Of a stretch of DNA of 64,000 nucleotides, positions 1 to 64,000 are shown one piece after another. Each line of letters begins with the position of its first letter. Position 1 is the stretch's first letter. The DNA comes from an uncultured delta proteobacterium. Lineage in GTDB: Bacteria > Desulfobacterota > Binatia > Binatales > Binataceae. A model generated the notes under the pieces. That model made no database searches and was not told where the DNA came from. It saw nothing but the letters and a program-made list of their open reading frames with translations. Made by a program: the position numbers and the translations under genes. The DNA lies in contig CAVXXK010000003.1 of NCBI GenBank assembly GCA_963765675.1, positions 448,001 to 512,000 of the forward strand. The letters run 5' to 3'.

Positions 1-359
1 TGATAGAGGCCGAAATGAAACGCGAGCGGCCACAGGATCATCGTCACGCGCTTCTGATGCACATTGAGCATGTCCCAGGTGCGCTTGTGCAGAGCGTGAA
101 GCTCCTTGAAACCTTGCGTCGTGCCGATAGGGCGAACGTCGAGGCGGCCTTCTATATCCAGAACCTTGGGAGCCTTGGGCGGCGCCGGCCTCGCTTCGGG
201 CGGCGTGGACGCGGGCTGCTCGGTGCGCTCGGATGCGGGCGCATCAGCGTCGAGCGCGACCGATTCCTTGAGCGCGGACGCGACGGCGCTCTGCACCCGG
301 CGCGAAACACGCGGCGAGATCATCGCTTCGATAAGGTCGCCGTCCTTCTCCGTCGCCAT
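1..359 (-). CDS. hypothetical protein, partial (3' end runs off the window)
   Basis: Hand-translated open frame from ATG 359: MATEKDGDLIEAMISPRVSRRVQSAV...HQKRVTMILWPLAFHFGLY, with no stop to the window edge; GC3-rich codons; AT-rich upstream region. Not in the ORF track because it has no stop. Confidence 0.65.
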   Translation of the reverse strand, partial: MATEKDGDLIEAMISPRVSRRVQSAVASALKESVALDADAPASERTEQPASTPPEARPAPPKAPKVLDIEGRLDVRPIGTTQGFKELHALHKRTWDMLNVHQKRVTMILWPLAFHFGLY

Positions 360-550
360 CGTGGATGCCGTCTCTTAAGTCTAATGGATGCTTAAGCTTT
401 CGGTCACAATTTTACGCCGCTGGTTTCATTCATGGTCAAAACATTACACGAGCACTTATAACCCGATGCGAGCAGGAACGAAAGCGCGTAATCAGAGCTG
501 GTTATCATCTATTAAACCATCTCAAAACACAATAAACATAAATAAATCAG

Positions 551-583
551 CAAAAAGAAAGGCGCCCTCGCGGACGCCTTTCT
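551..583 (-). terminator. rho-independent terminator after the aldehyde dehydrogenase
   Basis: AGAAAGGCG/CGCCTTTCT stem (556-583) followed by a U-run on the minus strand, 20 nt after the stop at 604. Confidence 0.8.
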
Positions 584-603
584 GTCAGAACGTTCTTTTC
601 AAG

Positions 604-2112
604 CTAGAGCTTGGTGTAGACCTGCTTGATCTGGGTGTAGAGCTCGAGCGCATGCTTGCCGAGTTCGCGCCCAAACCCTGACTGCTTGTAGCCGCCGAAC
701 GAACCCATCGGGTCGATCATCCCGTAGGTGTTGATCCAAACGGTGCCGGCCTTGAGTGCGCGCGCGACCTTGTGTGCGCGGCTCAAGTCTTTGGTCCACA
801 CCGCGGCGGCGAGTCCGTAGGTGGTGTCGTTGCCCTGAAAGACCACGTCGGCTTCGTCCTTGAACGGAATCGCCGAGGCGACCGGTCCAAAGATTTCTTC
901 GCGCGCAATCTTCATCCCGTTGTTCACACCCGAGAAGACTGTCGGCTGCACAAAGTAGCCGCGCTCTTGCGGTCCGGCTGCTCCGCCGGTCATCGCCTTG
1001 GCGCCCTCATCCTTGCCGGTCTTGAGGTAGCCCATAACGCGATCGTGCTGTTCCTTGGATACGAGCGGTCCCATCCGGGTGGCAGGATCGAGCCCGTTGC
1101 CGAGGGTCAGTCCCTTGGCCATCTGCGAGAGCGTGTCGGTGAACTGATCGTACATCGATTCCTGCACGAACACGCGCGAGCCGGCGCAGCATACCTGTCC
1201 CTGGTTCATGAAGATGCCGAGCATCGAGCCGAACGCGGCCGCCTTCATGTCTGCGTCGGGGAAAATGATGTTGGGCGACTTGCCGCCGAGCTCGAGCGAC
1301 ACGTGCTTCAGGTTTCCTGCTGAGGCTTTCAGGATCAGCTTGCCGACTTCGGTCGATCCGGTGAACGCAACCTTGTCGATATCAGGATGCTCGGCGATCG
1401 AGCTGCCGGCGCCGGGTCCGAATCCGGTGATGATCTGCACCACGCTCTCGGGGAGTCCGGCTTCGAGGATCAACTCGCCCAGGCGCAGCGCGGTGAGCGG
1501 CGTCTGCTCGGCGGGCTTTAAGATCACGACGTTGCCGCATGCGAGCGCGGGGGCGATTTTCCAGCTCGCCATCAAGAGCGGGAAGTTCCACGGGATGATC
1601 TGGCCGCATACGCCGACCGGCTCGCGCAGCGTGAAGCTGAACATGTCGGGATCGGACGGATTGGTCTCGCCGTAGATCTTCGAAGCCCATCCGGCGTAGT
1701 AGCGAAAGGTCTCGGCCGCGCCGGGGATATCGATATTCTTGGACTCGAAGATCGCCTTGCCGTTGTCGAGCGTCTCGAGCTCGGCGAGTTCCTCGGCGTT
1801 CTGTTCAATCAGGTCGGCGATCTTGAGCAGGAAGCGCGTCCGCTGATGCGGTCCCATCGTGCCCCACTTGCCCTGCTCGAGGGCCTTACGCGCATTCTTG
1901 ACCGCCTCGTCAACGTCGGCCTTGTCGCCCTCGGCGACAATAGCAAGGACTTCCTCATTGGCGGGGTTGAGGGTTTCGAAGGTCTTGCCGGACTTCGCCG
2001 GTACCCATTTGCCGCCGATCAGAAGCTTTTTGGGGCCGCTTTTGAGAAATTGGAGAGCGGCGGGATTTTTCGCGCCACGCGCGGCGGATTCAATGGAAAG
2101 TGATGCTGCCAT
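604..2112 (-). CDS. NAD-dependent aldehyde dehydrogenase
   Basis: IIPWNFP, FTGSTEVG, LELGGKSP, NQGQVCCAG and EEIFGPV motifs. Confidence 0.97.
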   Translation of the reverse strand: MAASLSIESAARGAKNPAALQFLKSGPKKLLIGGKWVPAKSGKTFETLNPANEEVLAIVAEGDKADVDEAVKNARKALEQGKWGTMGPHQRTRFLLKIADLIEQNAEELAELETLDNGKAIFESKNIDIPGAAETFRYYAGWASKIYGETNPSDPDMFSFTLREPVGVCGQIIPWNFPLLMASWKIAPALACGNVVILKPAEQTPLTALRLGELILEAGLPESVVQIITGFGPGAGSSIAEHPDIDKVAFTGSTEVGKLILKASAGNLKHVSLELGGKSPNIIFPDADMKAAAFGSMLGIFMNQGQVCCAGSRVFVQESMYDQFTDTLSQMAKGLTLGNGLDPATRMGPLVSKEQHDRVMGYLKTGKDEGAKAMTGGAAGPQERGYFVQPTVFSGVNNGMKIAREEIFGPVASAIPFKDEADVVFQGNDTTYGLAAAVWTKDLSRAHKVARALKAGTVWINTYGMIDPMGSFGGYKQSGFGRELGKHALELYTQIKQVYTKL

Positions 2113-2389
2113 AGCGAACTTCTCCTGTATGGTTTTGCTCTGGTGTCAATCGTCGTCGGCGGGATGTCCGCTCCCGAATCCGGGCGAACGAACGCTCAGA
2201 GGGATGTGCTCAACTTTGGGATCGTAGTCCATCCGAGCCTGAGTAGCAAAGTGCAACGCCTCATCAGATGTCGCCGGCGTCTGCTACTTGCTTCGGAGGC
2301 GCCGAGCGCGGGGGTACGTGACGCACGGGGCGGCAGTCGGTATCCTTGGGCGGGCGCGCTTTCGCTTGCGCGAATTGGGGGGCTCGCTG

Positions 2390-3655
2390 GTGGAGCAAAT
2401 CGAAAAATCGCACTCGCAGCGCACAACGATTATCGCCGGGATGGCGGGGAACATCCTCGAGTGGTACGACTTTTCGGTTTACGGATTTTTTGCCGAATCG
2501 ATCGGGCAGAACTTTTTTCCCTCGCATAGCCGCACCACCTCGCTGATGGAGGCGTTCGCCGTATTCGCGGCCGGCTTTCTGATGCGCCCGTTCGGAGCGC
2601 TGATCTTCGGCCATATGGGCGACCGCAAGGGGCGCGAGTACGCGCTCACCCTCTCGGTGCTTGCGATGGCGATCCCGACTTTTTTCATCGGACTGCTTCC
2701 GAGCTACAGCCAGATCGGCGTCACTGCAACGGTCGCGATGGTGGTCCTGCGCCTGGTGCAGGGCTTGTCGGTCGGCGGCGAATACACCACCTCGGTCGTG
2801 TTCATGGTCGAGCGAGCGCCGAGTGATCGCCGCGGAAGAATCGGCGCGTTCGGCGCCGCGGGCGCATTCGGCGGCGTGCTGCTCGGTTCGGCGGTGGGAG
2901 GAATCGTGGCGGCGCTGATGCCCTCGGCGGCGCTGCATCAGTGGGGATGGCGGATCCCGTTTCTGGCTGGAATCTCGATCGGCGTGGCCGGATATCTGAT
3001 GCGCCGCGAACTGCGCGTGGGCGCCACGATCGCACACGCTGCCCCGCCTCCGCTAGGCCAGGTTCTGCGCGCGCATTGGCCCACAATCCTCCAGGTTACG
3101 AGCTTCAAAGCGCTCGACGCGGTCGGCTTCTACCTGATGTTCGTGTACGCGACGACCTATCTGACGGAGATCGTCGGGCTGTCCAAAGGACACGCGATGG
3201 CGATCAACACGCTGGGGATGGCGGCCGCGATAATCGCGCTGCCGATCGCGGGCGCTCTGTCCGATCGCTTTGGGCGCAAGCCGCTTGCGTTCGGCGCTGC
3301 TCTCGGCGTGCTGCTCTTCGCGCGTCCGCTGTTCCATCTCCTGTGGCATCCGCGGCTCTCGGTTCCTCTGGCCGGACAAATGGGCTTTGCGATGATCATT
3401 GCGATGTTCGAAGGCGTGTCGGCGGCTGCCGCCGCCGAGGCGTTTCCCGCGAGCGTGCGATGCGTCGGCGTCGCGATCAGCCACAACCTGTGCATGGCGG
3501 TGCTGGGCGGGACGGCGCCGATGGTGGCGACCTACCTGATCGCGCGCACGCATGACGAGTTCGCGCCGCCGATATACCTGATGGCCGCCGCCGCGATTTC
3601 CGCGATCGTCGTGCTCACGATGCGCGAAACGGCGAAGCTTCCCCTGGCCGAGTGA
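2390..3655 (+). CDS. MFS transporter, metabolite:H+ symporter (ProP/CitA-like)
   Basis: GNILEWYDF, RPFGALIFGHMGDRKGR and QGLSVGGEY motifs; GTG 2390 preferred over the track start at 2288. Confidence 0.92.
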   Translation: MEQIEKSHSQRTTIIAGMAGNILEWYDFSVYGFFAESIGQNFFPSHSRTTSLMEAFAVFAAGFLMRPFGALIFGHMGDRKGREYALTLSVLAMAIPTFFIGLLPSYSQIGVTATVAMVVLRLVQGLSVGGEYTTSVVFMVERAPSDRRGRIGAFGAAGAFGGVLLGSAVGGIVAALMPSAALHQWGWRIPFLAGISIGVAGYLMRRELRVGATIAHAAPPPLGQVLRAHWPTILQVTSFKALDAVGFYLMFVYATTYLTEIVGLSKGHAMAINTLGMAAAIIALPIAGALSDRFGRKPLAFGAALGVLLFARPLFHLLWHPRLSVPLAGQMGFAMIIAMFEGVSAAAAAEAFPASVRCVGVAISHNLCMAVLGGTAPMVATYLIARTHDEFAPPIYLMAAAAISAIVVLTMRETAKLPLAE

Positions 3656-3710
3656 CGCGCGCTTTGCCCGCACGCTCCGGGGCGGATATTCTCGCACGCG
3701 AAGTATTATC

Positions 3711-6425
3711 GTGACGGTCAAGCAGACACCTCTTATTGCGCAGTACTTAAGCGTCAAGCAGCGAGTGCCCGACGCGATCCTGTTTTTTCGCCTGGGCGAT
3801 TTTTACGAGATGTTCTTCGAGGACGCCGAGGTCGGCGCGCGCGTGCTCGATATCCAGCTCACCTCGCGATCGAAAGACGGCGTGCCGCTGTGCGGTGTTC
3901 CCTACCACGCGGCCGAGCCGTACATCGCCAAGCTGATCAAGGCCGGCCACAAGGTCGCGATTTGCGAGCAGGGCGCGCAGGACAAGGGCGCCGACGGCAA
4001 GCCGCGCGGAATCATGACGCGGCAGATCGTGCGCGTGATCACGCCCGGCACCGTCGGCGAGGAGACGGTGCTGGTCTCAGGCGAGAAGAATTATCTGGTT
4101 GCGGTCGTGCGCGACAGCGCTCCAGACGCTCCTATGGAGGAAGGCCGCCCTCACCCGCGCGGCGATTCGCCGCGCCGCCCTCTCCCGGAGGGAGAGGGTA
4201 TGATCAAGAACGCCGCGCCGCGCGGAGGTGTCGCCGAGGGAGCGGCTACGACTGGTGGATTTGCGATCGCGGCGGTCGATGTTTCGACCGGAGAGTTTGT
4301 CGCGGCGCGAATCGGTAACCGGCATGGACTGGCCGAAGAGCTGGCGCGGCTGGCGCCGCGGGAAATCGTCTTTTTCGCGGGCGATCCAGAACTTAAAGTA
4401 ATCCTTGAAGAGCTCGGTGCGCCTGTCACCGCACTTGATTCCGACGCGGTGGCCGAGGCGAAAGCCGCGTTGACCGCGCGTTTCGGAGCGGCCGCCGCAC
4501 TCGACGAACCGATCGTCCTCGCCGCGGGCGCCGCTCTGATCTATCTGGAACGCAACTTCGGTCATAATCTCGCGCATCTGGCGCCGCCGACGGTTTATCA
4601 GGCCGCCGAATACATGATGGTCGATGAAACCACGCGGCGGCATCTCGAGCTGACCGCCTCGAGCGACGGCGCGCGCCGCGGCTCACTGCTCTCGATCCTC
4701 GACGAGACCGTGACCGCTCCCGGTGCGCGCACGCTCGCGAACTGGATCGTCTACCCGATGCTCTCGCCGCGCGCGATCGCGGATCGGCATGACGCGGTCG
4801 CCGAGCTGTTCGACGCCGACCTTGGCGGCGCGGTCGAAAGCGCGCTCAAGCGAATCGGCGACCTCGAGCGGCTCGCCGGACGGCTCGGCGCGATGCGCGC
4901 GTCACCGCGCGATTGTGTTCACCTGGCGCGGGCGCTCGATGCGGCGGCATCTCTTCGTGAATGGATGCGCGAGCGAAGCAGCTCGCTGATTCGCGACCTG
5001 GCGGCGCGGATCGCGCCCGATCCCGCGCTCGCTGCCCTGATCGACGCGACCCTCAGCGACGAGCCTCCCGTCAATCCGCGCGACGGCAATTTGATTCGCG
5101 CCGGCTACAGCGCCGAGGTTGACGAGCTGCGCGGGCTGTCGTCGGGCGCGCGCGAGGTTCTGGCGCGACTCGAAGTCTCGGAGCGCGAACGCACAGGAAT
5201 CGCCTCGCTCAAGGTCCGCTACAACAACGTGTTCGGTTACTATATCGAGGTCACCAAGACTCACATCGAGCGCGTGCCGGCCGACTACGAACGCAAGCAG
5301 ACGATCGCAACCGGTGAACGCTACACCACCGCGGCGCTCAAGGAACTCGAGCGCAAGATTCTCTCGGCCGAGAGCGGGCTCAAGGAACTAGAGCTGCAAC
5401 TTTTCACCGGCCTGCTGCGCGACCTGCAATCGCATAGCGCGGAAATCATGGCGGCGGCGCGCGCGATCGGTGAGTTCGACGCGCTCGCCTCGCTGGCGAA
5501 AGTGGCGCGACGGCGCGGCTACGTGCGCCCGGTGATGAATTCCTCGCGCCGGATCCGGATCCGCGACGGACGGCATCCTGTTCTCGAAGCCGGGATGCGC
5601 GCGGGCGAGTTCGTGCCCAACGACCTCGACGCCGACCCCGACACGCGCCAGCTCCTGCTGATCACCGGACCGAACATGGCGGGCAAGTCGACCTACCTGC
5701 GTCAGGTCGCTCTCATCGTGATCATGGCGCATCTCGGGAGCTTCGTGCCGGCTACCGAGGCCTCGATCGGAATCGTCGATTCGGTGATGACCCGAATCGG
5801 CGCGCGCGACGAGCTGCGCCGCGGCGAATCGACCTTCATGGTGGAAATGAGCGAGACCGCGCGGCTGCTCGGAGGCCTGACCGATCGGAGCCTCTTGCTG
5901 CTCGACGAGGTCGGGCGCGGCACCAGCACCTTCGACGGCCTTGCGATCGCGTGGGCGGTCGCCGAATACCTGCACGATTCGGCGCGCGCCAAGGTGCTGT
6001 TCGCTACTCATTTCCATGAGCTGACCGATCTTGCGCGCGAGCGTCCGCGAGTGAAGAATTTGAGCATGGCGGTGCGCGAGTGGGGTGGCGAGGTGCTGTT
6101 TCTGCGCCGGGTGATCGAGCAGCCGGCCTCGCGCAGCTATGGAATTGAAGTCGCGCGACTGGCCGGGCTACCCAACTCGATCATCGCTCGCGCCCGCGAA
6201 ATCCTCTCCAATCTCGAGCAAGGCGAGCTCGATGAAACCGGCGGCGTGCGCCTGGCGCACGAACGCAGCGCCGAGCGCGCAACCCCGCAGCTCGGCTTGT
6301 TCGCGCCAACTGAGAGCCGCGTTGTGGACGAATTGCGTGCCCTCGAGATCGATCGGCTGACTCCCGTCGATGCGCTAAACCTGCTCGCCGCGATACGCGC
6401 GCGGCTCAAGAAAGACGGCACCTGA
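3711..6425 (+). CDS. mutS: DNA mismatch repair protein MutS, with a ~45-aa repeat-derived insert
   Basis: TPLIAQY, LFFRLGDFYEMFFEDA, ITGPNMAGKSTY, STFMVEM, DEVGRGTST, FATHFHEL, SYGIEVA. Confidence 0.98.
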   Translation: MTVKQTPLIAQYLSVKQRVPDAILFFRLGDFYEMFFEDAEVGARVLDIQLTSRSKDGVPLCGVPYHAAEPYIAKLIKAGHKVAICEQGAQDKGADGKPRGIMTRQIVRVITPGTVGEETVLVSGEKNYLVAVVRDSAPDAPMEEGRPHPRGDSPRRPLPEGEGMIKNAAPRGGVAEGAATTGGFAIAAVDVSTGEFVAARIGNRHGLAEELARLAPREIVFFAGDPELKVILEELGAPVTALDSDAVAEAKAALTARFGAAAALDEPIVLAAGAALIYLERNFGHNLAHLAPPTVYQAAEYMMVDETTRRHLELTASSDGARRGSLLSILDETVTAPGARTLANWIVYPMLSPRAIADRHDAVAELFDADLGGAVESALKRIGDLERLAGRLGAMRASPRDCVHLARALDAAASLREWMRERSSSLIRDLAARIAPDPALAALIDATLSDEPPVNPRDGNLIRAGYSAEVDELRGLSSGAREVLARLEVSERERTGIASLKVRYNNVFGYYIEVTKTHIERVPADYERKQTIATGERYTTAALKELERKILSAESGLKELELQLFTGLLRDLQSHSAEIMAAARAIGEFDALASLAKVARRRGYVRPVMNSSRRIRIRDGRHPVLEAGMRAGEFVPNDLDADPDTRQLLLITGPNMAGKSTYLRQVALIVIMAHLGSFVPATEASIGIVDSVMTRIGARDELRRGESTFMVEMSETARLLGGLTDRSLLLLDEVGRGTSTFDGLAIAWAVAEYLHDSARAKVLFATHFHELTDLARERPRVKNLSMAVREWGGEVLFLRRVIEQPASRSYGIEVARLAGLPNSIIARAREILSNLEQGELDETGGVRLAHERSAERATPQLGLFAPTESRVVDELRALEIDRLTPVDALNLLAAIRARLKKDGT
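4141..4199 (+). repeat. family A palindromic repeat, truncated copy in frame inside mutS
   Basis: aaggccgccctcacccgcgc-ggcgattcgcc-gcgccgccctctcccggagggagagggt matches the intergenic copies at ~23075, 34107, 43682 and 47692. Confidence 0.9.
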
Positions 6426-6452
6426 CGCCCGAAGGATCATGCGGAGGCGGCG

Positions 6453-7745
6453 GTGGTGAGGAGCGGAAGAAGATCGCGCGCGGACACGAGGGTTGCGGCA
6501 CTCGCAGTTGTTGCGGGGATTTTGGCGATCCTTGGCGCGCAGGCCGCGCGCGCTTCGATCAATTCCGCCACGCTCAATTCCGCAACGATCACAAGGAGCG
6601 GAGCCGTGTCCGAGTTGCGCTTTGGATTTGCCGGCGTCGCGCCCAAATGGAACCTCAGTGCGCACGGGCAGGAGCTCTGGATCGATCTTCCGCGCACCCG
6701 CTCGCAAGTTCCGCCGCGGCCGGTCTACGGCCTCGAGGTCAAGCCAATCACTGCGCTGCGGGTCCTCGATACCGGCGACGGCGCCGCGCGGATCGTGCTC
6801 GAGGTTGACGGAAAGATCGACTACGCGATCGCGCGCTGGCCGCATCAGATTGTCCTGCGAGTCGCTCCGGCCGGCGCCGTGCCGAACCTCGCCGGAGCGC
6901 TGCTGGCGATGCGCGAGCCGCACGACGCGCCCTCGCCTGTCCGACTTTCAGCGCTGCGGCACGCGCCGATCCCCGTCGCGCGCGAGGTCGCGCCGCCGTC
7001 GGCGCCAATAATCGGCGTGGCGCAGGATCACCAGCGCGTGCGGGGGCATCCGCTGGTGATGATCGATCCCGGCCACGGCGGCTACGATCCGGGCACCAGC
7101 TCGGCCAGTGGAATTCAGGAGAAGACGCTTGCGCTGGAAATCGCGACCCGGGTTGCGAGCGCCCTCGAGGCGCGCGGAATCAACGCCGCGATGACGCGCA
7201 CGACCGACGTCTTCATCCCGCTCGGCGGGCGGACGAAAATCGCCAACGACGCGGACGCCGATCTGTTCGTCTCGATCCATCTGAATTCGAGCCCGAATCT
7301 CGCGACCACCGGAATCGAGGTCTACTATCTGAACAACACCACCGACCGTGCGACGATCCGCCTGGCGCGGATGGAGAATTCGCAAGCCGCGCGCGGCTAT
7401 GGCGCGCCCGCCGAGCCCAACTTAAACTACATCCTGACCGACCTGCGCCAGCAGTATAAGGCGACGGAGGCGGCGTCGCTTGCGCGGATGATCGATGCGC
7501 AGGCGGTGGCGGATTTGAACGCGGAATTTGGAATCGACGTGAACGCATTGGGAGCCAAGATGGGTCCGTTCTACATATTGGTCGGCGCGCAGATGCCGTC
7601 GGTGCTGATCGAGTGCGGGTTCCTGTCCAATGAAGGCGAAGCGCAGCGCCTCACGTCGGCGCGGTATCAGCAAACCCTCGCCGACGGTATCGCCGACGCG
7701 ATCGTCCATTACCTCAAGGCCGACGCCGCCGTGGGCAATCTGTGA
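6453..7745 (+). CDS. N-acetylmuramoyl-L-alanine amidase (AMIN-like + Amidase_3)
   Basis: N-terminal signal/TM segment; IDPGHGG, QEK, FVSIHLN and VLIECGF zinc-amidase motifs. Confidence 0.93.
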   Translation: MVRSGRRSRADTRVAALAVVAGILAILGAQAARASINSATLNSATITRSGAVSELRFGFAGVAPKWNLSAHGQELWIDLPRTRSQVPPRPVYGLEVKPITALRVLDTGDGAARIVLEVDGKIDYAIARWPHQIVLRVAPAGAVPNLAGALLAMREPHDAPSPVRLSALRHAPIPVAREVAPPSAPIIGVAQDHQRVRGHPLVMIDPGHGGYDPGTSSASGIQEKTLALEIATRVASALEARGINAAMTRTTDVFIPLGGRTKIANDADADLFVSIHLNSSPNLATTGIEVYYLNNTTDRATIRLARMENSQAARGYGAPAEPNLNYILTDLRQQYKATEAASLARMIDAQAVADLNAEFGIDVNALGAKMGPFYILVGAQMPSVLIECGFLSNEGEAQRLTSARYQQTLADGIADAIVHYLKADAAVGNL

Positions 7746-10483
7746 GCGGCGGTATCCGAACCTCGGAGGCGGCGCGCCGGCCCGCTCCGCGCGGCGAAGA
7801 TTTTTTGCTGCGCGAGTTCGAAGCCACGCGCACTCCCGGTGCGACCGCGCGCGCCTACGTGGCCTCTGTCCGCGAGGAGCTGGGCGAGATTCATTTCAAG
7901 GGCGCCAGCGGCGGCGAGATCGTGCGGCTCTACACCGCGGCAATGGACGATCTGCTGCGCGCGCTGTATCGCTATGCCGACGCCGAGCATGGCCGCCGCT
8001 TTCCCAAGCTCCACCAGCGAATCGCGATCGTCGCGCGCGGCGGTTACGGCCGAAGCGAGCTCAATCCGCAATCCGACGTCGATCTTCTGTTCCTGCACGA
8101 TTACAAGCGCGGCCCGTACGTCGAGATCGTAACCGAGATCATTCTGCACGCGATGTGGGACGCGGGCCTGGTCGTCGGACACGGCGTGCGCACCGCGCGC
8201 GAATGCGTGCGCCTGGCCAACGACGATCTGAAAGAAAAAACCGCGCTGCTCGACGCGCGCTATCTGGGCGGCGACGAGAAACTCTACGCCGATCTCGACA
8301 AGCTCCTAATCGCCGAAGTGCTGAACCGCAACCAGCAGAAGTTTTTCAAAGCCAAGCTCGAAGAGAGCCGCGAACGCCACGCGAAGTACGGCGACTCGAT
8401 CTACCTGCTCGAGCCGCAGCTCAAGGAAGGCGAAGGCGGCCTACGCGATCTTCACACCGCGATGTGGCTGGCGAAGGTCAAGTACAAGGTTCATTCGCTC
8501 GAAGAGCTGGTGCAAAAGGCGGTCATCACCGACGACGAGCGCGCCAGCGTCGTTGAGGCGCGCGATTTCCTGTGGCGCGTGCGCAACTCGCTGCACTTCA
8601 TCAACCATCGCCATTTCGATCAGCTGACCTTCGAGATGCAGGAGCGAATCGAGCCAATGCTCGGAATGGCGCCGCTCGACGGGCAGACCGCGGGCTCGGC
8701 GCTGATGCGCGCGTACTACCAGCATGCGAGCACGATCTATCAATTCGCCGAGGGGCTGATCGCGCGAGTGGTCGAGGGTCCCGCGGCGCGCGGCTTTCTG
8801 CGCCGCACTCCCGTCAGGCAAATTCGGCCCGGCGTGCTGGTGCAGCAGAAGCTGCTCGCGATCGGCGACCCGGATCTGTTCAAAGAAGATCCGCTTAACC
8901 TGATCGCGATCTACGCCGACTGCCAGGCGCAGGACGTCGAGCTCTCGGGCAGCGCCTACCAGCTCGTGCGCGACAACCTGGGTTTGATCGACGACGCGAT
9001 GCGCCATAACCCGGCGACCGGCAAAGCCTTGATGCAGATTCTGTCGCATCGCGGACGCGTCGCCGACACGCTCGAGGCGATGCATCGCGCGGGCGTGCTG
9101 GGCGCGATCATCCCCGAGTTCGGAAATCTCTACGCGCGCGTGCTGCACGACCTTTACCACATCTATACCGTCGATCGTCATTCACTCGCCGCCGTGCGCG
9201 AGCTCGAGCGCCTGCGCGCCGGAGAGTTCAAGGACGCGACTCCTCTGCTGACCGAAGTCGCGCGCGAGCTGGATTGCCTGCCGCTGGTTTTCCTTGCGCT
9301 GCTCCTGCACGACATCGGCAAGGGCCATGGCCATGACCATCACGAGCTCGGCGCGACTCTCACCGCCGAGGTCTCGAACCGCTTGGGACTCGACCCCGAG
9401 GAAATCGATCTGGTGGTGTTCCTGGTGCGCAACCATCTGATGATGTCGCAGGTCGCGCAGAAAGGAGATATCGACGACCAGCGCACGGTGGACGAATTCG
9501 CGCGGCAGGCCGGTTCAATCGATCGCCTGAAGGCGCTGTACCTCTTGACCTACGCCGACATGCGCGCGGTCGCGCCCAAGGTTTACAACAACTGGCGCGA
9601 CATGCTGCTCTCCGATCTCTACATGCGCGCGCTCAAACTGATGGAGCAGCGCGATCGCGAGGCTGTCGATCCCGCGCGGCGGCTGGCAACGGTAAAGAAC
9701 TCGGTGCGCGAGCAGCTCGCGCCGTCTGGCGCGCCCAAAGAGGAGATCGAGGCGTTCCTCGACGAGATGCCCGAGCGCTATTTCTTCACCGTCCCGGAAA
9801 ACGACATCGCGCTGCATTTTGATCTGATGCGCGCGCTCGGCGACCGGCCCGTGGTCACGCGCAATCGCCATTTTCCGGATCTCGAATTCAGCGAATTTAT
9901 CGTGGTGACGCGCGACCGGCCCGGACTGTTCTCGATGATCGCGGGCGCGCTCACCGCGAATAATCTCAACATCCTCTCCGCGCGAATCACCACCCGCGCG
10001 GGCGGAATTGCGCTCGACGTGTTCCGCGTGTCGCATCTGATGGGCGCAGGCGTGATGGCGATGGAGGAAGACCGCTGGCAGCGCGTGCAGCGCGACCTCG
10101 AACGCGCAATCACCGGCGAGCAGGATATCGCGCAGATCGTCGCGGCTGCTCACCATGTGAAAGATGCCGGACGCCGCTTCACCCGCCGCGTCGCGACCGA
10201 AGTCACCCTCGACAATCGCACCTCGGAGCAGTTCACCGTGCTCGACGTGTTCACCCAGGACCGCGTCGGGCTTCTTTTCACGATCACGCACACGCTGTTC
10301 GAGCTCGGGATGCGGATTCATCTGGCGCGCATCTCGACCAATGCCGACCAGGCACTCGACGTTTTTTACGTGAGCGATAGCGACGGCGAAAAGATCACCG
10401 ACCTCGCGCGGATGCGCCTGCTCAAGGAGACGCTCGAGGCGCGGCTGGCCGAAAATCCCGCGCAAGGGAGCGGCACGCCTTGA
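7742..10483 (+). CDS. glnD: [protein-PII] uridylyltransferase/uridylyl-removing enzyme
   Basis: ARGGYGRSELNPQSDVDL nucleotidyltransferase motif, LKEGEGGLRD, HD domain (YTVDRH...LLHDIGKG), two ACT domains (DRPGLF, DRVGLL). Confidence 0.97.
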   Translation: MSGGIRTSEAARRPAPRGEDFLLREFEATRTPGATARAYVASVREELGEIHFKGASGGEIVRLYTAAMDDLLRALYRYADAEHGRRFPKLHQRIAIVARGGYGRSELNPQSDVDLLFLHDYKRGPYVEIVTEIILHAMWDAGLVVGHGVRTARECVRLANDDLKEKTALLDARYLGGDEKLYADLDKLLIAEVLNRNQQKFFKAKLEESRERHAKYGDSIYLLEPQLKEGEGGLRDLHTAMWLAKVKYKVHSLEELVQKAVITDDERASVVEARDFLWRVRNSLHFINHRHFDQLTFEMQERIEPMLGMAPLDGQTAGSALMRAYYQHASTIYQFAEGLIARVVEGPAARGFLRRTPVRQIRPGVLVQQKLLAIGDPDLFKEDPLNLIAIYADCQAQDVELSGSAYQLVRDNLGLIDDAMRHNPATGKALMQILSHRGRVADTLEAMHRAGVLGAIIPEFGNLYARVLHDLYHIYTVDRHSLAAVRELERLRAGEFKDATPLLTEVARELDCLPLVFLALLLHDIGKGHGHDHHELGATLTAEVSNRLGLDPEEIDLVVFLVRNHLMMSQVAQKGDIDDQRTVDEFARQAGSIDRLKALYLLTYADMRAVAPKVYNNWRDMLLSDLYMRALKLMEQRDREAVDPARRLATVKNSVREQLAPSGAPKEEIEAFLDEMPERYFFTVPENDIALHFDLMRALGDRPVVTRNRHFPDLEFSEFIVVTRDRPGLFSMIAGALTANNLNILSARITTRAGGIALDVFRVSHLMGAGVMAMEEDRWQRVQRDLERAITGEQDIAQIVAAAHHVKDAGRRFTRRVATEVTLDNRTSEQFTVLDVFTQDRVGLLFTITHTLFELGMRIHLARISTNADQALDVFYVSDSDGEKITDLARMRLLKETLEARLAENPAQGSGTP

Positions 10484-11439
10484 GCGATCTCGCGTGGAAC
10501 GAATTGATCGACGCGCATCTGGATCGGCAGGCGGCCGAGCGCGGTCTCGCGCGCCATTCGCTCGAGGCTTACTCGCGCGACCTGCGCGACTTTCATGATT
10601 TCTGCGATCGGCGCGGCGCCGAGCCGAAAAATCTGGACGCGGCGCTGATTACCGCCTACCTCGAAGACCTGGGCGCGCGCTACGCGGTCGCGACCCAGCG
10701 CCGGCATCTGGCGAGTATCCACGGACTCGCGCGCGAAATGGTCGATCGCAAGATTATCGAACGCGACCCTGCCCCGTCGGTAAAGCTGCGGGCTCATCCG
10801 CGAAAGCTTCCACGCACGCTCACCCGGCGCGACGTCGAGATGCTGATCGATGCGATCGATACCTCGACCACGCGCGGCCTGCGCGACCGCGCGATGCTCG
10901 AGATGGCGTACGGATGCGGCCTGCGCGTCTCGGAGCTGGTGAATATGCAGATGACGCAGATAAATCTGCGCGAGGGCGTGATCGCCGCGTTCGGCAAAGG
11001 CTCGAAGGAGCGGCTCGTTCCGATCGGCGGCGCCGCCACGCGCGCTCTGGCCGCCTATTTGAAACGCCGCGACGCCGAGCTGCGGCAAGCGTCGGAGGGA
11101 AAGCGCAAACGCAGCGCCGCGATGCGCCGGACCAACGCCGTGTTCGTCACGCGCCTTGGACGCGCGATGACCCGGCAGGGATTTTTCAAGGCGCTCAAGC
11201 AGTGGGCGGCTGGCGACCCGCGCACCGCGTGGATCAGTCCGCACACGCTGCGCCATTCGTTCGCGACCCATCTGCTCGAAGGCGGCGCCGACCTGCGTGC
11301 CGTGCAGGAGATGCTCGGGCATAGCGATATCTCGACCACGCAGATCTATACCCATCTGACGCGCTCGCATCTGCGCAAAGTGCATCGCACTTTCCATCCG
11401 CGCGCCACCCGCGAGCAGGCCGCAAAAGGCAGCGACTGA
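10480..11439 (+). CDS. xerD: site-specific tyrosine recombinase XerD
   Basis: GLRVSEL, GKGSKER, SPHTLRHSFATH, GADLRAVQEMLGH, TTQIYTH; adjacent to scpAB. Confidence 0.9.
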   Translation: MSDLAWNELIDAHLDRQAAERGLARHSLEAYSRDLRDFHDFCDRRGAEPKNLDAALITAYLEDLGARYAVATQRRHLASIHGLAREMVDRKIIERDPAPSVKLRAHPRKLPRTLTRRDVEMLIDAIDTSTTRGLRDRAMLEMAYGCGLRVSELVNMQMTQINLREGVIAAFGKGSKERLVPIGGAATRALAAYLKRRDAELRQASEGKRKRSAAMRRTNAVFVTRLGRAMTRQGFFKALKQWAAGDPRTAWISPHTLRHSFATHLLEGGADLRAVQEMLGHSDISTTQIYTHLTRSHLRKVHRTFHPRATREQAAKGSD

Positions 11440-11440
11440 T

Positions 11441-12103
11441 TTGGGCGATCTGAACGGAACGATCGCGACCATCTGTATCGTCGCGCTGCCGATAATTTTC
11501 GCGATCATCGCGCACGAGGTGATGCACGGCGTGGTCGCGCTCTATCTTGGCGACGACACGGCGTTGCGCGCGGGACGCCTGACGCTCAACCCCATCTCGC
11601 ACGTAGATTTGTTCGGCACGATTATCCTGCCGTTCGCGTTGTACCTGTTCGGATTGCCGGTGCTCGGTTACGCGAAGCCGGTGCCGGTCGATTTTCGCGT
11701 GCTGCGCGGAGGACGAAGCGGGATGCTGAAAGTCGCGGCCGCCGGACCGCTGACCAATTTCGTGCTCGCGATCGCAAGCGGCCTCCTGCTGCGCGCGCTG
11801 CTTGATCGCCTGTATAGTCCCGGCAGTCTCGAAATCGTGCGGCCGCTCGCGATGATGCTGCGAGCTTCGGTGATCGTCAACGTCGAGCTGGGCGTGTTCA
11901 ATCTGTTTCCGCTGTTGCCGCTCGACGGCGGACGCGTGCTGTTCTCGATCCTGCCGATCGGCGCCGCGCGCCTGTATGCACGGACCGAGCGCTATGGCTT
12001 TCTTATCCTGCTGCTGCTCCTATATACCCATTGGATTGACGCCGCGATTGACCCGATCATGAGCGCCGCGATGTATGCGATTTCCTGGATGGTGCAGCTT
12101 TGA
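11441..12103 (+). CDS. site-2 protease family (M50) metalloprotease
   Basis: HEVMH, GRLTLNP, AAAGPLTN, FNLFPLLPLDGG. Confidence 0.93.
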   Translation: MGDLNGTIATICIVALPIIFAIIAHEVMHGVVALYLGDDTALRAGRLTLNPISHVDLFGTIILPFALYLFGLPVLGYAKPVPVDFRVLRGGRSGMLKVAAAGPLTNFVLAIASGLLLRALLDRLYSPGSLEIVRPLAMMLRASVIVNVELGVFNLFPLLPLDGGRVLFSILPIGAARLYARTERYGFLILLLLLYTHWIDAAIDPIMSAAMYAISWMVQL

Positions 12104-12870
12104 GCGACGATTCGACCACCGCTCCGCGCCTCGAAGCCGACGGCTCGCCGCGCTTCAAGCTGCCCATCTACGAGGGGCCGCTCGACCTGCTGCTGCATCT
12201 GCTCAAACGCGCCGAGCTTGATCCGCACGACGTCACCGCAAGCGTCATCACCGAACAGTACCTCGCCTACCTCGAGCTCCTGGACCAGCTCAATCTCGAC
12301 GTCGCGGGCGAGTACCTGGTGATGGCGGCGACGCTCTTGCTGATCAAGTCGTTCTCGATGCTGCCGCATCCGGAGCTGGCCGACGCCGAAGAGGCCGAGG
12401 ACTTAAAGCGCGACCTCGTCGCGCGCCTGCTCGAATATCAGCGCTATCGCGAGGCGGCGGAGAAGCTCGGCGAGCGCGCGATCCTCGGGCGCGACGTCTT
12501 CGCTGCTCCGGGCGAGCCGGTTCCCGACGCGGACGCCGATGCGCCCCGCTTCACCGTGTCGATCTTCGATCTGGTCGAGGCGATGGGCGCGGTGCTGAAG
12601 CGAATCGCCGACGCGACCCCGCGCGGAATCGTGCTGCGCGATATACCGGTCGCGCAGTGCATCCCGGCAATTCTCGCCGCGCTCGAAAGCGGACGCAGAA
12701 TCGAATTCACCGCGCTGTTCGCCGATCTGCGCGACCGGCCGATGGTGATCGCGACCTTCATGGCGCTGCTCGAACTGATCCGGCGCGGCGAGATCGCGGC
12801 CTCGCAGGACGATCGCTTCGGACCGATCATGCTCGAGCGCCGCGCCGCGGCGGCCGGACAATCAGCATAA
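12100..12870 (+). CDS. scpA: segregation/condensation protein A
   Basis: YEGPLDLLLHL, GEYLVMAATLL, FMALLEL. Confidence 0.95.
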   Translation: MSDDSTTAPRLEADGSPRFKLPIYEGPLDLLLHLLKRAELDPHDVTASVITEQYLAYLELLDQLNLDVAGEYLVMAATLLLIKSFSMLPHPELADAEEAEDLKRDLVARLLEYQRYREAAEKLGERAILGRDVFAAPGEPVPDADADAPRFTVSIFDLVEAMGAVLKRIADATPRGIVLRDIPVAQCIPAILAALESGRRIEFTALFADLRDRPMVIATFMALLELIRRGEIAASQDDRFGPIMLERRAAAAGQSA

Positions 12871-12891
12871 AAGTTCGGATGGTAGAATCAG

Positions 12892-13563
12892 GTGGAAGAG
12901 GAACGTCTCAAATCAATTCTTGAAAGCCTGCTGTTCGCGGCTGGCGAACCGCTCTCGATTACGCGGATCGCCGCGGTACTCGAAGGCGTGCCCAAAGCGG
13001 AGATCCAGAGTTCGCTCGCGACGCTCGGCGCCGAGTACTCCGCGAACAACCGCGGCCTCGCGATCGAAGAAGTCGCCGGAGGCTTTCAGCTTCGCACGCC
13101 GAAGGAGCACGCGCAGTACGTGCGCCGCCTGCTCGCGGCGCGGCCGCCGCGCCTCAGCCGCCCGCTGCTCGAAACGGTTGCGATCATCGCGTATCGCCAG
13201 CCGATCACGCGCCCCGAAATCGAGCAGTTGCGCGGCGTCGATACGGGCGGCGTGCTCGAAACGCTGCTCGAACGGCGCCTGGTCAAAATCGCGGGCCGCA
13301 AGGAAGCGCCGGGGCGGCCGATGATGTACGCGACCACGCCCGAGTTCCTGGAAGTGTTCGGCCTCAAGGACCTCGAGAGCCTGCCCGACCTGAAGGAATT
13401 CCAGGAAATCGAACGCGCGGTCGAGCAGACCGAAACCGGAAAGGTCGAAAGCATCGAGACCCATCCCGAAGACACCGCCGCGCCGGAATCTCCCGCGACC
13501 GAAACAGACGCCGACACGCCGCCATCGCACGCCGAACCGGAAAAATCGGGCGGAGACAATTAG
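12892..13563 (+). CDS. scpB: SMC-Scp complex subunit ScpB
   Basis: ESLLFAA, IIAYRQPITRPEIEQLRGV, GRPMMYATTPEFL...FGL. Confidence 0.96.
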   Translation: MEEERLKSILESLLFAAGEPLSITRIAAVLEGVPKAEIQSSLATLGAEYSANNRGLAIEEVAGGFQLRTPKEHAQYVRRLLAARPPRLSRPLLETVAIIAYRQPITRPEIEQLRGVDTGGVLETLLERRLVKIAGRKEAPGRPMMYATTPEFLEVFGLKDLESLPDLKEFQEIERAVEQTETGKVESIETHPEDTAAPESPATETDADTPPSHAEPEKSGGDN

Positions 13564-13588
13564 CGGCGAACTCACGAGGACAAATCCT

Positions 13589-14341
13589 ATGGAACGGCTC
13601 AAAGGCAAAGTCGCTTTGATTTCCGGCGGCGCGCGAGGACAAGGTGCCGCTGAAGCGCGCCTGTTCGTTGGCGAAGGCGCCAAGGTCGTAATCGCCGACG
13701 TGCTCGACGACCTGTGCCGCAAGACCGCCGCTCAAATCAACGCCGCCGGTAACTCGAAGTCCGCCATTGCGGTTCATCTCGACGTTACCCGTGCCGCCGA
13801 TTGGCGTGCCGCGGTCGAGACTTGCGAGCGCGAGTTTGGCGGCCTCGACATCCTGGTCAATAATGCCGGAATCGCAAACGTGAAGGGCGTCGAGGAAACC
13901 AGCGAAGAGGAGTGGGATTCCGTCGTCAACATCAACCAGAAGGGCGTATGGCTGGGGATGAAGTCCGCCGTTCCCGCGATGCGCAAGCGCGGCGCCGGCT
14001 CGATTATCAACATCTCCTCGATCTACGGATTGGTCGGCTCCGCCGGATCCACTGCATATCACGGCACCAAGGGCGCGGTTCGCCTGCTATCCAAATCCGC
14101 CGCGGTCCAGTACGCCGCTGACAAGATCCGCGTCAACTCGATTCATCCAGGAATCATCCTCACCCCGATGCTTGGTGTCGCGACCAGGGAAGAGTTGCAG
14201 CCGTTGATCGATGCGACCCCGCTCAAACGCGCCGCCAAGCCCGAGGAGGTCGGATGGTGCGCAGTCTTTCTTGCCAGCGACGAAGCCTCCTTCGTCACCG
14301 GCTCCGAGCTGGTGGTGGACGGCGGCTACACCGCGCACTAG
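13589..14341 (+). CDS. SDR family oxidoreductase (hydroxysteroid/cyclopentanol dehydrogenase-like)
   Basis: SGGARGQG, NNAGI, YHGTK (YxxxK), RVNSIHPG. Confidence 0.93.
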   Translation: MERLKGKVALISGGARGQGAAEARLFVGEGAKVVIADVLDDLCRKTAAQINAAGNSKSAIAVHLDVTRAADWRAAVETCEREFGGLDILVNNAGIANVKGVEETSEEEWDSVVNINQKGVWLGMKSAVPAMRKRGAGSIINISSIYGLVGSAGSTAYHGTKGAVRLLSKSAAVQYAADKIRVNSIHPGIILTPMLGVATREELQPLIDATPLKRAAKPEEVGWCAVFLASDEASFVTGSELVVDGGYTAH

Positions 14342-14403
14342 ATGCTTTCGCGCTGCATGAAAACATGACCAGCGCGCGGCTCTACCCGGCCGCCCGGATA
14401 CGA

Positions 14404-14790
14404 TCAACGCGGCGCCTGAACCACGAATCCCAGCGCGGCCGCAGCCTGCGCCATGCGCTGGTCATACGTAACCAGGACTTCCAGCTCGGCGGCAACCCGT
14501 TGCGCCGCCGCAAGGTGTATCGCGTCCAGCGATCGCAGCACGCGCGCGTCGAGCGTCGCCGCCGTATCCAGCAGAGAATCGTCCACACGGATGAGATGAA
14601 TCCGATCAAGGACCACTCGCGCTCTGCGCAGGACCGCGGGTCCCAAGTGACGAACGGCGCGGGGCACCTCGGTTCTTGCCAGCGAGCACGAGATTCGATC
14701 GCGATGGCTCCTGACGAAGCTGCCAAGCGCCCGCGATTCAGGCTCGCGCACGACCAATTTTACAATTGCGGACGAGTCGAGATAGATCAT
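14404..14790 (-). CDS. vapC: VapC-family PIN-domain toxin
   Basis: IYLDSSAIVKL, TEV, LRSLDAIHLAAA, VTYD acidic PIN motifs. Confidence 0.92.
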   Translation of the reverse strand: MIYLDSSAIVKLVVREPESRALGSFVRSHRDRISCSLARTEVPRAVRHLGPAVLRRARVVLDRIHLIRVDDSLLDTAATLDARVLRSLDAIHLAAAQRVAAELEVLVTYDQRMAQAAAALGFVVQAPR

Positions 14791-14807
14791 CGCGCCGTAT
14801 TGCCTGC

Positions 14808-15083
14808 TCAGCGTTCGTGCCTGCGCATGCGGGCAAGACGTCGCGACGCAGGTTCCTGTCCCTTGGGGACCGGCAGCGGCTCGCCGAGATCCTCCAGATC
14901 CTTGCGCGCGCGCCGCAAGCTGCCGACGCTCTCAAGCAAGCCGATCGTGTCCTTTGCGGCCAGCGGGACCAGTCGAGCGACGGGCCGTCCGCGCTCGGTT
15001 ACTTCGACCGCAACTCCACGGCTGACCTCGCGTACGATCGCGGCGGCGTTCTGTTGCAGCATTCGAATCCCGACCGATTTCAT
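14808..15083 (-). CDS. Phd/YefM-family antitoxin (VapB-like)
   Basis: MKSVGIRMLQQNAAAIVREV..G..VEVTERGRPVARLVP; lies directly upstream of the PIN toxin. Confidence 0.9.
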   Translation of the reverse strand: MKSVGIRMLQQNAAAIVREVSRGVAVEVTERGRPVARLVPLAAKDTIGLLESVGSLRRARKDLEDLGEPLPVPKGQEPASRRLARMRRHER

Positions 15084-15102
15084 GTGCGTCATTGTAGCAC
15101 AT
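15082..15102 (-). promoter_or_regulatory. TA operator palindrome overlapping a -10 box; probable leaderless start
   Basis: ATGTGC-N9-GCACAT inverted repeat contains TACAAT (15096-15091), 7 nt before ATG 15083. Confidence 0.65.
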
Positions 15103-15186
15103 CGCGGAAGGTTCGATAAGGGTTGCTCGACGAGTTGGCGGCATGAGAAGTTCCGAATCAATCACTTTCTGGAGGAATAGACTCGG

Positions 15187-15513
15187 ATGATTTATGAGCT
15201 GCGCGTATATCACTGCGTCCCGGGCCGCTTGCCCGCAATCATTAAACGCTTCGATACCATCACCTGCCGGTTGTTCGAGAAGCACGGCATCAAGCAGGTC
15301 GGCTACTGGACGGTCGCGATCGGTGAGTCGAGCTCCGATCTGGTTTACATGCTGCAATGGGAATCGCTGGCCGATCGCGACAAGAAGTTCGCCGCCTTCG
15401 CCGCCGATCCCGAATGGATCGAGGCGCGCGCCAAATCAGAAGCCGACGGCCCGATCGTCGCTTCGATCACCAACAGCATCCTGATGCCGACCTCGTTTTC
15501 CGCGCTGAAGTAA
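15187..15513 (+). CDS. NIPSNAP family protein
   Basis: MIYELRVY...PGRL...RF...LFEKHGI..VGYW...W.S...R...F..DPEW; RBS GGAGG. Confidence 0.92.
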   Translation: MIYELRVYHCVPGRLPAIIKRFDTITCRLFEKHGIKQVGYWTVAIGESSSDLVYMLQWESLADRDKKFAAFAADPEWIEARAKSEADGPIVASITNSILMPTSFSALK

Positions 15514-15598
15514 GTGCGCGCCGCCGTCGGCGGCGCGCCGGACGACCTGAACGAATCTTGACGGCGAGAAACTTCGCGAATCGCGCCAGGAGGATCTC

Positions 15599-16378
15599 AT
15601 GTCTGAAGTAAACCTTTCACTCGAGGGCAAAGTCGCGCTTATCACCGGCGGCTCCAAAGGCATTTGCCGATCGATCGCGCGCGCGTTCGCGGAACACGGC
15701 GCCGATATCGCGATCGCCGCGCGCGGCCGCGAGGCACTCGAAGCGACTCGCCACGAAATCGAGGCGACCGGACGCCGATGCGTCGCGCTCAGCGCGGATA
15801 TGTCGCACGAGGATCAGTGGGCGCGCATCGTCGACGAAACCGTCGCGGCGCTCGGCGGCGTCGATATCCTCGTCTATGGCGCCGCGGCGGCCGAAAAATA
15901 TGCTCCGATAACCAAATCCACCAGCGCCGGATGGGACCTCGTGATGCGCGTGAACCTGAAGGCGGCCTTCATGGTTTCCAAACTGTGCCATCCGCATATG
16001 AAGAAACGTGGCGGCGGATCGATCATCCACATCACCTCGAACGAATGCCTGCGCCCGTCGTTCGGATTGGGGAGCTATTCCATCAGCAAGGGCGCGATGG
16101 TGACGATGATGCAGGTGTGCGCCAAGGAATGGGCTGCCGATCAGATTCGCGTGAACTGTATCGCGCCCGGCCTGGTGCGAACCGAGCTGGCCGAGCCGCT
16201 GGTCAAGATGGTCGAGAAGAGCGGCCGCTATCCAAATCCGCTAAAGCGCATCGGCGAGCCGAACGAGATCGCAGGCATCGCGCTGTATCTCGCGAGTCCC
16301 GCCGGAGCCTACGCCACCGGCCAGACGTTCGTTATCGATGGCGGCGAGTTGGTCTATGCTCCGCTCGATATTCAATGA
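15599..16378 (+). CDS. SDR family oxidoreductase
   Basis: TGGSKGI, YSISK, IRVNCIAPG; RBS AGGAGG. Confidence 0.92.
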   Translation: MSEVNLSLEGKVALITGGSKGICRSIARAFAEHGADIAIAARGREALEATRHEIEATGRRCVALSADMSHEDQWARIVDETVAALGGVDILVYGAAAAEKYAPITKSTSAGWDLVMRVNLKAAFMVSKLCHPHMKKRGGGSIIHITSNECLRPSFGLGSYSISKGAMVTMMQVCAKEWAADQIRVNCIAPGLVRTELAEPLVKMVEKSGRYPNPLKRIGEPNEIAGIALYLASPAGAYATGQTFVIDGGELVYAPLDIQ

Positions 16379-16411
16379 ACGACGAGTTCGAGATTCCCGC
16401 GGGCGTCCCGG

Positions 16412-17728
16412 ATGAAGCCAAAGTGGATGTCCGAGCGAGTCTTCTCGCCGCGCCGATGGTTGACTATCGATTACGCGCCGCATCCCGACGAGCGTTCGTT
16501 TCTGGAGCGGGCCGAGACTCGCCGCGAGGGTGAGGTTGCGATCACCGTCGCGGTGCCGAGCGACCGCGAGAGCGAGCGGATTTTCGGCGTTCGGCTGGCG
16601 CGCCACCATCTGCAGGCGGTCTGGCTGCAAGTAGTAAATGGCGGCGGAGAATCGTTGTGGCTGGATCGGATCCAGCTAGACCCCGACTACTACACTCCGC
16701 TCGAGGCTGCGCGCCTCGCACATTTTCGCATGGGCACTCGTCTCGTAGCGTTCGGGGTGCTCGGATGGCTGTTCCTTCCGCTCCTGCCGCTAATCCCGCT
16801 GAAACTTTTTTCCGCTCGCCGCGCGAATTGCCGCATGAACGATCTCTTTCGCACCTCGGGATTCCCAACCGGGGTGATCGAACCCGGGAAAACGCTAAGC
16901 GGTTTCCTCTTCACCCGGCTGGACGAAGGCGTGAAACGAATCGACCTACGGATGCTCGGCCGCAGCCACACCATCGACTGCCAGTTCACAATCGAAGTGC
17001 CGGGACTGGCCCTGCTCGAGCCGGCACACGAAACGGAACCGTCCGCCGACACCAAGGACCTCGACGAGGCCGCCCTTCAAGCCTGGATTGAGCGGCAGCC
17101 GCGATCGACGAGCAACGCGCTCGGGACCATCGACGGTGACCCGCTCAATCTGGTTCTTGTGGGCGACCGCGCTTGCATCCAGGAATGCCTCTCCACGTGG
17201 GACGAGACTGAGTCGATCACGCTCGGCACTTCGTGGAAAACCGCGAAGGCCTTTCTGCTCGAGTCGCAATACCGCTACTCCCCGGTGAGCCCGCTCTATC
17301 TCGGCGGACGCGTGGAGGATTTCGCGCTCCAACGCGCCCGCGCGAACCTCAACCAGCGCCTGCATCTGCGGCTCTGGAGCACCAAGATTCGCTACGCCGG
17401 CCAACCAGTCTGGATCGGCCAAGTCAGCCGCGATATCGGCGTGCGCTTCACGCTAAAAACCTGGAACCTGACGACGCATCAGATCGATCCCAACGTCGAC
17501 GAAGCCCGCGACTACGTTCTCGACGATCTCCTCGCCTCCCGCCGCGTCTCCCGCCTGGGCTTCGCTCCCGGCGTCGACCCAGCCCCCGCGACGTCTCCAC
17601 GCCACAACCTCACGGGCGACCCCTACTTCACCGACGGCCTGCGAGCCTTCGCCATCCTATCCAAAACCCGCACAACCCCCGCCCTCCTATCCTGGCTCGC
17701 GCCAACGTCACCGAAGCCGCCGCCCTGA
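16412..17728 (+). CDS. LssY C-terminal domain-containing protein
   Basis: GDPLNLVLVG, PVSPLY, RLHLRLW, WIGQVSRDIGV, THQIDPNVDEARDY; one internal TM stretch. Confidence 0.75.
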   Translation: MKPKWMSERVFSPRRWLTIDYAPHPDERSFLERAETRREGEVAITVAVPSDRESERIFGVRLARHHLQAVWLQVVNGGGESLWLDRIQLDPDYYTPLEAARLAHFRMGTRLVAFGVLGWLFLPLLPLIPLKLFSARRANCRMNDLFRTSGFPTGVIEPGKTLSGFLFTRLDEGVKRIDLRMLGRSHTIDCQFTIEVPGLALLEPAHETEPSADTKDLDEAALQAWIERQPRSTSNALGTIDGDPLNLVLVGDRACIQECLSTWDETESITLGTSWKTAKAFLLESQYRYSPVSPLYLGGRVEDFALQRARANLNQRLHLRLWSTKIRYAGQPVWIGQVSRDIGVRFTLKTWNLTTHQIDPNVDEARDYVLDDLLASRRVSRLGFAPGVDPAPATSPRHNLTGDPYFTDGLRAFAILSKTRTTPALLSWLAPTSPKPPP

Positions 17729-17876
17729 AACACGCAAAGCTACGCCCACAAGTTGAGCAGCCCGGCTCCGCGTTAGCGCCACACCCTACCGATCGTCAAG
17801 TCTTTTCTACCGGATTTGTCAAAGGCCCGAACTGTTCGGCGAATATGCGAACTCAATTCCTGCGAAGGGTCTAGTC

Positions 17877-17903
17877 AAGCTGGCTCTGATAGACCAGCTT
17901 TTT
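17877..17903 (+). terminator. putative rho-independent terminator
   Basis: AAGCTGG...CCAGCTT stem followed by a T-run. Confidence 0.5.
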
Positions 17904-17985
17904 CGTCTAAGTAGGGAGGTATGAACGACGACTTCCAGCTTGTTCGCCAGTTTAGTGGAGTGGTGTTTTGGTTTTACTCGTGATC

Positions 17986-18558
17986 TTAATCGTGGTGACG
18001 AGCATAGGGACAGCGCGAGAAGTGCTTAACAGTGGCGTCATACGAGATACAATCCGCAACCTTCCAAACCCTTCCGAAGATATCGCGATACGCTACCGCC
18101 GCCTCGAATTGTTTGTTCCAGTAATCGGACGTGGTGATGGTTCCGGCACCACTGATGAGCCGCGTGTCGCCGGCAGCCAGATTCCATCCGCTTTGAATTG
18201 GTTGTACGCGCCGGACGAAGGCGTTAAACGACAGCTCCGCGATATCGGGTGTACCGGCCGGTATGCCTTCGAAGAACCTCACGTTTATCTCCTCAGCAAC
18301 GGTAGTACCGACATTTCTCAATTTAAAGCTGATCCGATTTGTCATGCTGTTATTCGGACTAGAGGTAGAGCCAATATCAAAATCCTCGATTACCAAGTGT
18401 GCTCGCTGGACGGCCTCGGACTCCTCAAGTTGCTTAGCCAGAGTACCAGATTGGTTATGCATCTCAGACCATTGTTTATACGCGAAGGCAGCGTAGACAC
18501 TGGTAACGAGAGCGATCACTGACGTCAATCCAACTACCCATCGTTCGTAATTGTTCAT
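17986..18558 (-). CDS. hypothetical single-pass membrane protein, lower GC
   Basis: N-terminal TM helix (WVVGLTSVIALVTSVYAAFAY), a short helical linker and a beta-rich body; RBS AGGA; atypical codon usage. Confidence 0.7.
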   Translation of the reverse strand: MNNYERWVVGLTSVIALVTSVYAAFAYKQWSEMHNQSGTLAKQLEESEAVQRAHLVIEDFDIGSTSSPNNSMTNRISFKLRNVGTTVAEEINVRFFEGIPAGTPDIAELSFNAFVRRVQPIQSGWNLAAGDTRLISGAGTITTSDYWNKQFEAAVAYRDIFGRVWKVADCISYDATVKHFSRCPYARHHD

Positions 18559-18877
18559 AGCAAGTTCCTGAGGGCTCCTGTGGGAATCATTGGAATGGTT
18601 CTTACGGCTTACGCGCGCTTCAGCTCCACTTCCTCTGCCGCAAGTGCGGCGAGTACCATCGGCGACGCAAGGCCAAGGTCGCCCAATCCGTACGGGCCGC
18701 CTCCGTCCACAGAGAGTCTGCTAATCGTGACACCTTGTGGTTATGTGCGTCATGCGCTAGACTAGCCAAGTCGAGGTCTGCCGCAGCTCCTGCGGCGCCT
18801 CTTCGTGGGTCTTTCCTTGGCCGTCGGGCGTCCGCCAACTGCGCGAAAAAGTGGCTGAAATTGAGGTACCGAAAAGT

Positions 18878-18970
18878 CACCAAACGAAGCCATACGAAGC
18901 CAATTTCGCCAGCATTTTCAAGGGATTTATTTTTTTAGCCACCTGGAAAAGATACCAAACGAACCCACCG
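18878..18970 (+). repeat. family C short repeat cluster (AAACGAA[C/G]CCA)
   Basis: caccaaacgaagcca, tacgaagccaa and accaaacgaacccaccg; a variant at 19271-19285 and an inverted copy at 59062-59079. Confidence 0.65.
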
Positions 18971-19107
18971 CAAAACGCCCTAATATCAAAAAATCAAAGG
19001 CACTGCTCTGTCCGCAGCGGCGCGTGCAAGGTCCAAGAGCATTCGGCAGGGTCAGTTTTACGGCGGCCGTCATTCGCGGGCCGCTGCTGCACGTGTTCTG
19101 TTCCATG

Positions 19108-19264
19108 AGTGTCATTCCCGCGCGTGGCTGCCGCAGGAGAGCCTGTCCTGAGCCTGCCGAAGGAAATCCCGTTCTTATTCGCCGACCGTCCGCCACTGGC
19201 GGGTGAGTGCAAGTGCGCCTCGGGATTCCTCGCACGCGGCAGCCACGCGCGCGGGAATGACACT
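19108..19264. repeat. family B MITE/REP-like element with ~27-bp terminal inverted repeats
   Basis: agtgtcattcccgcgcgtggctgccgc ... gcggcagccacgcgcgcgggaatgacact, with an internal gcctgtcctgagcctgccgaagga unit. Confidence 0.8.
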
Positions 19265-19348
19265 TGGGCTCAAACTAACCCACCGCCGAGCATTCAAGTT
19301 GCCTGCGGCCTTCATCTTCGACATCGGAGATCTCAAGGACCGCGCCGA

Positions 19349-20728
19349 CTAGCTGCCCGAGTCTTCGAACACGTCGGCTACCGGGCTGTAGTTCTCGAAG
19401 CGCGTGTACTGGTTCAGGTAGGTCAGCTTCGCCGTGTCGGTCGGGCCGTTGCGCTGCTTGGCGATGATGATCTCGGCGACGCCCGGCTCTTTGGTGTCGC
19501 GATGATACATCTCGTCGCGGTAGATGAATCCTATTACGTCGGCGTCCTGCTCGATCGCGCCCGACTCGCGCAAGTCCGCGAGCAGCGGGCGGCGCTCGGG
19601 CCGCGTCTCGACCGCGCGGTTCAACTGCGACAGCGCGACCACCGGCACCCGCAGCTCCTTGGCGAGCGCCTTGAGCGAGCGCGAGATTTCCGAAATTTCC
19701 TTTTCGCGCGACTCGCCCGGCCGCGACGAGCGCATCAGTTGCATGTAGTCCACGATGATCAGGCCCAGGTTGTTGTTCTTGTCGCGCATCAAGCGGCGGC
19801 ACTTGGCCTTGAGCGTGATCGGCGAGATGTCCGACGAATCATCGATCACGATGTTCGACGCGCTCAGTCGATCCGCCGCTTCGATCAGCTTCGGAAAATC
19901 CTCCTTGCGGATAAACCCGGTGCGGACCTTCGAGCTGTCGACCCGCGCCTCCGAGGTGAGCAGCCGCAGCACCAGTTGCTCCTTCGACATTTCGAGCGAG
20001 AAGAACGCGACTCCCACCGGCTTGTCCGAGTGGATCGCCGCGTTGGCCGCGATGTTGAGCGCGAGCGCGCTCTTTCCCATCGAGGGGCGCGCCGCGATGA
20101 TGATCAGGTCCGAAGGCTGGAAGCCCGCCGTGATTCGATCGAGATCGTGAAACCCGGTCGGCACTCCGGTCACCATCTCTTTGCGCTCGTACAGCCGCTC
20201 GACCATCTTGATCGCGCCGACGGTCAGCTCGCGCATCCCGAAGAACGCGGGCTTGATGCGGCGCTCGGAGATCTCGAACACGCGATGCTCGGCGGAGTCG
20301 AGGAACTCCTCGACGTTGGCGGGCGCGTCGTAAGCGCCCGACGCGATCTCGGTCGCGATCGACGCGAGGCTTCGCAGGACGGATTTCTCGCGGACGATTC
20401 GCGCGTAGTGCGCGACGTTCGCCGCCGTCGGCACGATCGACGCCAGCTCCGCGATATACCCGGCGCCGCCGATCATCTCGAGCTTGCCGCGGTTGCGCAG
20501 CGCGTCGGTCAGCGTGATCGCGTCGACCGGCTGGCTATGGTCCGACAGCTCCGCCATCGCGCGGAAGATCTCGCGATGCGACTCGCGGTAGAAATCTTCC
20601 GGCGTGATGGTTTCGAGCGCGAAATTGATCGCGTCGTTATCGAGCAGGATCGCGCCGAGCACCGATTGTTCGGCTTCAAGATTTTGCGGCGGAACGCGCC
20701 GCAGGATGTCATCCGCACCGTCTGCCAC
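19349..20728 (-). CDS. dnaB: replicative DNA helicase
   Basis: PPQNLEAEQSVLG, AARPSMGKS, FFSLEM, VDYMQL, LSQLNR, DLRESGAIEQDAD, KQRNGP; GTG 20728 with RBS GGAGGTG. Confidence 0.98.
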   Translation of the reverse strand: MADGADDILRRVPPQNLEAEQSVLGAILLDNDAINFALETITPEDFYRESHREIFRAMAELSDHSQPVDAITLTDALRNRGKLEMIGGAGYIAELASIVPTAANVAHYARIVREKSVLRSLASIATEIASGAYDAPANVEEFLDSAEHRVFEISERRIKPAFFGMRELTVGAIKMVERLYERKEMVTGVPTGFHDLDRITAGFQPSDLIIIAARPSMGKSALALNIAANAAIHSDKPVGVAFFSLEMSKEQLVLRLLTSEARVDSSKVRTGFIRKEDFPKLIEAADRLSASNIVIDDSSDISPITLKAKCRRLMRDKNNNLGLIIVDYMQLMRSSRPGESREKEISEISRSLKALAKELRVPVVALSQLNRAVETRPERRPLLADLRESGAIEQDADVIGFIYRDEMYHRDTKEPGVAEIIIAKQRNGPTDTAKLTYLNQYTRFENYSPVADVFEDSGS

Positions 20729-20833
20729 ACCACCACCTCCGACGCGCGCGAGCATATGTAAGGGGCGCGATTATGCGCGAACCCGCCGGCGCCATCAAGT
20801 GACTTTTGTCAGATCAACACGATGTCCCGAGCT

Positions 20834-20852
20834 TGTGAAGAGGTTATCCACC
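20834..20852. promoter_or_regulatory. putative DnaA-box pair upstream of dnaB
   Basis: TTATCCACC (8/9 match to TTATCCACA) at 20844-20852, next to a degenerate inverted TGTGAAGAG. Confidence 0.4.
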
Positions 20853-21581
20853 GCGTATCGACAGCCGTTGTCCGGCGCGGCGGCGCGGCTTTTTGCGCGC
20901 CAGCATCGGTCCGACGAGCATCCCGAACAAGAATCCACCGACATGCGCCCACCACGCCACTCCACCGGCGATCGCGCCATGCGAACCCGCTGCGATTCCG
21001 GCATAGAGCTGAACTCCGAACCACACCAGCAGGTAAATCGCGGCCGGAATTTCGATTCTCATGAGATAGAAGAAAATCGGCAGCACGGTGAGGATTCGGC
21101 CGCGCGGATAGAGAATGAAATACGCGCCGAGCACGCCCGCGATCGCGCCCGACGCTCCAATCACAGGAACGATCGACGCGGGCGCCATCGCGACAGTCGC
21201 GATCGCGGCGGCGATTCCCGAAGCGAAATAGAAAGCCAGGTAGCGCCGCGATCCCAGCCGGTATTCCACCGCCGCGCCGAAGATGAACAGGTAGAGCATG
21301 TTGCCGGCGATATGCCAGACGCCGCCATGCAGGAACATCGAGGAGAGAATCGTCGCGAGCGGCGCCGCGAGTGTCGCAAGCGGCGCGGCGGCCTGCGGAT
21401 GCGCGAGCGCCGCGGCCGCATCGGACACGCGCACCGGAACCATCGCGAAGCGCGCGAGGAATCCGATCGCGTCCGGCCCGAGCGTCAGCTCGTAGATGAA
21501 AACCGCCAGGTTGGCGACGATCAACGCCGAGTTCACCGGAGTCAGGCGGCGCGGCGCGGCACTATCGCGAAGCGGAATCAT
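20844..21581 (-). CDS. rhomboid family intramembrane serine protease
   Basis: MIPLRD N-terminus, FLHGGVWHIAGNM, GASGAIAG, AHVGGF. Confidence 0.95.
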   Translation of the reverse strand: MIPLRDSAAPRRLTPVNSALIVANLAVFIYELTLGPDAIGFLARFAMVPVRVSDAAAALAHPQAAAPLATLAAPLATILSSMFLHGGVWHIAGNMLYLFIFGAAVEYRLGSRRYLAFYFASGIAAAIATVAMAPASIVPVIGASGAIAGVLGAYFILYPRGRILTVLPIFFYLMRIEIPAAIYLLVWFGVQLYAGIAAGSHGAIAGGVAWWAHVGGFLFGMLVGPMLARKKPRRRAGQRLSIRGG

Positions 21582-21756
21582 TTTACGCAAGCCAAAGATC
21601 GGCGGTATCGTACAGGCTGTCCGCAGGCGGAAGCGAGACGCATCGCGCGACCGCGTCGCTTGAGGATCGCGGCGATGTGTGCGAGAAAGTTCGCGAGCCT
21701 GCGTGTGCGCAGATCAAACCGGTGCGCGCGGGTTCACCCTCAGGAGGTCAAGGATA

Positions 21757-22482
21757 ATGGAAGTTGTGTCACAGGAAGTAATGGTGACGACGGGCGCCGA
21801 GAAGATGCCGGCGCATCTGGCGCGGCCCGCGTCGGGCGGACCCTACCCCGCGCTGGTAGTGGTGATGGAAGCGTTCGGGCTCAACGCCCATATCAAGAGC
21901 ATCACCAACCGCTTCGCGGCCGAGGGCTTCGTCGCGATATCGCCGAACCTCTATTTTCGCCAGCCCAACAACGTGGTCGCGTACAATGATCTGCCGAGCG
22001 CGTTTCGCCTGATGGGATCGATTAACGACGATCAGATCGTCGCCGATATGACCGCGTCGATAAATTTTCTCAAGACGCAGAAGGACGTGAAGCCCGCCTT
22101 CGGAACCGTCGGCTTCTGCATGGGCGGACGCGTGAGCTTTCTGACCGCGTGCCGCAATCCCGACGTCAAGGCGACCGCGCCGTACTATGGCGGCGGGATG
22201 GTGACCTCGCGCCAGGCGGGCGTGACGCCGCCGATCGCATATGTCGAGGGACTTAAGGGTCCGGTGCTGGCGTTCTTCGGCGGCAAGGACGCGTTCATTC
22301 CGATCACGGAAGTCGACGCGTTCCGCGACGCGCTCAAGAAATCCGGCAAGCCGGCCGAGGTCGTGTTCTATCCCGACGCCGATCACGGCTTCATGTGCGA
22401 CGACCGCCCGTCGCATCATCCGCAGCACGCCAAGGAGGCGTTCGCCAAGACGATCGCATTCTTCAAGCAGAACCTTGCGTGA
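21757..22482 (+). CDS. dienelactone hydrolase family protein
   Basis: EAFGLN, GFCMGG, GGKD, DADHGF; ATG 21757 after AGGAGG/AAGGA. Confidence 0.93.
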   Translation: MEVVSQEVMVTTGAEKMPAHLARPASGGPYPALVVVMEAFGLNAHIKSITNRFAAEGFVAISPNLYFRQPNNVVAYNDLPSAFRLMGSINDDQIVADMTASINFLKTQKDVKPAFGTVGFCMGGRVSFLTACRNPDVKATAPYYGGGMVTSRQAGVTPPIAYVEGLKGPVLAFFGGKDAFIPITEVDAFRDALKKSGKPAEVVFYPDADHGFMCDDRPSHHPQHAKEAFAKTIAFFKQNLA

Positions 22483-22530
22483 GGATTCGATCATCGGACG
22501 CGGCGAGCGCAATCACGATCGGGCAAACAA

Positions 22531-22995
22531 ATGACTGATGGCAAGCGGGCCGGGCTTTACCGGCCCGCGCTCTTTTTGCTCGCCGCCGCCGCGATTCTGT
22601 GCGCGGCGGCGTGCTATTCATCAAACTACCGCAAGGAACTCTCCGCGAATACGGATCTGATCTCCCAGCTCGCGGACAAGCTCGCCGACTACTGCAACGC
22701 GGGCTTCATGATCGAGAACCGGCAGGTCTCGTCGGAAGAGATGGGCGAATTTTATTACGCGCTGAAGAAGGCGCGCGGCCTCTCCGCGACGACGACGCGC
22801 GACTCCGCACGCGCCTCGTATCGCGACTTCGACGCGATGCTCGACGCCTACCAGAGCTTCGTCCGCAACGCGGACGAGTACCGCTTGGCGGGCGCTCGCG
22901 ATCCCGCGAAGCTCGCCGCGCTGATGCGGCAGCATCAAGCGGTCGAGTCCGCCGCCGCAAAAGTCCGCGCCGACTTGGCGAAGGAGAATGGATGA
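22531..22995 (+). CDS. hypothetical exported protein, probable lipoprotein
   Basis: Hydrophobic signal ending AAAC; helical body; host-like codon usage. Confidence 0.65.
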   Translation: MTDGKRAGLYRPALFLLAAAAILCAAACYSSNYRKELSANTDLISQLADKLADYCNAGFMIENRQVSSEEMGEFYYALKKARGLSATTTRDSARASYRDFDAMLDAYQSFVRNADEYRLAGARDPAKLAALMRQHQAVESAAAKVRADLAKENG

Positions 22996-23014
22996 CCCGT
23001 CGTCCGTCGCCTGA

Positions 23015-23275
23015 TCCCTCGCCCTGAAAGGGCGAGGTACCAGAAGGCGCGATTAACAAAGAAAGCTCTGAGCATGGCCGCCCTCACCCGCGCGTCACGG
23101 CGATTGCTGAAAGAAGCAATCGCCGCGCCGCTTGCCCTCTCCCGGAGGGAGAGGGAATCTCAGAGACGCCGCGCCGCCCGCGTGCCCATGGCACCTCCCG
23201 GAGGGAGAGGGTATCGGCAAAGCTTGCGTCGCCCAAGTGACGGTGGCACCTCCCCGGAGCGAGAGGGAATTTCAG
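23015..23275 (+). repeat. family A repeat array between convergent genes
   Basis: ccctcgccctgaaagggcgagg arm, a full ccctcacc-hairpin-ccctctcccggagggagaggg unit and two further degenerate cctcccggagggagaggg units. Confidence 0.88.
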
Positions 23276-23288
23276 AAAAGGCCAGGAC

Positions 23289-23966
23289 TCACTTCCAGGC
23301 GTTGCCGTAGCGATCGAGGCATACTACCTCGCTCACTGGGCGGCGCTTTATCGGGCCGAACTTGTCGCTGGGATAGCCGATCGGCATCAGCGCGTAGGTC
23401 GCCACCTCGGGCGGAAGACCGAGCACGGCGCGGACCTCATCTTCATAGAACGCGTGAATCGTCGTGAGGCAGGTGCCAAGCCCGAGCGCGCGGCAGGCGA
23501 GGATGATGTTCTGCACGGCGGGGTAGATGCTCGAGCCGCTCATCCGCACCATCCCGCGCATCTTGTCGAGGATCTCGGGCGGCAGCTTCGGCGGAGGTCC
23601 CGAGGGCGCGGTCTGCTTGAGGCACGCGACCAGCAGGACCGGAGCGTCGGCCATGTGGTTGACCAGGTAGGTCGCCGCGGCCATCAGCTTGTCGAAGGTC
23701 GATTGCGCCATGTGCTCCGGCTTGGTGCGATTCGCATAGAGCGCGAACAGGATATCGCCGCCCTTGCGGTAGATGTCGCCGAGCTTCTTGCGCTGCGCCG
23801 CGTCCTTGACCACGACGAACAGCCACGACTGCTCGTTGCTGCCCGAGGGCGCGCGAATCGCGGCGTCGAGGACTTTGGTCAGCACCTCGTCGGGCACGGG
23901 ATCGGGTTTGAACCTGCGCAGCGCGCGCGCGGAATACATCGCTTCAAAAAGATCCATCTCAGCCAT
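23289..23966 (-). CDS. nitroreductase family protein
   Basis: RALRRFKPDPVP, RAPSGSNEQSW, SIYPAVQN...RALGLG, PIGYP. Confidence 0.93.
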   Translation of the reverse strand: MAEMDLFEAMYSARALRRFKPDPVPDEVLTKVLDAAIRAPSGSNEQSWLFVVVKDAAQRKKLGDIYRKGGDILFALYANRTKPEHMAQSTFDKLMAAATYLVNHMADAPVLLVACLKQTAPSGPPPKLPPEILDKMRGMVRMSGSSIYPAVQNIILACRALGLGTCLTTIHAFYEDEVRAVLGLPPEVATYALMPIGYPSDKFGPIKRRPVSEVVCLDRYGNAWK

Positions 23967-24020
23967 GAGGTTTCTCCCAAGTCGGATTGTAGTCAGCCGA
24001 GTATCAGTCATCCGTACGCG

Positions 24021-24051
24021 AAAAAAAAGGGCGGCCCGCTTCGGCCGCCCT
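24021..24051 (-). terminator. rho-independent terminator after the VOC gene
   Basis: GGGCGGCC/GGCCGCCC stem followed by U8 on the minus strand. Confidence 0.85.
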
Positions 24052-24077
24052 GTGCAAACTCTAAATCGAGCGCGTGA

Positions 24078-24644
24078 TCATATAGGATGATGCGTGCCCG
24101 GCGGGCGCTCGGTGCTCATCAGGAACTTCATCACCTTTTTCGCCTCAGTAGGATCTTCGACCATCGGGCCCGGCTGATCATGATGCTTCATGATCTTGTC
24201 GTCGGCATTAAACTCGCGCACCGTGGTGCAGAACTCGAGCAGCAATCCATTGGGATCGCGAAAATAGATCGACCGGCACCATTCGTGGTCAACCACCGCG
24301 GTTACATCGACGCCGCGCTCGATCAGTGTCGCGCGCTTGGCCTCGAGCTCCTGGACCGTGTCGCAGTTGAAGGCGAAATGATAGAAGCCGCTCGGCAATC
24401 CCTGCGCGCTGTTGATGTCGGTGGCCCATTCGGTCGGGATGCCGGGAACTTTTTCGGGACACATGAACGCGACCATCGAGCCGTCGCCGGTGTTCATGAA
24501 GACATGCTTGATCTTGCCGCCGCCCTGGGTCTCGATCACGTCGGCCCACGCGATTTCCCATCCGAGTTTCTGCGTATAGAACTCGACCGTGCGGTCGATA
24601 TCGAGCGTGGCCAGGCCAAGATGATGAACTCCTGTACGTTTCAT
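24078..24644 (-). CDS. VOC (glyoxalase/bleomycin resistance) family protein
   Basis: GVHHLGL...FY..LG, HFAF, SIYFRDPNGLLLEF; RBS GAGGAGG. Confidence 0.92.
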   Translation of the reverse strand: MKRTGVHHLGLATLDIDRTVEFYTQKLGWEIAWADVIETQGGGKIKHVFMNTGDGSMVAFMCPEKVPGIPTEWATDINSAQGLPSGFYHFAFNCDTVQELEAKRATLIERGVDVTAVVDHEWCRSIYFRDPNGLLLEFCTTVREFNADDKIMKHHDQPGPMVEDPTEAKKVMKFLMSTERPPGTHHPI

Positions 24645-24657
24645 CGCGGAACCCTCC

Positions 24658-24742
24658 TCTGAACGATAGTTCAGACCGACTGCACGATAATCTAGCATCC
24701 GGGCATGGGGGTTAGTCAAAGCCTCCCCGAACGATCGTTCAG
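24658..24742. promoter_or_regulatory. paired GAAC-N4-GTTC operators flanking a putative promoter of the VOC gene
   Basis: TCTGAACGATAGTTCAGA (24658-24675) and CGAACGATCGTTCAG (24728-24742); TTGACT and TGCTAGATT lie between them on the minus strand. Confidence 0.55.
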
Positions 24743-24789
24743 TAGATCGCTGCGCGCGAGGGATCCCGGACGAAAGGCCGTTGCCTCAG

Positions 24790-25006
24790 ACGCGGGCTCG
24801 GAGCACGGACGCCTCGGGATTTCTCCCTTCGGTCGAAATGACGGATGTGGGTTTGGTGCATGAGTATCGTAGTCTCAGCCGAGCCCGCGATCGTCATTCC
24901 GAGCCCAGGGCGAGGAATCCCGAGGCGTCCATGCTCCGAGTCCGCGTATCATGCTGTGCTCTCTCGTCGGAGATTCCTCGCGCGGCAGCCACGCGCGGGA
25001 ATGACA
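24790..25006. repeat. family B composite repeat
   Basis: ~32-bp inverted repeat 24790-24821/24916-24947, gtcattcc...ggaatcc units, and gattcctcgcgcggcagccacgcgcgggaatgaca matching 19224-19262. Confidence 0.8.
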
Positions 25007-25034
25007 AACTACAATCGTTCAGGAAACGAAGCGA

Positions 25035-25694
25035 TCAATCGAGGCGGATGAGCTTGTGCTTGATCGCGTAGCGCACGATCGCGGCGGTCGAGCGGAGGTC
25101 GAGTTTCTGCTTCAAGTTCTCGCGATGCACCTGCGCGGTCTTGGGGCTGATGCCCAGGCGCTGCGCGATGTCCTTGGTGGTGGCGCCGTCGCCGATGAGG
25201 CGCAGGACCTCGCGCTCGCGGCGGGTGAGGCGCGGGCCACCCTTCTCTCCGGGCGGGAGCGGATGGCGCAGGCGTCCGAGCACGATCGGCGCGACCGAGG
25301 GACTCAGGTAGCGCCGCCCCGAATGCACCGCGCGCACCGCGGCCACGAGTTCGCTGGAAGCGTCGGTCTTCACCAGGTATCCGGCGGCGCCCGCCTCGCC
25401 AAGAGCCTCGATCACATATTCCTCGTCGTCGTACTGGCTCAGCACCAGCACCTTGCTGGCGGGACAATCGCGCGCAATGCGATGGACCGCCGCGAGGCCG
25501 CCGAGACCCGGCATCCCGAGATCCAGCACCACGACGTGCGGATGCAATCGCTCGGCGAGCTGGATCGCGGCCTCGCCGCTGGCGGCCTCGCCGACGATCT
25601 CGCATTCGGGTTCGAGTACGAGCCGCAGCGCCTCGCGAAAGATGCGATGGTCGTCGACGAGCAGGACGCGGATTGGTCCGTGTTGATCGCTCAT
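25035..25694 (-). CDS. NarL/FixJ-family response regulator (REC + LuxR HTH)
   Basis: LLVDDH, VLDLGMP, GYLVK, LTRREREVL...IAQRLGISPKT..VHR. Confidence 0.95.
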   Translation of the reverse strand: MSDQHGPIRVLLVDDHRIFREALRLVLEPECEIVGEAASGEAAIQLAERLHPHVVVLDLGMPGLGGLAAVHRIARDCPASKVLVLSQYDDEEYVIEALGEAGAAGYLVKTDASSELVAAVRAVHSGRRYLSPSVAPIVLGRLRHPLPPGEKGGPRLTRREREVLRLIGDGATTKDIAQRLGISPKTAQVHRENLKQKLDLRSTAAIVRYAIKHKLIRLD

Positions 25695-27280
25695 GCGGGC
25701 TCCGGAATTTCCGCGCGCAGCACAGTGCCCGAGGGACCCGACTCAATTTCGAGCTTCCCGCCCATCAGTTCGAGCCGCTCGCGAATACCGCCAAGACCCG
25801 CCGTGGCGAGCGTGTCCGATCGCGCCGGTATCCCGCGGCCGTTGTCGCGCACGATCACGCGCGCACAGTGTTCGTCGCGCTCGACCGCGACTTCGACGTT
25901 GCTCGCTCCCGAATGGCGCGCGACGTTGGCCAGCGCCTCGCGCGCGACCTGCCAGCATAGCCGCTGCACCGCGGGCGAGATTCGCGCGGCGCCCTTTGCA
26001 GCCAGCAGATGAACCTCGATTCCCTGCTGCCGCATCCGCCCGGCCTCGGACTGGAGCGCATCGGCCAGCGTGACGCGCCCGAGCGCGGGCGGCTTGAGCT
26101 CGCGGATACGCGCACGCAGCTCCTGCGAGATTTGCCGGAACAGGCTTCGCGCTTCTTCGGTGCCGCCTTCGAGCGCGATCTGCGCCGCCGCGAGCAACTG
26201 CGCCTGGTCGTCGTGCAGGTCGCGGGCGATTCGCGAGCGCTCGTCGTCGATCGCGGCGTACATCCTGAGCGCCATGCGGCTGACCAGCGCGCGGTATCCT
26301 TCGAGCGCGTCTTCGGCGACCCATGCGCGCATAAGCGGTGCGAGCCGCGCGCCGAAAGCTTCGGCTCGCGCGCGAAACCCGGGAGCCGCGATATCGCCTT
26401 CGCCAAGTCCGATCACGGCAGGTCCCGAGGAAAATACGATCCACGCTCCGCCGAAAATTTTGTCTTCGGGCATCGCGCGCGGCGCGGCGGAATCGGACAC
26501 GCGCGTGAACGTCCTGCCGGTGCGCGCGCATTCGGCGATCGCCGAGGACTCCGCGAGCTCGCGCGGCGGCGCAACCGTGCGGGATGCCGCTACAACTCGC
26601 AGCGCGCCGTCGCTCGGCGCGGCGACCAGCCACCGGGCGCATCCGAGCGCGCGCGCCACCGCTTCGCCCATCGCGGCCATGCGCCCCGCTCCGTCCAGCG
26701 CCGCGATTTCCCGGATCGCGCGTTCCAAAGCCTCGCGCTCGGCTTCGCGCGCGGCGCCGGTCGCCTCTATTTTCGCACCGCGAGCGAGAACCGCGGCGCC
26801 ACGATTGCGCCAGAAGCCGCGCAAGTTCGCGCTCTCCGCGCCTGCGACCGCGGCGAGCGCGGCACGCGCGACGAGTTCAAGTATCGCTTGAGTTTTTGGA
26901 ACCGCGCGGGCGGAGTCCTTCGGATGCGCGAGCCCGACCCGCACGGCGATAACTCCTTCGCGAAGCGCAAGGCCGATTACGCCCGGCGCAATTTCTGTTG
27001 CGCGAATTTCCTGCGCGGTGCCGCCGGTCCGGTGAGCGAACGCAGCCAGAGCGATCTGTGCGCCGCTTGCCGCATCGCCTGACGCGGTTGCCGCAGCGGC
27101 GATGTCGGCGGCGCCGCCGGGAGCGTCCCATGCGACGGCGCATGCGCTGGCGCCGAGCGCAGTTCGGCCCAGTTCGGCTATTTTGGTGATCGCCGCGCAA
27201 AGCTGTGCGGCTTGTTTTGCGCTTTGCGCCGCGGCGCTCGCCGCGCGACGAACTTCATGCAGTGGTTTAGCTTCGCGCAC
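25691..27280 (-). CDS. HisKA_3 sensor histidine kinase, apparently cytoplasmic
   Basis: ERSRIARDLHD, REALANVARHS, VRDNGRG, GLGGIRER; Ala-rich N-terminal region; ATGA overlap with the regulator. Confidence 0.88.
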   Translation of the reverse strand: MREAKPLHEVRRAASAAAQSAKQAAQLCAAITKIAELGRTALGASACAVAWDAPGGAADIAAAATASGDAASGAQIALAAFAHRTGGTAQEIRATEIAPGVIGLALREGVIAVRVGLAHPKDSARAVPKTQAILELVARAALAAVAGAESANLRGFWRNRGAAVLARGAKIEATGAAREAEREALERAIREIAALDGAGRMAAMGEAVARALGCARWLVAAPSDGALRVVAASRTVAPPRELAESSAIAECARTGRTFTRVSDSAAPRAMPEDKIFGGAWIVFSSGPAVIGLGEGDIAAPGFRARAEAFGARLAPLMRAWVAEDALEGYRALVSRMALRMYAAIDDERSRIARDLHDDQAQLLAAAQIALEGGTEEARSLFRQISQELRARIRELKPPALGRVTLADALQSEAGRMRQQGIEVHLLAAKGAARISPAVQRLCWQVAREALANVARHSGASNVEVAVERDEHCARVIVRDNGRGIPARSDTLATAGLGGIRERLELMGGKLEIESGPSGTVLRAEIPEPA

Positions 27281-27325
27281 GCCATCCCCTTTTCTGGCGG
27301 AGCGATTATCGTACCGCGACTACAT

Positions 27326-30097
27326 CTAATGATTCGTCGCGGGCGTCTTGCCCAGATCCCGTCCGAGACGATCCATCCGCTGTCCGAATTCGGTCCAGTC
27401 TCCCGACTTGAGCGCGTCGAGCGCGCGCGAATAATCCGACGGTGCGTCACCCATGGCAGCCGACGGTGGCGGCGGCGGCGGCGGCGGAGCTTTCGCGGCG
27501 GCAGCCGGAGCGGCAGGCGCCGCGGCGCCAACTGTCGTGACGGTTGGTGGCTCCATCGAAACCGGCTCCGGACCAAACAGCGCGTGCATCGTGGAATCCA
27601 AGGTCTCGCCCATCACGACCCGGTCGCTGTACGACGCGATCACGCGTTGCAGCTCTGGGAGCTGTCCGTTCTCGGCGCGGATATAGAGCGGCTCGACGTA
27701 GAGCAGGGAATCCTGAACCGGGATCACCAGCAGATTGCCGAGCACGACCTTCGAGCCCATCTGATTCCACAGCGCCAGCTCGCGCGAGATGTAGGGGTTC
27801 TGATTGATACGCGCCTGGATCTGGTACGGACCGTAGAAGAGCTTGTCCTTCGAGAACGAATACTCGAACAGATGCCCGTAGTCGGCGCCGTCGCATCGCG
27901 CGGCCAGCCACGAAATCATGTTGTCGCGCCCCTGCGGCACCATCGGCAGCATCAGGATGTACTCGGCGTGGGACTCGCCCGGCAGCCGCATGATCACATA
28001 GTAGGGCTGCATCGGCACGGTCTCTCCGCCGAAGTTCTCGCGCGGGAATCCCCACAGATCTTCGCGGTTATAGAACACCTGCGGGTCGGTCATATGGTAG
28101 GTGCTGTAAATGTCGGCCTGGATTAGGAACAGGTCTTCCGGATAACGGATATGCGCGTGCAAATCCGCCGGCATCGAATCAAGCGGCTTGAACAGATCGG
28201 GGAAGATTTTCTCCCAGGTCTTGATTATCGGGTCGTCGGGATCCGACACGTAAAAGTCCGTCTTGCCAGAATACGCGTCGACCACAACCTTGACCGAATT
28301 GCGGATGTAGTTGATCCCGTCGCCGTTGCGCTGGGAGTAGGGATAATGATCGCTCACCGTGTATGCATCGACGATCCAGACGACATGCCCGTCGTGCAGG
28401 ACTGGATACGGATCGCGGTCCAGATGCAGGAACGGGGCGATATATGAGATCCGGGTGACAAGATTGCGCCGGATCATGATTCTGCTCTTATCGACGATCG
28501 TCCGGGTCACCAGCAGATTGATGTCGCGGAACATGAAGCTGAACAGCAGCCGGCGCCAGAACCCCGCGATCGGCACTCCGCCCGAACCTTTGTAATACGC
28601 GAACACGTTGGCGGTCCCGCTGGCATAATCAAACTCGGGTGTGGACGCATCGACGACGCAGTAGTTATCCGGCTCTTCGCCAAAGTATATTCCGGGCTGA
28701 TCGATCTTGAGCCCCACGTTCGAACTCGCGGGAATATCCTTGACGTAGAAAATCGGCAGGCCTTCGGAATCTTTCGAGTTCACCGGGCTCATCGCTATGC
28801 CGGCGCCGTGGGTGAATTTCAGATGCTGGTTGATCCAGGTTTGCGCGTTGTCGGGAAGCTGCGCGACGTTCAACTCGCGCGCGGAGAGCAGCACTTCGGT
28901 GTAGTTGTTTTGGATATTGTAGCGGTCGATGTCGACGTCCTTGAAGTCGTAGTAGAGCCGGATTTCCTGGAGCTGGCGGTAGGTCGCGAGCAGCGGACGC
29001 GGATCCCACAGGCGGATATTCTTGATCGTCGGCGCGTCCTCCTGAATCGAGGTCATCGTGAGCGCGCCCTTGCCGCCGAAGGGTTTCACGTCGACGCCGT
29101 CAAGCTTGTAGGCCCGCCGGGTCATCTCGATGTTCTGCTCCAGGTACGGACGCTCGACGTGCAATTCGTCGGGTTTGACGATCAGGCGCTCGAGCACCGG
29201 CTGGAGAAAATTCAGAATCAGAGCAGGAGCGAACACGATCACCGCCGCGATCACGGGGCGGCGCAGCCCCTTTGCGCTGAAATTCGAAAAACAGATCACC
29301 GCCGCTATGATCGACAGCAGCACCAGCAGCCACAGGCCCGGACGCCACAGAATCGAGTCGACGTAGCGCAGGCCGAAGACCACGCCGTTGGTGTGAAGCA
29401 AAAGTCCGAAACGCGCCAGCCAATAGCTCATCGCGCGCTGGACGAAAAAGAATCCCAGGATGACCGAGAGATGCGCGGCCGCGCCCGGTGCGACTCGCGG
29501 CGGCGATTCACGGAAATCCAGCGCGCCGCGCACCCAATAGACCGCGACGGCGGCCGCGCCCGCCAGGAAAATTATGAGCAGGAACAGGTCGCGGAAATCC
29601 TCGAGCAGCGGCAGCGTGAAGACATAGAAGCCGACGTCATTGCCAAAGGCCTTTTCAGTCACGCCAAAGGGAACGCCGTAAAACGACTTGAGGTAGATGT
29701 CCCAGCTCGCGGCCTCGCCCTGCGCAGCGAGAATTGCGAGCACGGCCGCGCCGATCACGACGATCGTTTTCCACGGCACGCGTTCGCCGAGCGCGCGGAT
29801 CAGCTCGGGAAGATTGACCTCGGTCATCTGGTCGGGCCGGCGCACGACGTGCAGCCGCTCACGATCGCGGCTGAGCGCGACCGCAACCAGACCACTGGCC
29901 GCAATCACGACGAACGCCACCAGCCATACCCCGAGAAAAATCAGGACTTCGGCGGTTACCTCGATCGCAAACACCTGCTCGAAGCCCAGGGCACTGAACC
30001 ACAACAGGTCAACAAAGAAGGTATCGGCTATGGACAGAACGACGAGTGCGGCGATTATTATCGCGGCAATACCGAAGAGAATTGTTCTCGGACGCAT
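27326..30097 (-). CDS. UPF0182 family membrane protein
   Basis: DLLWFSALGF, DVGFYVFTLP, NIRLWDPRP, DVDIDRY, WINQHLKFTHG, NYIRNSVK, RYPEDLF, GNLLVIP, YVEPLY. Confidence 0.95.
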   Translation of the reverse strand: MRPRTILFGIAAIIIAALVVLSIADTFFVDLLWFSALGFEQVFAIEVTAEVLIFLGVWLVAFVVIAASGLVAVALSRDRERLHVVRRPDQMTEVNLPELIRALGERVPWKTIVVIGAAVLAILAAQGEAASWDIYLKSFYGVPFGVTEKAFGNDVGFYVFTLPLLEDFRDLFLLIIFLAGAAAVAVYWVRGALDFRESPPRVAPGAAAHLSVILGFFFVQRAMSYWLARFGLLLHTNGVVFGLRYVDSILWRPGLWLLVLLSIIAAVICFSNFSAKGLRRPVIAAVIVFAPALILNFLQPVLERLIVKPDELHVERPYLEQNIEMTRRAYKLDGVDVKPFGGKGALTMTSIQEDAPTIKNIRLWDPRPLLATYRQLQEIRLYYDFKDVDIDRYNIQNNYTEVLLSARELNVAQLPDNAQTWINQHLKFTHGAGIAMSPVNSKDSEGLPIFYVKDIPASSNVGLKIDQPGIYFGEEPDNYCVVDASTPEFDYASGTANVFAYYKGSGGVPIAGFWRRLLFSFMFRDINLLVTRTIVDKSRIMIRRNLVTRISYIAPFLHLDRDPYPVLHDGHVVWIVDAYTVSDHYPYSQRNGDGINYIRNSVKVVVDAYSGKTDFYVSDPDDPIIKTWEKIFPDLFKPLDSMPADLHAHIRYPEDLFLIQADIYSTYHMTDPQVFYNREDLWGFPRENFGGETVPMQPYYVIMRLPGESHAEYILMLPMVPQGRDNMISWLAARCDGADYGHLFEYSFSKDKLFYGPYQIQARINQNPYISRELALWNQMGSKVVLGNLLVIPVQDSLLYVEPLYIRAENGQLPELQRVIASYSDRVVMGETLDSTMHALFGPEPVSMEPPTVTTVGAAAPAAPAAAAKAPPPPPPPPSAAMGDAPSDYSRALDALKSGDWTEFGQRMDRLGRDLGKTPATNH

Positions 30098-30124
30098 CAG
30101 GGTGTCTGGCTACTCGAAGTGCGG

Positions 30125-30439
30125 TTACTCGCCCCGTGCGATCCGGCTAACGTGCTCGCGAACGAGATCGGGCGGGCACAGCCAGACGAACAGTTTGAGG
30201 GCGGCGAAGGCCACCAGGATCCAGTCAAGCTCGCCGATGAGCGGGATAAAGTCCAGCTCGAGCGCGGGCGGCGTCAGCATCAGGAGGAAAGCGAGCACCG
30301 GCACCGTCTTGGGCAATAGCGGGACGCGCGAATCGGCCATCAGGCGCCAGAACACGCGCACGAACTGAGGCAGGAAAGCAAAGAATCTGCCGACCGTCAT
30401 CGGCGACAGAAATTGCATGCGCAGGAATTGCCGGAACAT
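30125..30439 (-). CDS. YkvA/DUF1232-like small membrane protein
   Basis: RLMADSRVP..PK, DFIPLIGELD, PPDLVREH. Confidence 0.8.
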   Translation of the reverse strand: MFRQFLRMQFLSPMTVGRFFAFLPQFVRVFWRLMADSRVPLLPKTVPVLAFLLMLTPPALELDFIPLIGELDWILVAFAALKLFVWLCPPDLVREHVSRIARGE

Positions 30440-30567
30440 CTAGAAGATCCCCACAGGCGCTACTTTAGCACACGCGCGCCCCCAAGATGCCATCAATTAC
30501 GGACCGGGACCGCGCCGATTTTCTGGTACAATACGCGGCGGCTGGCGTAGGAAAGGAGGCTCGCGGG

Positions 30568-32262
30568 TTGAAACGGCACATGACACTGGGCGACTTTCTG
30601 GTCGCATACCTGCGCAAAATCGGCGTCGATACGATTTTCGGAATCCCGGGCGATCTCGCGCTCAAATTGTTCTTCGCTCTGGGCAAGCGCCACGGCATCA
30701 GGATCGTCACGCTCTCGCACGAGCCGGGAATCGGGTTCGCGGCCGACGGATACGCGCGCGCAACCGGCAAGATCGGGGTCGCGTGCGTCACCTACGGCGC
30801 GGGCGGCCACAACATGGTCAACCCGGTGGCGGGATCGTTCTCCGAGCGCGTGCCGATTCTGATCTTCTCCGGCGGTCCCGGCGAAGAAGAGCGCAAGCTC
30901 GGCACGCTTATCCATCATCAGGCCCGCGAGATCGAATCGCAGCATCGCATCTACCAGGAGGTCACGTGCGCGTCGCGCGTGCTGACCGATCCAAACACCG
31001 CGGCGCGGGAGCTGCACGCGGTGGTCCGCGCCATCTGGGCCGAGCAGCGACCCGGCTACGTCGAGATTCATCGCGACATGGTCGATCGGGTGATCGAAGT
31101 GCCCGAAGAGCTGATCGAGTGGGACGGCCATCTGCACTTCAGCGAATCGGATTCGCGCAAGGTCGAGGAAGCCGCGCGCGAGGCCGCCGAGATGTTCAAC
31201 GCGAGCCGCCACCCGGTCGTGATCGCGGGAATCGAGATTCATCGCTACAAGGCCGCGCACGAGTTGGTCGAGCTGGCTGAAAAGATGGGCGCGCCAGTGT
31301 GCACCACGGTGCTTGGCAAGGGCGCCTTCCCGATGGACCATCCGCAATACATGGGCGTGCACGTGGGGCCGATCAGTCCCGCGCCGATCGTCGAGCGGAT
31401 GGACGAGGCTGACTTTGTGCTCAACCTCGGGTGCCTCAAGACGGACATGAATTTCGGTAATCGTCCGCCGCGCGTGATCCAGGACCAGTCGGTATGGGCG
31501 GTCGATCGCAAGGTGGACGTGAAGTACCACACCTATATCGATGTGGGCGTGCGCGATTTCGTGCGCGCGATGCTGCACCAGAAGCTGCGCCATCACGAGG
31601 AGCGGGTCGCCTACGCCGACAACCTTGGCGACGTCTCGAAGGCGGAGAACAGGCAGATTCGCGTTGCGCAGATTTTGGTCGCGGTCAACCAGTTTCTCGC
31701 CACGCACAAAAACTACCTCGTCGTCACCGAGTCGGGCGACATGCTGTTCGGCGGACTCGACGTGCGCGTGCCGCATCACAGCACCTACCTGGCGCAGGGG
31801 TTTTACGCCTCGATGGGATTTGCGGTGCCGGCCGCGATGGGCGCGCAGATGGGCGGAGGGATGCGGCCGATCGTGCTGTGCGGCGACGGCGGCTTTCAGA
31901 TGACCGGTCCGGAAATCTCGCACGCACCGATGATGGGCATCAATCCGATCGTGGTGATCATCAACAATGGCGGCTGGGGCATCTTCCGGCCAATCGTCGA
32001 GCGGCGTGAGCTGCTCGACCTGCCGCCGTGGCCGTATGCGAAGCTTGCGCGCGATTTTGGCGGCGCGGGTTTCGAGGCGCGCACGCTGGCGCAGCTCCGC
32101 CGCGCGCTTGCGTCGGCGCATCGCTCGCGCTCGTTTGCGATTATCGACGTGCGCGTCGAACGCGACGATTTGTCGCCGGTCTCGGTCAAATATATTCGCG
32201 CCGCGGCCAAACGCTCGCAGGCTCCGGGCGCAAGCGCCGGGCGCGGGAGCAAACTCTTATGA
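30568..32262 (+). CDS. ThDP-dependent 2-oxo-acid decarboxylase (indolepyruvate/phenylpyruvate decarboxylase-like)
   Basis: FGIPGD, HEPGIGFAADGYAR, TYGAG, HHQ, GDGGFQMTG...NNGGW; TTG 30568 after AGGAGG. Confidence 0.9.
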   Translation: MKRHMTLGDFLVAYLRKIGVDTIFGIPGDLALKLFFALGKRHGIRIVTLSHEPGIGFAADGYARATGKIGVACVTYGAGGHNMVNPVAGSFSERVPILIFSGGPGEEERKLGTLIHHQAREIESQHRIYQEVTCASRVLTDPNTAARELHAVVRAIWAEQRPGYVEIHRDMVDRVIEVPEELIEWDGHLHFSESDSRKVEEAAREAAEMFNASRHPVVIAGIEIHRYKAAHELVELAEKMGAPVCTTVLGKGAFPMDHPQYMGVHVGPISPAPIVERMDEADFVLNLGCLKTDMNFGNRPPRVIQDQSVWAVDRKVDVKYHTYIDVGVRDFVRAMLHQKLRHHEERVAYADNLGDVSKAENRQIRVAQILVAVNQFLATHKNYLVVTESGDMLFGGLDVRVPHHSTYLAQGFYASMGFAVPAAMGAQMGGGMRPIVLCGDGGFQMTGPEISHAPMMGINPIVVIINNGGWGIFRPIVERRELLDLPPWPYAKLARDFGGAGFEARTLAQLRRALASAHRSRSFAIIDVRVERDDLSPVSVKYIRAAAKRSQAPGASAGRGSKLL

Positions 32263-33882
32263 GCGACTCAGCCGACCGTCATCACGCGCGGCATCGCGAC
32301 TTCAAGTGGAGCGTGCCCGAGCATTTCAATTTCGGAGCGATCGTCGATCACTTCGCGGGCGATCCCAACCGGACCGCGCTGTTGTGGGAGGATCAGGACG
32401 GCAAACGCGCGCGCCTGACCTACGCGAATATGCGCGCGCAATCCAATCAGATCGCGGGCGTGCTCGAGGCCTCGGGCCTGCGCCGCGGCGATCCGATCCT
32501 GCTGGTGCTGCCACGCATCACGATGTGGCAGGCGGCGTATATCGGCGCGCTAAAGATGGGCGCGATCGTGATTCCGTGCACCTCGATGCTGCGGGAGAAG
32601 GATCTTGATCTATCGCGCGAATCATTCCGGCGCACGCGCGATTATTGCCTCCACTGAAAACGCCTCGATGGTCGCGGAGCTGCGCGGTCAATGCCCGGGC
32701 TTGAATCATTTTCTGATCACCGGGAGCTCGCGTTCGGGATGGCAGGGATTACCCGAGCTGATGCAGCAAGCGTCACCGGATTACAAGCCAATAGCTACTC
32801 GCGCGAGCGACCCCGCAATTTGCTATTACACTTCCGGCACTACTCGCGAACCCAAAGCCGTCCTGCATAGCCATGCCTACACCTGGAGCCATCAGTATAC
32901 CGGCCGAAACTGGCTGGACGTGGCGGCGGACGGCGTCCACTGGACGACATCCGACACCGGATGGGCCAAAGCCGCGTACGGAGTGCTGTTCGGGCCGTGG
33001 ATGAACGGGGTCACGACCTTCATGTACAACGGCCGCTTCGAGCCCAAACGCGAGCTCGAGTTGCTCGCGCGCTATAACATCACTACTTTCTGCGCCCCGC
33101 CGACTGAGTATCGGATGCTGATCAAGGAGGATCTGTCCAAATATCAGTTTCCGAAACTGCGCCATTGCACCGGAGCCGGCGAGCCGCTCAACCCGGAAGT
33201 GATCGAGGTCTGGAAAGATCAGCTCGGGCATGTGATTCACGACGGTTACGGACAGACCGAAACGATCATCCTGGTGGCGAACATGCCCGGGATGGAAGTA
33301 AAGCCGGGCTCGATGGGCCTGCCGTTTCCCGGGCACGACGTGCACGTCGTCGATGAAGACTTGCGCGAAGTAAAAGACGGCGAGGTCGGGCAGATAGCGG
33401 TGCGCGTCGCGCCCGAGCGCCCGCCCTCGCTATTCCTGGAGTACTGGAAGAACCCCGCCGAGACCGCCGCAGTTTTTCAGGGCGATTACTATTTGACCGG
33501 AGACCACGCGACACGCGATGCGGACGGATACCTGTGGTTCGTCGGACGCGCCGACGACGTGATCATCTCAGCCGGCTACCGTATCGGCCCGTTCGAGGTC
33601 GAGAGCGCGCTGCTGGAGCATCCGGCGGTGATCGAGTCGGCGGTGGTGGCGAGTCCCGACGCCGATCGCGGCTCGATCGTGAAGGCGTTCGTGCGGCTCA
33701 ACGCGGAAGCGCGCAAATCCGACGCGCTCGCCCGCGAGCTGCAGGAGCACGTCAAGCGCATCACCGCGCCGTACAAGTACCCGCGCGAGATCGAGTTCGT
33801 CGACGAGCTGCCGAAGACGGTCAGCGGGAAGATCCGCCGGGTAGAACTCCGCAAACGAGAGGAAGACCGCAAGAGAAAATAG
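32259..33882 (+). pseudogene. acyl-CoA synthetase (ACSM/acetate-CoA ligase-like), split by a +1 frameshift near 32605 (may be a sequencing error)
   Basis: N-terminal half (FKWSVPEHFNF...ALKMGAIVIP...EKDL) and C-terminal half (IYRANHS, YTSGTT, DGYGQTE, IGPFEVES, PKTVSGKI) are in different frames; removing one base from gatcttgatc restores a single ORF. Confidence 0.85.
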
Positions 33883-34106
33883 CCACCTCGGAGCGATAAG
33901 CTTCACTCCCGCAGATATCGCTCGAGATCTCGCTCGGCCAGTATCTTCATGTTGCGCGCCCGCTGAGCGCGTGCGATCAGCTCAGCCGTGCGCGCTGTGT
34001 CCTTCGAGGCAGAGCTCTGCATACCGCATCATCGTAGGACCGACAGCCCTCGGAGTCCAACAAGAAATCGAATGATGAATGCCGGCGAGATGATCTTGTG
34101 CTGATA

Positions 34107-34280
34107 CCCTCTCCCACCGGGAGAGGGCGGCGCGGCGCGGCGATTGCTTCCCTTAGCAATCGCCGTGACGCGCGGGTGAGGGCGGCCTTGCGCAGAATTT
34201 TCTTCTAATCGCGCGGCGCCACGCGCCGCGCTGAATTCGGACCCTCGCCTAACCTCTCCCTTTCAGGGCGAGGGATCAGA
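34107..34280 (-). repeat. family A repeat, full doublet, between convergent genes
   Basis: ccctctcccaccgggagaggg...gcgattgct/agcaatcgc hairpin...gggtgaggg...ccctcgcctaacctctccctttcagggcgaggga. Confidence 0.9.
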
Positions 34281-34293
34281 AACAGCGGGCGAG

Positions 34294-35016
34294 TTATCCG
34301 GGACTCTGCTGCGACGCTTGCGGTAGCGCGGTGCGGAAGCCGCTTTGCAGCATCAGGGCGCCGACCGCGCGCGAGAGCGCTACCGACATCGATTCTCCCG
34401 GGTCCGTCTCGAGCGGCAGAAAGACTTCGCCGCCGACGGGTGCGGGCGGCTCGTTTTCAGCCCCGAGAATTTCGCCTGTATAGAGATCGGGATTCGCGCG
34501 CGAGGAGAGCGTGAACTTGATTCGCACCTTCGCCTTCATCTCGAAATACTGGCCGTGCACGGTTTGCTCGGTGCCAAAGCGCTGGTTGATCGACGCAAGT
34601 TCGATCGAGGTCGCGAGCACATAGTCGATGCCGACCGGCAGCGAAGCCGCGCCGCGCCTGAGCGGTCCGCTCGCGACCGGTTTCAGCCCCGCGTCGGCGA
34701 GCGCGCGGATCACAGCGGCGCTAACCACACCGCCGAGATCCTCGGCATAGAACGAACGCTCGACCGTTCCATCGGCCGAATAGACTCCGCCGACGCGCAC
34801 CCGCCCTGTCGCGATAGCGCCATCAGGCGGCAGCACCGCGATTCGCACCGGACCAAAAATCCGCTCAGAGCCGGGCACGAAGCCGGGCAGATAGTGCAGC
34901 CGCAACGCCGGTGCGGATTTGCATCCAGGCGCGATCGCCATCACGGCGACCGCGGCTATCGCGAGTGCGGCGCTAAGCCTCGGACGAAACTTGCGGCTAA
35001 ACTTCGGGCGGCGCAA
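34294..35016 (-). CDS. hypothetical lipoprotein
   Basis: Basic N-terminus plus a hydrophobic signal ending APGC; start uncertain. Confidence 0.65.
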   Translation of the reverse strand: MRRPKFSRKFRPRLSAALAIAAVAVMAIAPGCKSAPALRLHYLPGFVPGSERIFGPVRIAVLPPDGAIATGRVRVGGVYSADGTVERSFYAEDLGGVVSAAVIRALADAGLKPVASGPLRRGAASLPVGIDYVLATSIELASINQRFGTEQTVHGQYFEMKAKVRIKFTLSSRANPDLYTGEILGAENEPPAPVGGEVFLPLETDPGESMSVALSRAVGALMLQSGFRTALPQASQQSPG

Positions 35017-35626
35017 CCGGCTGATGTCGTTCACGCCACCACATGAATGCGAAAGCACCCACCACCAACAGGACCGCAAGCGTGACCCATAGTGAAGCGA
35101 GGTGCGCGACATGAAGCGCGTGATAGAGTTCATCGCCAACCAGATAACCTACCGTGCTGATAAGCGTACACCAGACCAATGCCCCCAACACGTTCCATCC
35201 GAGGAAGCGGAAAAACGGCATCCCCGCCGCACCCGCCATCGGACCGGCCATGAAGCGCACGCCCGCGATGAAGCGGGCCATGAAGACCGCCTTGGCGCCG
35301 TGCGTCTGGAAGAAAATCTGCAAACGATCGTAACGCTGGCGCGCGAAACTGAAATTTGCGGCCAGGCGGACGAGCAACCGCTGTCCCCCGGTGCGCCCGA
35401 GGATGAATCCGCAGCAATCGCCCGCGACCGCGCTGGCGATCGTCGCCAGGTAGACGCATCGCAGGTCAAGAATTCCCCGTCCGGCTAAAAATCCCGCGGC
35501 GAGCAGGACGGTCTCCTCGGGCACGGGAACTCCAAGGTTCCCGACGAACACGCAGACGAAGATGCCGAGATAACCCCAGGTCGCGAGGACGTCGGCGATA
35601 TGCTCGGGTTTCAGAATCTCATGCAT
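34997..35626 (-). CDS. DedA family membrane protein
   Basis: GVPVPEETVLLAAG, GD..GF..GR, ARFIAGVR, FLGWN..GALVW. Confidence 0.95.
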   Translation of the reverse strand: MHEILKPEHIADVLATWGYLGIFVCVFVGNLGVPVPEETVLLAAGFLAGRGILDLRCVYLATIASAVAGDCCGFILGRTGGQRLLVRLAANFSFARQRYDRLQIFFQTHGAKAVFMARFIAGVRFMAGPMAGAAGMPFFRFLGWNVLGALVWCTLISTVGYLVGDELYHALHVAHLASLWVTLAVLLVVGAFAFMWWRERHQPVAPPEV

Positions 35627-36063
35627 GCGCTGATCCGCGCGCCCGATGCCGTTGTCGGCTTTCGGACGGATATAGCTTGCCTAAGTGTATGTCGGAACGT
35701 AAGAGGGCTCGCCTTGGCATTTTTGAGCGCAAATAAAGACTCCTTGCTGGTTCGGCCATAACACAACTGTAACGGTCCTGATCGAAGCCGCGTCACGACG
35801 CCGCAGCCAACGACGTTAACCCTGCTGGTATTCGCCGGCGCGCATCATCGCTTGCAGGCCGAGTTCCGCTATGCAGCCAAGGCGCGTTCAGTTTGCGAGA
35901 ATCATCTCGACCGCGGGCACCTGAGCCTGATTGAAGGTATAGGCGAATCAGTATTCGTCAGGGTTCCGTAACCAGAAGGCTTTCGCGGCATCGCGATGGC
36001 CGCCGAAACATTTGGAACGGGCGCGCTGAATAAACCTCAGTACAAAACGGGCTGCAAGAAAAC

Positions 36064-37494
36064 CTATGGGCCGTTCAGCCCCCAGATGTGTATTTGCCAG
36101 ATGCCGAAGGCGACCAGAAAGATCGATACGCAAATCAGGATTTTTGTGAGCTGATCGGTCCGGCGCGGCATCCCGATCGCCATCATCACGAGCAGAAACG
36201 GAAAAGCCGGGATATAATGACGAGTTCCGAACTGGGCAAAACCATTCGCATAGCAGAGCAGACTGGGTATCGAGACCAGCACCGCAGCCAGCCCCATCAT
36301 CGCAATAGTCAATCGTTTAAAGCTCGGCCTTAGCGCAAGCACGAAGGCGGGACTGGTCAGCGTGAGCGCCTGACCCGAGAAAACCGGATGAATATAGGGA
36401 AAGTTACTATTTACCGTGGGCGCCATGAACAGCACCGTGTACAGATTGCCAGGCAGATAGCGCAGCGAAAAAACCGCTGCGCCCTTGGGGCCGGTGAGCA
36501 TCACACCCTGATCAAAGAAGCTGCCGAAGCGCGCTTCGTTCAATCCAACGAAGATCACTCCCACCGCCAGGTAGCCCGGAATCATCTCGAGAATTTCAGC
36601 GAAGGTGCGGCCTTTGGCCAGCAACAAAATCGCATACACCGGCGCTACGAGTGCCAGGTCATATCTGCCGAGCGTCGCGATCGCCGCCCAAATTCCCACC
36701 CATAGCGGACGCGCCTCGCCGAAGAGCTCGATCAGGGCGAGCAGCGTGAAGATGATCGAGGTGTTCATCGGCAGCGCCCAGGTGGTGCCGAGCGTGGTCT
36801 CGTACCACAGCACGTTTCCCAGCCCGAAGAAGAGGGTCAGCCATACGCGCGAATTGAGGGTAAGCCGAAATCGTCCGAGCAAGATCCACGCAAGCGCGAT
36901 TGCGACGGCGCCGACTACGACCGAAAATTCCGTCTGGTTGGTGTCCATCCCCCAGATCGCCGTAAACGGCATCAGCATGATCGCCGGTAGCGGAGGATGC
37001 AGCGCGTAGCTGTACTGCCCGATCTGCACGTGCTCGAGGAATGACTGCGGTGCGTCGATATAGGTATGGCCGTGGATAAACGCGACCGCCTGACGCACTT
37101 GCTCGTTGAACGGCGACGGCGGATACATCGTAACCGCGTAGAACGCCAGGAACGCGATGAATACCGCGACGCCGGCCCATCCTTCGGACGACAGCACCGA
37201 GCGGATCCGGACAAGCATCGGGCCACCGGCATCGCTCTCGGCTCCGCGAACAATCGCAAACCCGGCCAACGCGAGCGCCGCCGCGATATAGATCAGAAAA
37301 TTCGAGGTCCGGTTCTGGCTCAGGAAATTTGGCGCAAAGACTGCGATCGCCGCAATTGCGAAGATCAAAAACCCGCGCGCGGTTGCAAAGAACTGCGCGT
37401 CCAGCGCGGCGCTCCGACCGGGATCCCGCCTTACCGCATCCGCGTCGGACCGGCGGACTAGTCGTGCGTATGCCTGTTCCACGTCGCCGCACAA
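36064..37494 (-). CDS. polytopic membrane protein, probable GT-C glycosyltransferase
   Basis: About 12 TM segments, HPPLPAIMLMPF, NEARFG, QFGTRHY; downstream of a GtrB-like GT2. Confidence 0.6.
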   Translation of the reverse strand: MCGDVEQAYARLVRRSDADAVRRDPGRSAALDAQFFATARGFLIFAIAAIAVFAPNFLSQNRTSNFLIYIAAALALAGFAIVRGAESDAGGPMLVRIRSVLSSEGWAGVAVFIAFLAFYAVTMYPPSPFNEQVRQAVAFIHGHTYIDAPQSFLEHVQIGQYSYALHPPLPAIMLMPFTAIWGMDTNQTEFSVVVGAVAIALAWILLGRFRLTLNSRVWLTLFFGLGNVLWYETTLGTTWALPMNTSIIFTLLALIELFGEARPLWVGIWAAIATLGRYDLALVAPVYAILLLAKGRTFAEILEMIPGYLAVGVIFVGLNEARFGSFFDQGVMLTGPKGAAVFSLRYLPGNLYTVLFMAPTVNSNFPYIHPVFSGQALTLTSPAFVLALRPSFKRLTIAMMGLAAVLVSIPSLLCYANGFAQFGTRHYIPAFPFLLVMMAIGMPRRTDQLTKILICVSIFLVAFGIWQIHIWGLNGP

Positions 37495-37626
37495 TCTAGC
37501 AGATTCGCGCCTGGAACTTTACCGGCCCGTGGCCGCTCCGCTTGCCCTATACCCGAGTCTCGGCGGTGATTGAGCGACACATCAATGAAGCACTCCGCAC
37601 AAAACAATTCTGCCGCTGCGAAACCT

Positions 37627-39375
37627 TCACGATTCCTTCGCGCTATTCCGATACCGCTGTCGCCAAAATAGAATTACCGTGACCGCGCTGGTAAGCGCAA
37701 ATATCCATATACCAAGAATTGCCCAGGGCGCGCGATAAACGATCGTAAGCTTTTGGCTTCCCGCCGGTATGGTTACCGAGAGCACCGGGCGATTAGTGTC
37801 GATTGTAGCCGCGCCGTCACGAATCCGCCATCCTTTGTAATAATTCTGGTTGATTACCAGTACGTTCGCGCTGCGCGTGTTGACCTCGAACTGCAATTTC
37901 TCAGGCGTCCATTTTAATAGTCGTACGCTACCGGGCAGCAAAAGGTATTGCTCGCCGCGATAACCCGCCTGGTTGTATCCCCGCACCTGAGTGTCACTGA
38001 CATCCCAGAAGTTCGTCTCGTAACAATTGGCCGCACCGAGATTGGCCAAATTTAGAGGGAGCATGCCAATATTCGAAGGAGATGAATCGTAGTATTGGCG
38101 AAAGTCTGTTGAATACGCGGGAGTAGTAATTTTTCCCCCGGTGAAGGGCTCGGCGAGGCTGCCCGGCGAGACTAGAATGGCGTCGATCAGTCCCACCGCC
38201 AGTAAAGCGAGCGCCGCCCACCTTCGGCGCTCGAGTATGTATTCGGTTCCGAGCGCGGACAAGACCGCAAAGGCAAGCACGAATGGAATCAGGAATCGAA
38301 ACGGAGCGTAGGTTGATTCAAAGCCGGGCAACCGATGCAGCAGAACATACAGAGAATAAGGTGAGGTTCCGCCCATACCGAGCAGAAAGAAAATCAGCGC
38401 AGCGGCGGCCCAGGGCAGCGCTCGCGCCGGATATTTGATTAAGCCTGCCAGTCCCAGAAATGCGAACACAGCCCCGATATACGCTCCGTGCTCCCAGAAA
38501 CCACCTTCGCCCCAAGGACCGGCAAAATCCTGTTTGCGCGAGAAGATCGACAGGAGTGTCTTATAGAGACTCTCTTCGCTTAGGTACCCGAGCCGCGGAT
38601 GCGCGTGCATCAAGACGATCGCGGGGAAAAGCTTAAACGCAGCAAACCCCACAAAAAATATTCCAACGATCGCCGCTATAAACATTGGCCGCGGCGACCA
38701 TTCCATCACACACGCCGCGGCGCCGATGACCGCGACAAAGATAGCCAGTTGCAGAACCTCGTACATCGCACCTTCATAGCAGCACACGGCGACGAACAAA
38801 CCGGCGAGCGCCGCCCAAGCAGCGCTGCGTCGTTGAATTCCCATCCAAGTGAAGGCGCACACCCACGGCAGGTAGGCGCCGGCCAGATGCATCTCGTGAC
38901 CGGCCGCCGCATGCAATGGCAGCCACGAGCTGCCGGCGAAGACGATCGCGGCAGCAGCCGCTGCGATCGGCTTACAACTCACTGTCCGCGCGAGGACGTA
39001 GGCGCCGGCGAACGCCACGCTCAAATGCAGGGGTACTTCCAACTCGAGTCCGGCGAAAGGACCGAAGAATATCCGCAACAGCAAAAATGGCGACAGGAAA
39101 TCCGATTGCGGGTTCGCCAGCGAAGGCATACCGCCGCATTTGTATGGATTCCAGAACGGAAACTGGTGAAAGTGCGCGATCGTGCGCCAGTCCGACCATG
39201 ACCAATCCATCCCGCGCGACCAGTCCAGCGAGAGCGTCACCTGGCCGAAATGCCCAAACATCGGATAGCAGAACGCGAATCCAAAAATGAGCGAGATCAG
39301 CGAGACCGCGATCCATTCCTTGCTCCACCAAGCCGCCGTTCGATCGTTACCGGATATTTCGCCAGGTCTTGCCAA
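37627..39375 (-). CDS. YfhO-like polytopic membrane protein (GT-C)
   Basis: PFWNPYKCGGMPSLANPQ (YfhO-like N-terminal motif), many TMs, C-terminal LVINQNYYKGW...YRAP periplasmic domain; lower GC. Confidence 0.75.
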   Translation of the reverse strand: MARPGEISGNDRTAAWWSKEWIAVSLISLIFGFAFCYPMFGHFGQVTLSLDWSRGMDWSWSDWRTIAHFHQFPFWNPYKCGGMPSLANPQSDFLSPFLLLRIFFGPFAGLELEVPLHLSVAFAGAYVLARTVSCKPIAAAAAAIVFAGSSWLPLHAAAGHEMHLAGAYLPWVCAFTWMGIQRRSAAWAALAGLFVAVCCYEGAMYEVLQLAIFVAVIGAAACVMEWSPRPMFIAAIVGIFFVGFAAFKLFPAIVLMHAHPRLGYLSEESLYKTLLSIFSRKQDFAGPWGEGGFWEHGAYIGAVFAFLGLAGLIKYPARALPWAAAALIFFLLGMGGTSPYSLYVLLHRLPGFESTYAPFRFLIPFVLAFAVLSALGTEYILERRRWAALALLAVGLIDAILVSPGSLAEPFTGGKITTPAYSTDFRQYYDSSPSNIGMLPLNLANLGAANCYETNFWDVSDTQVRGYNQAGYRGEQYLLLPGSVRLLKWTPEKLQFEVNTRSANVLVINQNYYKGWRIRDGAATIDTNRPVLSVTIPAGSQKLTIVYRAPWAILGIWIFALTSAVTVILFWRQRYRNSAKES

Positions 39376-39396
39376 TCGTGAAGCACTTCCACAGCG

Positions 39397-40422
39397 TCAG
39401 AAGTCGCGACGCTGATCGTCGAACCCCCAGGCGTCGCGGACCAGGTAAAGCGGGCGTCCCTTGACCTCCGTGTACACGCGCCCAAGGTATTCGCCGATCA
39501 CGCCCAAAGTAATCAATTGAATTCCGCCGAAGAACAGCACCACCACCATTAGCGACGTATAACCTGGCACGTCGATTCCCTTCCCGAGTTTGAGAATCGC
39601 CAAGAAGGTGGCGTAGAGAAACGCGAACAGAGAAACGATCACCCCAAGGTAGCTCCAGATCTTGAGCGGTAGGAAGCTGAACGAGGTGACCGCGTCGATC
39701 GCGAAGTTCCAGAGCCTCCAGTAGCTCCAGTTGGCGTGGCCCGCATGGCGCGGTGGCCGATGATACACGATCGCGGTCTGCCTGAAGCCAACCCAGGCGA
39801 ATAGTCCCTTCATGAAACGGCTGCGCTCGGGCAGGCGCACCAGAACCTCGACCACGCGGCGGTCGAGCAGGCGAAAGTCTCCGGTGTCGCGTGGAACCGG
39901 GACCTCGCTGACGCGGTGATAGATTTTATAAAAGAGACTCGCGGTAAGACGCTTGGCGAGGCTTTCGCCGCGGCGCGAAGCGCGGGTCGCGTAAACGACG
40001 TCAAAACCTTCGCGCCACTTGGCGACCATCTGCTCGATCAACTCAGGCGGATCCTGGAGGTCGGAATCGATCGGCACTACCGCGCGTCCGCTCGCGTAGT
40101 CGAGTCCCGCGCTGAGCGCGACGTCCTTTCCAAAATTACGTGAAAAATTTATGATCTTGATTGCTGAGTTGCGCTCCCGGAGAGCCAGCAGCATTGGCAG
40201 GGTGTCATCGGTGCTGCCGTCGTTGATACAGATCAGTTCGTAGGTGACGCCGATTTTGTCGATCACGCCGAGCACTCGCGCGATAAACTCTTCTAGATTT
40301 CCCGCCTCGTTGCGCATCGGCGCGACGATCGATAGATCGATCGCGGGTTCGGTCGCGGCAAGTGGCGATTCTTCGGTTGCGAAGCGAAGGGGGCGTAGGG
40401 CGCTCGGTGACTGCTCCATCAA
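39397..40422 (-). CDS. GT2 polyprenol-phosphate glycosyltransferase (GtrB/YkoT-like)
   Basis: PMRNE, NDGSTD, FSRNFGK, IDSDLQDPP, TGDFRL, two C-terminal TMs, GEYLGRVYTEVKGRPLY. Confidence 0.95.
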   Translation of the reverse strand: MMEQSPSALRPLRFATEESPLAATEPAIDLSIVAPMRNEAGNLEEFIARVLGVIDKIGVTYELICINDGSTDDTLPMLLALRERNSAIKIINFSRNFGKDVALSAGLDYASGRAVVPIDSDLQDPPELIEQMVAKWREGFDVVYATRASRRGESLAKRLTASLFYKIYHRVSEVPVPRDTGDFRLLDRRVVEVLVRLPERSRFMKGLFAWVGFRQTAIVYHRPPRHAGHANWSYWRLWNFAIDAVTSFSFLPLKIWSYLGVIVSLFAFLYATFLAILKLGKGIDVPGYTSLMVVVLFFGGIQLITLGVIGEYLGRVYTEVKGRPLYLVRDAWGFDDQRRDF

Positions 40423-40497
40423 AGTTCCTGCAATTGATTAACTCAAACCCCCACGCGATCAAAGCGCCGATGCGCCGCCGAAGTATCAATCGCGCCG

Positions 40498-41871
40498 CTA
40501 ATTGCTGTCGTTCACGATCTCCTCGGGCGGCAGGACCTTGCGGAAGAACAGCCAGTAGAGAAATGTGTTGAGCCCCTGCATCACGGCGGCGAACTCGAGC
40601 GGCAGCGACAGGTATAGATGCTCCATGAACAGGCCCGCGATATACGGCCCGACCGCCGACATCACTTGCGAGGGAAAGTTCGCGAAGCCCGACGCGCTCG
40701 AGCGCTCAGCCGGCGGAATCACTCCCATCAGGTAGGACTGCCGCACCGGAATCGAGAGCATGTTGAAGATCGCACGGATTCCGTAAAGCGCAACCGCCCA
40801 CACGAACGTCGGCATCAGCACGACCATGAACAGCAGCGCGGTCGAGATTCCGCGCGTCCAGACGATCGAGCGCACCGACCCAAGCATCAGCGCGATTCGC
40901 CCCGCCATCAAATACGGAATCGCGCTTAGTATATTGAGCACGAAAAACGCCTCCGCGAGCTCCGCTGAGCCGACGCCGAAGCGCCGGTAAAACCAGTACA
41001 CCACGAACGGCCCGAGCATCCCGATCGCGAGTCCGTTGGTCGCGTTGGTGATCATGAAGCGGATGATGAGTTGCCACGACCGGGGCGACAGCCCCAGCCG
41101 CAGGCCCGGAGTATTGGAGGCCACGGCGGCGGAAGCCGCGACCTTTTGCGCATGGCGAGCGGCGGCGTGATCCTCATGCACCGGGATTACCGCGAACGCC
41201 ATCGCAAAGCCGAGCACGCCCGCGAAGACGAACAGGATGCGATAGGTTTCGAGCTCCGGCATCGCGGCCGCGTGATGCAGCACCGACGGCAGGCCGGCGA
41301 GCAAGGTGCCGGCCGCGGCCGCCATCACGCCTACAAACGAGAACGCGCCGAAGACACGAGTGCGGTTGTAGTCGGTGGTGCGTTCGGCGACCAGCGCCTG
41401 AACCGCTGGATAGAAGGGGCCCCACGCGCCGCCGGCCAGCGCTCCGCCGCGACCGATCGATCCAATCGAGGCAAAGATAACGATCCAGGTAAAGCTGCCG
41501 GCGAATGCGAACGCGATTGCGCCACTCCCGAGCATCACCGAAATCGCCATCAAGCAGTTCTTGCGCCCGAAGCGGTCGGCGAGCATCCCGACCGACATCG
41601 AGATTCCCGCGGCTGCGACCGCTGAGAATCCCAGCAGTATCCCGAGCGCCACCGCGCCGTAGCCGAGGGCGACCAGGTACAGCGGCAGGATGATCCCGAG
41701 ATAGCCTTGCGAGATGCTGCGCAGCACGCGCAAGACGAACAGCCAAGCGAGGTCGCGGTTGAGCCACGCGAGTCCGAGTATTCCGCCATCGGGCGGCTCT
41801 GTGGCGCTGGGGGCAGCGGCGAACGCCGCGGCGGATGCTTCGATCGGATCCGGTTTGGTCTCGACGTTCAT
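40498..41871 (-). CDS. MFS transporter
   Basis: 12 hydrophobic segments; GMLADRFGRK motif A. Confidence 0.9.
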   Translation of the reverse strand: MNVETKPDPIEASAAAFAAAPSATEPPDGGILGLAWLNRDLAWLFVLRVLRSISQGYLGIILPLYLVALGYGAVALGILLGFSAVAAAGISMSVGMLADRFGRKNCLMAISVMLGSGAIAFAFAGSFTWIVIFASIGSIGRGGALAGGAWGPFYPAVQALVAERTTDYNRTRVFGAFSFVGVMAAAAGTLLAGLPSVLHHAAAMPELETYRILFVFAGVLGFAMAFAVIPVHEDHAAARHAQKVAASAAVASNTPGLRLGLSPRSWQLIIRFMITNATNGLAIGMLGPFVVYWFYRRFGVGSAELAEAFFVLNILSAIPYLMAGRIALMLGSVRSIVWTRGISTALLFMVVLMPTFVWAVALYGIRAIFNMLSIPVRQSYLMGVIPPAERSSASGFANFPSQVMSAVGPYIAGLFMEHLYLSLPLEFAAVMQGLNTFLYWLFFRKVLPPEEIVNDSN

Positions 41872-41949
41872 CCTGGATTTAAGGTCGGGCCGGCGCGCAG
41901 ATCACCGCTCAACTCATCCGAGCATATTTGCGCCGGTCACGAATCCAGT

Positions 41950-43554
41950 TCAATGCATCGGCTCTGCGCCTTCGGAATCGTCCGGAACGCCGCGGCGCGG
42001 AAGCAGCAGCAACAGTGGTATGGTAGCGAGAAGCATCGGGACCATGAGCCAGAAGCAATCGTTGTACGCCATCATCGTGCTCTGGCCGTTGATGATCGAA
42101 TTGAGCATCGCCATATCGCGGCGCTGGCTGGGCGCTGCATGGTAGCCGTTACTCGCGAGAAATCCGCGAAAGCTCCGGTCGGTCGAGCGAAACGCCGGGT
42201 TGGTCGCGTCGATCCCGCTTACCAGCACTGAGCGATGATACTGCGTGCGCCGCGCGACCAGCGTTGCGAGCAATGCGTACGCCACGTTTCCCGAAACCCG
42301 GCGCATGAGAGTGGTCAGGCTCGAAGCCGAAGTCATCAGCGCCCGCGGAATAGTGTTGAGCGTGACCGTGCTGGTCGTGACCATCGCGGCGCCCATCCCG
42401 ACTCCGCTCATCACCAGGATCGGGGCAAAGGACCAGAAGCCCACCCGCAACGAGAAGTGTCCCAATTGCCAGTACGAGATCACCAGCAGTGCGATTCCGA
42501 ATCCCACCAGGATGCGCGGACTCAGGATATTGTAGAGCCGTCCGACAATCGGCATCACCAGCATCATCGCGATTGCACGCGGCATCAGCACCAGCCCCGC
42601 CTGATAGGCGGGGTAGTTGAGGAGATCTTCAGTGAACTGCGGGAGCAGGAAAGACGACCCATAGAGCGCGAAGCCGACCAGAACTCCGATGCTGGTGCCG
42701 ACGGTGAAGGGCACGTTGCGCGTCAGGCGAAAATTGATGACCGGCTCGGAATGCTTGAGCTCCCAGATGACCAGAGATAACAGCGCGGTTCCCGCGATAA
42801 TCGCTCCGACAACGATCCAGCGGCTCGCGAACCAATCGACCTCTTCGCCGCGCTCGAGCACAATCTGCGTCGCGGTCAGCCCGATGGTTAAGAGCGCGAT
42901 TCCGCCCCAGTCGATCTTCAAAATTCCGCGCTTCAGATATGGCGGATCGAAAACGAACGCGCTCACCATCAGCAGGCCAACGATGCAGATCGGCACATTG
43001 ATATAAAACACGGCCTGCCAGCCGTAGTTATCGACCAGCCATCCTCCGACCACCGGACCAACCGCGGGCGCCAGGATCACGCCCATGCTGAAGATCGCCA
43101 TCGCCATCCCCTGCTCGGCCGGAGGAAACGACTCGCGCGCGATCGCCTGAGAGCACGGCATCAGGCTTCCGCCGCCGATTCCCTGCAGCACGCGATACAC
43201 GATCATCTGGATCAGGGTCTTCGAGGTGCCTGCCAATACCGAGCCGACGATGAAAACAAACATCGACGCGAGGAACAGCCGCTTGCGCCCGAGCAGGGTC
43301 GTCAGCCACGCCGCCATCGTGATCATGATGATCTCGGCGATCGAGTATGCGGTCGAGACCCAGGTGATCGTCAGCAGGTCTTGGCCGAAGGTGCCCATCA
43401 TGTGCGGCATCGCGACGTTGACCACCGTCGCGTCCATCACTGACAGGAAGGTGCCGACCATCACCGACGACGCGACCAGCCATTTGCCTGGCGCGAGCCG
43501 GACACCGGTCGGCGGAGGCGGCAGGATCTTGGGATGCGCAGCTTCAGTTGCCAT
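41950..43554 (-). CDS. DHA2 (EmrB/QacA) family MFS efflux permease
   Basis: MDATVVNVAMP, RVLQGIGGG, APAVGPVVGG, FYINVPI, DWGG. Confidence 0.93.
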   Translation of the reverse strand: MATEAAHPKILPPPPTGVRLAPGKWLVASSVMVGTFLSVMDATVVNVAMPHMMGTFGQDLLTITWVSTAYSIAEIIMITMAAWLTTLLGRKRLFLASMFVFIVGSVLAGTSKTLIQMIVYRVLQGIGGGSLMPCSQAIARESFPPAEQGMAMAIFSMGVILAPAVGPVVGGWLVDNYGWQAVFYINVPICIVGLLMVSAFVFDPPYLKRGILKIDWGGIALLTIGLTATQIVLERGEEVDWFASRWIVVGAIIAGTALLSLVIWELKHSEPVINFRLTRNVPFTVGTSIGVLVGFALYGSSFLLPQFTEDLLNYPAYQAGLVLMPRAIAMMLVMPIVGRLYNILSPRILVGFGIALLVISYWQLGHFSLRVGFWSFAPILVMSGVGMGAAMVTTSTVTLNTIPRALMTSASSLTTLMRRVSGNVAYALLATLVARRTQYHRSVLVSGIDATNPAFRSTDRSFRGFLASNGYHAAPSQRRDMAMLNSIINGQSTMMAYNDCFWLMVPMLLATIPLLLLLPRRGVPDDSEGAEPMH

Positions 43555-43681
43555 CGGGATACGCGCGCGCCGCCGCGAGCGGCACACCGATCTATTCTAG
43601 CAACAACATGGCAAGACCCAAGGAACCGAGCGACCCGCTCCAGTCAGTAATTCGAGCGCAGGCGCACAGCTCCTGCCGATG

Positions 43682-43810
43682 CCCTCTCCCTCCGGGAGAG
43701 GGCAAGCGGCGCGGCGATTGCTTCTTTCAGCAATCGCCGTGACGCGCGGGTGAGGGCGGGCCTTGCTCCATCGCGGATCTTTTTTAATCGCACGTCGCGA
43801 GCGCGCCTTG
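43682..43810 (-). repeat. family A repeat between divergent genes
   Basis: 43682-43756 is the exact reverse complement of 23081-23155 (75 bp). Confidence 0.92.
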
Positions 43811-43881
43811 CCAGCGATTCGAACATGATAATCTGCTAAGTGAAGAGATATTGCGTCTATGGCTGCGAAGGAAGATCAGGC

Positions 43882-44904
43882 GTGAAGCTATCGATTGTGG
43901 ATCAATGTCCCGTGCCGGAGGGCTTCACACCCGCCGACGCGCTGCGCAACACGATTGATCTGGCGCGACTCGCCGATCGCCTGGGCTACGAGCGCTACTG
44001 GATCGCCGAGCACCACGCGACCGGATCGTTCGCCAGCTCCGCGCCTGAGGTCTTGATCTCGCGCGTCGCGGCAGAGACCACGCACATCCGCGTCGGTTCG
44101 GGCGGCGTGATGCTGCCGCATTACAGTTCGCTCAAAGTCGCTGAGGTTTTCCGGATGCTGCATGCGCTGTATCCCGGCCGGATCGATCTCGGAATCGGAC
44201 GCGCTCCTGGCGGCAGTCCGCTGGATACGTTTGCGCTCCGGCGCGAGCGGACCCGCAGCCCGATGCCCGACGATTTCCCGCAACAGATGGCGGAGCTGAT
44301 GGCGTTTCTCTCCGCCAGCTTTCCCGACGAGCATCCGTTCCGCGAGATCGCGGTTTCACCCGCGATGCCTGACGCGCCTGAAGTATGGTTGCTCGGTTCG
44401 AGCATGTGGAGCGCTGCGGCCGCGGCGCAATTCGGCGTGCCGTACGCATTCGCGCACTTCATCGATCCGACGCATACGCGCAAGGCGATCGAATACTATC
44501 GCGACCACGTCAACCGCAGCGGCGGCGCGCTCGCCGGGCAGACGATCCTAGCGCTCGGCGCGATCTGCGCGGACACTGACGAGCAGGCGCATCGCCTTTA
44601 TTCGAGCGTGCGCGCGTGGGCGCAGCGCCTGCGCCAGGGCGGAGGACGCGGTCCGATTCCGACGCCAGAGCGGGCGCTGACGCAGATCGGATCAACATAC
44701 GGGCGGCTGCCCAACGACACCGGCGAATGGCCACGCGTCTTCGTCGGCGACGCGAAGCATCTGCACGACGAGCTCGCGCGTATCGCCGAGGAGTTGCACA
44801 TCGACGAGATAATGATCGTGACGGTGGTACACGATCATCAGGCGCGCAGGCACTCCTACGAACTACTCGCCGACGCCTTCGGCCTCACCCCGCGCGCGGG
44901 CTAG
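43882..44904 (+). CDS. LLM class flavin-dependent oxidoreductase (luciferase family group 1)
   Basis: RYWIAEHH, RVGSGGVMLPHYS, RIDLGIGRAPG, WLLGSS. Confidence 0.93.
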   Translation: MKLSIVDQCPVPEGFTPADALRNTIDLARLADRLGYERYWIAEHHATGSFASSAPEVLISRVAAETTHIRVGSGGVMLPHYSSLKVAEVFRMLHALYPGRIDLGIGRAPGGSPLDTFALRRERTRSPMPDDFPQQMAELMAFLSASFPDEHPFREIAVSPAMPDAPEVWLLGSSMWSAAAAAQFGVPYAFAHFIDPTHTRKAIEYYRDHVNRSGGALAGQTILALGAICADTDEQAHRLYSSVRAWAQRLRQGGGRGPIPTPERALTQIGSTYGRLPNDTGEWPRVFVGDAKHLHDELARIAEELHIDEIMIVTVVHDHQARRHSYELLADAFGLTPRAG

Positions 44905-45362
44905 TTGCCCTTTAGCGCCTTGATATCATCGAGCAGGACTTTTTCGTGGCCCTGCGGATTCACTTTAGCGTAGGATTTCCGTACGACGCCCTTGGGATCG
45001 ATAACGAAGCTCGAACGCTCCCAGAACTTCATGTTGTTCCATTCCGCCTGGTTGATTCCGCACGCCTTCATCAGATCTGATTTGGGATCGGCCAGCAGAT
45101 CGATCGTGAAGCTGAACTTGTTGCAGAAGTTCTTGTGCGAGGTCACGTCGTCGGCGCTGACACCCAGCACCGTGATGCCCGCCTTGTCGAAGTCAGCCTT
45201 CGACGCGGTGAACGACTTGCCCTGGATCGTGCATCCCGGCGTGTCGTCCTTGGGATAGAAATAGACCACCAGCCATTTGCCGGCGAAGTCGCCGAGTTTT
45301 ACGGTTTTGCCGTCCTGGTTGGGCAGTGAGAAATTCGGAAATGCGCTTCCTGCTTCGAGCAT
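44901..45362 (-). CDS. bcp: peroxiredoxin, Bcp/PrxQ type
   Basis: VYFYPKDDTPGCT, GVSAD..SH..F, RSSFVIDP. Confidence 0.9.
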   Translation of the reverse strand: MLEAGSAFPNFSLPNQDGKTVKLGDFAGKWLVVYFYPKDDTPGCTIQGKSFTASKADFDKAGITVLGVSADDVTSHKNFCNKFSFTIDLLADPKSDLMKACGINQAEWNNMKFWERSSFVIDPKGVVRKSYAKVNPQGHEKVLLDDIKALKGN

Positions 45363-45449
45363 GATTCACCTGGTCCTTGCTATGAATGTTTGATCGCCGC
45401 GGCGCAGCGGCCGCATCAATCTTATAGCACGGCTACACGGTTTCTCGCC

Positions 45450-45869
45450 TCACTTACGCGCGGTCATCCGGTTGTCGATTTCCTGTTCGCTCACGTCCTC
45501 GATATGCGCGGCGATGAACCAGGTGATGCCGCATGGATCGACTACCCACGCGTTGCGATCGCCGTACGGCTTGTCGGTTGGCGCCTCGACTGATTTCGCA
45601 CCGGCAGCAATCGCGCGCGAGTAGGTCGCATCGACGTCATCGACGTACAAGTAGATCGAGGCCGGCGCGGGCTCGGTCTGCCCAACCATGAACATCGAGT
45701 CGCCGATCCGGAATTCGGCGTGAACGTGTCCGTTGCCCAGATCGTGATAGCGGGTCTCGGCGCCGCCGAAAACGCGCGTCACGAAATCGATCAGCTTGCG
45801 CGCGTCGGCAACGTACAAGAACGGCGTCGCAGCGTGAAATCCATCGGGCCTGCGTTTTACTGATCCCAT
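45450..45869 (-). CDS. VOC family protein (PhnB/glyoxalase-like)
   Basis: PDGFHAATPFL, HAEFRIGDS, YLYVDDVDA, YGDR..WVVDP.G..W; ATG 45869 with RBS AAGGAG. Confidence 0.9.
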   Translation of the reverse strand: MGSVKRRPDGFHAATPFLYVADARKLIDFVTRVFGGAETRYHDLGNGHVHAEFRIGDSMFMVGQTEPAPASIYLYVDDVDATYSRAIAAGAKSVEAPTDKPYGDRNAWVVDPCGITWFIAAHIEDVSEQEIDNRMTARK

Positions 45870-45910
45870 CGTAGTCTCCTTGAGTAGCAGAGTTTTTGTT
45901 ACGCGCCGAA

Positions 45911-46987
45911 TCACCCCGCGCGCGGATCGTCGGCGAATGAAACCTCGTCCGTCTTGTTCGGCGTGCAGTACAGGATCGTCACCCACGTCTTCGGGAGCTG
46001 GCGATGCCATATGCCGCGCGGGCACACGAACGCGTCCCCCGCGCGAATCGTGCGCGTAACAGGACCATCGTCGGTCATCGCTGTCAGCTCGGCTTCGCCG
46101 TCGAGCGCATAGAGCAACTCGTCGCCATCGGGATGCCGCTCCCACGGCGTTCGTCCCGAGAAGCGCATCACGCCGAGCCTCAGCCGATCGAGATCGGCCA
46201 GATGCAGGTATGCCGCGTTGGCTTCCTCCGCGGTGGTCTGCTCGGTGATCGCGAGCGGGGTCGCCCGGGCGGCGGCCGCGCTCACGTCGTAGGAGGGAAT
46301 CGCAGCGCCCGCACTTGGCGGAGCAACCCGCGCCGCGTCGGGCGACATCGGAGGGGCGCCCACTACACGAGGATCGGACAAGTCCGAACCTTCGGTGCCT
46401 GCGCCCGGTGTGAGCGAGAGTTCGGAAACGAAAGGACGTGGGATCTGGCGATGCCACAATCCGCGGGGACAGATGAAAATCGATCCCTTGTCCGCAAACG
46501 ATGTTACCGGACCCGCGTCGGTCAGCGTGACGACCTCGGCGGCCCCGTCGACGATATACAGCATCTCGTTGCCGCCCGGATGGCGCTCCCAGTGCGTAGG
46601 CGTGCGCGCGTACGACGCGACCAGCGTCGTCTCATTCACGGGCTGGAGGAAACGCATCGAGGAATCGGGCAGCCCGTCGAGCGCGGCGCCGATGTCGTGC
46701 GGGAAGAATGGAGGACGGTGCTCGATATCGCCGAGGATCGCGTAGATCTGCGCCTCGGTGAATTCCCGCGTGATCGCGGGCGTCAACGACGGCGCGCCGG
46801 ACTTTGCCGCTAGCTCGCGCTTCAGGCGCGCCCTGAACTCGTGGCGTGGAAGATCGCGCAGCTCAGAGGCAATACGCATCAGCGCTGCGACTTTCGGATC
46901 GAGCTTCACGTGTGGGTCATCCGGGCTGGACATTATGGCCTCCACGGCCATATCGAGTTGTTCCGACAGGCTCGTGCGTTTAGCCAT
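45911..46987 (-). CDS. tandem-cupin protein with an N-terminal anti-sigma-like helical segment
   Basis: Two repeats of WERHPxGxE...CPRGxWH; start overlaps the stop of the ECF sigma gene. Confidence 0.8.
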   Translation of the reverse strand: MAKRTSLSEQLDMAVEAIMSSPDDPHVKLDPKVAALMRIASELRDLPRHEFRARLKRELAAKSGAPSLTPAITREFTEAQIYAILGDIEHRPPFFPHDIGAALDGLPDSSMRFLQPVNETTLVASYARTPTHWERHPGGNEMLYIVDGAAEVVTLTDAGPVTSFADKGSIFICPRGLWHRQIPRPFVSELSLTPGAGTEGSDLSDPRVVGAPPMSPDAARVAPPSAGAAIPSYDVSAAAARATPLAITEQTTAEEANAAYLHLADLDRLRLGVMRFSGRTPWERHPDGDELLYALDGEAELTAMTDDGPVTRTIRAGDAFVCPRGIWHRQLPKTWVTILYCTPNKTDEVSFADDPRAG

Positions 46988-47531
46988 TGGAGTCACCAAT
47001 CCGTTTCCTCAGATTGTGCAATGCGCGGAATTGAAGCTGCTTGATCGCGCCTTCGCTGCGGCCGAGCGCGCCTGCTATCTGCGCGATACTCTTCTGCTCG
47101 GCAAAACGCATCTTGATCACGCGGCGCTGGTCGTCGGCGAGTTCGTCGACCATCTTAAACAGGCGCGCGCGATGCTCGAGTTCCTCGGGCGGCGGCTCGG
47201 GTTCCGCGTCGTCAGGATGGTAGCCGCGCGCGCGAGCCGCACGCGCTGCTCGATCGGCGATCGCGTTGGCGGCAATCCGGCAGAGCCACGCCGCGAATGG
47301 TACGCCGCGCCACTGGTAGCGGCCGAGATTCTCGAGCGCGCGATGAAAAACGTCCGCGGTGAGATCTTCCACTTCTGCGCGCTCGTGAACCCGTCGCGCA
47401 ACGTACGCATAGACGCGGGGAAAATTCTCCTCGTACAGGCAGGCGAAACGGCTTGGATCGGTCTGCGCGGCCGAGATCATCTGCCGCTCTTCCGAGTCGT
47501 CCGTCAAAATTGCCGCCCTAGCCCGCGCCAT
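46980..47531 (-). CDS. ECF RNA polymerase sigma factor
   Basis: FACLYE, EDLTADVF, AWLCRIAAN, L.DDQRRVI..RF...IA..LGRSEGAIKQLQFRAL. Confidence 0.93.
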   Translation of the reverse strand: MARARAAILTDDSEERQMISAAQTDPSRFACLYEENFPRVYAYVARRVHERAEVEDLTADVFHRALENLGRYQWRGVPFAAWLCRIAANAIADRAARAARARGYHPDDAEPEPPPEELEHRARLFKMVDELADDQRRVIKMRFAEQKSIAQIAGALGRSEGAIKQLQFRALHNLRKRIGDSNG

Positions 47532-47590
47532 GTGCTTACCTATTCATATAAACGCCCGTCACCGCAAAAGGTCACGCGCGTTGATGTCCG

Positions 47591-47779
47591 ATCCCTCGCC
47601 CGCTGCTGCCTCGCCCTGAAGGGGAGAGGTTAGGTGAGGGACATTTTTCAGCGCGGCGCGCAGCGATGCGCGATTAAATGAAGATGCGGAGCAAGGCCGC
47701 CCTCACCTACGCGTCACGATACTTGCGAAAGAAACGCAAGCATCACGCCGCGTTGCCCTTTCCCGGAGGGAGAGGGGGT
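47591..47779 (+). repeat. family A repeat, full doublet, between divergent sigma and tetR genes
   Basis: cctcgccctgaaggggagaggttaggtgaggg...aaggccgccctcacc...gatacttgcg/cgcaagcatc hairpin...ccctttcccggagggagaggg. Confidence 0.9.
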
Positions 47780-47805
47780 TTCGGATGGATTGGCATTTTG
47801 TCCCC

Positions 47806-47851
47806 TTGACACAATTTGGCCAGGCGTTCAATATTTTGACCATGCGGCCAG
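47806..47851 (+). promoter_or_regulatory. sigma70 promoter with two TetR-type operator palindromes; probable leaderless start
   Basis: TTGACA (47806)-17 nt-CAATAT (47829)-7 nt-ATG; TTGGCCaggcGTTCAA (47816-31) and TTGACCatgcGGCCAG (47836-51). Confidence 0.6.
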
Positions 47852-48468
47852 AAATTGAACCCGACTCCGACCGGCGCTCCTTCATCGAAACCGCGCGGCG
47901 CGCGCAGATCATCGAATGCGCGATCGAGACCATCGCCACCCTCGGATACGCGCGCGCGTCGCTGGCGCAGATCGCGCGACGCGCCGGCATCAGCAAGGGC
48001 GTTATCTCTTATCACTTCAAAAGCAAGGCCGAACTGATCCGGCAGATCGTCGACGAGGTTTATTCCGCCGGCGAGGCCTTCATGCGCCCGCGACTCATGG
48101 CCGAGACCTCGGCGCGCGCGATCCTGCGCAAATATATCGAGAGCAACCTCGAATTCCTGGGCACGCATCGGATGCATCTGGCCGCGCTGTCGGAAATTTA
48201 CAAGAATGCGCGGCCGGGCCAGCCTATCGAACGCAGCGACGCGCACTCCGACGAGCGATTGATCTCGGGGCTCGAGCGGCTTCTGCGCCGCGGACAGCGC
48301 AGCGGCGAGTTCCGCGAGTTCTCCACCCGCGTGATGGCGATCACTATCCGGATCGCTGCGATCGACGCGATCTCGCCACAGTTGATAGCCGATCCAAAGC
48401 TTGATCTCGACGCGTACGCGCGCGAACTGGTGAACCTCTTTGACCGCGCCACTCGCAGGAGTGCATAA
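47842..48468 (+). CDS. TetR/AcrR family transcriptional regulator
   Basis: RRAQIIECAI....GY..ASLAQIARRAGISKGVISYHFKSK. Confidence 0.95.
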   Translation: MRPEIEPDSDRRSFIETARRAQIIECAIETIATLGYARASLAQIARRAGISKGVISYHFKSKAELIRQIVDEVYSAGEAFMRPRLMAETSARAILRKYIESNLEFLGTHRMHLAALSEIYKNARPGQPIERSDAHSDERLISGLERLLRRGQRSGEFREFSTRVMAITIRIAAIDAISPQLIADPKLDLDAYARELVNLFDRATRRSA

Positions 48469-49989
48469 ATGGCAACCGCAATTTCCACCCAGCCGGTAGC
48501 TCAACCGCCGCTCGAAGGACCGCGCCTCGGCTTTGCGATCAAAACCTTCTACGGAGTCGGCTCGATCGCGTTCGGGGTCGAGACCGTGGCGCTCGGATCG
48601 CTGCTGTTGCTGTTTTTCAACCAGGTGGTCGGGCTGCCGGCGCCGTGGGTCGGAGCTGCGATCATGATCGCGCTGGTATTCGACGCGATCTTCGATCCGA
48701 TCGTGGGACAATGGTCCGATCATTTTCGCTCGCGGCTGGGCCGGCGGCATCCGTTCATGTACGCCTCCGCGCTGCCGCTGGCGGTCGCGTTCTATTTTCT
48801 GTGGAACCCGCCGCACGGATGGAGCAAGGGGGCGATGTTCGCGTACCTGATCACGCTGCTGATTTCGGTGCGGCTGCTCGTCAGCCTGTACGAGATTCCC
48901 AGCTCCGCGCTCGCGCCCGAGCTGACGCCGGACTACGACGAGCGCACCAGCTTGCTCAGCTACCGCTTCTTCTTCGGGATGATCGGCGGCACCGCGATGG
49001 CGATATTGGCGTTCCGGGTTTTTCTGCGCCAGGACGCAACTCACACGCTAGGCGTGCTCGACAGGGTGGGCTACGCGCGCTGGGGCCTGGTCGCCTCGAT
49101 CGTCATGTTCATCACGATCCTGATCACCTGCGTGGGCACGCAGGGCCGCGGGATCGATATCAAAACTCCGCCGCGAGTGGCCGGGAGCTTCTCCGGAAAC
49201 ATTCGGGAAATCATGACGACGTTATCGAACCGCTCGTTCCTGGCGCTGATGATCGCAGGGATCATTTCAGCGATCGCGGGCGGACTTTCCAGCGGCCTCG
49301 GCCTCTACATCACGACCTATTTCTGGGAGCTGACCTCGAAGGAAATTTCCTACCTGGTCGCGTTCGGTTTTTTCTCGGCGCTTCTGGGGGTCACGCTGGC
49401 GCCGATGGTCTCGAAGTGGATGGGCAAGAAGCGCGCGATGATCACGCTGTTCGCGATCTCGCTGGTCGCGAGCGTGATTCCGATTCCGCTGAAACTCATC
49501 GGCCTGATGCCACCGGCCCATTCGTTCGCGCTCATCGCGGCGCTGGTGGTGGACGGGGTCGTCCGTGACACACTCGGCATCATGGGCTTCATCATCGTGT
49601 CCTCGATGATGGCGGACGTGGTCGAGGATATCGCGGTGCACACGGGGCAGCGCTCCGAGGGGCTGCTGTTCGCGGCCAACGGGCTGTTGCAGAAGGTGGT
49701 TTCGGGCGGCGGTACTTTTGTTTCGGGATTGCTGCTCTCGTTCGTGCATTTTCCGCAGAATGCGGTGCAGGGCCACGTCGATCCGCTGATTTTGCGCCAT
49801 CTGGTTTTGATCTATGTTCCAATCACGGCGGCGTGCAGCGCGATCGCGATCGCAGTGCTGGGCTTCTACCGGATCGATCGCGCAAGCCATCAGCACAACC
49901 TCGAGCAACTGCGCGACGCCGGCGCGATCGCGCAGACGAGCCAGGCCGAAGCGATCGAAGGCATCACGCCGCTGACCCGCGCGATCTAG
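48469..49989 (+). CDS. MFS transporter, GPH (MelB-like) family
   Basis: DAIFDPIVGQWSD..RSRLGRRHPF, ELTPDYDERT, SMMADV, RSEGLLF. Confidence 0.9.
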   Translation: MATAISTQPVAQPPLEGPRLGFAIKTFYGVGSIAFGVETVALGSLLLLFFNQVVGLPAPWVGAAIMIALVFDAIFDPIVGQWSDHFRSRLGRRHPFMYASALPLAVAFYFLWNPPHGWSKGAMFAYLITLLISVRLLVSLYEIPSSALAPELTPDYDERTSLLSYRFFFGMIGGTAMAILAFRVFLRQDATHTLGVLDRVGYARWGLVASIVMFITILITCVGTQGRGIDIKTPPRVAGSFSGNIREIMTTLSNRSFLALMIAGIISAIAGGLSSGLGLYITTYFWELTSKEISYLVAFGFFSALLGVTLAPMVSKWMGKKRAMITLFAISLVASVIPIPLKLIGLMPPAHSFALIAALVVDGVVRDTLGIMGFIIVSSMMADVVEDIAVHTGQRSEGLLFAANGLLQKVVSGGGTFVSGLLLSFVHFPQNAVQGHVDPLILRHLVLIYVPITAACSAIAIAVLGFYRIDRASHQHNLEQLRDAGAIAQTSQAEAIEGITPLTRAI

Positions 49990-50046
49990 CGGCGAGCATC
50001 TGGATGCGATCGATTTCGCCGGCGACCGCCCAAGGGGGAAGGAAAG

Positions 50047-51012
50047 ATGAGAATCCAAAATCGTCTTACTGTTTCATCGACGGCGATCGCCGCGATCATT
50101 TTGATGCTGGCGCTGGCGCCGCTCTCGCACGCCGCCGAGCCTGTAACCTCGAGCAGTTTTCAATTCGGAGGCTTTGAGCGCACGTACGCGCTGCACGTTC
50201 CTTCTCGCTACGACGGCAAAACTCCCGCGGCGCTCGTGATCGCGCTGCATGGCGCCGGAGGTTCCGGTACGCGAACGCTCACGCGCGAGGGCTGGGTCGC
50301 GGCGTCCGACCGCGATGGCTTTATCGTTGCGGGACCCGACGCTCTGCCGATCCGGCCGTCTGAGCCGGAGAGCTTCCGGACCAATCCAAGCGCGTGGAAC
50401 GATCTTGGCCAGACCGCAACCGCGGATACCGCGCATCACCGGGTCGATGACGTCGGATTTATCGACGCGTTAATCACACGCCTGTCGAGCCAGTACCGGA
50501 TTGATTCGCGGCGCATCTACGTTACCGGCTTTTCCAGCGGCGCCAGCATGACGCTGACGCTCGGGGTGAAGCTGGCAGGACGCCTCGCGGCGATCGCGCC
50601 GGTCTCGGGCCAATATCGATTGGGCCCGGCGACGCTCGCGGCGCCGGTCTCGATGCTCTACATCATCGGCACCGCCGATCCGCTGAACCCTCTGGCCGGT
50701 GGCGCGGCGACCACGCCGTGGGGAACCAGTTCCAAGCCTCCCATCGCGCAATCGATCAATGCGTGGCACACGATGCTCAAGTGCCCGAGCAGCGCGGCGA
50801 CCGTGCGCGACAGCGGTGGCGTGAAGGGAATCTCGTACGGTCCATGTGCGGGCGGCACCGTGCTCAAGTTCTACACGGTTGACGGTCTCGGCCACGTATG
50901 GCCGGGCAGCCCGCAGGTTCTGCCCGCGCGATGGGTCGGCGAGGCGAGCAACAAGCTCGACGGCACCGATCTGATCTGCAAATTTTTCGCGGCGCACCGG
51001 AAAGTCGACTGA
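50047..51012 (+). CDS. secreted LpqC/PHB-depolymerase-family esterase
   Basis: Signal peptide, IALHGAGG, DDVGFI, GFSSG nucleophile elbow, GTADP, GHVWPG. Confidence 0.87.
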   Translation: MRIQNRLTVSSTAIAAIILMLALAPLSHAAEPVTSSSFQFGGFERTYALHVPSRYDGKTPAALVIALHGAGGSGTRTLTREGWVAASDRDGFIVAGPDALPIRPSEPESFRTNPSAWNDLGQTATADTAHHRVDDVGFIDALITRLSSQYRIDSRRIYVTGFSSGASMTLTLGVKLAGRLAAIAPVSGQYRLGPATLAAPVSMLYIIGTADPLNPLAGGAATTPWGTSSKPPIAQSINAWHTMLKCPSSAATVRDSGGVKGISYGPCAGGTVLKFYTVDGLGHVWPGSPQVLPARWVGEASNKLDGTDLICKFFAAHRKVD

Positions 51013-51021
51013 GGCATCGCG

Positions 51022-52491
51022 ATGAGCGAGCGGCCGAATATCGTACTCGTCATGGCGGATCAGCATCGCGCCGACATGCTCGGATGCGCCGGCGATCCGG
51101 TGATCAAAACTCCGCATATCGACCAGCTCGCGCGCGAGGGCGTGCGCTTCGAGCGCGCGTACTGCCAGGGCCCGCTGTGCATGCCGGCGCGCGCGTCGGT
51201 GCTGACCGAGCGCTTCGTGCGCGACCATGGCGTGTTCGAAAATTCGTCGCAGGTCGCGGACGGCACGCCGACTTTTCTGAACAGCCTCCGCGACGCGGGC
51301 TATCACACCGTGGAGATCGGCAAGATGCATCTGTGGCCGCACGGCCAGCGCCAGGAGCGCTCCACCGCCGCGATGCGCGAGCTGATGAGCGCGTATGGCT
51401 TCGACGAACCGATCGAGACCGTCGGCAAGCTCGCGTCGCGCACCTATGACACTCCGTACACCGATTATCTGCGCGAGCGCGGACTGCTCGAAACCTATCG
51501 CGAGTTCATCGCGAGCACGCGGCTGTCGGGCAATCGTGCGGGCACGCCTGCGTGGCAGGCGGATCCGTGTCCGCTCGCACTCGAGGACTATCCCGACGCG
51601 TGGCACGGCCGGCGCGCGGCGGATTGGATCGACAGCTACGCGGGGCGCGCGCCGTTCTTCCTGTGGGTGGGATTTCCCGGACCGCACAATCCGTGGGATG
51701 CCCCGCGCGAGGCGGTCGATCAGTATCGCGACGCGGAAATTCCGATGCCGCGCTCGCTCGAACGCCCCGCGGTTCCGGCCGCCGGTCCGTTCAAGCTGTT
51801 CCTGAACGCGTTTCTCGCGCATAGCGATTCGGCGACGATGACCGAAGCGGCGATCGTCGCACTGCGACGTGCGTACTACGCGAATGTCTCCGTGATCGAC
51901 GCCGGACTGGGCGCGATCATCGCCGCGCTCGCGCGCAGAAAGATGCTCGACAACACCTGGGTCATCTATACGAGCGATCACGGCGAGATGATGGGCGAAC
52001 ATCGGATGCTGATGAAGATGGTCTTCTACGAGCCGTCGGTGCGGGTGCCGATGATCGTGCGGCCGCCGGGCGCGGCGCCTGCGCGCGTCGTGCGGGAGCG
52101 CGTGCAGTTGATGGATCTGTCGGCAACCGTGCGCGATATCGCGGGCGCAGGCGCGATCGAGGACAGCGGCGCGAACTCTCTGCTGCCAGCAATTCGCGAC
52201 GGCGCTTCGCCGGCGGCGATGAGAGCGCTCGTGAGCGAGAATTATGGTTTTGCGATGTTCCTTGCGGATCGCTACAAGCTGGTCGTGTTCGAAGACACGC
52301 TCGAAGCGGGACAGCTCTTCGACCAGATTGACGACCCGGCGGAGGATCACAATCTATGCGGCGACCCCGCGTATGCGAAGGTCGTTGACGCGATGCTCGA
52401 GGAGCATGTGCGGCCGTTTTTCAAGACCGCGCCGATCCGGCCGCATCCAGCGCTGGTCGCACGGCTTGCGGCGCGCCACGCCCGCGGCTGA
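51022..52491 (+). CDS. Cys-type sulfatase (choline-sulfatase/arylsulfatase-like)
   Basis: PNIVLVMADQH, CMPARAS (CxPxR), GKMH, PHNP, TSDHGEM; no signal peptide. Confidence 0.93.
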   Translation: MSERPNIVLVMADQHRADMLGCAGDPVIKTPHIDQLAREGVRFERAYCQGPLCMPARASVLTERFVRDHGVFENSSQVADGTPTFLNSLRDAGYHTVEIGKMHLWPHGQRQERSTAAMRELMSAYGFDEPIETVGKLASRTYDTPYTDYLRERGLLETYREFIASTRLSGNRAGTPAWQADPCPLALEDYPDAWHGRRAADWIDSYAGRAPFFLWVGFPGPHNPWDAPREAVDQYRDAEIPMPRSLERPAVPAAGPFKLFLNAFLAHSDSATMTEAAIVALRRAYYANVSVIDAGLGAIIAALARRKMLDNTWVIYTSDHGEMMGEHRMLMKMVFYEPSVRVPMIVRPPGAAPARVVRERVQLMDLSATVRDIAGAGAIEDSGANSLLPAIRDGASPAAMRALVSENYGFAMFLADRYKLVVFEDTLEAGQLFDQIDDPAEDHNLCGDPAYAKVVDAMLEEHVRPFFKTAPIRPHPALVARLAARHARG

Positions 52492-52499
52492 TTGCGGGT

Positions 52500-53723
52500 T
52501 TAGAACTCTACTGGCAGACGCTCGAGGCCTCGCATCACCATCGTGCGGCGCCATCGGTAGTCCTGTCCCGCGAGTCTTAGCTTCGGCATCCGGCGCAGAA
52601 GAGTTTCGAACGTGACGCGGCCCTCGAGCTTCGCGAGCGGCTCGCCGATGCATCGATGAATCCCGCCGGCGAAGGCGAGGTGGTTGTTGTCGGGCCGGGC
52701 GATGTCGAAACGATCCGGATCGGGAAAACGCTCAGGGTCGCGATTTGCCGCGCCCATGATCACAACGATGTGCTCCCCGGGCGGGACGGTCCGGCCGCCA
52801 ACCTCGATCGGTTCCGTCGCGGTGCGGACCGTTACCTGCGACGGACTCTCGTAGCGCAGGATTTCATCAACAGCGGAATCGATTAAGGTCGGATCGCGCC
52901 GCAGGCGGTCCGCGCCATCAGGATTACGCAGGAGGGCCAGCGTGCCGTTGGCGAGCATGTTCATGGTGGTTTCGTGGCCGGCGACCAGGGTAAAGATCGC
53001 ATTGGAGACGAGTTCGTCTTCGCTTACGATTTCGCCGCGCTCCTCGCCGGCGTTGAGCAGGCTCAGCAGATCCTCGCCGGGATTTTTGCGGCGCTCGGCC
53101 GCGAGCTCGGCGAAATAGCGCTTGGCCGACGCAATCGCGTCGCGCACGCCGGCGCCGTGATCGTTGGCGCTCCCGGAGGGATCCATCGATTCGCCGAGCG
53201 ACCGCACCCACGCGCTCAGCAGCGGAAAGTCACGCTCGGGCACGCCCATCAAGTCGGCCAGCACCGCGACCGGAAGTGGAAACGCCAGGTCCGCGACCAC
53301 CTCCATGGTGCCGCGCTCGTGCACCGCGTCGAGCAGGCGGTCGGCGATTTTCTGCACCCGCGGGCGCATCGCCTCCAGGTTCGCGGGTGAAAAAGCTTTG
53401 CCCAGCACCCTGCGCAGGCGGGTGTGGTCCGGCGGAACTCGGAACTGAAGCGCAGGCCGCAAGAGCGTCTGCATCGAGCGCAAACCGTCGTCGTGCGGAA
53501 AATTATCGATCGTGCTCAGATCGAACGAGTAGACGCGGCGATCGCGCAGGACGTTGTACGCGTCGGCGTAGCGCGTGATCATCCAGAAGCCGATCGGGGT
53601 CCGCAAAACCGGAAACCGTTTGCGCAGAAAGCGATAGAGCGGGTACGGATTGCGCGAGAACACGCGCCCGTACCAGCGGTTGAAAAACCGGCTCGTCTTC
53701 GCAACAGTCGCAGGCGACGCCAT
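52500..53723 (-). CDS. cytochrome P450
   Basis: PPDHTRLR, AGHETT, EILR, ANRDP, FAGGIHRCIG heme motif. Confidence 0.96.
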   Translation of the reverse strand: MASPATVAKTSRFFNRWYGRVFSRNPYPLYRFLRKRFPVLRTPIGFWMITRYADAYNVLRDRRVYSFDLSTIDNFPHDDGLRSMQTLLRPALQFRVPPDHTRLRRVLGKAFSPANLEAMRPRVQKIADRLLDAVHERGTMEVVADLAFPLPVAVLADLMGVPERDFPLLSAWVRSLGESMDPSGSANDHGAGVRDAIASAKRYFAELAAERRKNPGEDLLSLLNAGEERGEIVSEDELVSNAIFTLVAGHETTMNMLANGTLALLRNPDGADRLRRDPTLIDSAVDEILRYESPSQVTVRTATEPIEVGGRTVPPGEHIVVIMGAANRDPERFPDPDRFDIARPDNNHLAFAGGIHRCIGEPLAKLEGRVTFETLLRRMPKLRLAGQDYRWRRTMVMRGLERLPVEF

Positions 53724-53946
53724 CAGCAATACTCCGGGACCGGCAATCCAGCGCCTATCGCGAGCCGATATCCAGCAGATTTTCTAGGCATTGATTTCTA
53801 TGGCTCAATTTGATGAATAGGGTCAACCGCCGCAACCGAACAACCGCCGGAGGAAAAACATCAATATAGAGACCGAGGCGCAGGCTGCCGAGCCGCAAAC
53901 CATCAACACCCGCGGCAACCGCGCACTGACGCGGTTTTGGGCGCTC

Positions 53947-55257
53947 ATGACACGGTGGCGGCCCCATCTGATCCCGGTGCTGGCCGCGGGCCTCGCTTTG
54001 CTCTTTATCTGGGGAATCACGCAGGTCGAGTACGATCACCACCGCGGGTTCCAAATCGTCGCGCGCGAGGCGATCTCGGGTGATGGCCCGCACTACCTTA
54101 TCATCGTCAACTCCATCTTGTTCGATCACAGTCTTGAGGTGCAACACGCGTACGCCCGGGCCGCGGAAGGCGGCTTCGACGCAGGAAAGCGGTTTCGCCA
54201 CGGGTTGCCGGATCATCATACGATCGTCGTCAATCGGCGCACGGGGCATCATGCCCCCTGGGGTTTCCCGGTCGCAGGATGGGCGGCGATTCGCAACCCG
54301 AACAACGAGTTTCGCCCAAGTCCGGACGTGTACGAGGTTCCCGCTCATCCGGTCGCATTTCCAGCTTTGCTTGCGCTCGCGATTGCGCCGTTTCATCCGG
54401 CACCCGCGCAGGTCGAGCCGGAAGTTGGACTGGTGCTGGCGCTTATCGGTTGGATCGGTATAGTCGCGACCTATCTGATGGCGCGGCGCGGAGGTTTTCG
54501 CCGCACCCCCGCGCTCGTGGCGGCGGGAGTGTTGCTCCTGGCGAGTCCATGGCTGCCATACTGCAAGGATTATTTCGCCGAGACGACGATCGGTGTGTGT
54601 CTGGCGCTGGCGCTCCTTGCTTGGAACGATGACAGACCGATTATAGCCGCGCTGCTCGCGGCGGCTGCGGCGATCATTAAGCCGTCATTTGCCGTGGTCG
54701 GCGCGGGATTCCTGATCGAAACGATCCGCGAGCGGCGCTGGCGCGATACGATCGCGATGGCGGTCACGCTTGCTGTCAGCGCGGCCGCGCTGATGGGGTT
54801 CAACTACTGGCTGGCCGGAACCCCGGTGATCGCGGGGGTAGGTGAATGGCAAATCGCGCACTATCTGGATTCCTTTGAAGTAACCATGTTCCATCCCGAA
54901 CATGGATTGGTGATTTTCGCACCGTGGACGATCCTTGCGGCGTTCGCGATCGCGCATGCCTACGATCGATTCGAGATGGATTCCGCGATGCTGCGGCGGA
55001 TGGCGTGGCCGCTTATACTGTATTTAGTCCTGATGGCGATGACGCGTTTCGGTCCGGGATATTGCTACGGCCCGCGCTATTGGGTTCCGTTTCTGCCGTG
55101 GCTCGCGGTCGCGGCGGTGCAGATGCTGCGAACCGCGCGCCGCCGAACAATGGTTGCCGGCATCGTACTGATTGCACTTGGTATGGCGATCGCAATTCCG
55201 GGAACATTGCAATTGCCGCAGATGTATTCGAAATCGATATCAGACGCGTGGCCTTGA
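53947..55257 (+). CDS. polytopic membrane protein, probable GT-C glycosyltransferase
   Basis: GDGPHY loop after TM1, about 10 TMs, GPRYWVPFLP; upstream of a GT2. Confidence 0.6.
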   Translation: MTRWRPHLIPVLAAGLALLFIWGITQVEYDHHRGFQIVAREAISGDGPHYLIIVNSILFDHSLEVQHAYARAAEGGFDAGKRFRHGLPDHHTIVVNRRTGHHAPWGFPVAGWAAIRNPNNEFRPSPDVYEVPAHPVAFPALLALAIAPFHPAPAQVEPEVGLVLALIGWIGIVATYLMARRGGFRRTPALVAAGVLLLASPWLPYCKDYFAETTIGVCLALALLAWNDDRPIIAALLAAAAAIIKPSFAVVGAGFLIETIRERRWRDTIAMAVTLAVSAAALMGFNYWLAGTPVIAGVGEWQIAHYLDSFEVTMFHPEHGLVIFAPWTILAAFAIAHAYDRFEMDSAMLRRMAWPLILYLVLMAMTRFGPGYCYGPRYWVPFLPWLAVAAVQMLRTARRRTMVAGIVLIALGMAIAIPGTLQLPQMYSKSISDAWP

Positions 55258-55401
55258 GCCGGAAGTGCGAGACTCGCGACGCGCGATGAATGCTCCTGCG
55301 CTGAGTCTCGTAGCCGTCAGCTTGTCGGGCGGGGCGCGAAACCGTTAAATGTCCTCACGCATGATTCAAGTCAATGAAACGCTCTCCGATCAGGATATCC
55401 A

Positions 55402-56586
55402 ATGGTTGATGACCCAGAGCCGGCCCAAGCCCAGGTCGAGTTAAGCGTGGTTATCCCCTGTCTGAACGAGGCCGATACCCTCAACGAATGCATCGAAAAG
55501 GCGCAACATGCGATGCGCGCGGCGGGTATCGAGGGCGAGGTCATAGTCGCCGACAACGGAAGCACCGATGGCTCGATCGAAATCGCGCAAAAGAGTGGCG
55601 CCCGGCTCGTGCGAGTCGCGGAACGCGGCTACGGCAGCGCGCTGATGGGCGGTATCAGCGCCGCACGGGGCAAGTTCATCGTCATGGGCGATGCCGACGC
55701 GAGTTACGATTTTGAGCAAATACCGCGCTTCGTGGAAAAACTGCGCGAAGGCCCCGATCTCGTGCAAGGATGCCGATTGCCTTCGGGCGGCGGCACGGTC
55801 CTGCCCCATGCGATGCCATTGTTGCATCGTTGGTGGGGAAACCCGCTCTTTTCGTTGATGGCGCGGCGATGGTTTCAGGCGCCGGTCCACGACGTGTACT
55901 GCGGCATGCGCGGCTTTCGTAAAGATGCGTACGATCGGCTGGATCAGCAATGCACCGGGATGGAATTTGCAACCGAAATGATCATCAAAGCCAGCCTGTT
56001 CGGACTGCGGATCGCTGAAGTGCCTATTACCTTGCATCCGGATGGTCGAAAGCAACACGCGCCGCATCTCAAGACCTTTCGTGACGGTTGGCGCACGCTG
56101 CGCTTTTTTTTGATCTACAGTCCGCGATGGCTATTTCTGATTCCAGGCGCCGCTTTGATCCTGCTTGGAATACTCGGCTACTGCCTGGCGCTGCCCGGAG
56201 TCGAAATCGGACGGATCAGGCTCGACGTGCATACATTGTTGTTCGCGAGCGTGGCGATCCTGTGTGGCTATCAAGCGATCCTGTTTGCGATCTTCACCAA
56301 GACGTTTGCGATAGGCGAGGGTCTGATACCGGAGGATCCGCGCCTTAGCCGCTTCTTTGATTTCGTAAATCTTGAGCGCGGCCTGGCGGTCGCGATCGCT
56401 GCCACGCTGATCGGTCTCGCGCTGATGGCGGAAGCTCTGAATCAGTGGCGCGTGGCCGACTTCGGCCGTTTGAACTATTCGATCACCATGCGCTGGGTTA
56501 TTCCCGGAGCAACGCTGACCGCGCTCGGGTTTCAAACTGTATTGTCGAGCTTCTTTGTAAGCATTCTCGGATTGCGACGGCGATGA
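55402..56586 (+). CDS. GT2 family (DPM1-like) glycosyltransferase with C-terminal TM helices
   Basis: IPCLNEA, ADNGSTDGS, GYGSAL, GDADASYD, GMEFATEM, FRDGWR. Confidence 0.93.
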   Translation: MVDDPEPAQAQVELSVVIPCLNEADTLNECIEKAQHAMRAAGIEGEVIVADNGSTDGSIEIAQKSGARLVRVAERGYGSALMGGISAARGKFIVMGDADASYDFEQIPRFVEKLREGPDLVQGCRLPSGGGTVLPHAMPLLHRWWGNPLFSLMARRWFQAPVHDVYCGMRGFRKDAYDRLDQQCTGMEFATEMIIKASLFGLRIAEVPITLHPDGRKQHAPHLKTFRDGWRTLRFFLIYSPRWLFLIPGAALILLGILGYCLALPGVEIGRIRLDVHTLLFASVAILCGYQAILFAIFTKTFAIGEGLIPEDPRLSRFFDFVNLERGLAVAIAATLIGLALMAEALNQWRVADFGRLNYSITMRWVIPGATLTALGFQTVLSSFFVSILGLRRR

Positions 56587-57188
56587 GACGGATCGAGCGC
56601 TTCCATTCCGACTATGTTCACACACGGCGAGTCCGGGTGCTGCGCGATAATCTAGTGGAAATTATCCCGGCGGATGCCCGGATACTGGACGTAGGCTCGG
56701 GCGATGGATTACTTGCTTCGCTCATCGCGCAACGAAGGCCGGACATTGAGGTGCGCGGAATCGAGACGATCGTGCGGGAACATACACACATCCCGGTTGA
56801 ACAATTTGATGGCAGAACGATCCCATGCGAGGACCGGGCTGTGGATACAGTGATGTTAGTGGACGTGTTGCATCACGCCAATGACCCGATGGAATTACTG
56901 CGCGAAGCCAGGCGCGTCACGCGCCGGGCAGTGATCATAAAAGATCATACGTTGGAGGGATTTTGCGCCGGAGTAACCCTCCGATTCATGGACCGAATAG
57001 GCAACGAGAAACACGGCGTCTCACTTCCATATAACTATTGGACCAAGGCGCAATGGCTCGAATCGTTTAAATTTCTGGAGATGAAGATTGGTGTCTGGAA
57101 GTCCGGGCTTGGTCTTTATCCATTGCCCGCCAAATGGATATTCGAACGCTCTTTGCACTTTATCGCCAGGCTCGACGTGGCCGGCTGA
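56583..57188 (+). CDS. class I SAM-dependent methyltransferase
   Basis: ILDVGSGDG, DVLHH..DP..LLREA.RV; ATGA overlap with the GT2 gene. Confidence 0.9.
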   Translation: MRRIERFHSDYVHTRRVRVLRDNLVEIIPADARILDVGSGDGLLASLIAQRRPDIEVRGIETIVREHTHIPVEQFDGRTIPCEDRAVDTVMLVDVLHHANDPMELLREARRVTRRAVIIKDHTLEGFCAGVTLRFMDRIGNEKHGVSLPYNYWTKAQWLESFKFLEMKIGVWKSGLGLYPLPAKWIFERSLHFIARLDVAG

Positions 57189-57262
57189 ATTCGCGATCTG
57201 CGCCGGTTTGGGGATTCGTAATTCCAAGCGCGACTTTAGCCGCGTCTACTTAGCTCCCGCAA

Positions 57263-58084
57263 CTATCCTTTCTTTGCGAATGGGCGGTCGCGCTCGGTCA
57301 GCGCGGACTTGAGGCCCTTCTCGCGCGAGGCTTTCATCCACGCCTTCACGGTGTCGGTCTGATGCGCGATCACGTCGATATCGGCGGAGGATTGTTCGGC
57401 GGCGCGAATCCCAAGGATGTCGAGATAGCGATTGACGGCGGCCTTGTGCAGCATCAGCAGCTCGGCCGGAACCATCGCGACCCGCCGCGCGTAGGCAAGA
57501 GTCTCCTCCTCGAGCTTGTCTTTCGGGAAGATGCGATTGACCAGATGCCACTCGAGCGCTTCTTTGGCGCCCATGTAATCGCCGGTGAACAGATATTCCT
57601 TGGTCTTGCGCGGACCCATCAGCACCGGCCACATCGAGAGCGTCGGCAGGATTCCGAGCGAGCGGCCCGCGGGATGGCCGAACTGCGCGTCCTCGCTCGC
57701 GAAGACGATATCGCAGTGGCCGATAAACTCAGTGCCACCGGCGAGGCAGTAGCCGTGCACCTGCGCGATGGTTGGTTTGGAAATCGCCCACAGGCGTTGC
57801 CATCGCTCGATGGTTTTGTGCAGTCCGAGGCGATCATTGGTGACGGTGAAGGTCGAGCCCGGATGCTGCGTGCCCTGCAGATCGTATCCGGCAGAGAACG
57901 CGCGGCCCGCGCCGCGGATGATCAGCACGCTCGCTTCGGGATTGGCCTCGTACTCGTCCATCACGAGTTCGAGTTCCTTGAGCAGCTTCTGCGAGAGCGC
58001 GTTGAGCTTCTCGGGGCGGTTGAGCGTGAGCCGCCAGATTTTGCCTTCGACGTTTTCGTAGATAACGGTTTCGTATGATGCCAT
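57263..58084 (-). CDS. enoyl-CoA hydratase/isomerase family protein
   Basis: LTLNRPEKLNAL, AFSAGYDL, KPTIAQVHGYCLAGG. Confidence 0.93.
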   Translation of the reverse strand: MASYETVIYENVEGKIWRLTLNRPEKLNALSQKLLKELELVMDEYEANPEASVLIIRGAGRAFSAGYDLQGTQHPGSTFTVTNDRLGLHKTIERWQRLWAISKPTIAQVHGYCLAGGTEFIGHCDIVFASEDAQFGHPAGRSLGILPTLSMWPVLMGPRKTKEYLFTGDYMGAKEALEWHLVNRIFPKDKLEEETLAYARRVAMVPAELLMLHKAAVNRYLDILGIRAAEQSSADIDVIAHQTDTVKAWMKASREKGLKSALTERDRPFAKKG

Positions 58085-58110
58085 CGCGGATGCCCTCGTA
58101 GAGATTTCTG

Positions 58111-58936
58111 CTACTTCACCGCGGCCAGAAAGTCGCCGGGAAATTTTGCGGAGTTCTCCGCCTGTTCCCAAAAGAACATATGACCGGCGGCGGAAAGAAT
58201 CTTGAGCTTCGATCCGGCGATACCTTTGTGCAGAATCTCGGCGTTAGCGACCGGCACGATATTATCGTCGTCGCCGTGGATGACCATCGTCGGCGCCTTG
58301 ATCTGCGCCAGCCGCGCGAAGCTGTCGAAGCCGCCGATCGCCTCGCCCTGACGCATGTAGGTGCGCGTCGGCGTGATCGGATAATCCGCCGACTCAGCCA
58401 TCCGCTCGGCGAGAGTCTTCTGTCCTGCCGCCGAATTCAGAAATGCGCTCCCGCACGCGACCGAGAACGCGAGTTTCGCGGCCTCGAGCGGATCCATTCC
58501 GGGCTGCGGCATCAGCTTCGCGATATTTTCCGGTTTTGCCTGCGGCGAATGCGCCGCACCGCAATTGGTGCATCCGAGGACCAGGCCTTTGACGCGCGCC
58601 GGATACGCGAGGGCATATTCCTGCGCGATCATCCCTCCCATCGAGATTCCGTAGATATGCGAGGTCGGCAGTGCCCGCGTGATCGAGCACGCATGCGACA
58701 TCGTCGGCCATGTCAGAAAGCTTCCACGGGCGGTCGGGCTTGTCGCTTTCGCCGGTGCCGCGATTATCGATCATGAAGATGCGGAAGCGCTCGGCCAGAA
58801 GCTTCAGGAAGGGCTCGCCCCACGAGCGGCCGGAGCCGCTGAAGCCCATGATCAGCGCGAGCGGCGCGCCCGAGCCGCGAATCTCGTAGCGAATTTTGAG
58901 GCCGTCTTTCGATTGTGCGAAGTCGCGTGTAGGCAC
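58111..58936 (-). pseudogene. alpha/beta hydrolase, split by a +1 frameshift near 58672 (may be a sequencing error)
   Basis: N-terminal half (LIMGFSG, IDNRGTGES, DMADDV..VLDHAG) and C-terminal half (HIYGISMGG, HGDDD, AGH) are in different frames; GTG 58936 with RBS AGGAG. Confidence 0.85.
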
Positions 58937-59245
58937 TTGGGTGAACTCCTTAAACGATCGGTATTGAAGCGGCGAGCCGAGGCGCGATAGTAGCGCCGTC
59001 GGTATCGAGGCGTAAAGCGCGGAGATTCGTGAGCATCGGCGGATGGCGAACATCCGGCGATCGGTGGGTTCGTTTCGGTGATTTTGGTGATCCCGGATCA
59101 AGATTAGTCAGGAAGATCAAGGTTTTCTTCTCAGAGAATGACAGTTCGTTTTCTTCTTTCGCTATTATTTTGCTTCCGGCTGAAATCCATAGGTTTTTCT
59201 CCGAGTGACTCACGATCGCGATGATCGCATAGAAGGCGGAGTTAA

Positions 59246-59270
59246 ATAAGGCTGAACTGTTCAGCCTTAT
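59246..59270. promoter_or_regulatory. perfect 25-bp palindrome
   Basis: ATAAGGCTGAAC-T-GTTCAGCCTTAT. Confidence 0.6.
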
Positions 59271-59310
59271 AATTTGTCCACAAATAGTTTACAATGCTGT
59301 GTCCAGTTTT

Positions 59311-59568
59311 ATCCCTCGCCCTGGAAGGGAGAGGTTAGGTGAGGGTCCGAATTCAGCGCGGCGCGCAAGCGACGCGCGATTATAAAAAATCTGCCTGGCA
59401 GAATTTTAGGCGCGCGGCAAACGATGCCGCGCGCAGATCGGTCCCTCACCTAACCTCTCCCTTTCAGGGCGAGGGATCAGAAAAGGCACCCTCACCCACG
59501 CGTCACGATGCTTGCGAAAAAAAACGCAAGCATCGCGCCGCGTCGCCCTCTCCCGGAGGGAGAGGGTA
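59311..59568. repeat. family A composite: inverted doublet plus hairpin unit
   Basis: 35-bp inverted arms 59311-59345/59443-59477, then ccctcacc-gatgcttgcg/cgcaagcatc-ccctctcccggagggagaggg. Confidence 0.92.
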
Positions 59569-59586
59569 TGGGCGGAAACGCAAGAA

Positions 59587-59608
59587 CACAGGCTGAAGCC
59601 TGTGCCAC
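59587..59608 (-). repeat. GTGG-type REP
   Basis: Minus strand reads GTGG-CACAGGCTTCAGCCTGTG: a tetranucleotide followed by a palindrome, the architecture of RAYT-associated REPs; single copy in the window. Confidence 0.6.
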
Positions 59609-59815
59609 TTAGCAGGGAGGCGAAAATAGAGAGTAGCCGACAGGTGGAATCGTCGGGAAGAGGAAATCAGAATATCAAACGTTTGGGATTGCCTGGCTGA
59701 CGCGCGCGACAACCCGAGCGTTAGCTACGATCAATCTAAGTGGAAAAATTGCCGGCTTCCAGCGGTTGTGTTACAGCGATCTAGTACGATTTGTCACGCT
59801 AGAGGGGGGTGATAA

Positions 59816-60652
59816 ATGTCTGTCTATGGATGGCTGATTGACGCTGCGGGCAGGCAGTTTCCTCTTGACCAAAGTCAGTCGCTGCGAATAGGCCGTGACT
59901 CGACCAACAGCGTAGTCTTAAACGACGCTTCCGTGTCTCGTTCTCACGCAGAAATCTTCGTTCAAGGGGGCATCGCGCGAATCAGAGATTTCGGCAGCTC
60001 GAATGGCACCTTCGTGAACGGAATGAGGGTGACAGAATCTGCGCTTTATGACGGACAGAGTGTTCGGATTGGTTCGGTCGGGTTCACCTACCGAGGTGCG
60101 ACAAACGCTCACGACCAAACGATCCTAATCGGCGATGCAGATACCGTGCAGTCACCGCTTTCCCCTACGACAGTACAACCATTATCAGGAATCTTTTGTC
60201 AAAACTGTGGGGCATCGAACAGAACTGGGGCGGCATTCTGCACGAAATGCGGCACCGCTCTCAGAGCTATCCGTCACGCTGAGGTCCGGACCGCTTTCCC
60301 AGAACCGCAGGTGCAGTACATAGCAACTTCAAGTGCCAATGCTGGACTTGCAGCGGTTCTATCGTTCTTCTGGTGCGGTCTGGGTCACATCTACGCCGGA
60401 CGAATTGCCAAAGGTATATTGTTGATGTTCCTGTATCCGTGTTTTCTGGCGTTTGGATATTTGCTTCTCATCGGCGGAATCCTCGCTGCTGGAAGTAGCG
60501 CCTCCGCTGGCGCGGGCGTCTTCTCGCTTTTCGGTCTTGTCTTTCTCGTTCTTGCAGGGGTTGTGTGGGTCTATGGCATGGTCAATTCATATCACCTCGC
60601 CAAAGGCGCGGCTGTCGCAACCATTTCTCGGGTTAATGTAAGGCCAGTCTAG
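59816..60652 (+). CDS. FHA domain + zinc-ribbon + TM2-like membrane protein
   Basis: IGR...VSRSHA...DFGSSNGTFVNG (FHA), CQNCG...FCTKCG, AAVLSFFWCGLGHIYAG plus TMs; lower GC3. Confidence 0.88.
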   Translation: MSVYGWLIDAAGRQFPLDQSQSLRIGRDSTNSVVLNDASVSRSHAEIFVQGGIARIRDFGSSNGTFVNGMRVTESALYDGQSVRIGSVGFTYRGATNAHDQTILIGDADTVQSPLSPTTVQPLSGIFCQNCGASNRTGAAFCTKCGTALRAIRHAEVRTAFPEPQVQYIATSSANAGLAAVLSFFWCGLGHIYAGRIAKGILLMFLYPCFLAFGYLLLIGGILAAGSSASAGAGVFSLFGLVFLVLAGVVWVYGMVNSYHLAKGAAVATISRVNVRPV

Positions 60653-60699
60653 TCTATGAACGTCGCGCGGGAGCAGTGCGCAATAAAAAGAGCGGAGTA

Positions 60700-60825
60700 G
60701 CACCCTCACCCACGCGTCACGATGCTTGCGAAAAACATCGCAAGCATCGCGCCGCGTTACCCTCTCCCGGAGGGAGAGGGTATTTCAGACGCGCCGCGTC
60801 GCCCGCTCCCGGGGGAGAGGGAATT
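60700..60825 (+). repeat. family A repeat, direct-repeat partner of 59486-59568
   Basis: 60700-60735 is identical to 59486-59521 (36 bp), followed by two ctcccgg.gggagaggg units. Confidence 0.92.
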
Positions 60826-60857
60826 AGCAGGAAGTCGAGTTGAGGAGGGAGGAAATC

Positions 60858-60898
60858 ATTCGGCGCGCGAGCCGGGGGGGGGCTCGGCGCGCCGAATT
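60858..60898 (-). terminator. strong hairpin downstream of the putative phasin
   Basis: attcggcgcgcgagcc...ggctcggcgcgccgaat long GC stem; weak U-tract. Confidence 0.5.
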
Positions 60899-60926
60899 TC
60901 TGGGGTAAGGGGATCAGGTCGAGGAG

Positions 60927-61205
60927 TTAGTTGAGGCGCCAGATGGTGCGGGCGGCTTCGGCTGAACGCTCTACGAATTTGCGGCCGAGCTCGTGCTGCG
61001 CCGCGAAGACTGGGGCGAGCGGAGTCTCTTTGGCCCAGCTCGTCGCGCGTGCCTGCATGTCGAGCGCGTCGTTGGCGATCTTCTCGCTGGTCTCGATGTA
61101 CCAGGCGGCGAACTTCTTGGCGCCTTCGAGACTGAAATACTCGCGGCCGGCCTTTGCGATACTCTCGAAGCTCATCGTGCTTGCTTTCTCTTCTGCCACT
61201 GTCAT
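60927..61205 (-). CDS. small helical protein, putative phasin (PHA granule protein)
   Basis: 92 aa, Ala/Glu/Lys-rich and amphipathic, RBS GGAGG, directly downstream of phaC; function inferred from context. Confidence 0.6.
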   Translation of the reverse strand: MTVAEEKASTMSFESIAKAGREYFSLEGAKKFAAWYIETSEKIANDALDMQARATSWAKETPLAPVFAAQHELGRKFVERSAEAARTIWRLN

Positions 61206-61282
61206 TGTCCTCCAAGGTCCGGCATCTACGGCCGGGGTTCTTTACAATCTAAGCATCAATTGACGCCACGCCCGTTTGCGTT

Positions 61283-61298
61283 GGTCGCGGACGCGACA
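61283..61298. promoter_or_regulatory. Crp/Fnr (CooA-like) box upstream of the putative phasin
   Basis: GGTCG-cggacg-CGACA. Confidence 0.6.
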
Positions 61299-61318
61299 AT
61301 TTTGTTGGATTTTCTCCG

Positions 61319-62392
61319 TTAACTTACTGGTGCGTCGCGGTCAGTCAGCCATCCGCCGATCGCGGGCCACAAATTTTTCAGCGCGTCACTCGAAACGGCG
61401 GCGCCCATGTGGCCGGTCGGATAATGGAAATTTTGTTTATCCTGGCTGCCGATCAGATCGGGCAGCGCCTCGCTCGACTTGGGATTGACGATATCGTCGT
61501 TGTCGCCGATCACGTTCATCACCGAGGCGACGACTTTTTTCAGATCGACGGTCACGCCGCCGACTTTCATTGTCCCTTTCATCAGAGCGTTGTGGATTCC
61601 AAGATCATTGTTGGTCTCGAGGAAGATCTTTCCGGCAAATGCAACGTCGCTATGCAGCCATTTTTCGAACAGGCGAAACATATCCAGGTAGCCGCGGCGC
61701 GCGGTGCTGCGATGGGCGCCGACGAACTTGTCGATCAGGTGATGCGTCGGCGCGAGCGTGTTGAAGAACGAGAAGATCATCCACGGCGGGACGTTGCCGT
61801 AGGTATCGACCAGCATCTTCGCGCCGGTTTCGGATAGCATCCGTGACATGAAATCGATCGGCAGGTCGCGCGTGCTCATGTCGAGCGGCAGCGTCAGCGT
61901 GACCAGGTTTTTGACGTTCTGCGGATGCAGGGCGGCATAGAGCAGCGCGAGTAATCCGCCGAAGCAGTAGCCGATGATCGAGACCTTCTCGACCCCGCGA
62001 TGGATCTGCACCGCGCGCACCGCGTTGGCGATATCCTCGTCAACGTATTCGTGGAAGCCGCGATTCTTGTCGGCGGCGACCGGTGGAATCCAGTCGATCA
62101 TGTAAACGTCGAACCCCTGGCGCGTGAGATTCTCGACCACGCTGCGCCCTTGCATCAGATCGAGGATAAACGGTCGTTTGATCAGCGAATAAATCAGCAG
62201 GACCGGCGTGTGATGCGCCGTGCCGGCGGCAGCGTAGTGGCGCAGGCGGACCTTGCCGCCCTCGTAGATGACGGTATAGGGCGTTGCGGTCGGAGGGTCG
62301 TTGCTTGCCTGGCCGAAACCGGTCGTGAACGCGTCGAGGGTGCGCAACGCCCCTTCCATCCAGAAGCCGGCAATTGAACTAATTGCTGACAT
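61319..62392 (-). CDS. phaC: PHA synthase subunit PhaC, class III/IV type
   Basis: TP..VIYE..KVRLRHY, PVLLIYSLIKRPFILDL, DVYMIDW, GYCFGG (Cys), GDNDDIV (Asp), TGHMG (His); 357 aa. Confidence 0.9.
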   Translation of the reverse strand: MSAISSIAGFWMEGALRTLDAFTTGFGQASNDPPTATPYTVIYEGGKVRLRHYAAAGTAHHTPVLLIYSLIKRPFILDLMQGRSVVENLTRQGFDVYMIDWIPPVAADKNRGFHEYVDEDIANAVRAVQIHRGVEKVSIIGYCFGGLLALLYAALHPQNVKNLVTLTLPLDMSTRDLPIDFMSRMLSETGAKMLVDTYGNVPPWMIFSFFNTLAPTHHLIDKFVGAHRSTARRGYLDMFRLFEKWLHSDVAFAGKIFLETNNDLGIHNALMKGTMKVGGVTVDLKKVVASVMNVIGDNDDIVNPKSSEALPDLIGSQDKQNFHYPTGHMGAAVSSDALKNLWPAIGGWLTDRDAPVS

Positions 62393-62990
62393 TGGCCTTC
62401 ATCTCGGCGATCTCGCGCCCTTTGGGCATCGCCATTCCGGTGTAGAGCGGACGCTGGAAGCGGCCCGCGGTTGACATGATCGCGGCTTCGACATCGAAAC
62501 GCGGGTTGTCGCGCAGCTCGCGCGGATGCACCGGGGTGGTGGTCTCGATAACGCGCGCGGCGCTGACCGCGCGTGCGTCGGCGAGGTCCGCGCGCAACGC
62601 GGTGACTTCCTCGCGCATCGCGGCGACATCGTTCGCGGTCGGCAGGCCGATCGCGGGCCACAGGTTGGCGAAGATCGCGTTCGACAGCGCGGCGTTCAGG
62701 CGCTGCGCCCTGACCGCAAATTCCATCGCTCCCGAGGCGACGCGGCCGAATGCGGAATTGGTATAGACGCGGCTGGTAGCGTCGTTGGCGACTTTGACGA
62801 TCGCGTCGTACGCTTTCCATCCCGCTTCGTTGAGCTCGCGCTCATCGGTGCGGGCGAGTAGGCGCATAGTTGCCGCAATCGGCAGGTCGATCATGATCGC
62901 TTCTGCGATATCGACGATGCTGCGCATCGCGGCGGGCATCGTTGCCGGCAGCGTCGTGGATGCGTCTTTAATCTGCGGCCTGGTGCTCAT
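62379..62990 (-). CDS. PhaE/PhaR-like second subunit of PHA synthase (divergent, short)
   Basis: GLPTANDVAAMREEVTALRADL resembles the PhaE LPTRxE/D coiled-coil motif; overlaps the phaC start; ATG 62990 with RBS GGGGAG. Confidence 0.65.
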   Translation of the reverse strand: MSTRPQIKDASTTLPATMPAAMRSIVDIAEAIMIDLPIAATMRLLARTDERELNEAGWKAYDAIVKVANDATSRVYTNSAFGRVASGAMEFAVRAQRLNAALSNAIFANLWPAIGLPTANDVAAMREEVTALRADLADARAVSAARVIETTTPVHPRELRDNPRFDVEAAIMSTAGRFQRPLYTGMAMPKGREIAEMKANVSN

Positions 62991-63094
62991 CTGATAGATT
63001 CTCCCCGGAATGGTTCCTTCGGTGTTTGTCAACTTTCGGTTTCAGTAGAATATCTGATAATTCAGATAGTACAACCATTAGAGTTACTTAAGTT

Positions 63095-63161
63095 TGTCCG
63101 GTCTGCGACAAAACCATGAAATCTAATACGCAAATGCACGCGAACTGTCGCAACGGCGACA
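63095..63161. promoter_or_regulatory. two Crp/Fnr (CooA-like) boxes in the divergent phaE/crp promoter region
   Basis: TGTCC-ggtctg-CGACA (63095-63110) and TGTCG-caacgg-CGACA (63146-63161). Confidence 0.7.
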
Positions 63162-63191
63162 ATTACCGACCTCGTGTGCTAGTTTTCGCCC

Positions 63192-63896
63192 GTGGCGCTG
63201 GAACATCCGCTTGACCCCAAGGCCCTGCATAAGCTCAAGAACTTCGCCTGGCTCGATGCCGGGCAGCTAACGATTCTGGCGGCAAATGCCGCTTCGATAC
63301 GCATCAAGCGCGGCGACAGTATCTTCTACGAGGGCGAGGCTTCGAGCCGCGTTTACGTGCTTATCTCCGGCGTTGCCAAGCTTTCTTTCCTTAAAGCCAA
63401 TGAACGCGTGCTGGTCGGACTGGTCGGTCCGGGCGAGGTCTTTGGCGCGTCTTCGCTGCTGCCCGAAACCACCCGCCCATTTCGATGCGACGCCTTCTCT
63501 GATTGCACGGTCGGTGCCATCAAGCCGCAGGTATTCGTCGAAACGGTGCTGGGAGTTCCACTCGAGGGTCTGTCGCGCACTCTGGAGATGACGGTCGGAC
63601 GATGGTGGTCGATGCTGCTGCGGTACGCGAACTTCGTCGGACTGGGATTGCGCGAGCGGTTGGCGGGCGCGCTGCTCGAGCTCGCGACCAAGTTCGGAGT
63701 GCGCGACTCGCGCGGGACGCTCTTGACGCTCAAGCTGACGCACGCCGACCTGGCGGAGCTGGTGGGCGCGTCGCGCCAGCGAATAACCGAACAGCTGATC
63801 GAGTTCGAGCGTGACGGAATTATTCTGCGCGAGGGTCGGCGATTGATTATCGTGCCCGAGAAGCTGTATCAGATCGCTCAGTCGCAGAACGCATGA
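63192..63896 (+). CDS. Crp/Fnr family transcriptional regulator
   Basis: IFYEGE...VYVLISG, GPGEVFG, RERLA..LL.L...FG, LTHADLAELVGASRQRIT HTH. Confidence 0.95.
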   Translation: MALEHPLDPKALHKLKNFAWLDAGQLTILAANAASIRIKRGDSIFYEGEASSRVYVLISGVAKLSFLKANERVLVGLVGPGEVFGASSLLPETTRPFRCDAFSDCTVGAIKPQVFVETVLGVPLEGLSRTLEMTVGRWWSMLLRYANFVGLGLRERLAGALLELATKFGVRDSRGTLLTLKLTHADLAELVGASRQRITEQLIEFERDGIILREGRRLIIVPEKLYQIAQSQNA

Positions 63897-63924
63897 AGCT
63901 GCGAATCTTTTGAGGTAGCAAGCG

Positions 63925-64000
63925 ATGGCAAACCCGGCGGCGCAGGTTAATCCGGCCGATAAATTTATCGAGGTCAAGGGGCTGCGGCTGCATTATCTCG
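63925..64000 (+). CDS. probable alpha/beta hydrolase, partial (N-terminus only)
   Basis: ATG after GAGG; MANPAAQVNPADKFIEVKGLRLHYL is a typical hydrolase N-terminus. Confidence 0.55.
   Translation, partial: MANPAAQVNPADKFIEVKGLRLHYL

What the first reader, a model, noticed from the sequence alone, without database searches (positions are those of the whole stretch)
4117..4253. Intergenic palindromic repeat translated in frame inside MutS
Seen: between NYLVAVVRD and GFAIAAVDVSTGEF, normally a short beta-turn of the connector domain, MutS carries ~45 extra residues (APDAPMEEGRPHPRGDSPRRPLPEGEGMIKNAAPRGGVAEGAATT). Their DNA (4141-4199) is a shortened copy of the family A repeat found six times between genes in this window. 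The inner hairpin is collapsed to ggcgattcgcc, the frame is kept, and all MutS motifs are intact. Known: Rickettsia palindromic elements insert in frame into surface loops. Inference: a REP-like element has entered a DNA-repair gene and is tolerated; the RNA hairpin or the peptide loop could affect MutS level or activity.
Basis: partly seen in the sequence, partly recalled or inferred. Interest (0 to 1): 0.8.

Follow-up and report, generated by a model that had tools for sequence, protein, structure and literature searches.

The report
Repeat element translated inside MutS loop
A small palindromic repeat that normally lies between genes has become part of the coding sequence of the mismatch-repair protein MutS in one lineage of Binataceae bacteria, where it forms a loop that changes length even between close relatives; this is real, but it is a kind of event already described for other repair genes.

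Summary
MutS (3711-6425, 904 aa) carries 45 extra residues (137-181, nt 4119-4253) exactly between E. coli MutS S140 and K141. Their DNA belongs to repeat family A, which has six full-length intergenic copies in the window. A covariance model built from those six finds the MutS copy at 56.3 bits, E 1.9e-10. The retained 58 nt are 57/58 identical to copy c23, with 24 nt (8 codons) missing, mostly the top of hairpin 1.

New points: nearly the whole insert derives from a mosaic of left arm, collapsed hairpin 1, hairpin 2, linker and a degenerate second hairpin-2 unit. The insert is shared by one well-supported Binataceae subclade. Members of that subclade carry 28-149 aa here, against 15-18 aa in 110 of 128 orthologues. 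Some relatives also carry translated B-type units. The loop diverges faster than the rest of MutS and holds all the indels.

Best reading: an old in-frame REP-like insertion, tolerated and decaying. In-frame palindromic elements in repair genes are published (PMC3733652), so this is a new member of a known kind. No functional effect is shown.

The parts
3711..6425 (+). mutS gene (904 aa, stop included), all five MutS domains
   Evidence: ORF list; Pfam MutS_I/II/III/IV/V, E 1.6e-82 to 1.7e-07; orthologues named MutS from Candidatus Binataceae
4119..4253 (+). extra 45 codons (residues 137-181) in the first hairpin turn of domain II (connector)
   Evidence: unmatched between E. coli MutS S140 and K141; Pfam MutS_II resumes at residue 182; absent from 110 of 128 orthologues
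4116..4133 (+). left end of the loop (SAPDAP); possible remnant of a B-type unit or spacer (inference only)
   Evidence: not significant at DNA level (z at most 0.4); aligns with APD/TPDPFP of relatives' loops at protein level
4134..4156 (+). family A left arm (…GGCCGCCCTCACCCGCG)
   Evidence: alignments with c43 and c23
4157..4175 (+). collapsed hairpin 1 (arms 4157-4165 / 4167-4175); CGTCA and the hairpin top are missing
   Evidence: gaps of 5 and 15 nt against c23; 8-bp stem; I2
4178..4198 (+). hairpin 2, perfect 9-bp palindrome with 3-nt loop, read as PLPEGEG
   Evidence: I3; 0 mismatches to the copies at 59546 and 60760
4199..4215 (+). linker shared with the c23 and c60 mosaics
4216..4251 (+). 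degenerate second hairpin-2 unit (72% identical to 4168-4203, 48-nt spacing)
   Evidence: D1; alignment A7; 4200-4262 vs c23 scores 26, shuffle max 22 in 200
4187..4202 (+). Shine-Dalgarno-like GGAGGGAGAGGG plus in-frame ATG (M164), created by the repeat; use unknown
   Evidence: sequence; two database ORFs (P0127, P0130) begin at the equivalent Met
23077..23158 (+). intergenic family A copy c23 (subfamily A1), within mosaic 22991-23270
   Evidence: CM 102.3 bits
34104..34186 (-). intergenic family A copy c34 (A1)
   Evidence: CM 102.2 bits
43679..43760 (-). intergenic family A copy c43 (A1; 99% complementary to c23 over 82 nt)
   Evidence: CM 99.7 bits; I2
47696..47779 (+). intergenic family A copy c47 (A2)
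   Evidence: CM 99.8 bits
59485..59569 (+). intergenic family A copy c59 (A2)
   Evidence: CM 109.5 bits
60699..60783 (+). intergenic family A copy c60 (A2), followed by an extra hairpin-2 unit at 60790-60824
   Evidence: CM 106.4 bits; D1
23180..23270 (+). two extra hairpin-2 units (23180-23214, 23236-23270; 56-nt spacing) after c23
   Evidence: D1
59426..59483 (+). family B copy directly upstream of c59; other B copies at 23011-23038, 34225-34282, 47603-47657 and 59311-59365
   Evidence: (D7, D13, I5-I7)

Best explanation
A mosaic of REP-like palindromic units was inserted into the DNA for the turn between the first two strands of the MutS connector domain. The mosaic comprised a B-type hairpin, a spacer, a family A element with two hairpins, and a further hairpin-2 unit. 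It is the same architecture as the intergenic cluster at 22991-23270. The insertion happened once, in the ancestor of one Binataceae subclade, in an orientation and phase that carries no stop codon.

Selection on MutS has kept the reading frame, but the inserted sequence is otherwise under little constraint. It has lost pieces through in-frame deletions: the top of hairpin 1 with its CGTC motif, most of the B-type unit in this genome, and the second unit in a sister strain. In other lineages it has gained tandem copies. The peptide is rich in proline, glycine and charged residues and probably forms a flexible loop on the protein.

Shown: the homology to the repeat family, the position of the insert, the empty sites in orthologues, the restriction to one clade, the length variation, and the faster divergence of the loop.

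Inferred: a single origin, the mosaic composition of the ancestor, surface exposure and disorder, and the absence of a function.
For: Homology of the insert to family A:
- Local alignment z 18.8.
- 57/58 identity with 24 gapped nt.
- CM 56.3 bits, E 1.9e-10, from a model that excluded the MutS copy.
- Internal second unit and collinearity with the c23 and c60 mosaics.
- Full-length copies c23, c43 and c59 are open in the MutS phase, with both arms in one frame.

Position: between E. coli S140 and K141, inside Pfam MutS_II.

Empty sites:
- 110 of 128 orthologues have 15-18 aa.
- 60 of 71 rows of A4 have 17-20 aa, including all 31 locus-derived rows.
- L001 has an empty site.

One clade: in a tree of 28 rows built without the loop, all 12 rows with 28-149 aa fall in one clade (SH-aLRT 99). 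That clade also holds 4 rows that do not cover the loop. 11 of the 12 rows outside it have 15-16 aa. The 28-aa allele is nested beside a 69-aa allele.

Shared derived state: the collapsed hairpin-1 peptide PRG..PRR occurs in P0001, P0129, P0140, P0004, P0002 and P0139.

Mosaic ancestor:
- P0002 loop residues 9-76 are collinear in one frame with window 23007-23216 (E 0.008), and residues 24-66 with the c60 region (E 7e-5).
- P0138 carries both an A translation and a DLTPSPFPKGKG unit.

Relaxed constraint:
- P0001 vs P0129: core 96.5%, loop 74.3%, 14 gap columns in the loop and none in the core.
- P0004 vs P0134: core 97.0%, loop 70.9%.
- Loop composition in P0001: 16% P, 16% G, 31% DEKR, 10% hydrophobic. 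The rest of the protein has 4, 7, 26 and 32%.

Not an artefact: homologous inserts occur in independent records from NCBI, JGI and ENA.

Family absent where the insert is absent: no copy in 56 kb of L001, L002 and L067. By hand calculation, the window's density of 7 copies per 64 kb predicts about 6.
Against: - The retained part is 57/58 identical to present intergenic copies, although the clade spans about 15% MutS amino-acid divergence.
- Between deep-branching alleles the A core is conserved at 13-16 of 18 residues, while the rest of the loop is at 7/31 to 13/31 for P0001 against P0002, P0139 and P0004. Fisher p is 0.0001-0.03 in 6 of 8 pairs. The pairs were chosen for a recognisable core, they are not independent, and alignment outside the core is poor.
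- This fits homogenisation or constraint better than free decay.
- No DNA of the insert-bearing relatives was available, so single origin rests on protein alignments and a quick tree.
- No structure model was obtained, so surface exposure is an inference.
- None of the alleles seen in the clade has returned to the 15-18 aa state.
Confidence: 0.7

Rival explanations
1. The element core inside MutS is actively maintained. This could happen by gene conversion from the dispersed genomic copies, or because the hairpin matters as DNA or RNA, for example as a binding site, in mRNA stability or in translation pausing. The insert would then be more than a decaying passenger.
For: - 57/58 identity to c23 and c34.
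- Hairpin 2 has 0 mismatches to the copies at 59546 and 60760.
- The A core is conserved at 13-16 of 18 residues between alleles whose remaining loop is 23-53% identical.
- PRRPLPEGEG is identical in P0001, P0140, P0002 and P0004.
- Hairpin 1 of the family is kept by three compensatory pair changes between subfamilies, with 98.3% of cells paired against 43-55% in slid controls.
- The 68-nt MutS copy folds better than all 200 shuffles as DNA (z -3.08).
Against: - The core has decayed in P0129, P0134, P0121, P0003, P0005 and P0139.
- In the pair P0004 vs P0134 the core is no better conserved than the rest (13/18 vs 26/37, p 1.0).
- The 136-nt RNA fold is not unusual for its composition (z -1.6, 13 of 200 shuffles as good).
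- The allele P0122/P0126 lacks a recognisable core altogether.
- The pair choice favours this reading.
Confidence: 0.2
2. The loop is an insertion hotspot. The different alleles arose from several independent insertions of A-type and B-type elements rather than from one ancestral mosaic.
For: - Content differs strongly between alleles. B-type units occur in P0121, P0002, P0139, P0003 and P0005, with three in P0005, but not in P0001, P0129, P0140 or P0004.
- The fragment P0175, from the lineage with the VAVTG-type loop, ends in GRGNVTPDHFPQE at the same site.
- P0040 and P0073 have unrelated expansions at this site.
- The window's copy is nearly identical to the intergenic copies.
Against: - All expanded alleles of this type form one clade.
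- The same 8-9-codon collapse of hairpin 1 is shared by six alleles, while none of the six intergenic copies in the window is collapsed.
- The order of B-type unit, spacer and A element is the same in the alleles and in the intergenic mosaics.
Confidence: 0.1
3. The insert is an assembly artefact, with a repeat wrongly joined into mutS.
For: Repeats do break or misjoin assemblies. Two database ORFs (P0127, P0130) start just after hairpin 2, which may reflect contig breaks at the repeat.
Against: - The frame is kept and the flanks are collinear with orthologues.
- Homologous inserts occur in independent records. The P0001 cluster has 11 members from NCBI, ENA, JGI and Logan, and the P0002 and P0004 clusters hold 3 and 4.
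- The MutS copy has its own deletions, which no intergenic copy shares.
Confidence: 0.01
4. The resemblance is chance or compositional (GC-rich, low complexity), or the loop is native and seeded the repeats.
For: The window is 62% G+C, and short P/G/R-rich matches are common in tblastn.
Against: - z 18.8 against dinucleotide shuffles and CM E 1.9e-10.
- 0 of 100 shuffles give any core match.
- Outgroups lack the loop.
- The family has hairpin features that the MutS copy has partly lost.
Confidence: 0.01

Closest known systems
Intragenic GTAG/CGTC-tagged REPs (Di Nocera et al. 2013, PMC3733652; abstract and passages read, 4 supplementary files searched)
   Same: These are short palindromic repeats, mostly intergenic and often clustered in mosaics. 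Some lie entirely within known ORFs in frame. [quoted passage not shown] All six intergenic A copies here have CGTC just 5' of hairpin 1.
   Different: - MutS is not in their text list, and 'mutS', 'mutL' and 'mismatch' give 0 occurrences in the 4 supplementary files held.
- The host phylum is different.
- Stems are 10-12 bp and loops 6-8 nt, against 8-9 bp and 4-5 nt for the four CGTC families.
- CGTC is partly inside an outer stem here.
- The unit has two hairpins and is about 84 nt long.
Rickettsia palindromic elements (RPE); passages in PMC10969869 and PMC3767692 read, the original Ogata papers recalled only
   Same: Palindromic elements of 100-150 bp inserted in frame into pre-existing ORFs without destroying them, adding a peptide segment.
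   Different: No sequence relation was tested. RPEs decorate many genes of one genome, whereas here only MutS was found carrying the element. The search for other hosts was limited. The strong length variation at one site among close relatives is not a feature I saw described for RPEs.
Prokaryotic MITEs with in-frame ORF fusions (review PMC10969869, passages read)
   Same: Small non-autonomous repeats. [quoted passage not shown]
   Different: No terminal inverted repeats or target-site duplication were identified around the MutS copy. The element is GC-rich, whereas MITEs are typically AT-rich.
BIMEs of E. coli, mosaics of REP units (recalled, no call)
   Same: REP-type units combined in varying order and orientation with linkers. 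This resembles the A and B mosaics at 22991-23270, 34099-34282, 47583-47779 and 59311-59569.
   Different: Unrelated sequences. BIMEs are extragenic.

Membership tests
MutS (MutS1-type mismatch recognition protein) | Domains I-V in order | tested here: met
   Pfam MutS_I 6-118, MutS_II 182-289, MutS_III 307-596, MutS_IV 465-554, MutS_V 650-836. E. coli and Taq MutS chains matched.
MutS (MutS1-type mismatch recognition protein) | Mismatch-binding and ATPase motifs intact (which motifs define MutS is recalled) | tested here: met
   GDFYE, GPNMAGKST, LLLLDEVGRGTS and THFHEL are present in the translation and fall in invariant columns of 71 MutS rows.
REP (repetitive extragenic palindromes) | Short palindromic stem-loop units present in many dispersed, mostly intergenic copies | tested here: met
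   Seven A copies, three extra hairpin-2 units and five B copies in 64 kb. Stems of 9-12 bp fold better than shuffles in 5 of 6 intergenic copies. Only the window was examined, not the genome.
REP (repetitive extragenic palindromes) | Structure conserved through compensatory change | tested here: met
   3 of 11 hairpin-1 pairs changed on both sides between subfamilies A1 and A2. 98.3% of cells paired against 43-55% when slid. This is effectively one split of six sequences.
CGTC-tagged REP superfamily (PMC3733652) | Unpaired CGTC tetranucleotide at one end of the stem-loop | tested here: inconclusive
   CGTC lies 2 nt 5' of hairpin 1 in 6 of 6 intergenic copies. Its first bases pair in a predicted outer stem. 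The motif is deleted in the MutS copy.
CGTC-tagged REP superfamily (PMC3733652) | Stems of 8-9 bp beginning with A-T pairs, loops of 4-5 nt, CCA-like tail | tested here: not met
   Hairpin 1 has stems of 10-12 bp and loops of 6-8 nt. Features as stated in the passage read.
REP/RAYT system | Associated tyrosine transposase (RAYT/TIRYT) gene flanked by the repeats | tested here: inconclusive
   No transposase or Y1 family among 85 long ORFs of the window scanned against Pfam. The only recombinase is a XerC/D-type integrase at 10480-11436. The rest of the genome was not available.
Rickettsia palindromic elements | In-frame insertion into a pre-existing ORF that stays open | tested here: met
Rickettsia palindromic elements | Sequence membership in an RPE family | not tested
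   No RPE sequence was at hand. Rfam has no match at gathering score in the window and only sub-threshold plant miRNA hairpin matches.
Rickettsia palindromic elements | Insert lies in a surface loop of the host protein | not testable with these tools
Indirect support only: the turn residues vary freely among orthologues, between conserved strands.
MITE | Terminal inverted repeats and target-site duplication | tested here: inconclusive
   No flanking direct repeat around 4119-4253. The element ends are blurred by decay, and the intergenic copies were not examined for duplications.

The most novel reading that the evidence does not exclude
The repeat mosaic inside mutS is not a mere passenger. 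It would act as an indel-prone, conversion-fed hotspot that tunes mismatch repair. Occasional out-of-frame alleles would give heritable and reversible mutator states. Alternatively, use of the repeat-made ribosome-binding-like site and ATG at 4187-4202 would produce a MutS lacking the mismatch-binding domain. The unusual conservation of the element core would then reflect selection to keep the switch.
Probability: 0.05. Interest if true: 0.8.

Novelty: new member of a known kind. Interest (0 to 1): 0.4.

Why it matters
It adds MutS, the first protein of mismatch repair, to the published list of replication and repair proteins decorated by translated palindromic repeats. It also extends the phenomenon to the uncultured Binataceae.

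The series of natural alleles, with 28 to 149 residues at one turn of the connector domain against 15-18 in most orthologues, is a ready-made tolerance map. It covers a domain that must swing out to recruit MutL (PMC4521584).

It is also a clean case for asking how an intragenic repeat ages. The core stays close to the family consensus in some lineages and decays in others. That can separate gene conversion, constraint on structure and neutral decay once the relatives' DNA is compared.

For annotation, the loop should not be mistaken for a new MutS domain. The repeat probably breaks short-read assemblies inside mutS.

Tried and rejected
- **Structure prediction.** Each retry came after the required twenty other calls. 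No fold, fold search or exposure measure was obtained.
- **Rfam.** No match at gathering score in the whole window. With E up to 1 on 59250-60900 there were only sub-threshold matches to plant miRNA precursors and a snoRNA, which I read as generic hairpins.
- **Plasmid collection.** blastn of 23060-23220 found no match.
- **Other host proteins, search 1.** phmmer of the in-phase translation of c23 against 1.84 billion representatives gave 3 hits at E up to 0.001. One is an unrelated zinc-finger repeat protein. Two are short ORFs that look like translated intergenic repeats.
- **Other host proteins, search 2.** The P0002 loop (77 aa) against proteins of 543-1729 aa gave 2 of 115 candidates at E up to 1, both MutS. 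Both searches are weak for short, diverged or other-frame copies, so absence elsewhere is not shown.
- **Out-of-frame or split alleles.** 120 short N-terminal MutS fragments were listed, and 16 of them lacked a normal loop. The frameshifted ones have the ordinary short loop. Many fragments come from very long contigs, and P0157 is from the contig of L001, whose MutS is itself frameshifted, so I do not trust them. None is a close relative of the window's gene.
- **P0127 and P0130.** These ORFs start at the Met after hairpin 2. This could reflect contig breaks at the repeat, a gene-caller choice or real alleles, and I could not decide.
- **Left flank 4100-4140 and right flank alone.** There is no significant DNA similarity to the mosaics on the left (z at most 0.4). 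On the right the similarity is moderate (score 26, shuffle max 22).
- **Terminator and promoter scan of 3500-6600.** Nothing above expectation.
- **Literature.** The Mendillo 2009 paper on the MutL interface is not held. Whether the turn at 140/141 touches MutL remains open.
- **Closed or exhausted sources.** The DNA of the insert-bearing relatives stayed unseen.
Full report
**What is there.** The window is 62% G+C. The ORF 3711-6425 (+) encodes a 904-aa MutS with all five Pfam MutS domains. Its relatives are named MutS of Candidatus Binataceae. Neighbouring genes are ordinary chromosomal ones: an MFS transporter, an Amidase_3 enzyme, GlnD, a XerC/D-type integrase, ScpA, ScpB and DnaB. Against solved MutS structures the alignment runs to query residue 136, which is E. 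coli S140, and resumes at query 182, which is K141. Residues 137-181 (nt 4119-4253) are therefore extra. Pfam MutS_II likewise resumes at residue 182, profile position 12.

**The repeat family.** The 22-nt core of hairpin 2 occurs 9 times with up to 3 mismatches, at 8 places, against none in 100 shuffles. Six full-length copies of about 84 nt lie between genes. Each has a left arm, a CGTC motif, hairpin 1 (10-12 bp stem, 6-8 nt loop), a short spacer and hairpin 2 (a perfect 9-bp stem with a 3-nt loop). There are two subfamilies: A1 (c23, c34, c43) and A2 (c47, c59, c60). They differ by three compensatory pair changes in hairpin 1. 98.3% of cells pair, against 43-55% when the partners are slid.

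**Mosaics.** The A copies sit in mosaics with a second family, B (five copies), and with extra hairpin-2 units at 23180-23214, 23236-23270 and 60790-60824. Three mosaics lie between convergent genes and three between divergent ones. No Rfam family matches, no plasmid record matches, and no transposase was found among 85 long ORFs of the window.

**The MutS copy.**
- Local alignment of 4100-4270 with c23 scores 75, against 19.7 ± 2.9 (max 29) for shuffles.
- A covariance model made from the six intergenic copies alone finds 4144-4201 at 56.3 bits, E 1.9e-10. The six training copies score 99.7-109.5 bits.
- The 58 retained bases are 57/58 identical to c23 and c34, so the copy belongs to subfamily A1. 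24 bases are missing relative to c23, in gaps of 5, 15 and 4 nt, which is 8 codons.
- The missing bases include CGTCA and the top of hairpin 1. An 8-bp stem remains, and hairpin 2 is intact.
- c23, c43 and c59 are open in the very phase used by MutS, with both arms in one frame.
- Homology continues through the linker to 4224. A degenerate second hairpin-2 unit follows at 4216-4251, 72% identical to 4168-4203, as in the c23 and c60 mosaics.
- So nearly all of the 135 extra bases are element-derived. Only 4116-4133 has no significant DNA match.

**Orthologues.** At the time, 135 proteins were held, and 128 of them had both flanking anchors. Of these, 110 have 15-18 residues between the anchors and 18 have 28-149. 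The window has 60. In alignment A4 (71 rows), 60 rows have 17-20 residues between the equivalents of L129 and T193. That includes all 31 rows translated from genome loci, 28 of them from other phyla. The turn residues vary freely (PAADS, GAEGT, RSENS and others) between conserved strands. This is what one expects of an exposed hairpin turn, but it is an inference. The genome loci L001, L002 and L067 (56 kb together) lack this insert. They also have no A or B copy by regex or by covariance model, where the best hit is 16.1 bits at E 0.32. By hand calculation, the window's density would predict about six.

**History.** I built a tree from 28 chosen rows with the loop removed. It places all 12 rows with 28-149 residues in one clade, with SH-aLRT 99. 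The clade also holds 4 rows that do not cover the loop. Of the 12 rows outside it, 11 have 15-16 residues and P0040 has an unrelated 33.

The loop differs in almost every lineage within the clade:
- 60 aa here.
- 46 aa in P0129, where the second unit is lost.
- 49 aa in P0140.
- 69 aa in P0121.
- 28 aa in P0122/P0126. This allele is nested next to P0121, so it is a secondary deletion.
- 88 aa in P0002.
- 68 aa in P0003.
- 66 aa in P0004 and P0134.
- 149 aa in P0005, with three tandem B-type units.
- A further variant in P0139.

Four length states occur within the cluster at 90% identity or above. Six alleles share the collapsed hairpin-1 peptide, and none of the window's intergenic copies is collapsed. 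This argues for one origin. The P0002 loop is collinear, in one frame, with the intergenic mosaic at 23007-23216 and with the c60 region. An unrelated short database ORF, P0138, carries both an A translation and the B-type unit seen in the relatives' loops. The ancestral insert was therefore probably a mosaic of about 200 nt, of which this genome keeps 135.

**Constraint.** In close pairs the loop diverges much faster than the core: 74.3% against 96.5%, and 70.9% against 97.0%. All gap columns in those pairs lie in the loop. The loop is rich in P, G and charged residues and poor in hydrophobic ones. This supports a tolerated, probably flexible segment.

There is a point against simple decay. 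The element core is about as conserved as MutS itself between deep-branching alleles (13-16 of 18 residues). The rest of the loop is not. The window's copy is also nearly identical to the intergenic copies. Gene conversion from dispersed copies, or constraint on the hairpin, may be acting in some lineages. In others the core has decayed. I chose pairs with a recognisable core, so this result is only suggestive.

**Function.** Nothing here shows an effect on MutS.
- The 136-nt RNA fold is not exceptional (z -1.6).
- The 68-nt copy folds better than all 200 shuffles as DNA (z -3.08).
- The repeat creates a Shine-Dalgarno-like run and an in-frame ATG at 4187-4202. Two database ORFs start at the equivalent Met, but contig breaks at the repeat explain that equally well.
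- No trustworthy out-of-frame allele was found.
- The connector domain (E. coli residues 128-266) rotates when the clamp forms, and MutL interface 2 buries Q211/Q212 (PMC4521584, passages). Whether the turn at 140/141 is near that face could not be determined.

**What is known.**
- In-frame insertion of palindromic repeats is established. RPEs are found in pre-existing ORFs without destroying the frames (PMC3767692 passage). 44 RPE integrations in R. conorii genes are cited in a review, which also calls in-frame MITE fusions 'not unusual' (PMC10969869 passages).
- Di Nocera et al. report intragenic GTAG/CGTC REPs, many of them in replication and repair genes, with clusters encoding 43-82 aa (PMC3733652 abstract and passages). 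MutS is not in their text list. 'mutS', 'mutL' and 'mismatch' have 0 occurrences in the 4 supplementary files held.
- Searches for 'palindromic element' + in-frame + mutS, mutS + miniature inverted-repeat + intragenic, 'Rickettsia palindromic' + mutS (the only hit is an author's name) and Binatia + repeat + palindromic found no report of this case in the library.

**Verdict.** The finding is real and well supported as an in-frame REP-like mosaic in MutS. It is a new member of a known kind. It has one added twist, a hypervariable site of single origin, and one unexplained feature, the pristine core.

Noticed in passing
window 32028-33879 (+): An AMP-binding enzyme gene appears split into two overlapping ORFs in different frames. 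32028-32654 matches PF00501 positions 6-85. 32605-33879 matches positions 87-376 plus AMP-binding_C. This is a frameshift, either a pseudogene or a sequencing error.
   Followed up: no
window 47766-47787: The right arm of A copy c47 (a GGAGGGAGAGGGGG run) ends 6 nt before the ATG of a TetR-family ORF (47785-48465). The repeat may supply that gene's ribosome-binding site.
   Followed up: no
window 4187-4202; proteins P0127, P0130: Hairpin 2 plus the next codon form a Shine-Dalgarno-like run and an in-frame ATG (M164) inside mutS. Two 741-aa database ORFs from close relatives start at the equivalent Met. The cause is undecided: a contig break at the repeat, a gene-caller choice, or a real allele.
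   Followed up: partly
window 59311-59480: Two family B copies in inverted orientation (52-nt arms, 88% complementary, 63 nt apart) form a long hairpin. The only Rfam signal is a sub-threshold match to a plant miRNA precursor model (52 bits against a gathering score of 168).
   Followed up: partly
window 24753-24984 and 19110-19240: A third repeat appears here. It is an inverted repeat with 73-nt arms (79% complementary, 86 nt apart). 30-32-nt pieces of it match 19110-19139 and 19209-19240 (I4, I14, I20).
   Followed up: no
MutS domain I, about residues 88-96 of the window's protein; proteins P0004, P0091, P0106, P0117: A second variable site lies after the conserved CEQ motif. It carries independent inserts of about 4 to 25 residues in other Binataceae MutS. 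The window's protein has only a short extension there.
   Followed up: no
protein P0175 (136-aa fragment): This MutS fragment comes from the lineage with the VAVTG-type loop. It ends, at the same turn, in GRGNVTPDHFPQE, which resembles the B-type unit. This may be an independent insertion at the same site, but the fragment is truncated there.
   Followed up: partly
protein P0005: The MutS loop holds three tandem B-type units (IDLTPDPFPHG.GN…), giving 149 residues between the anchors. It is the longest allele seen.
   Followed up: no
protein P0073: There is an unrelated expansion at the same place. It looks like a tandem duplication of the second strand (…GFAPAANTGYALAANTAYALAAL).
   Followed up: no
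L001:10001-12590: The mutS of this Binataceae genome is out of frame from about codon 375 onward, with stops in the given frame. P0157 is a 432-aa ORF from the same contig. This is probably an assembly error in a long-read genome.
   Followed up: no
L079:17320-17412: The A-element covariance model gives a weak hit (21.1 bits, E 0.022) in an Acidobacteriota locus. This may be a related hairpin repeat or chance.
   Followed up: no
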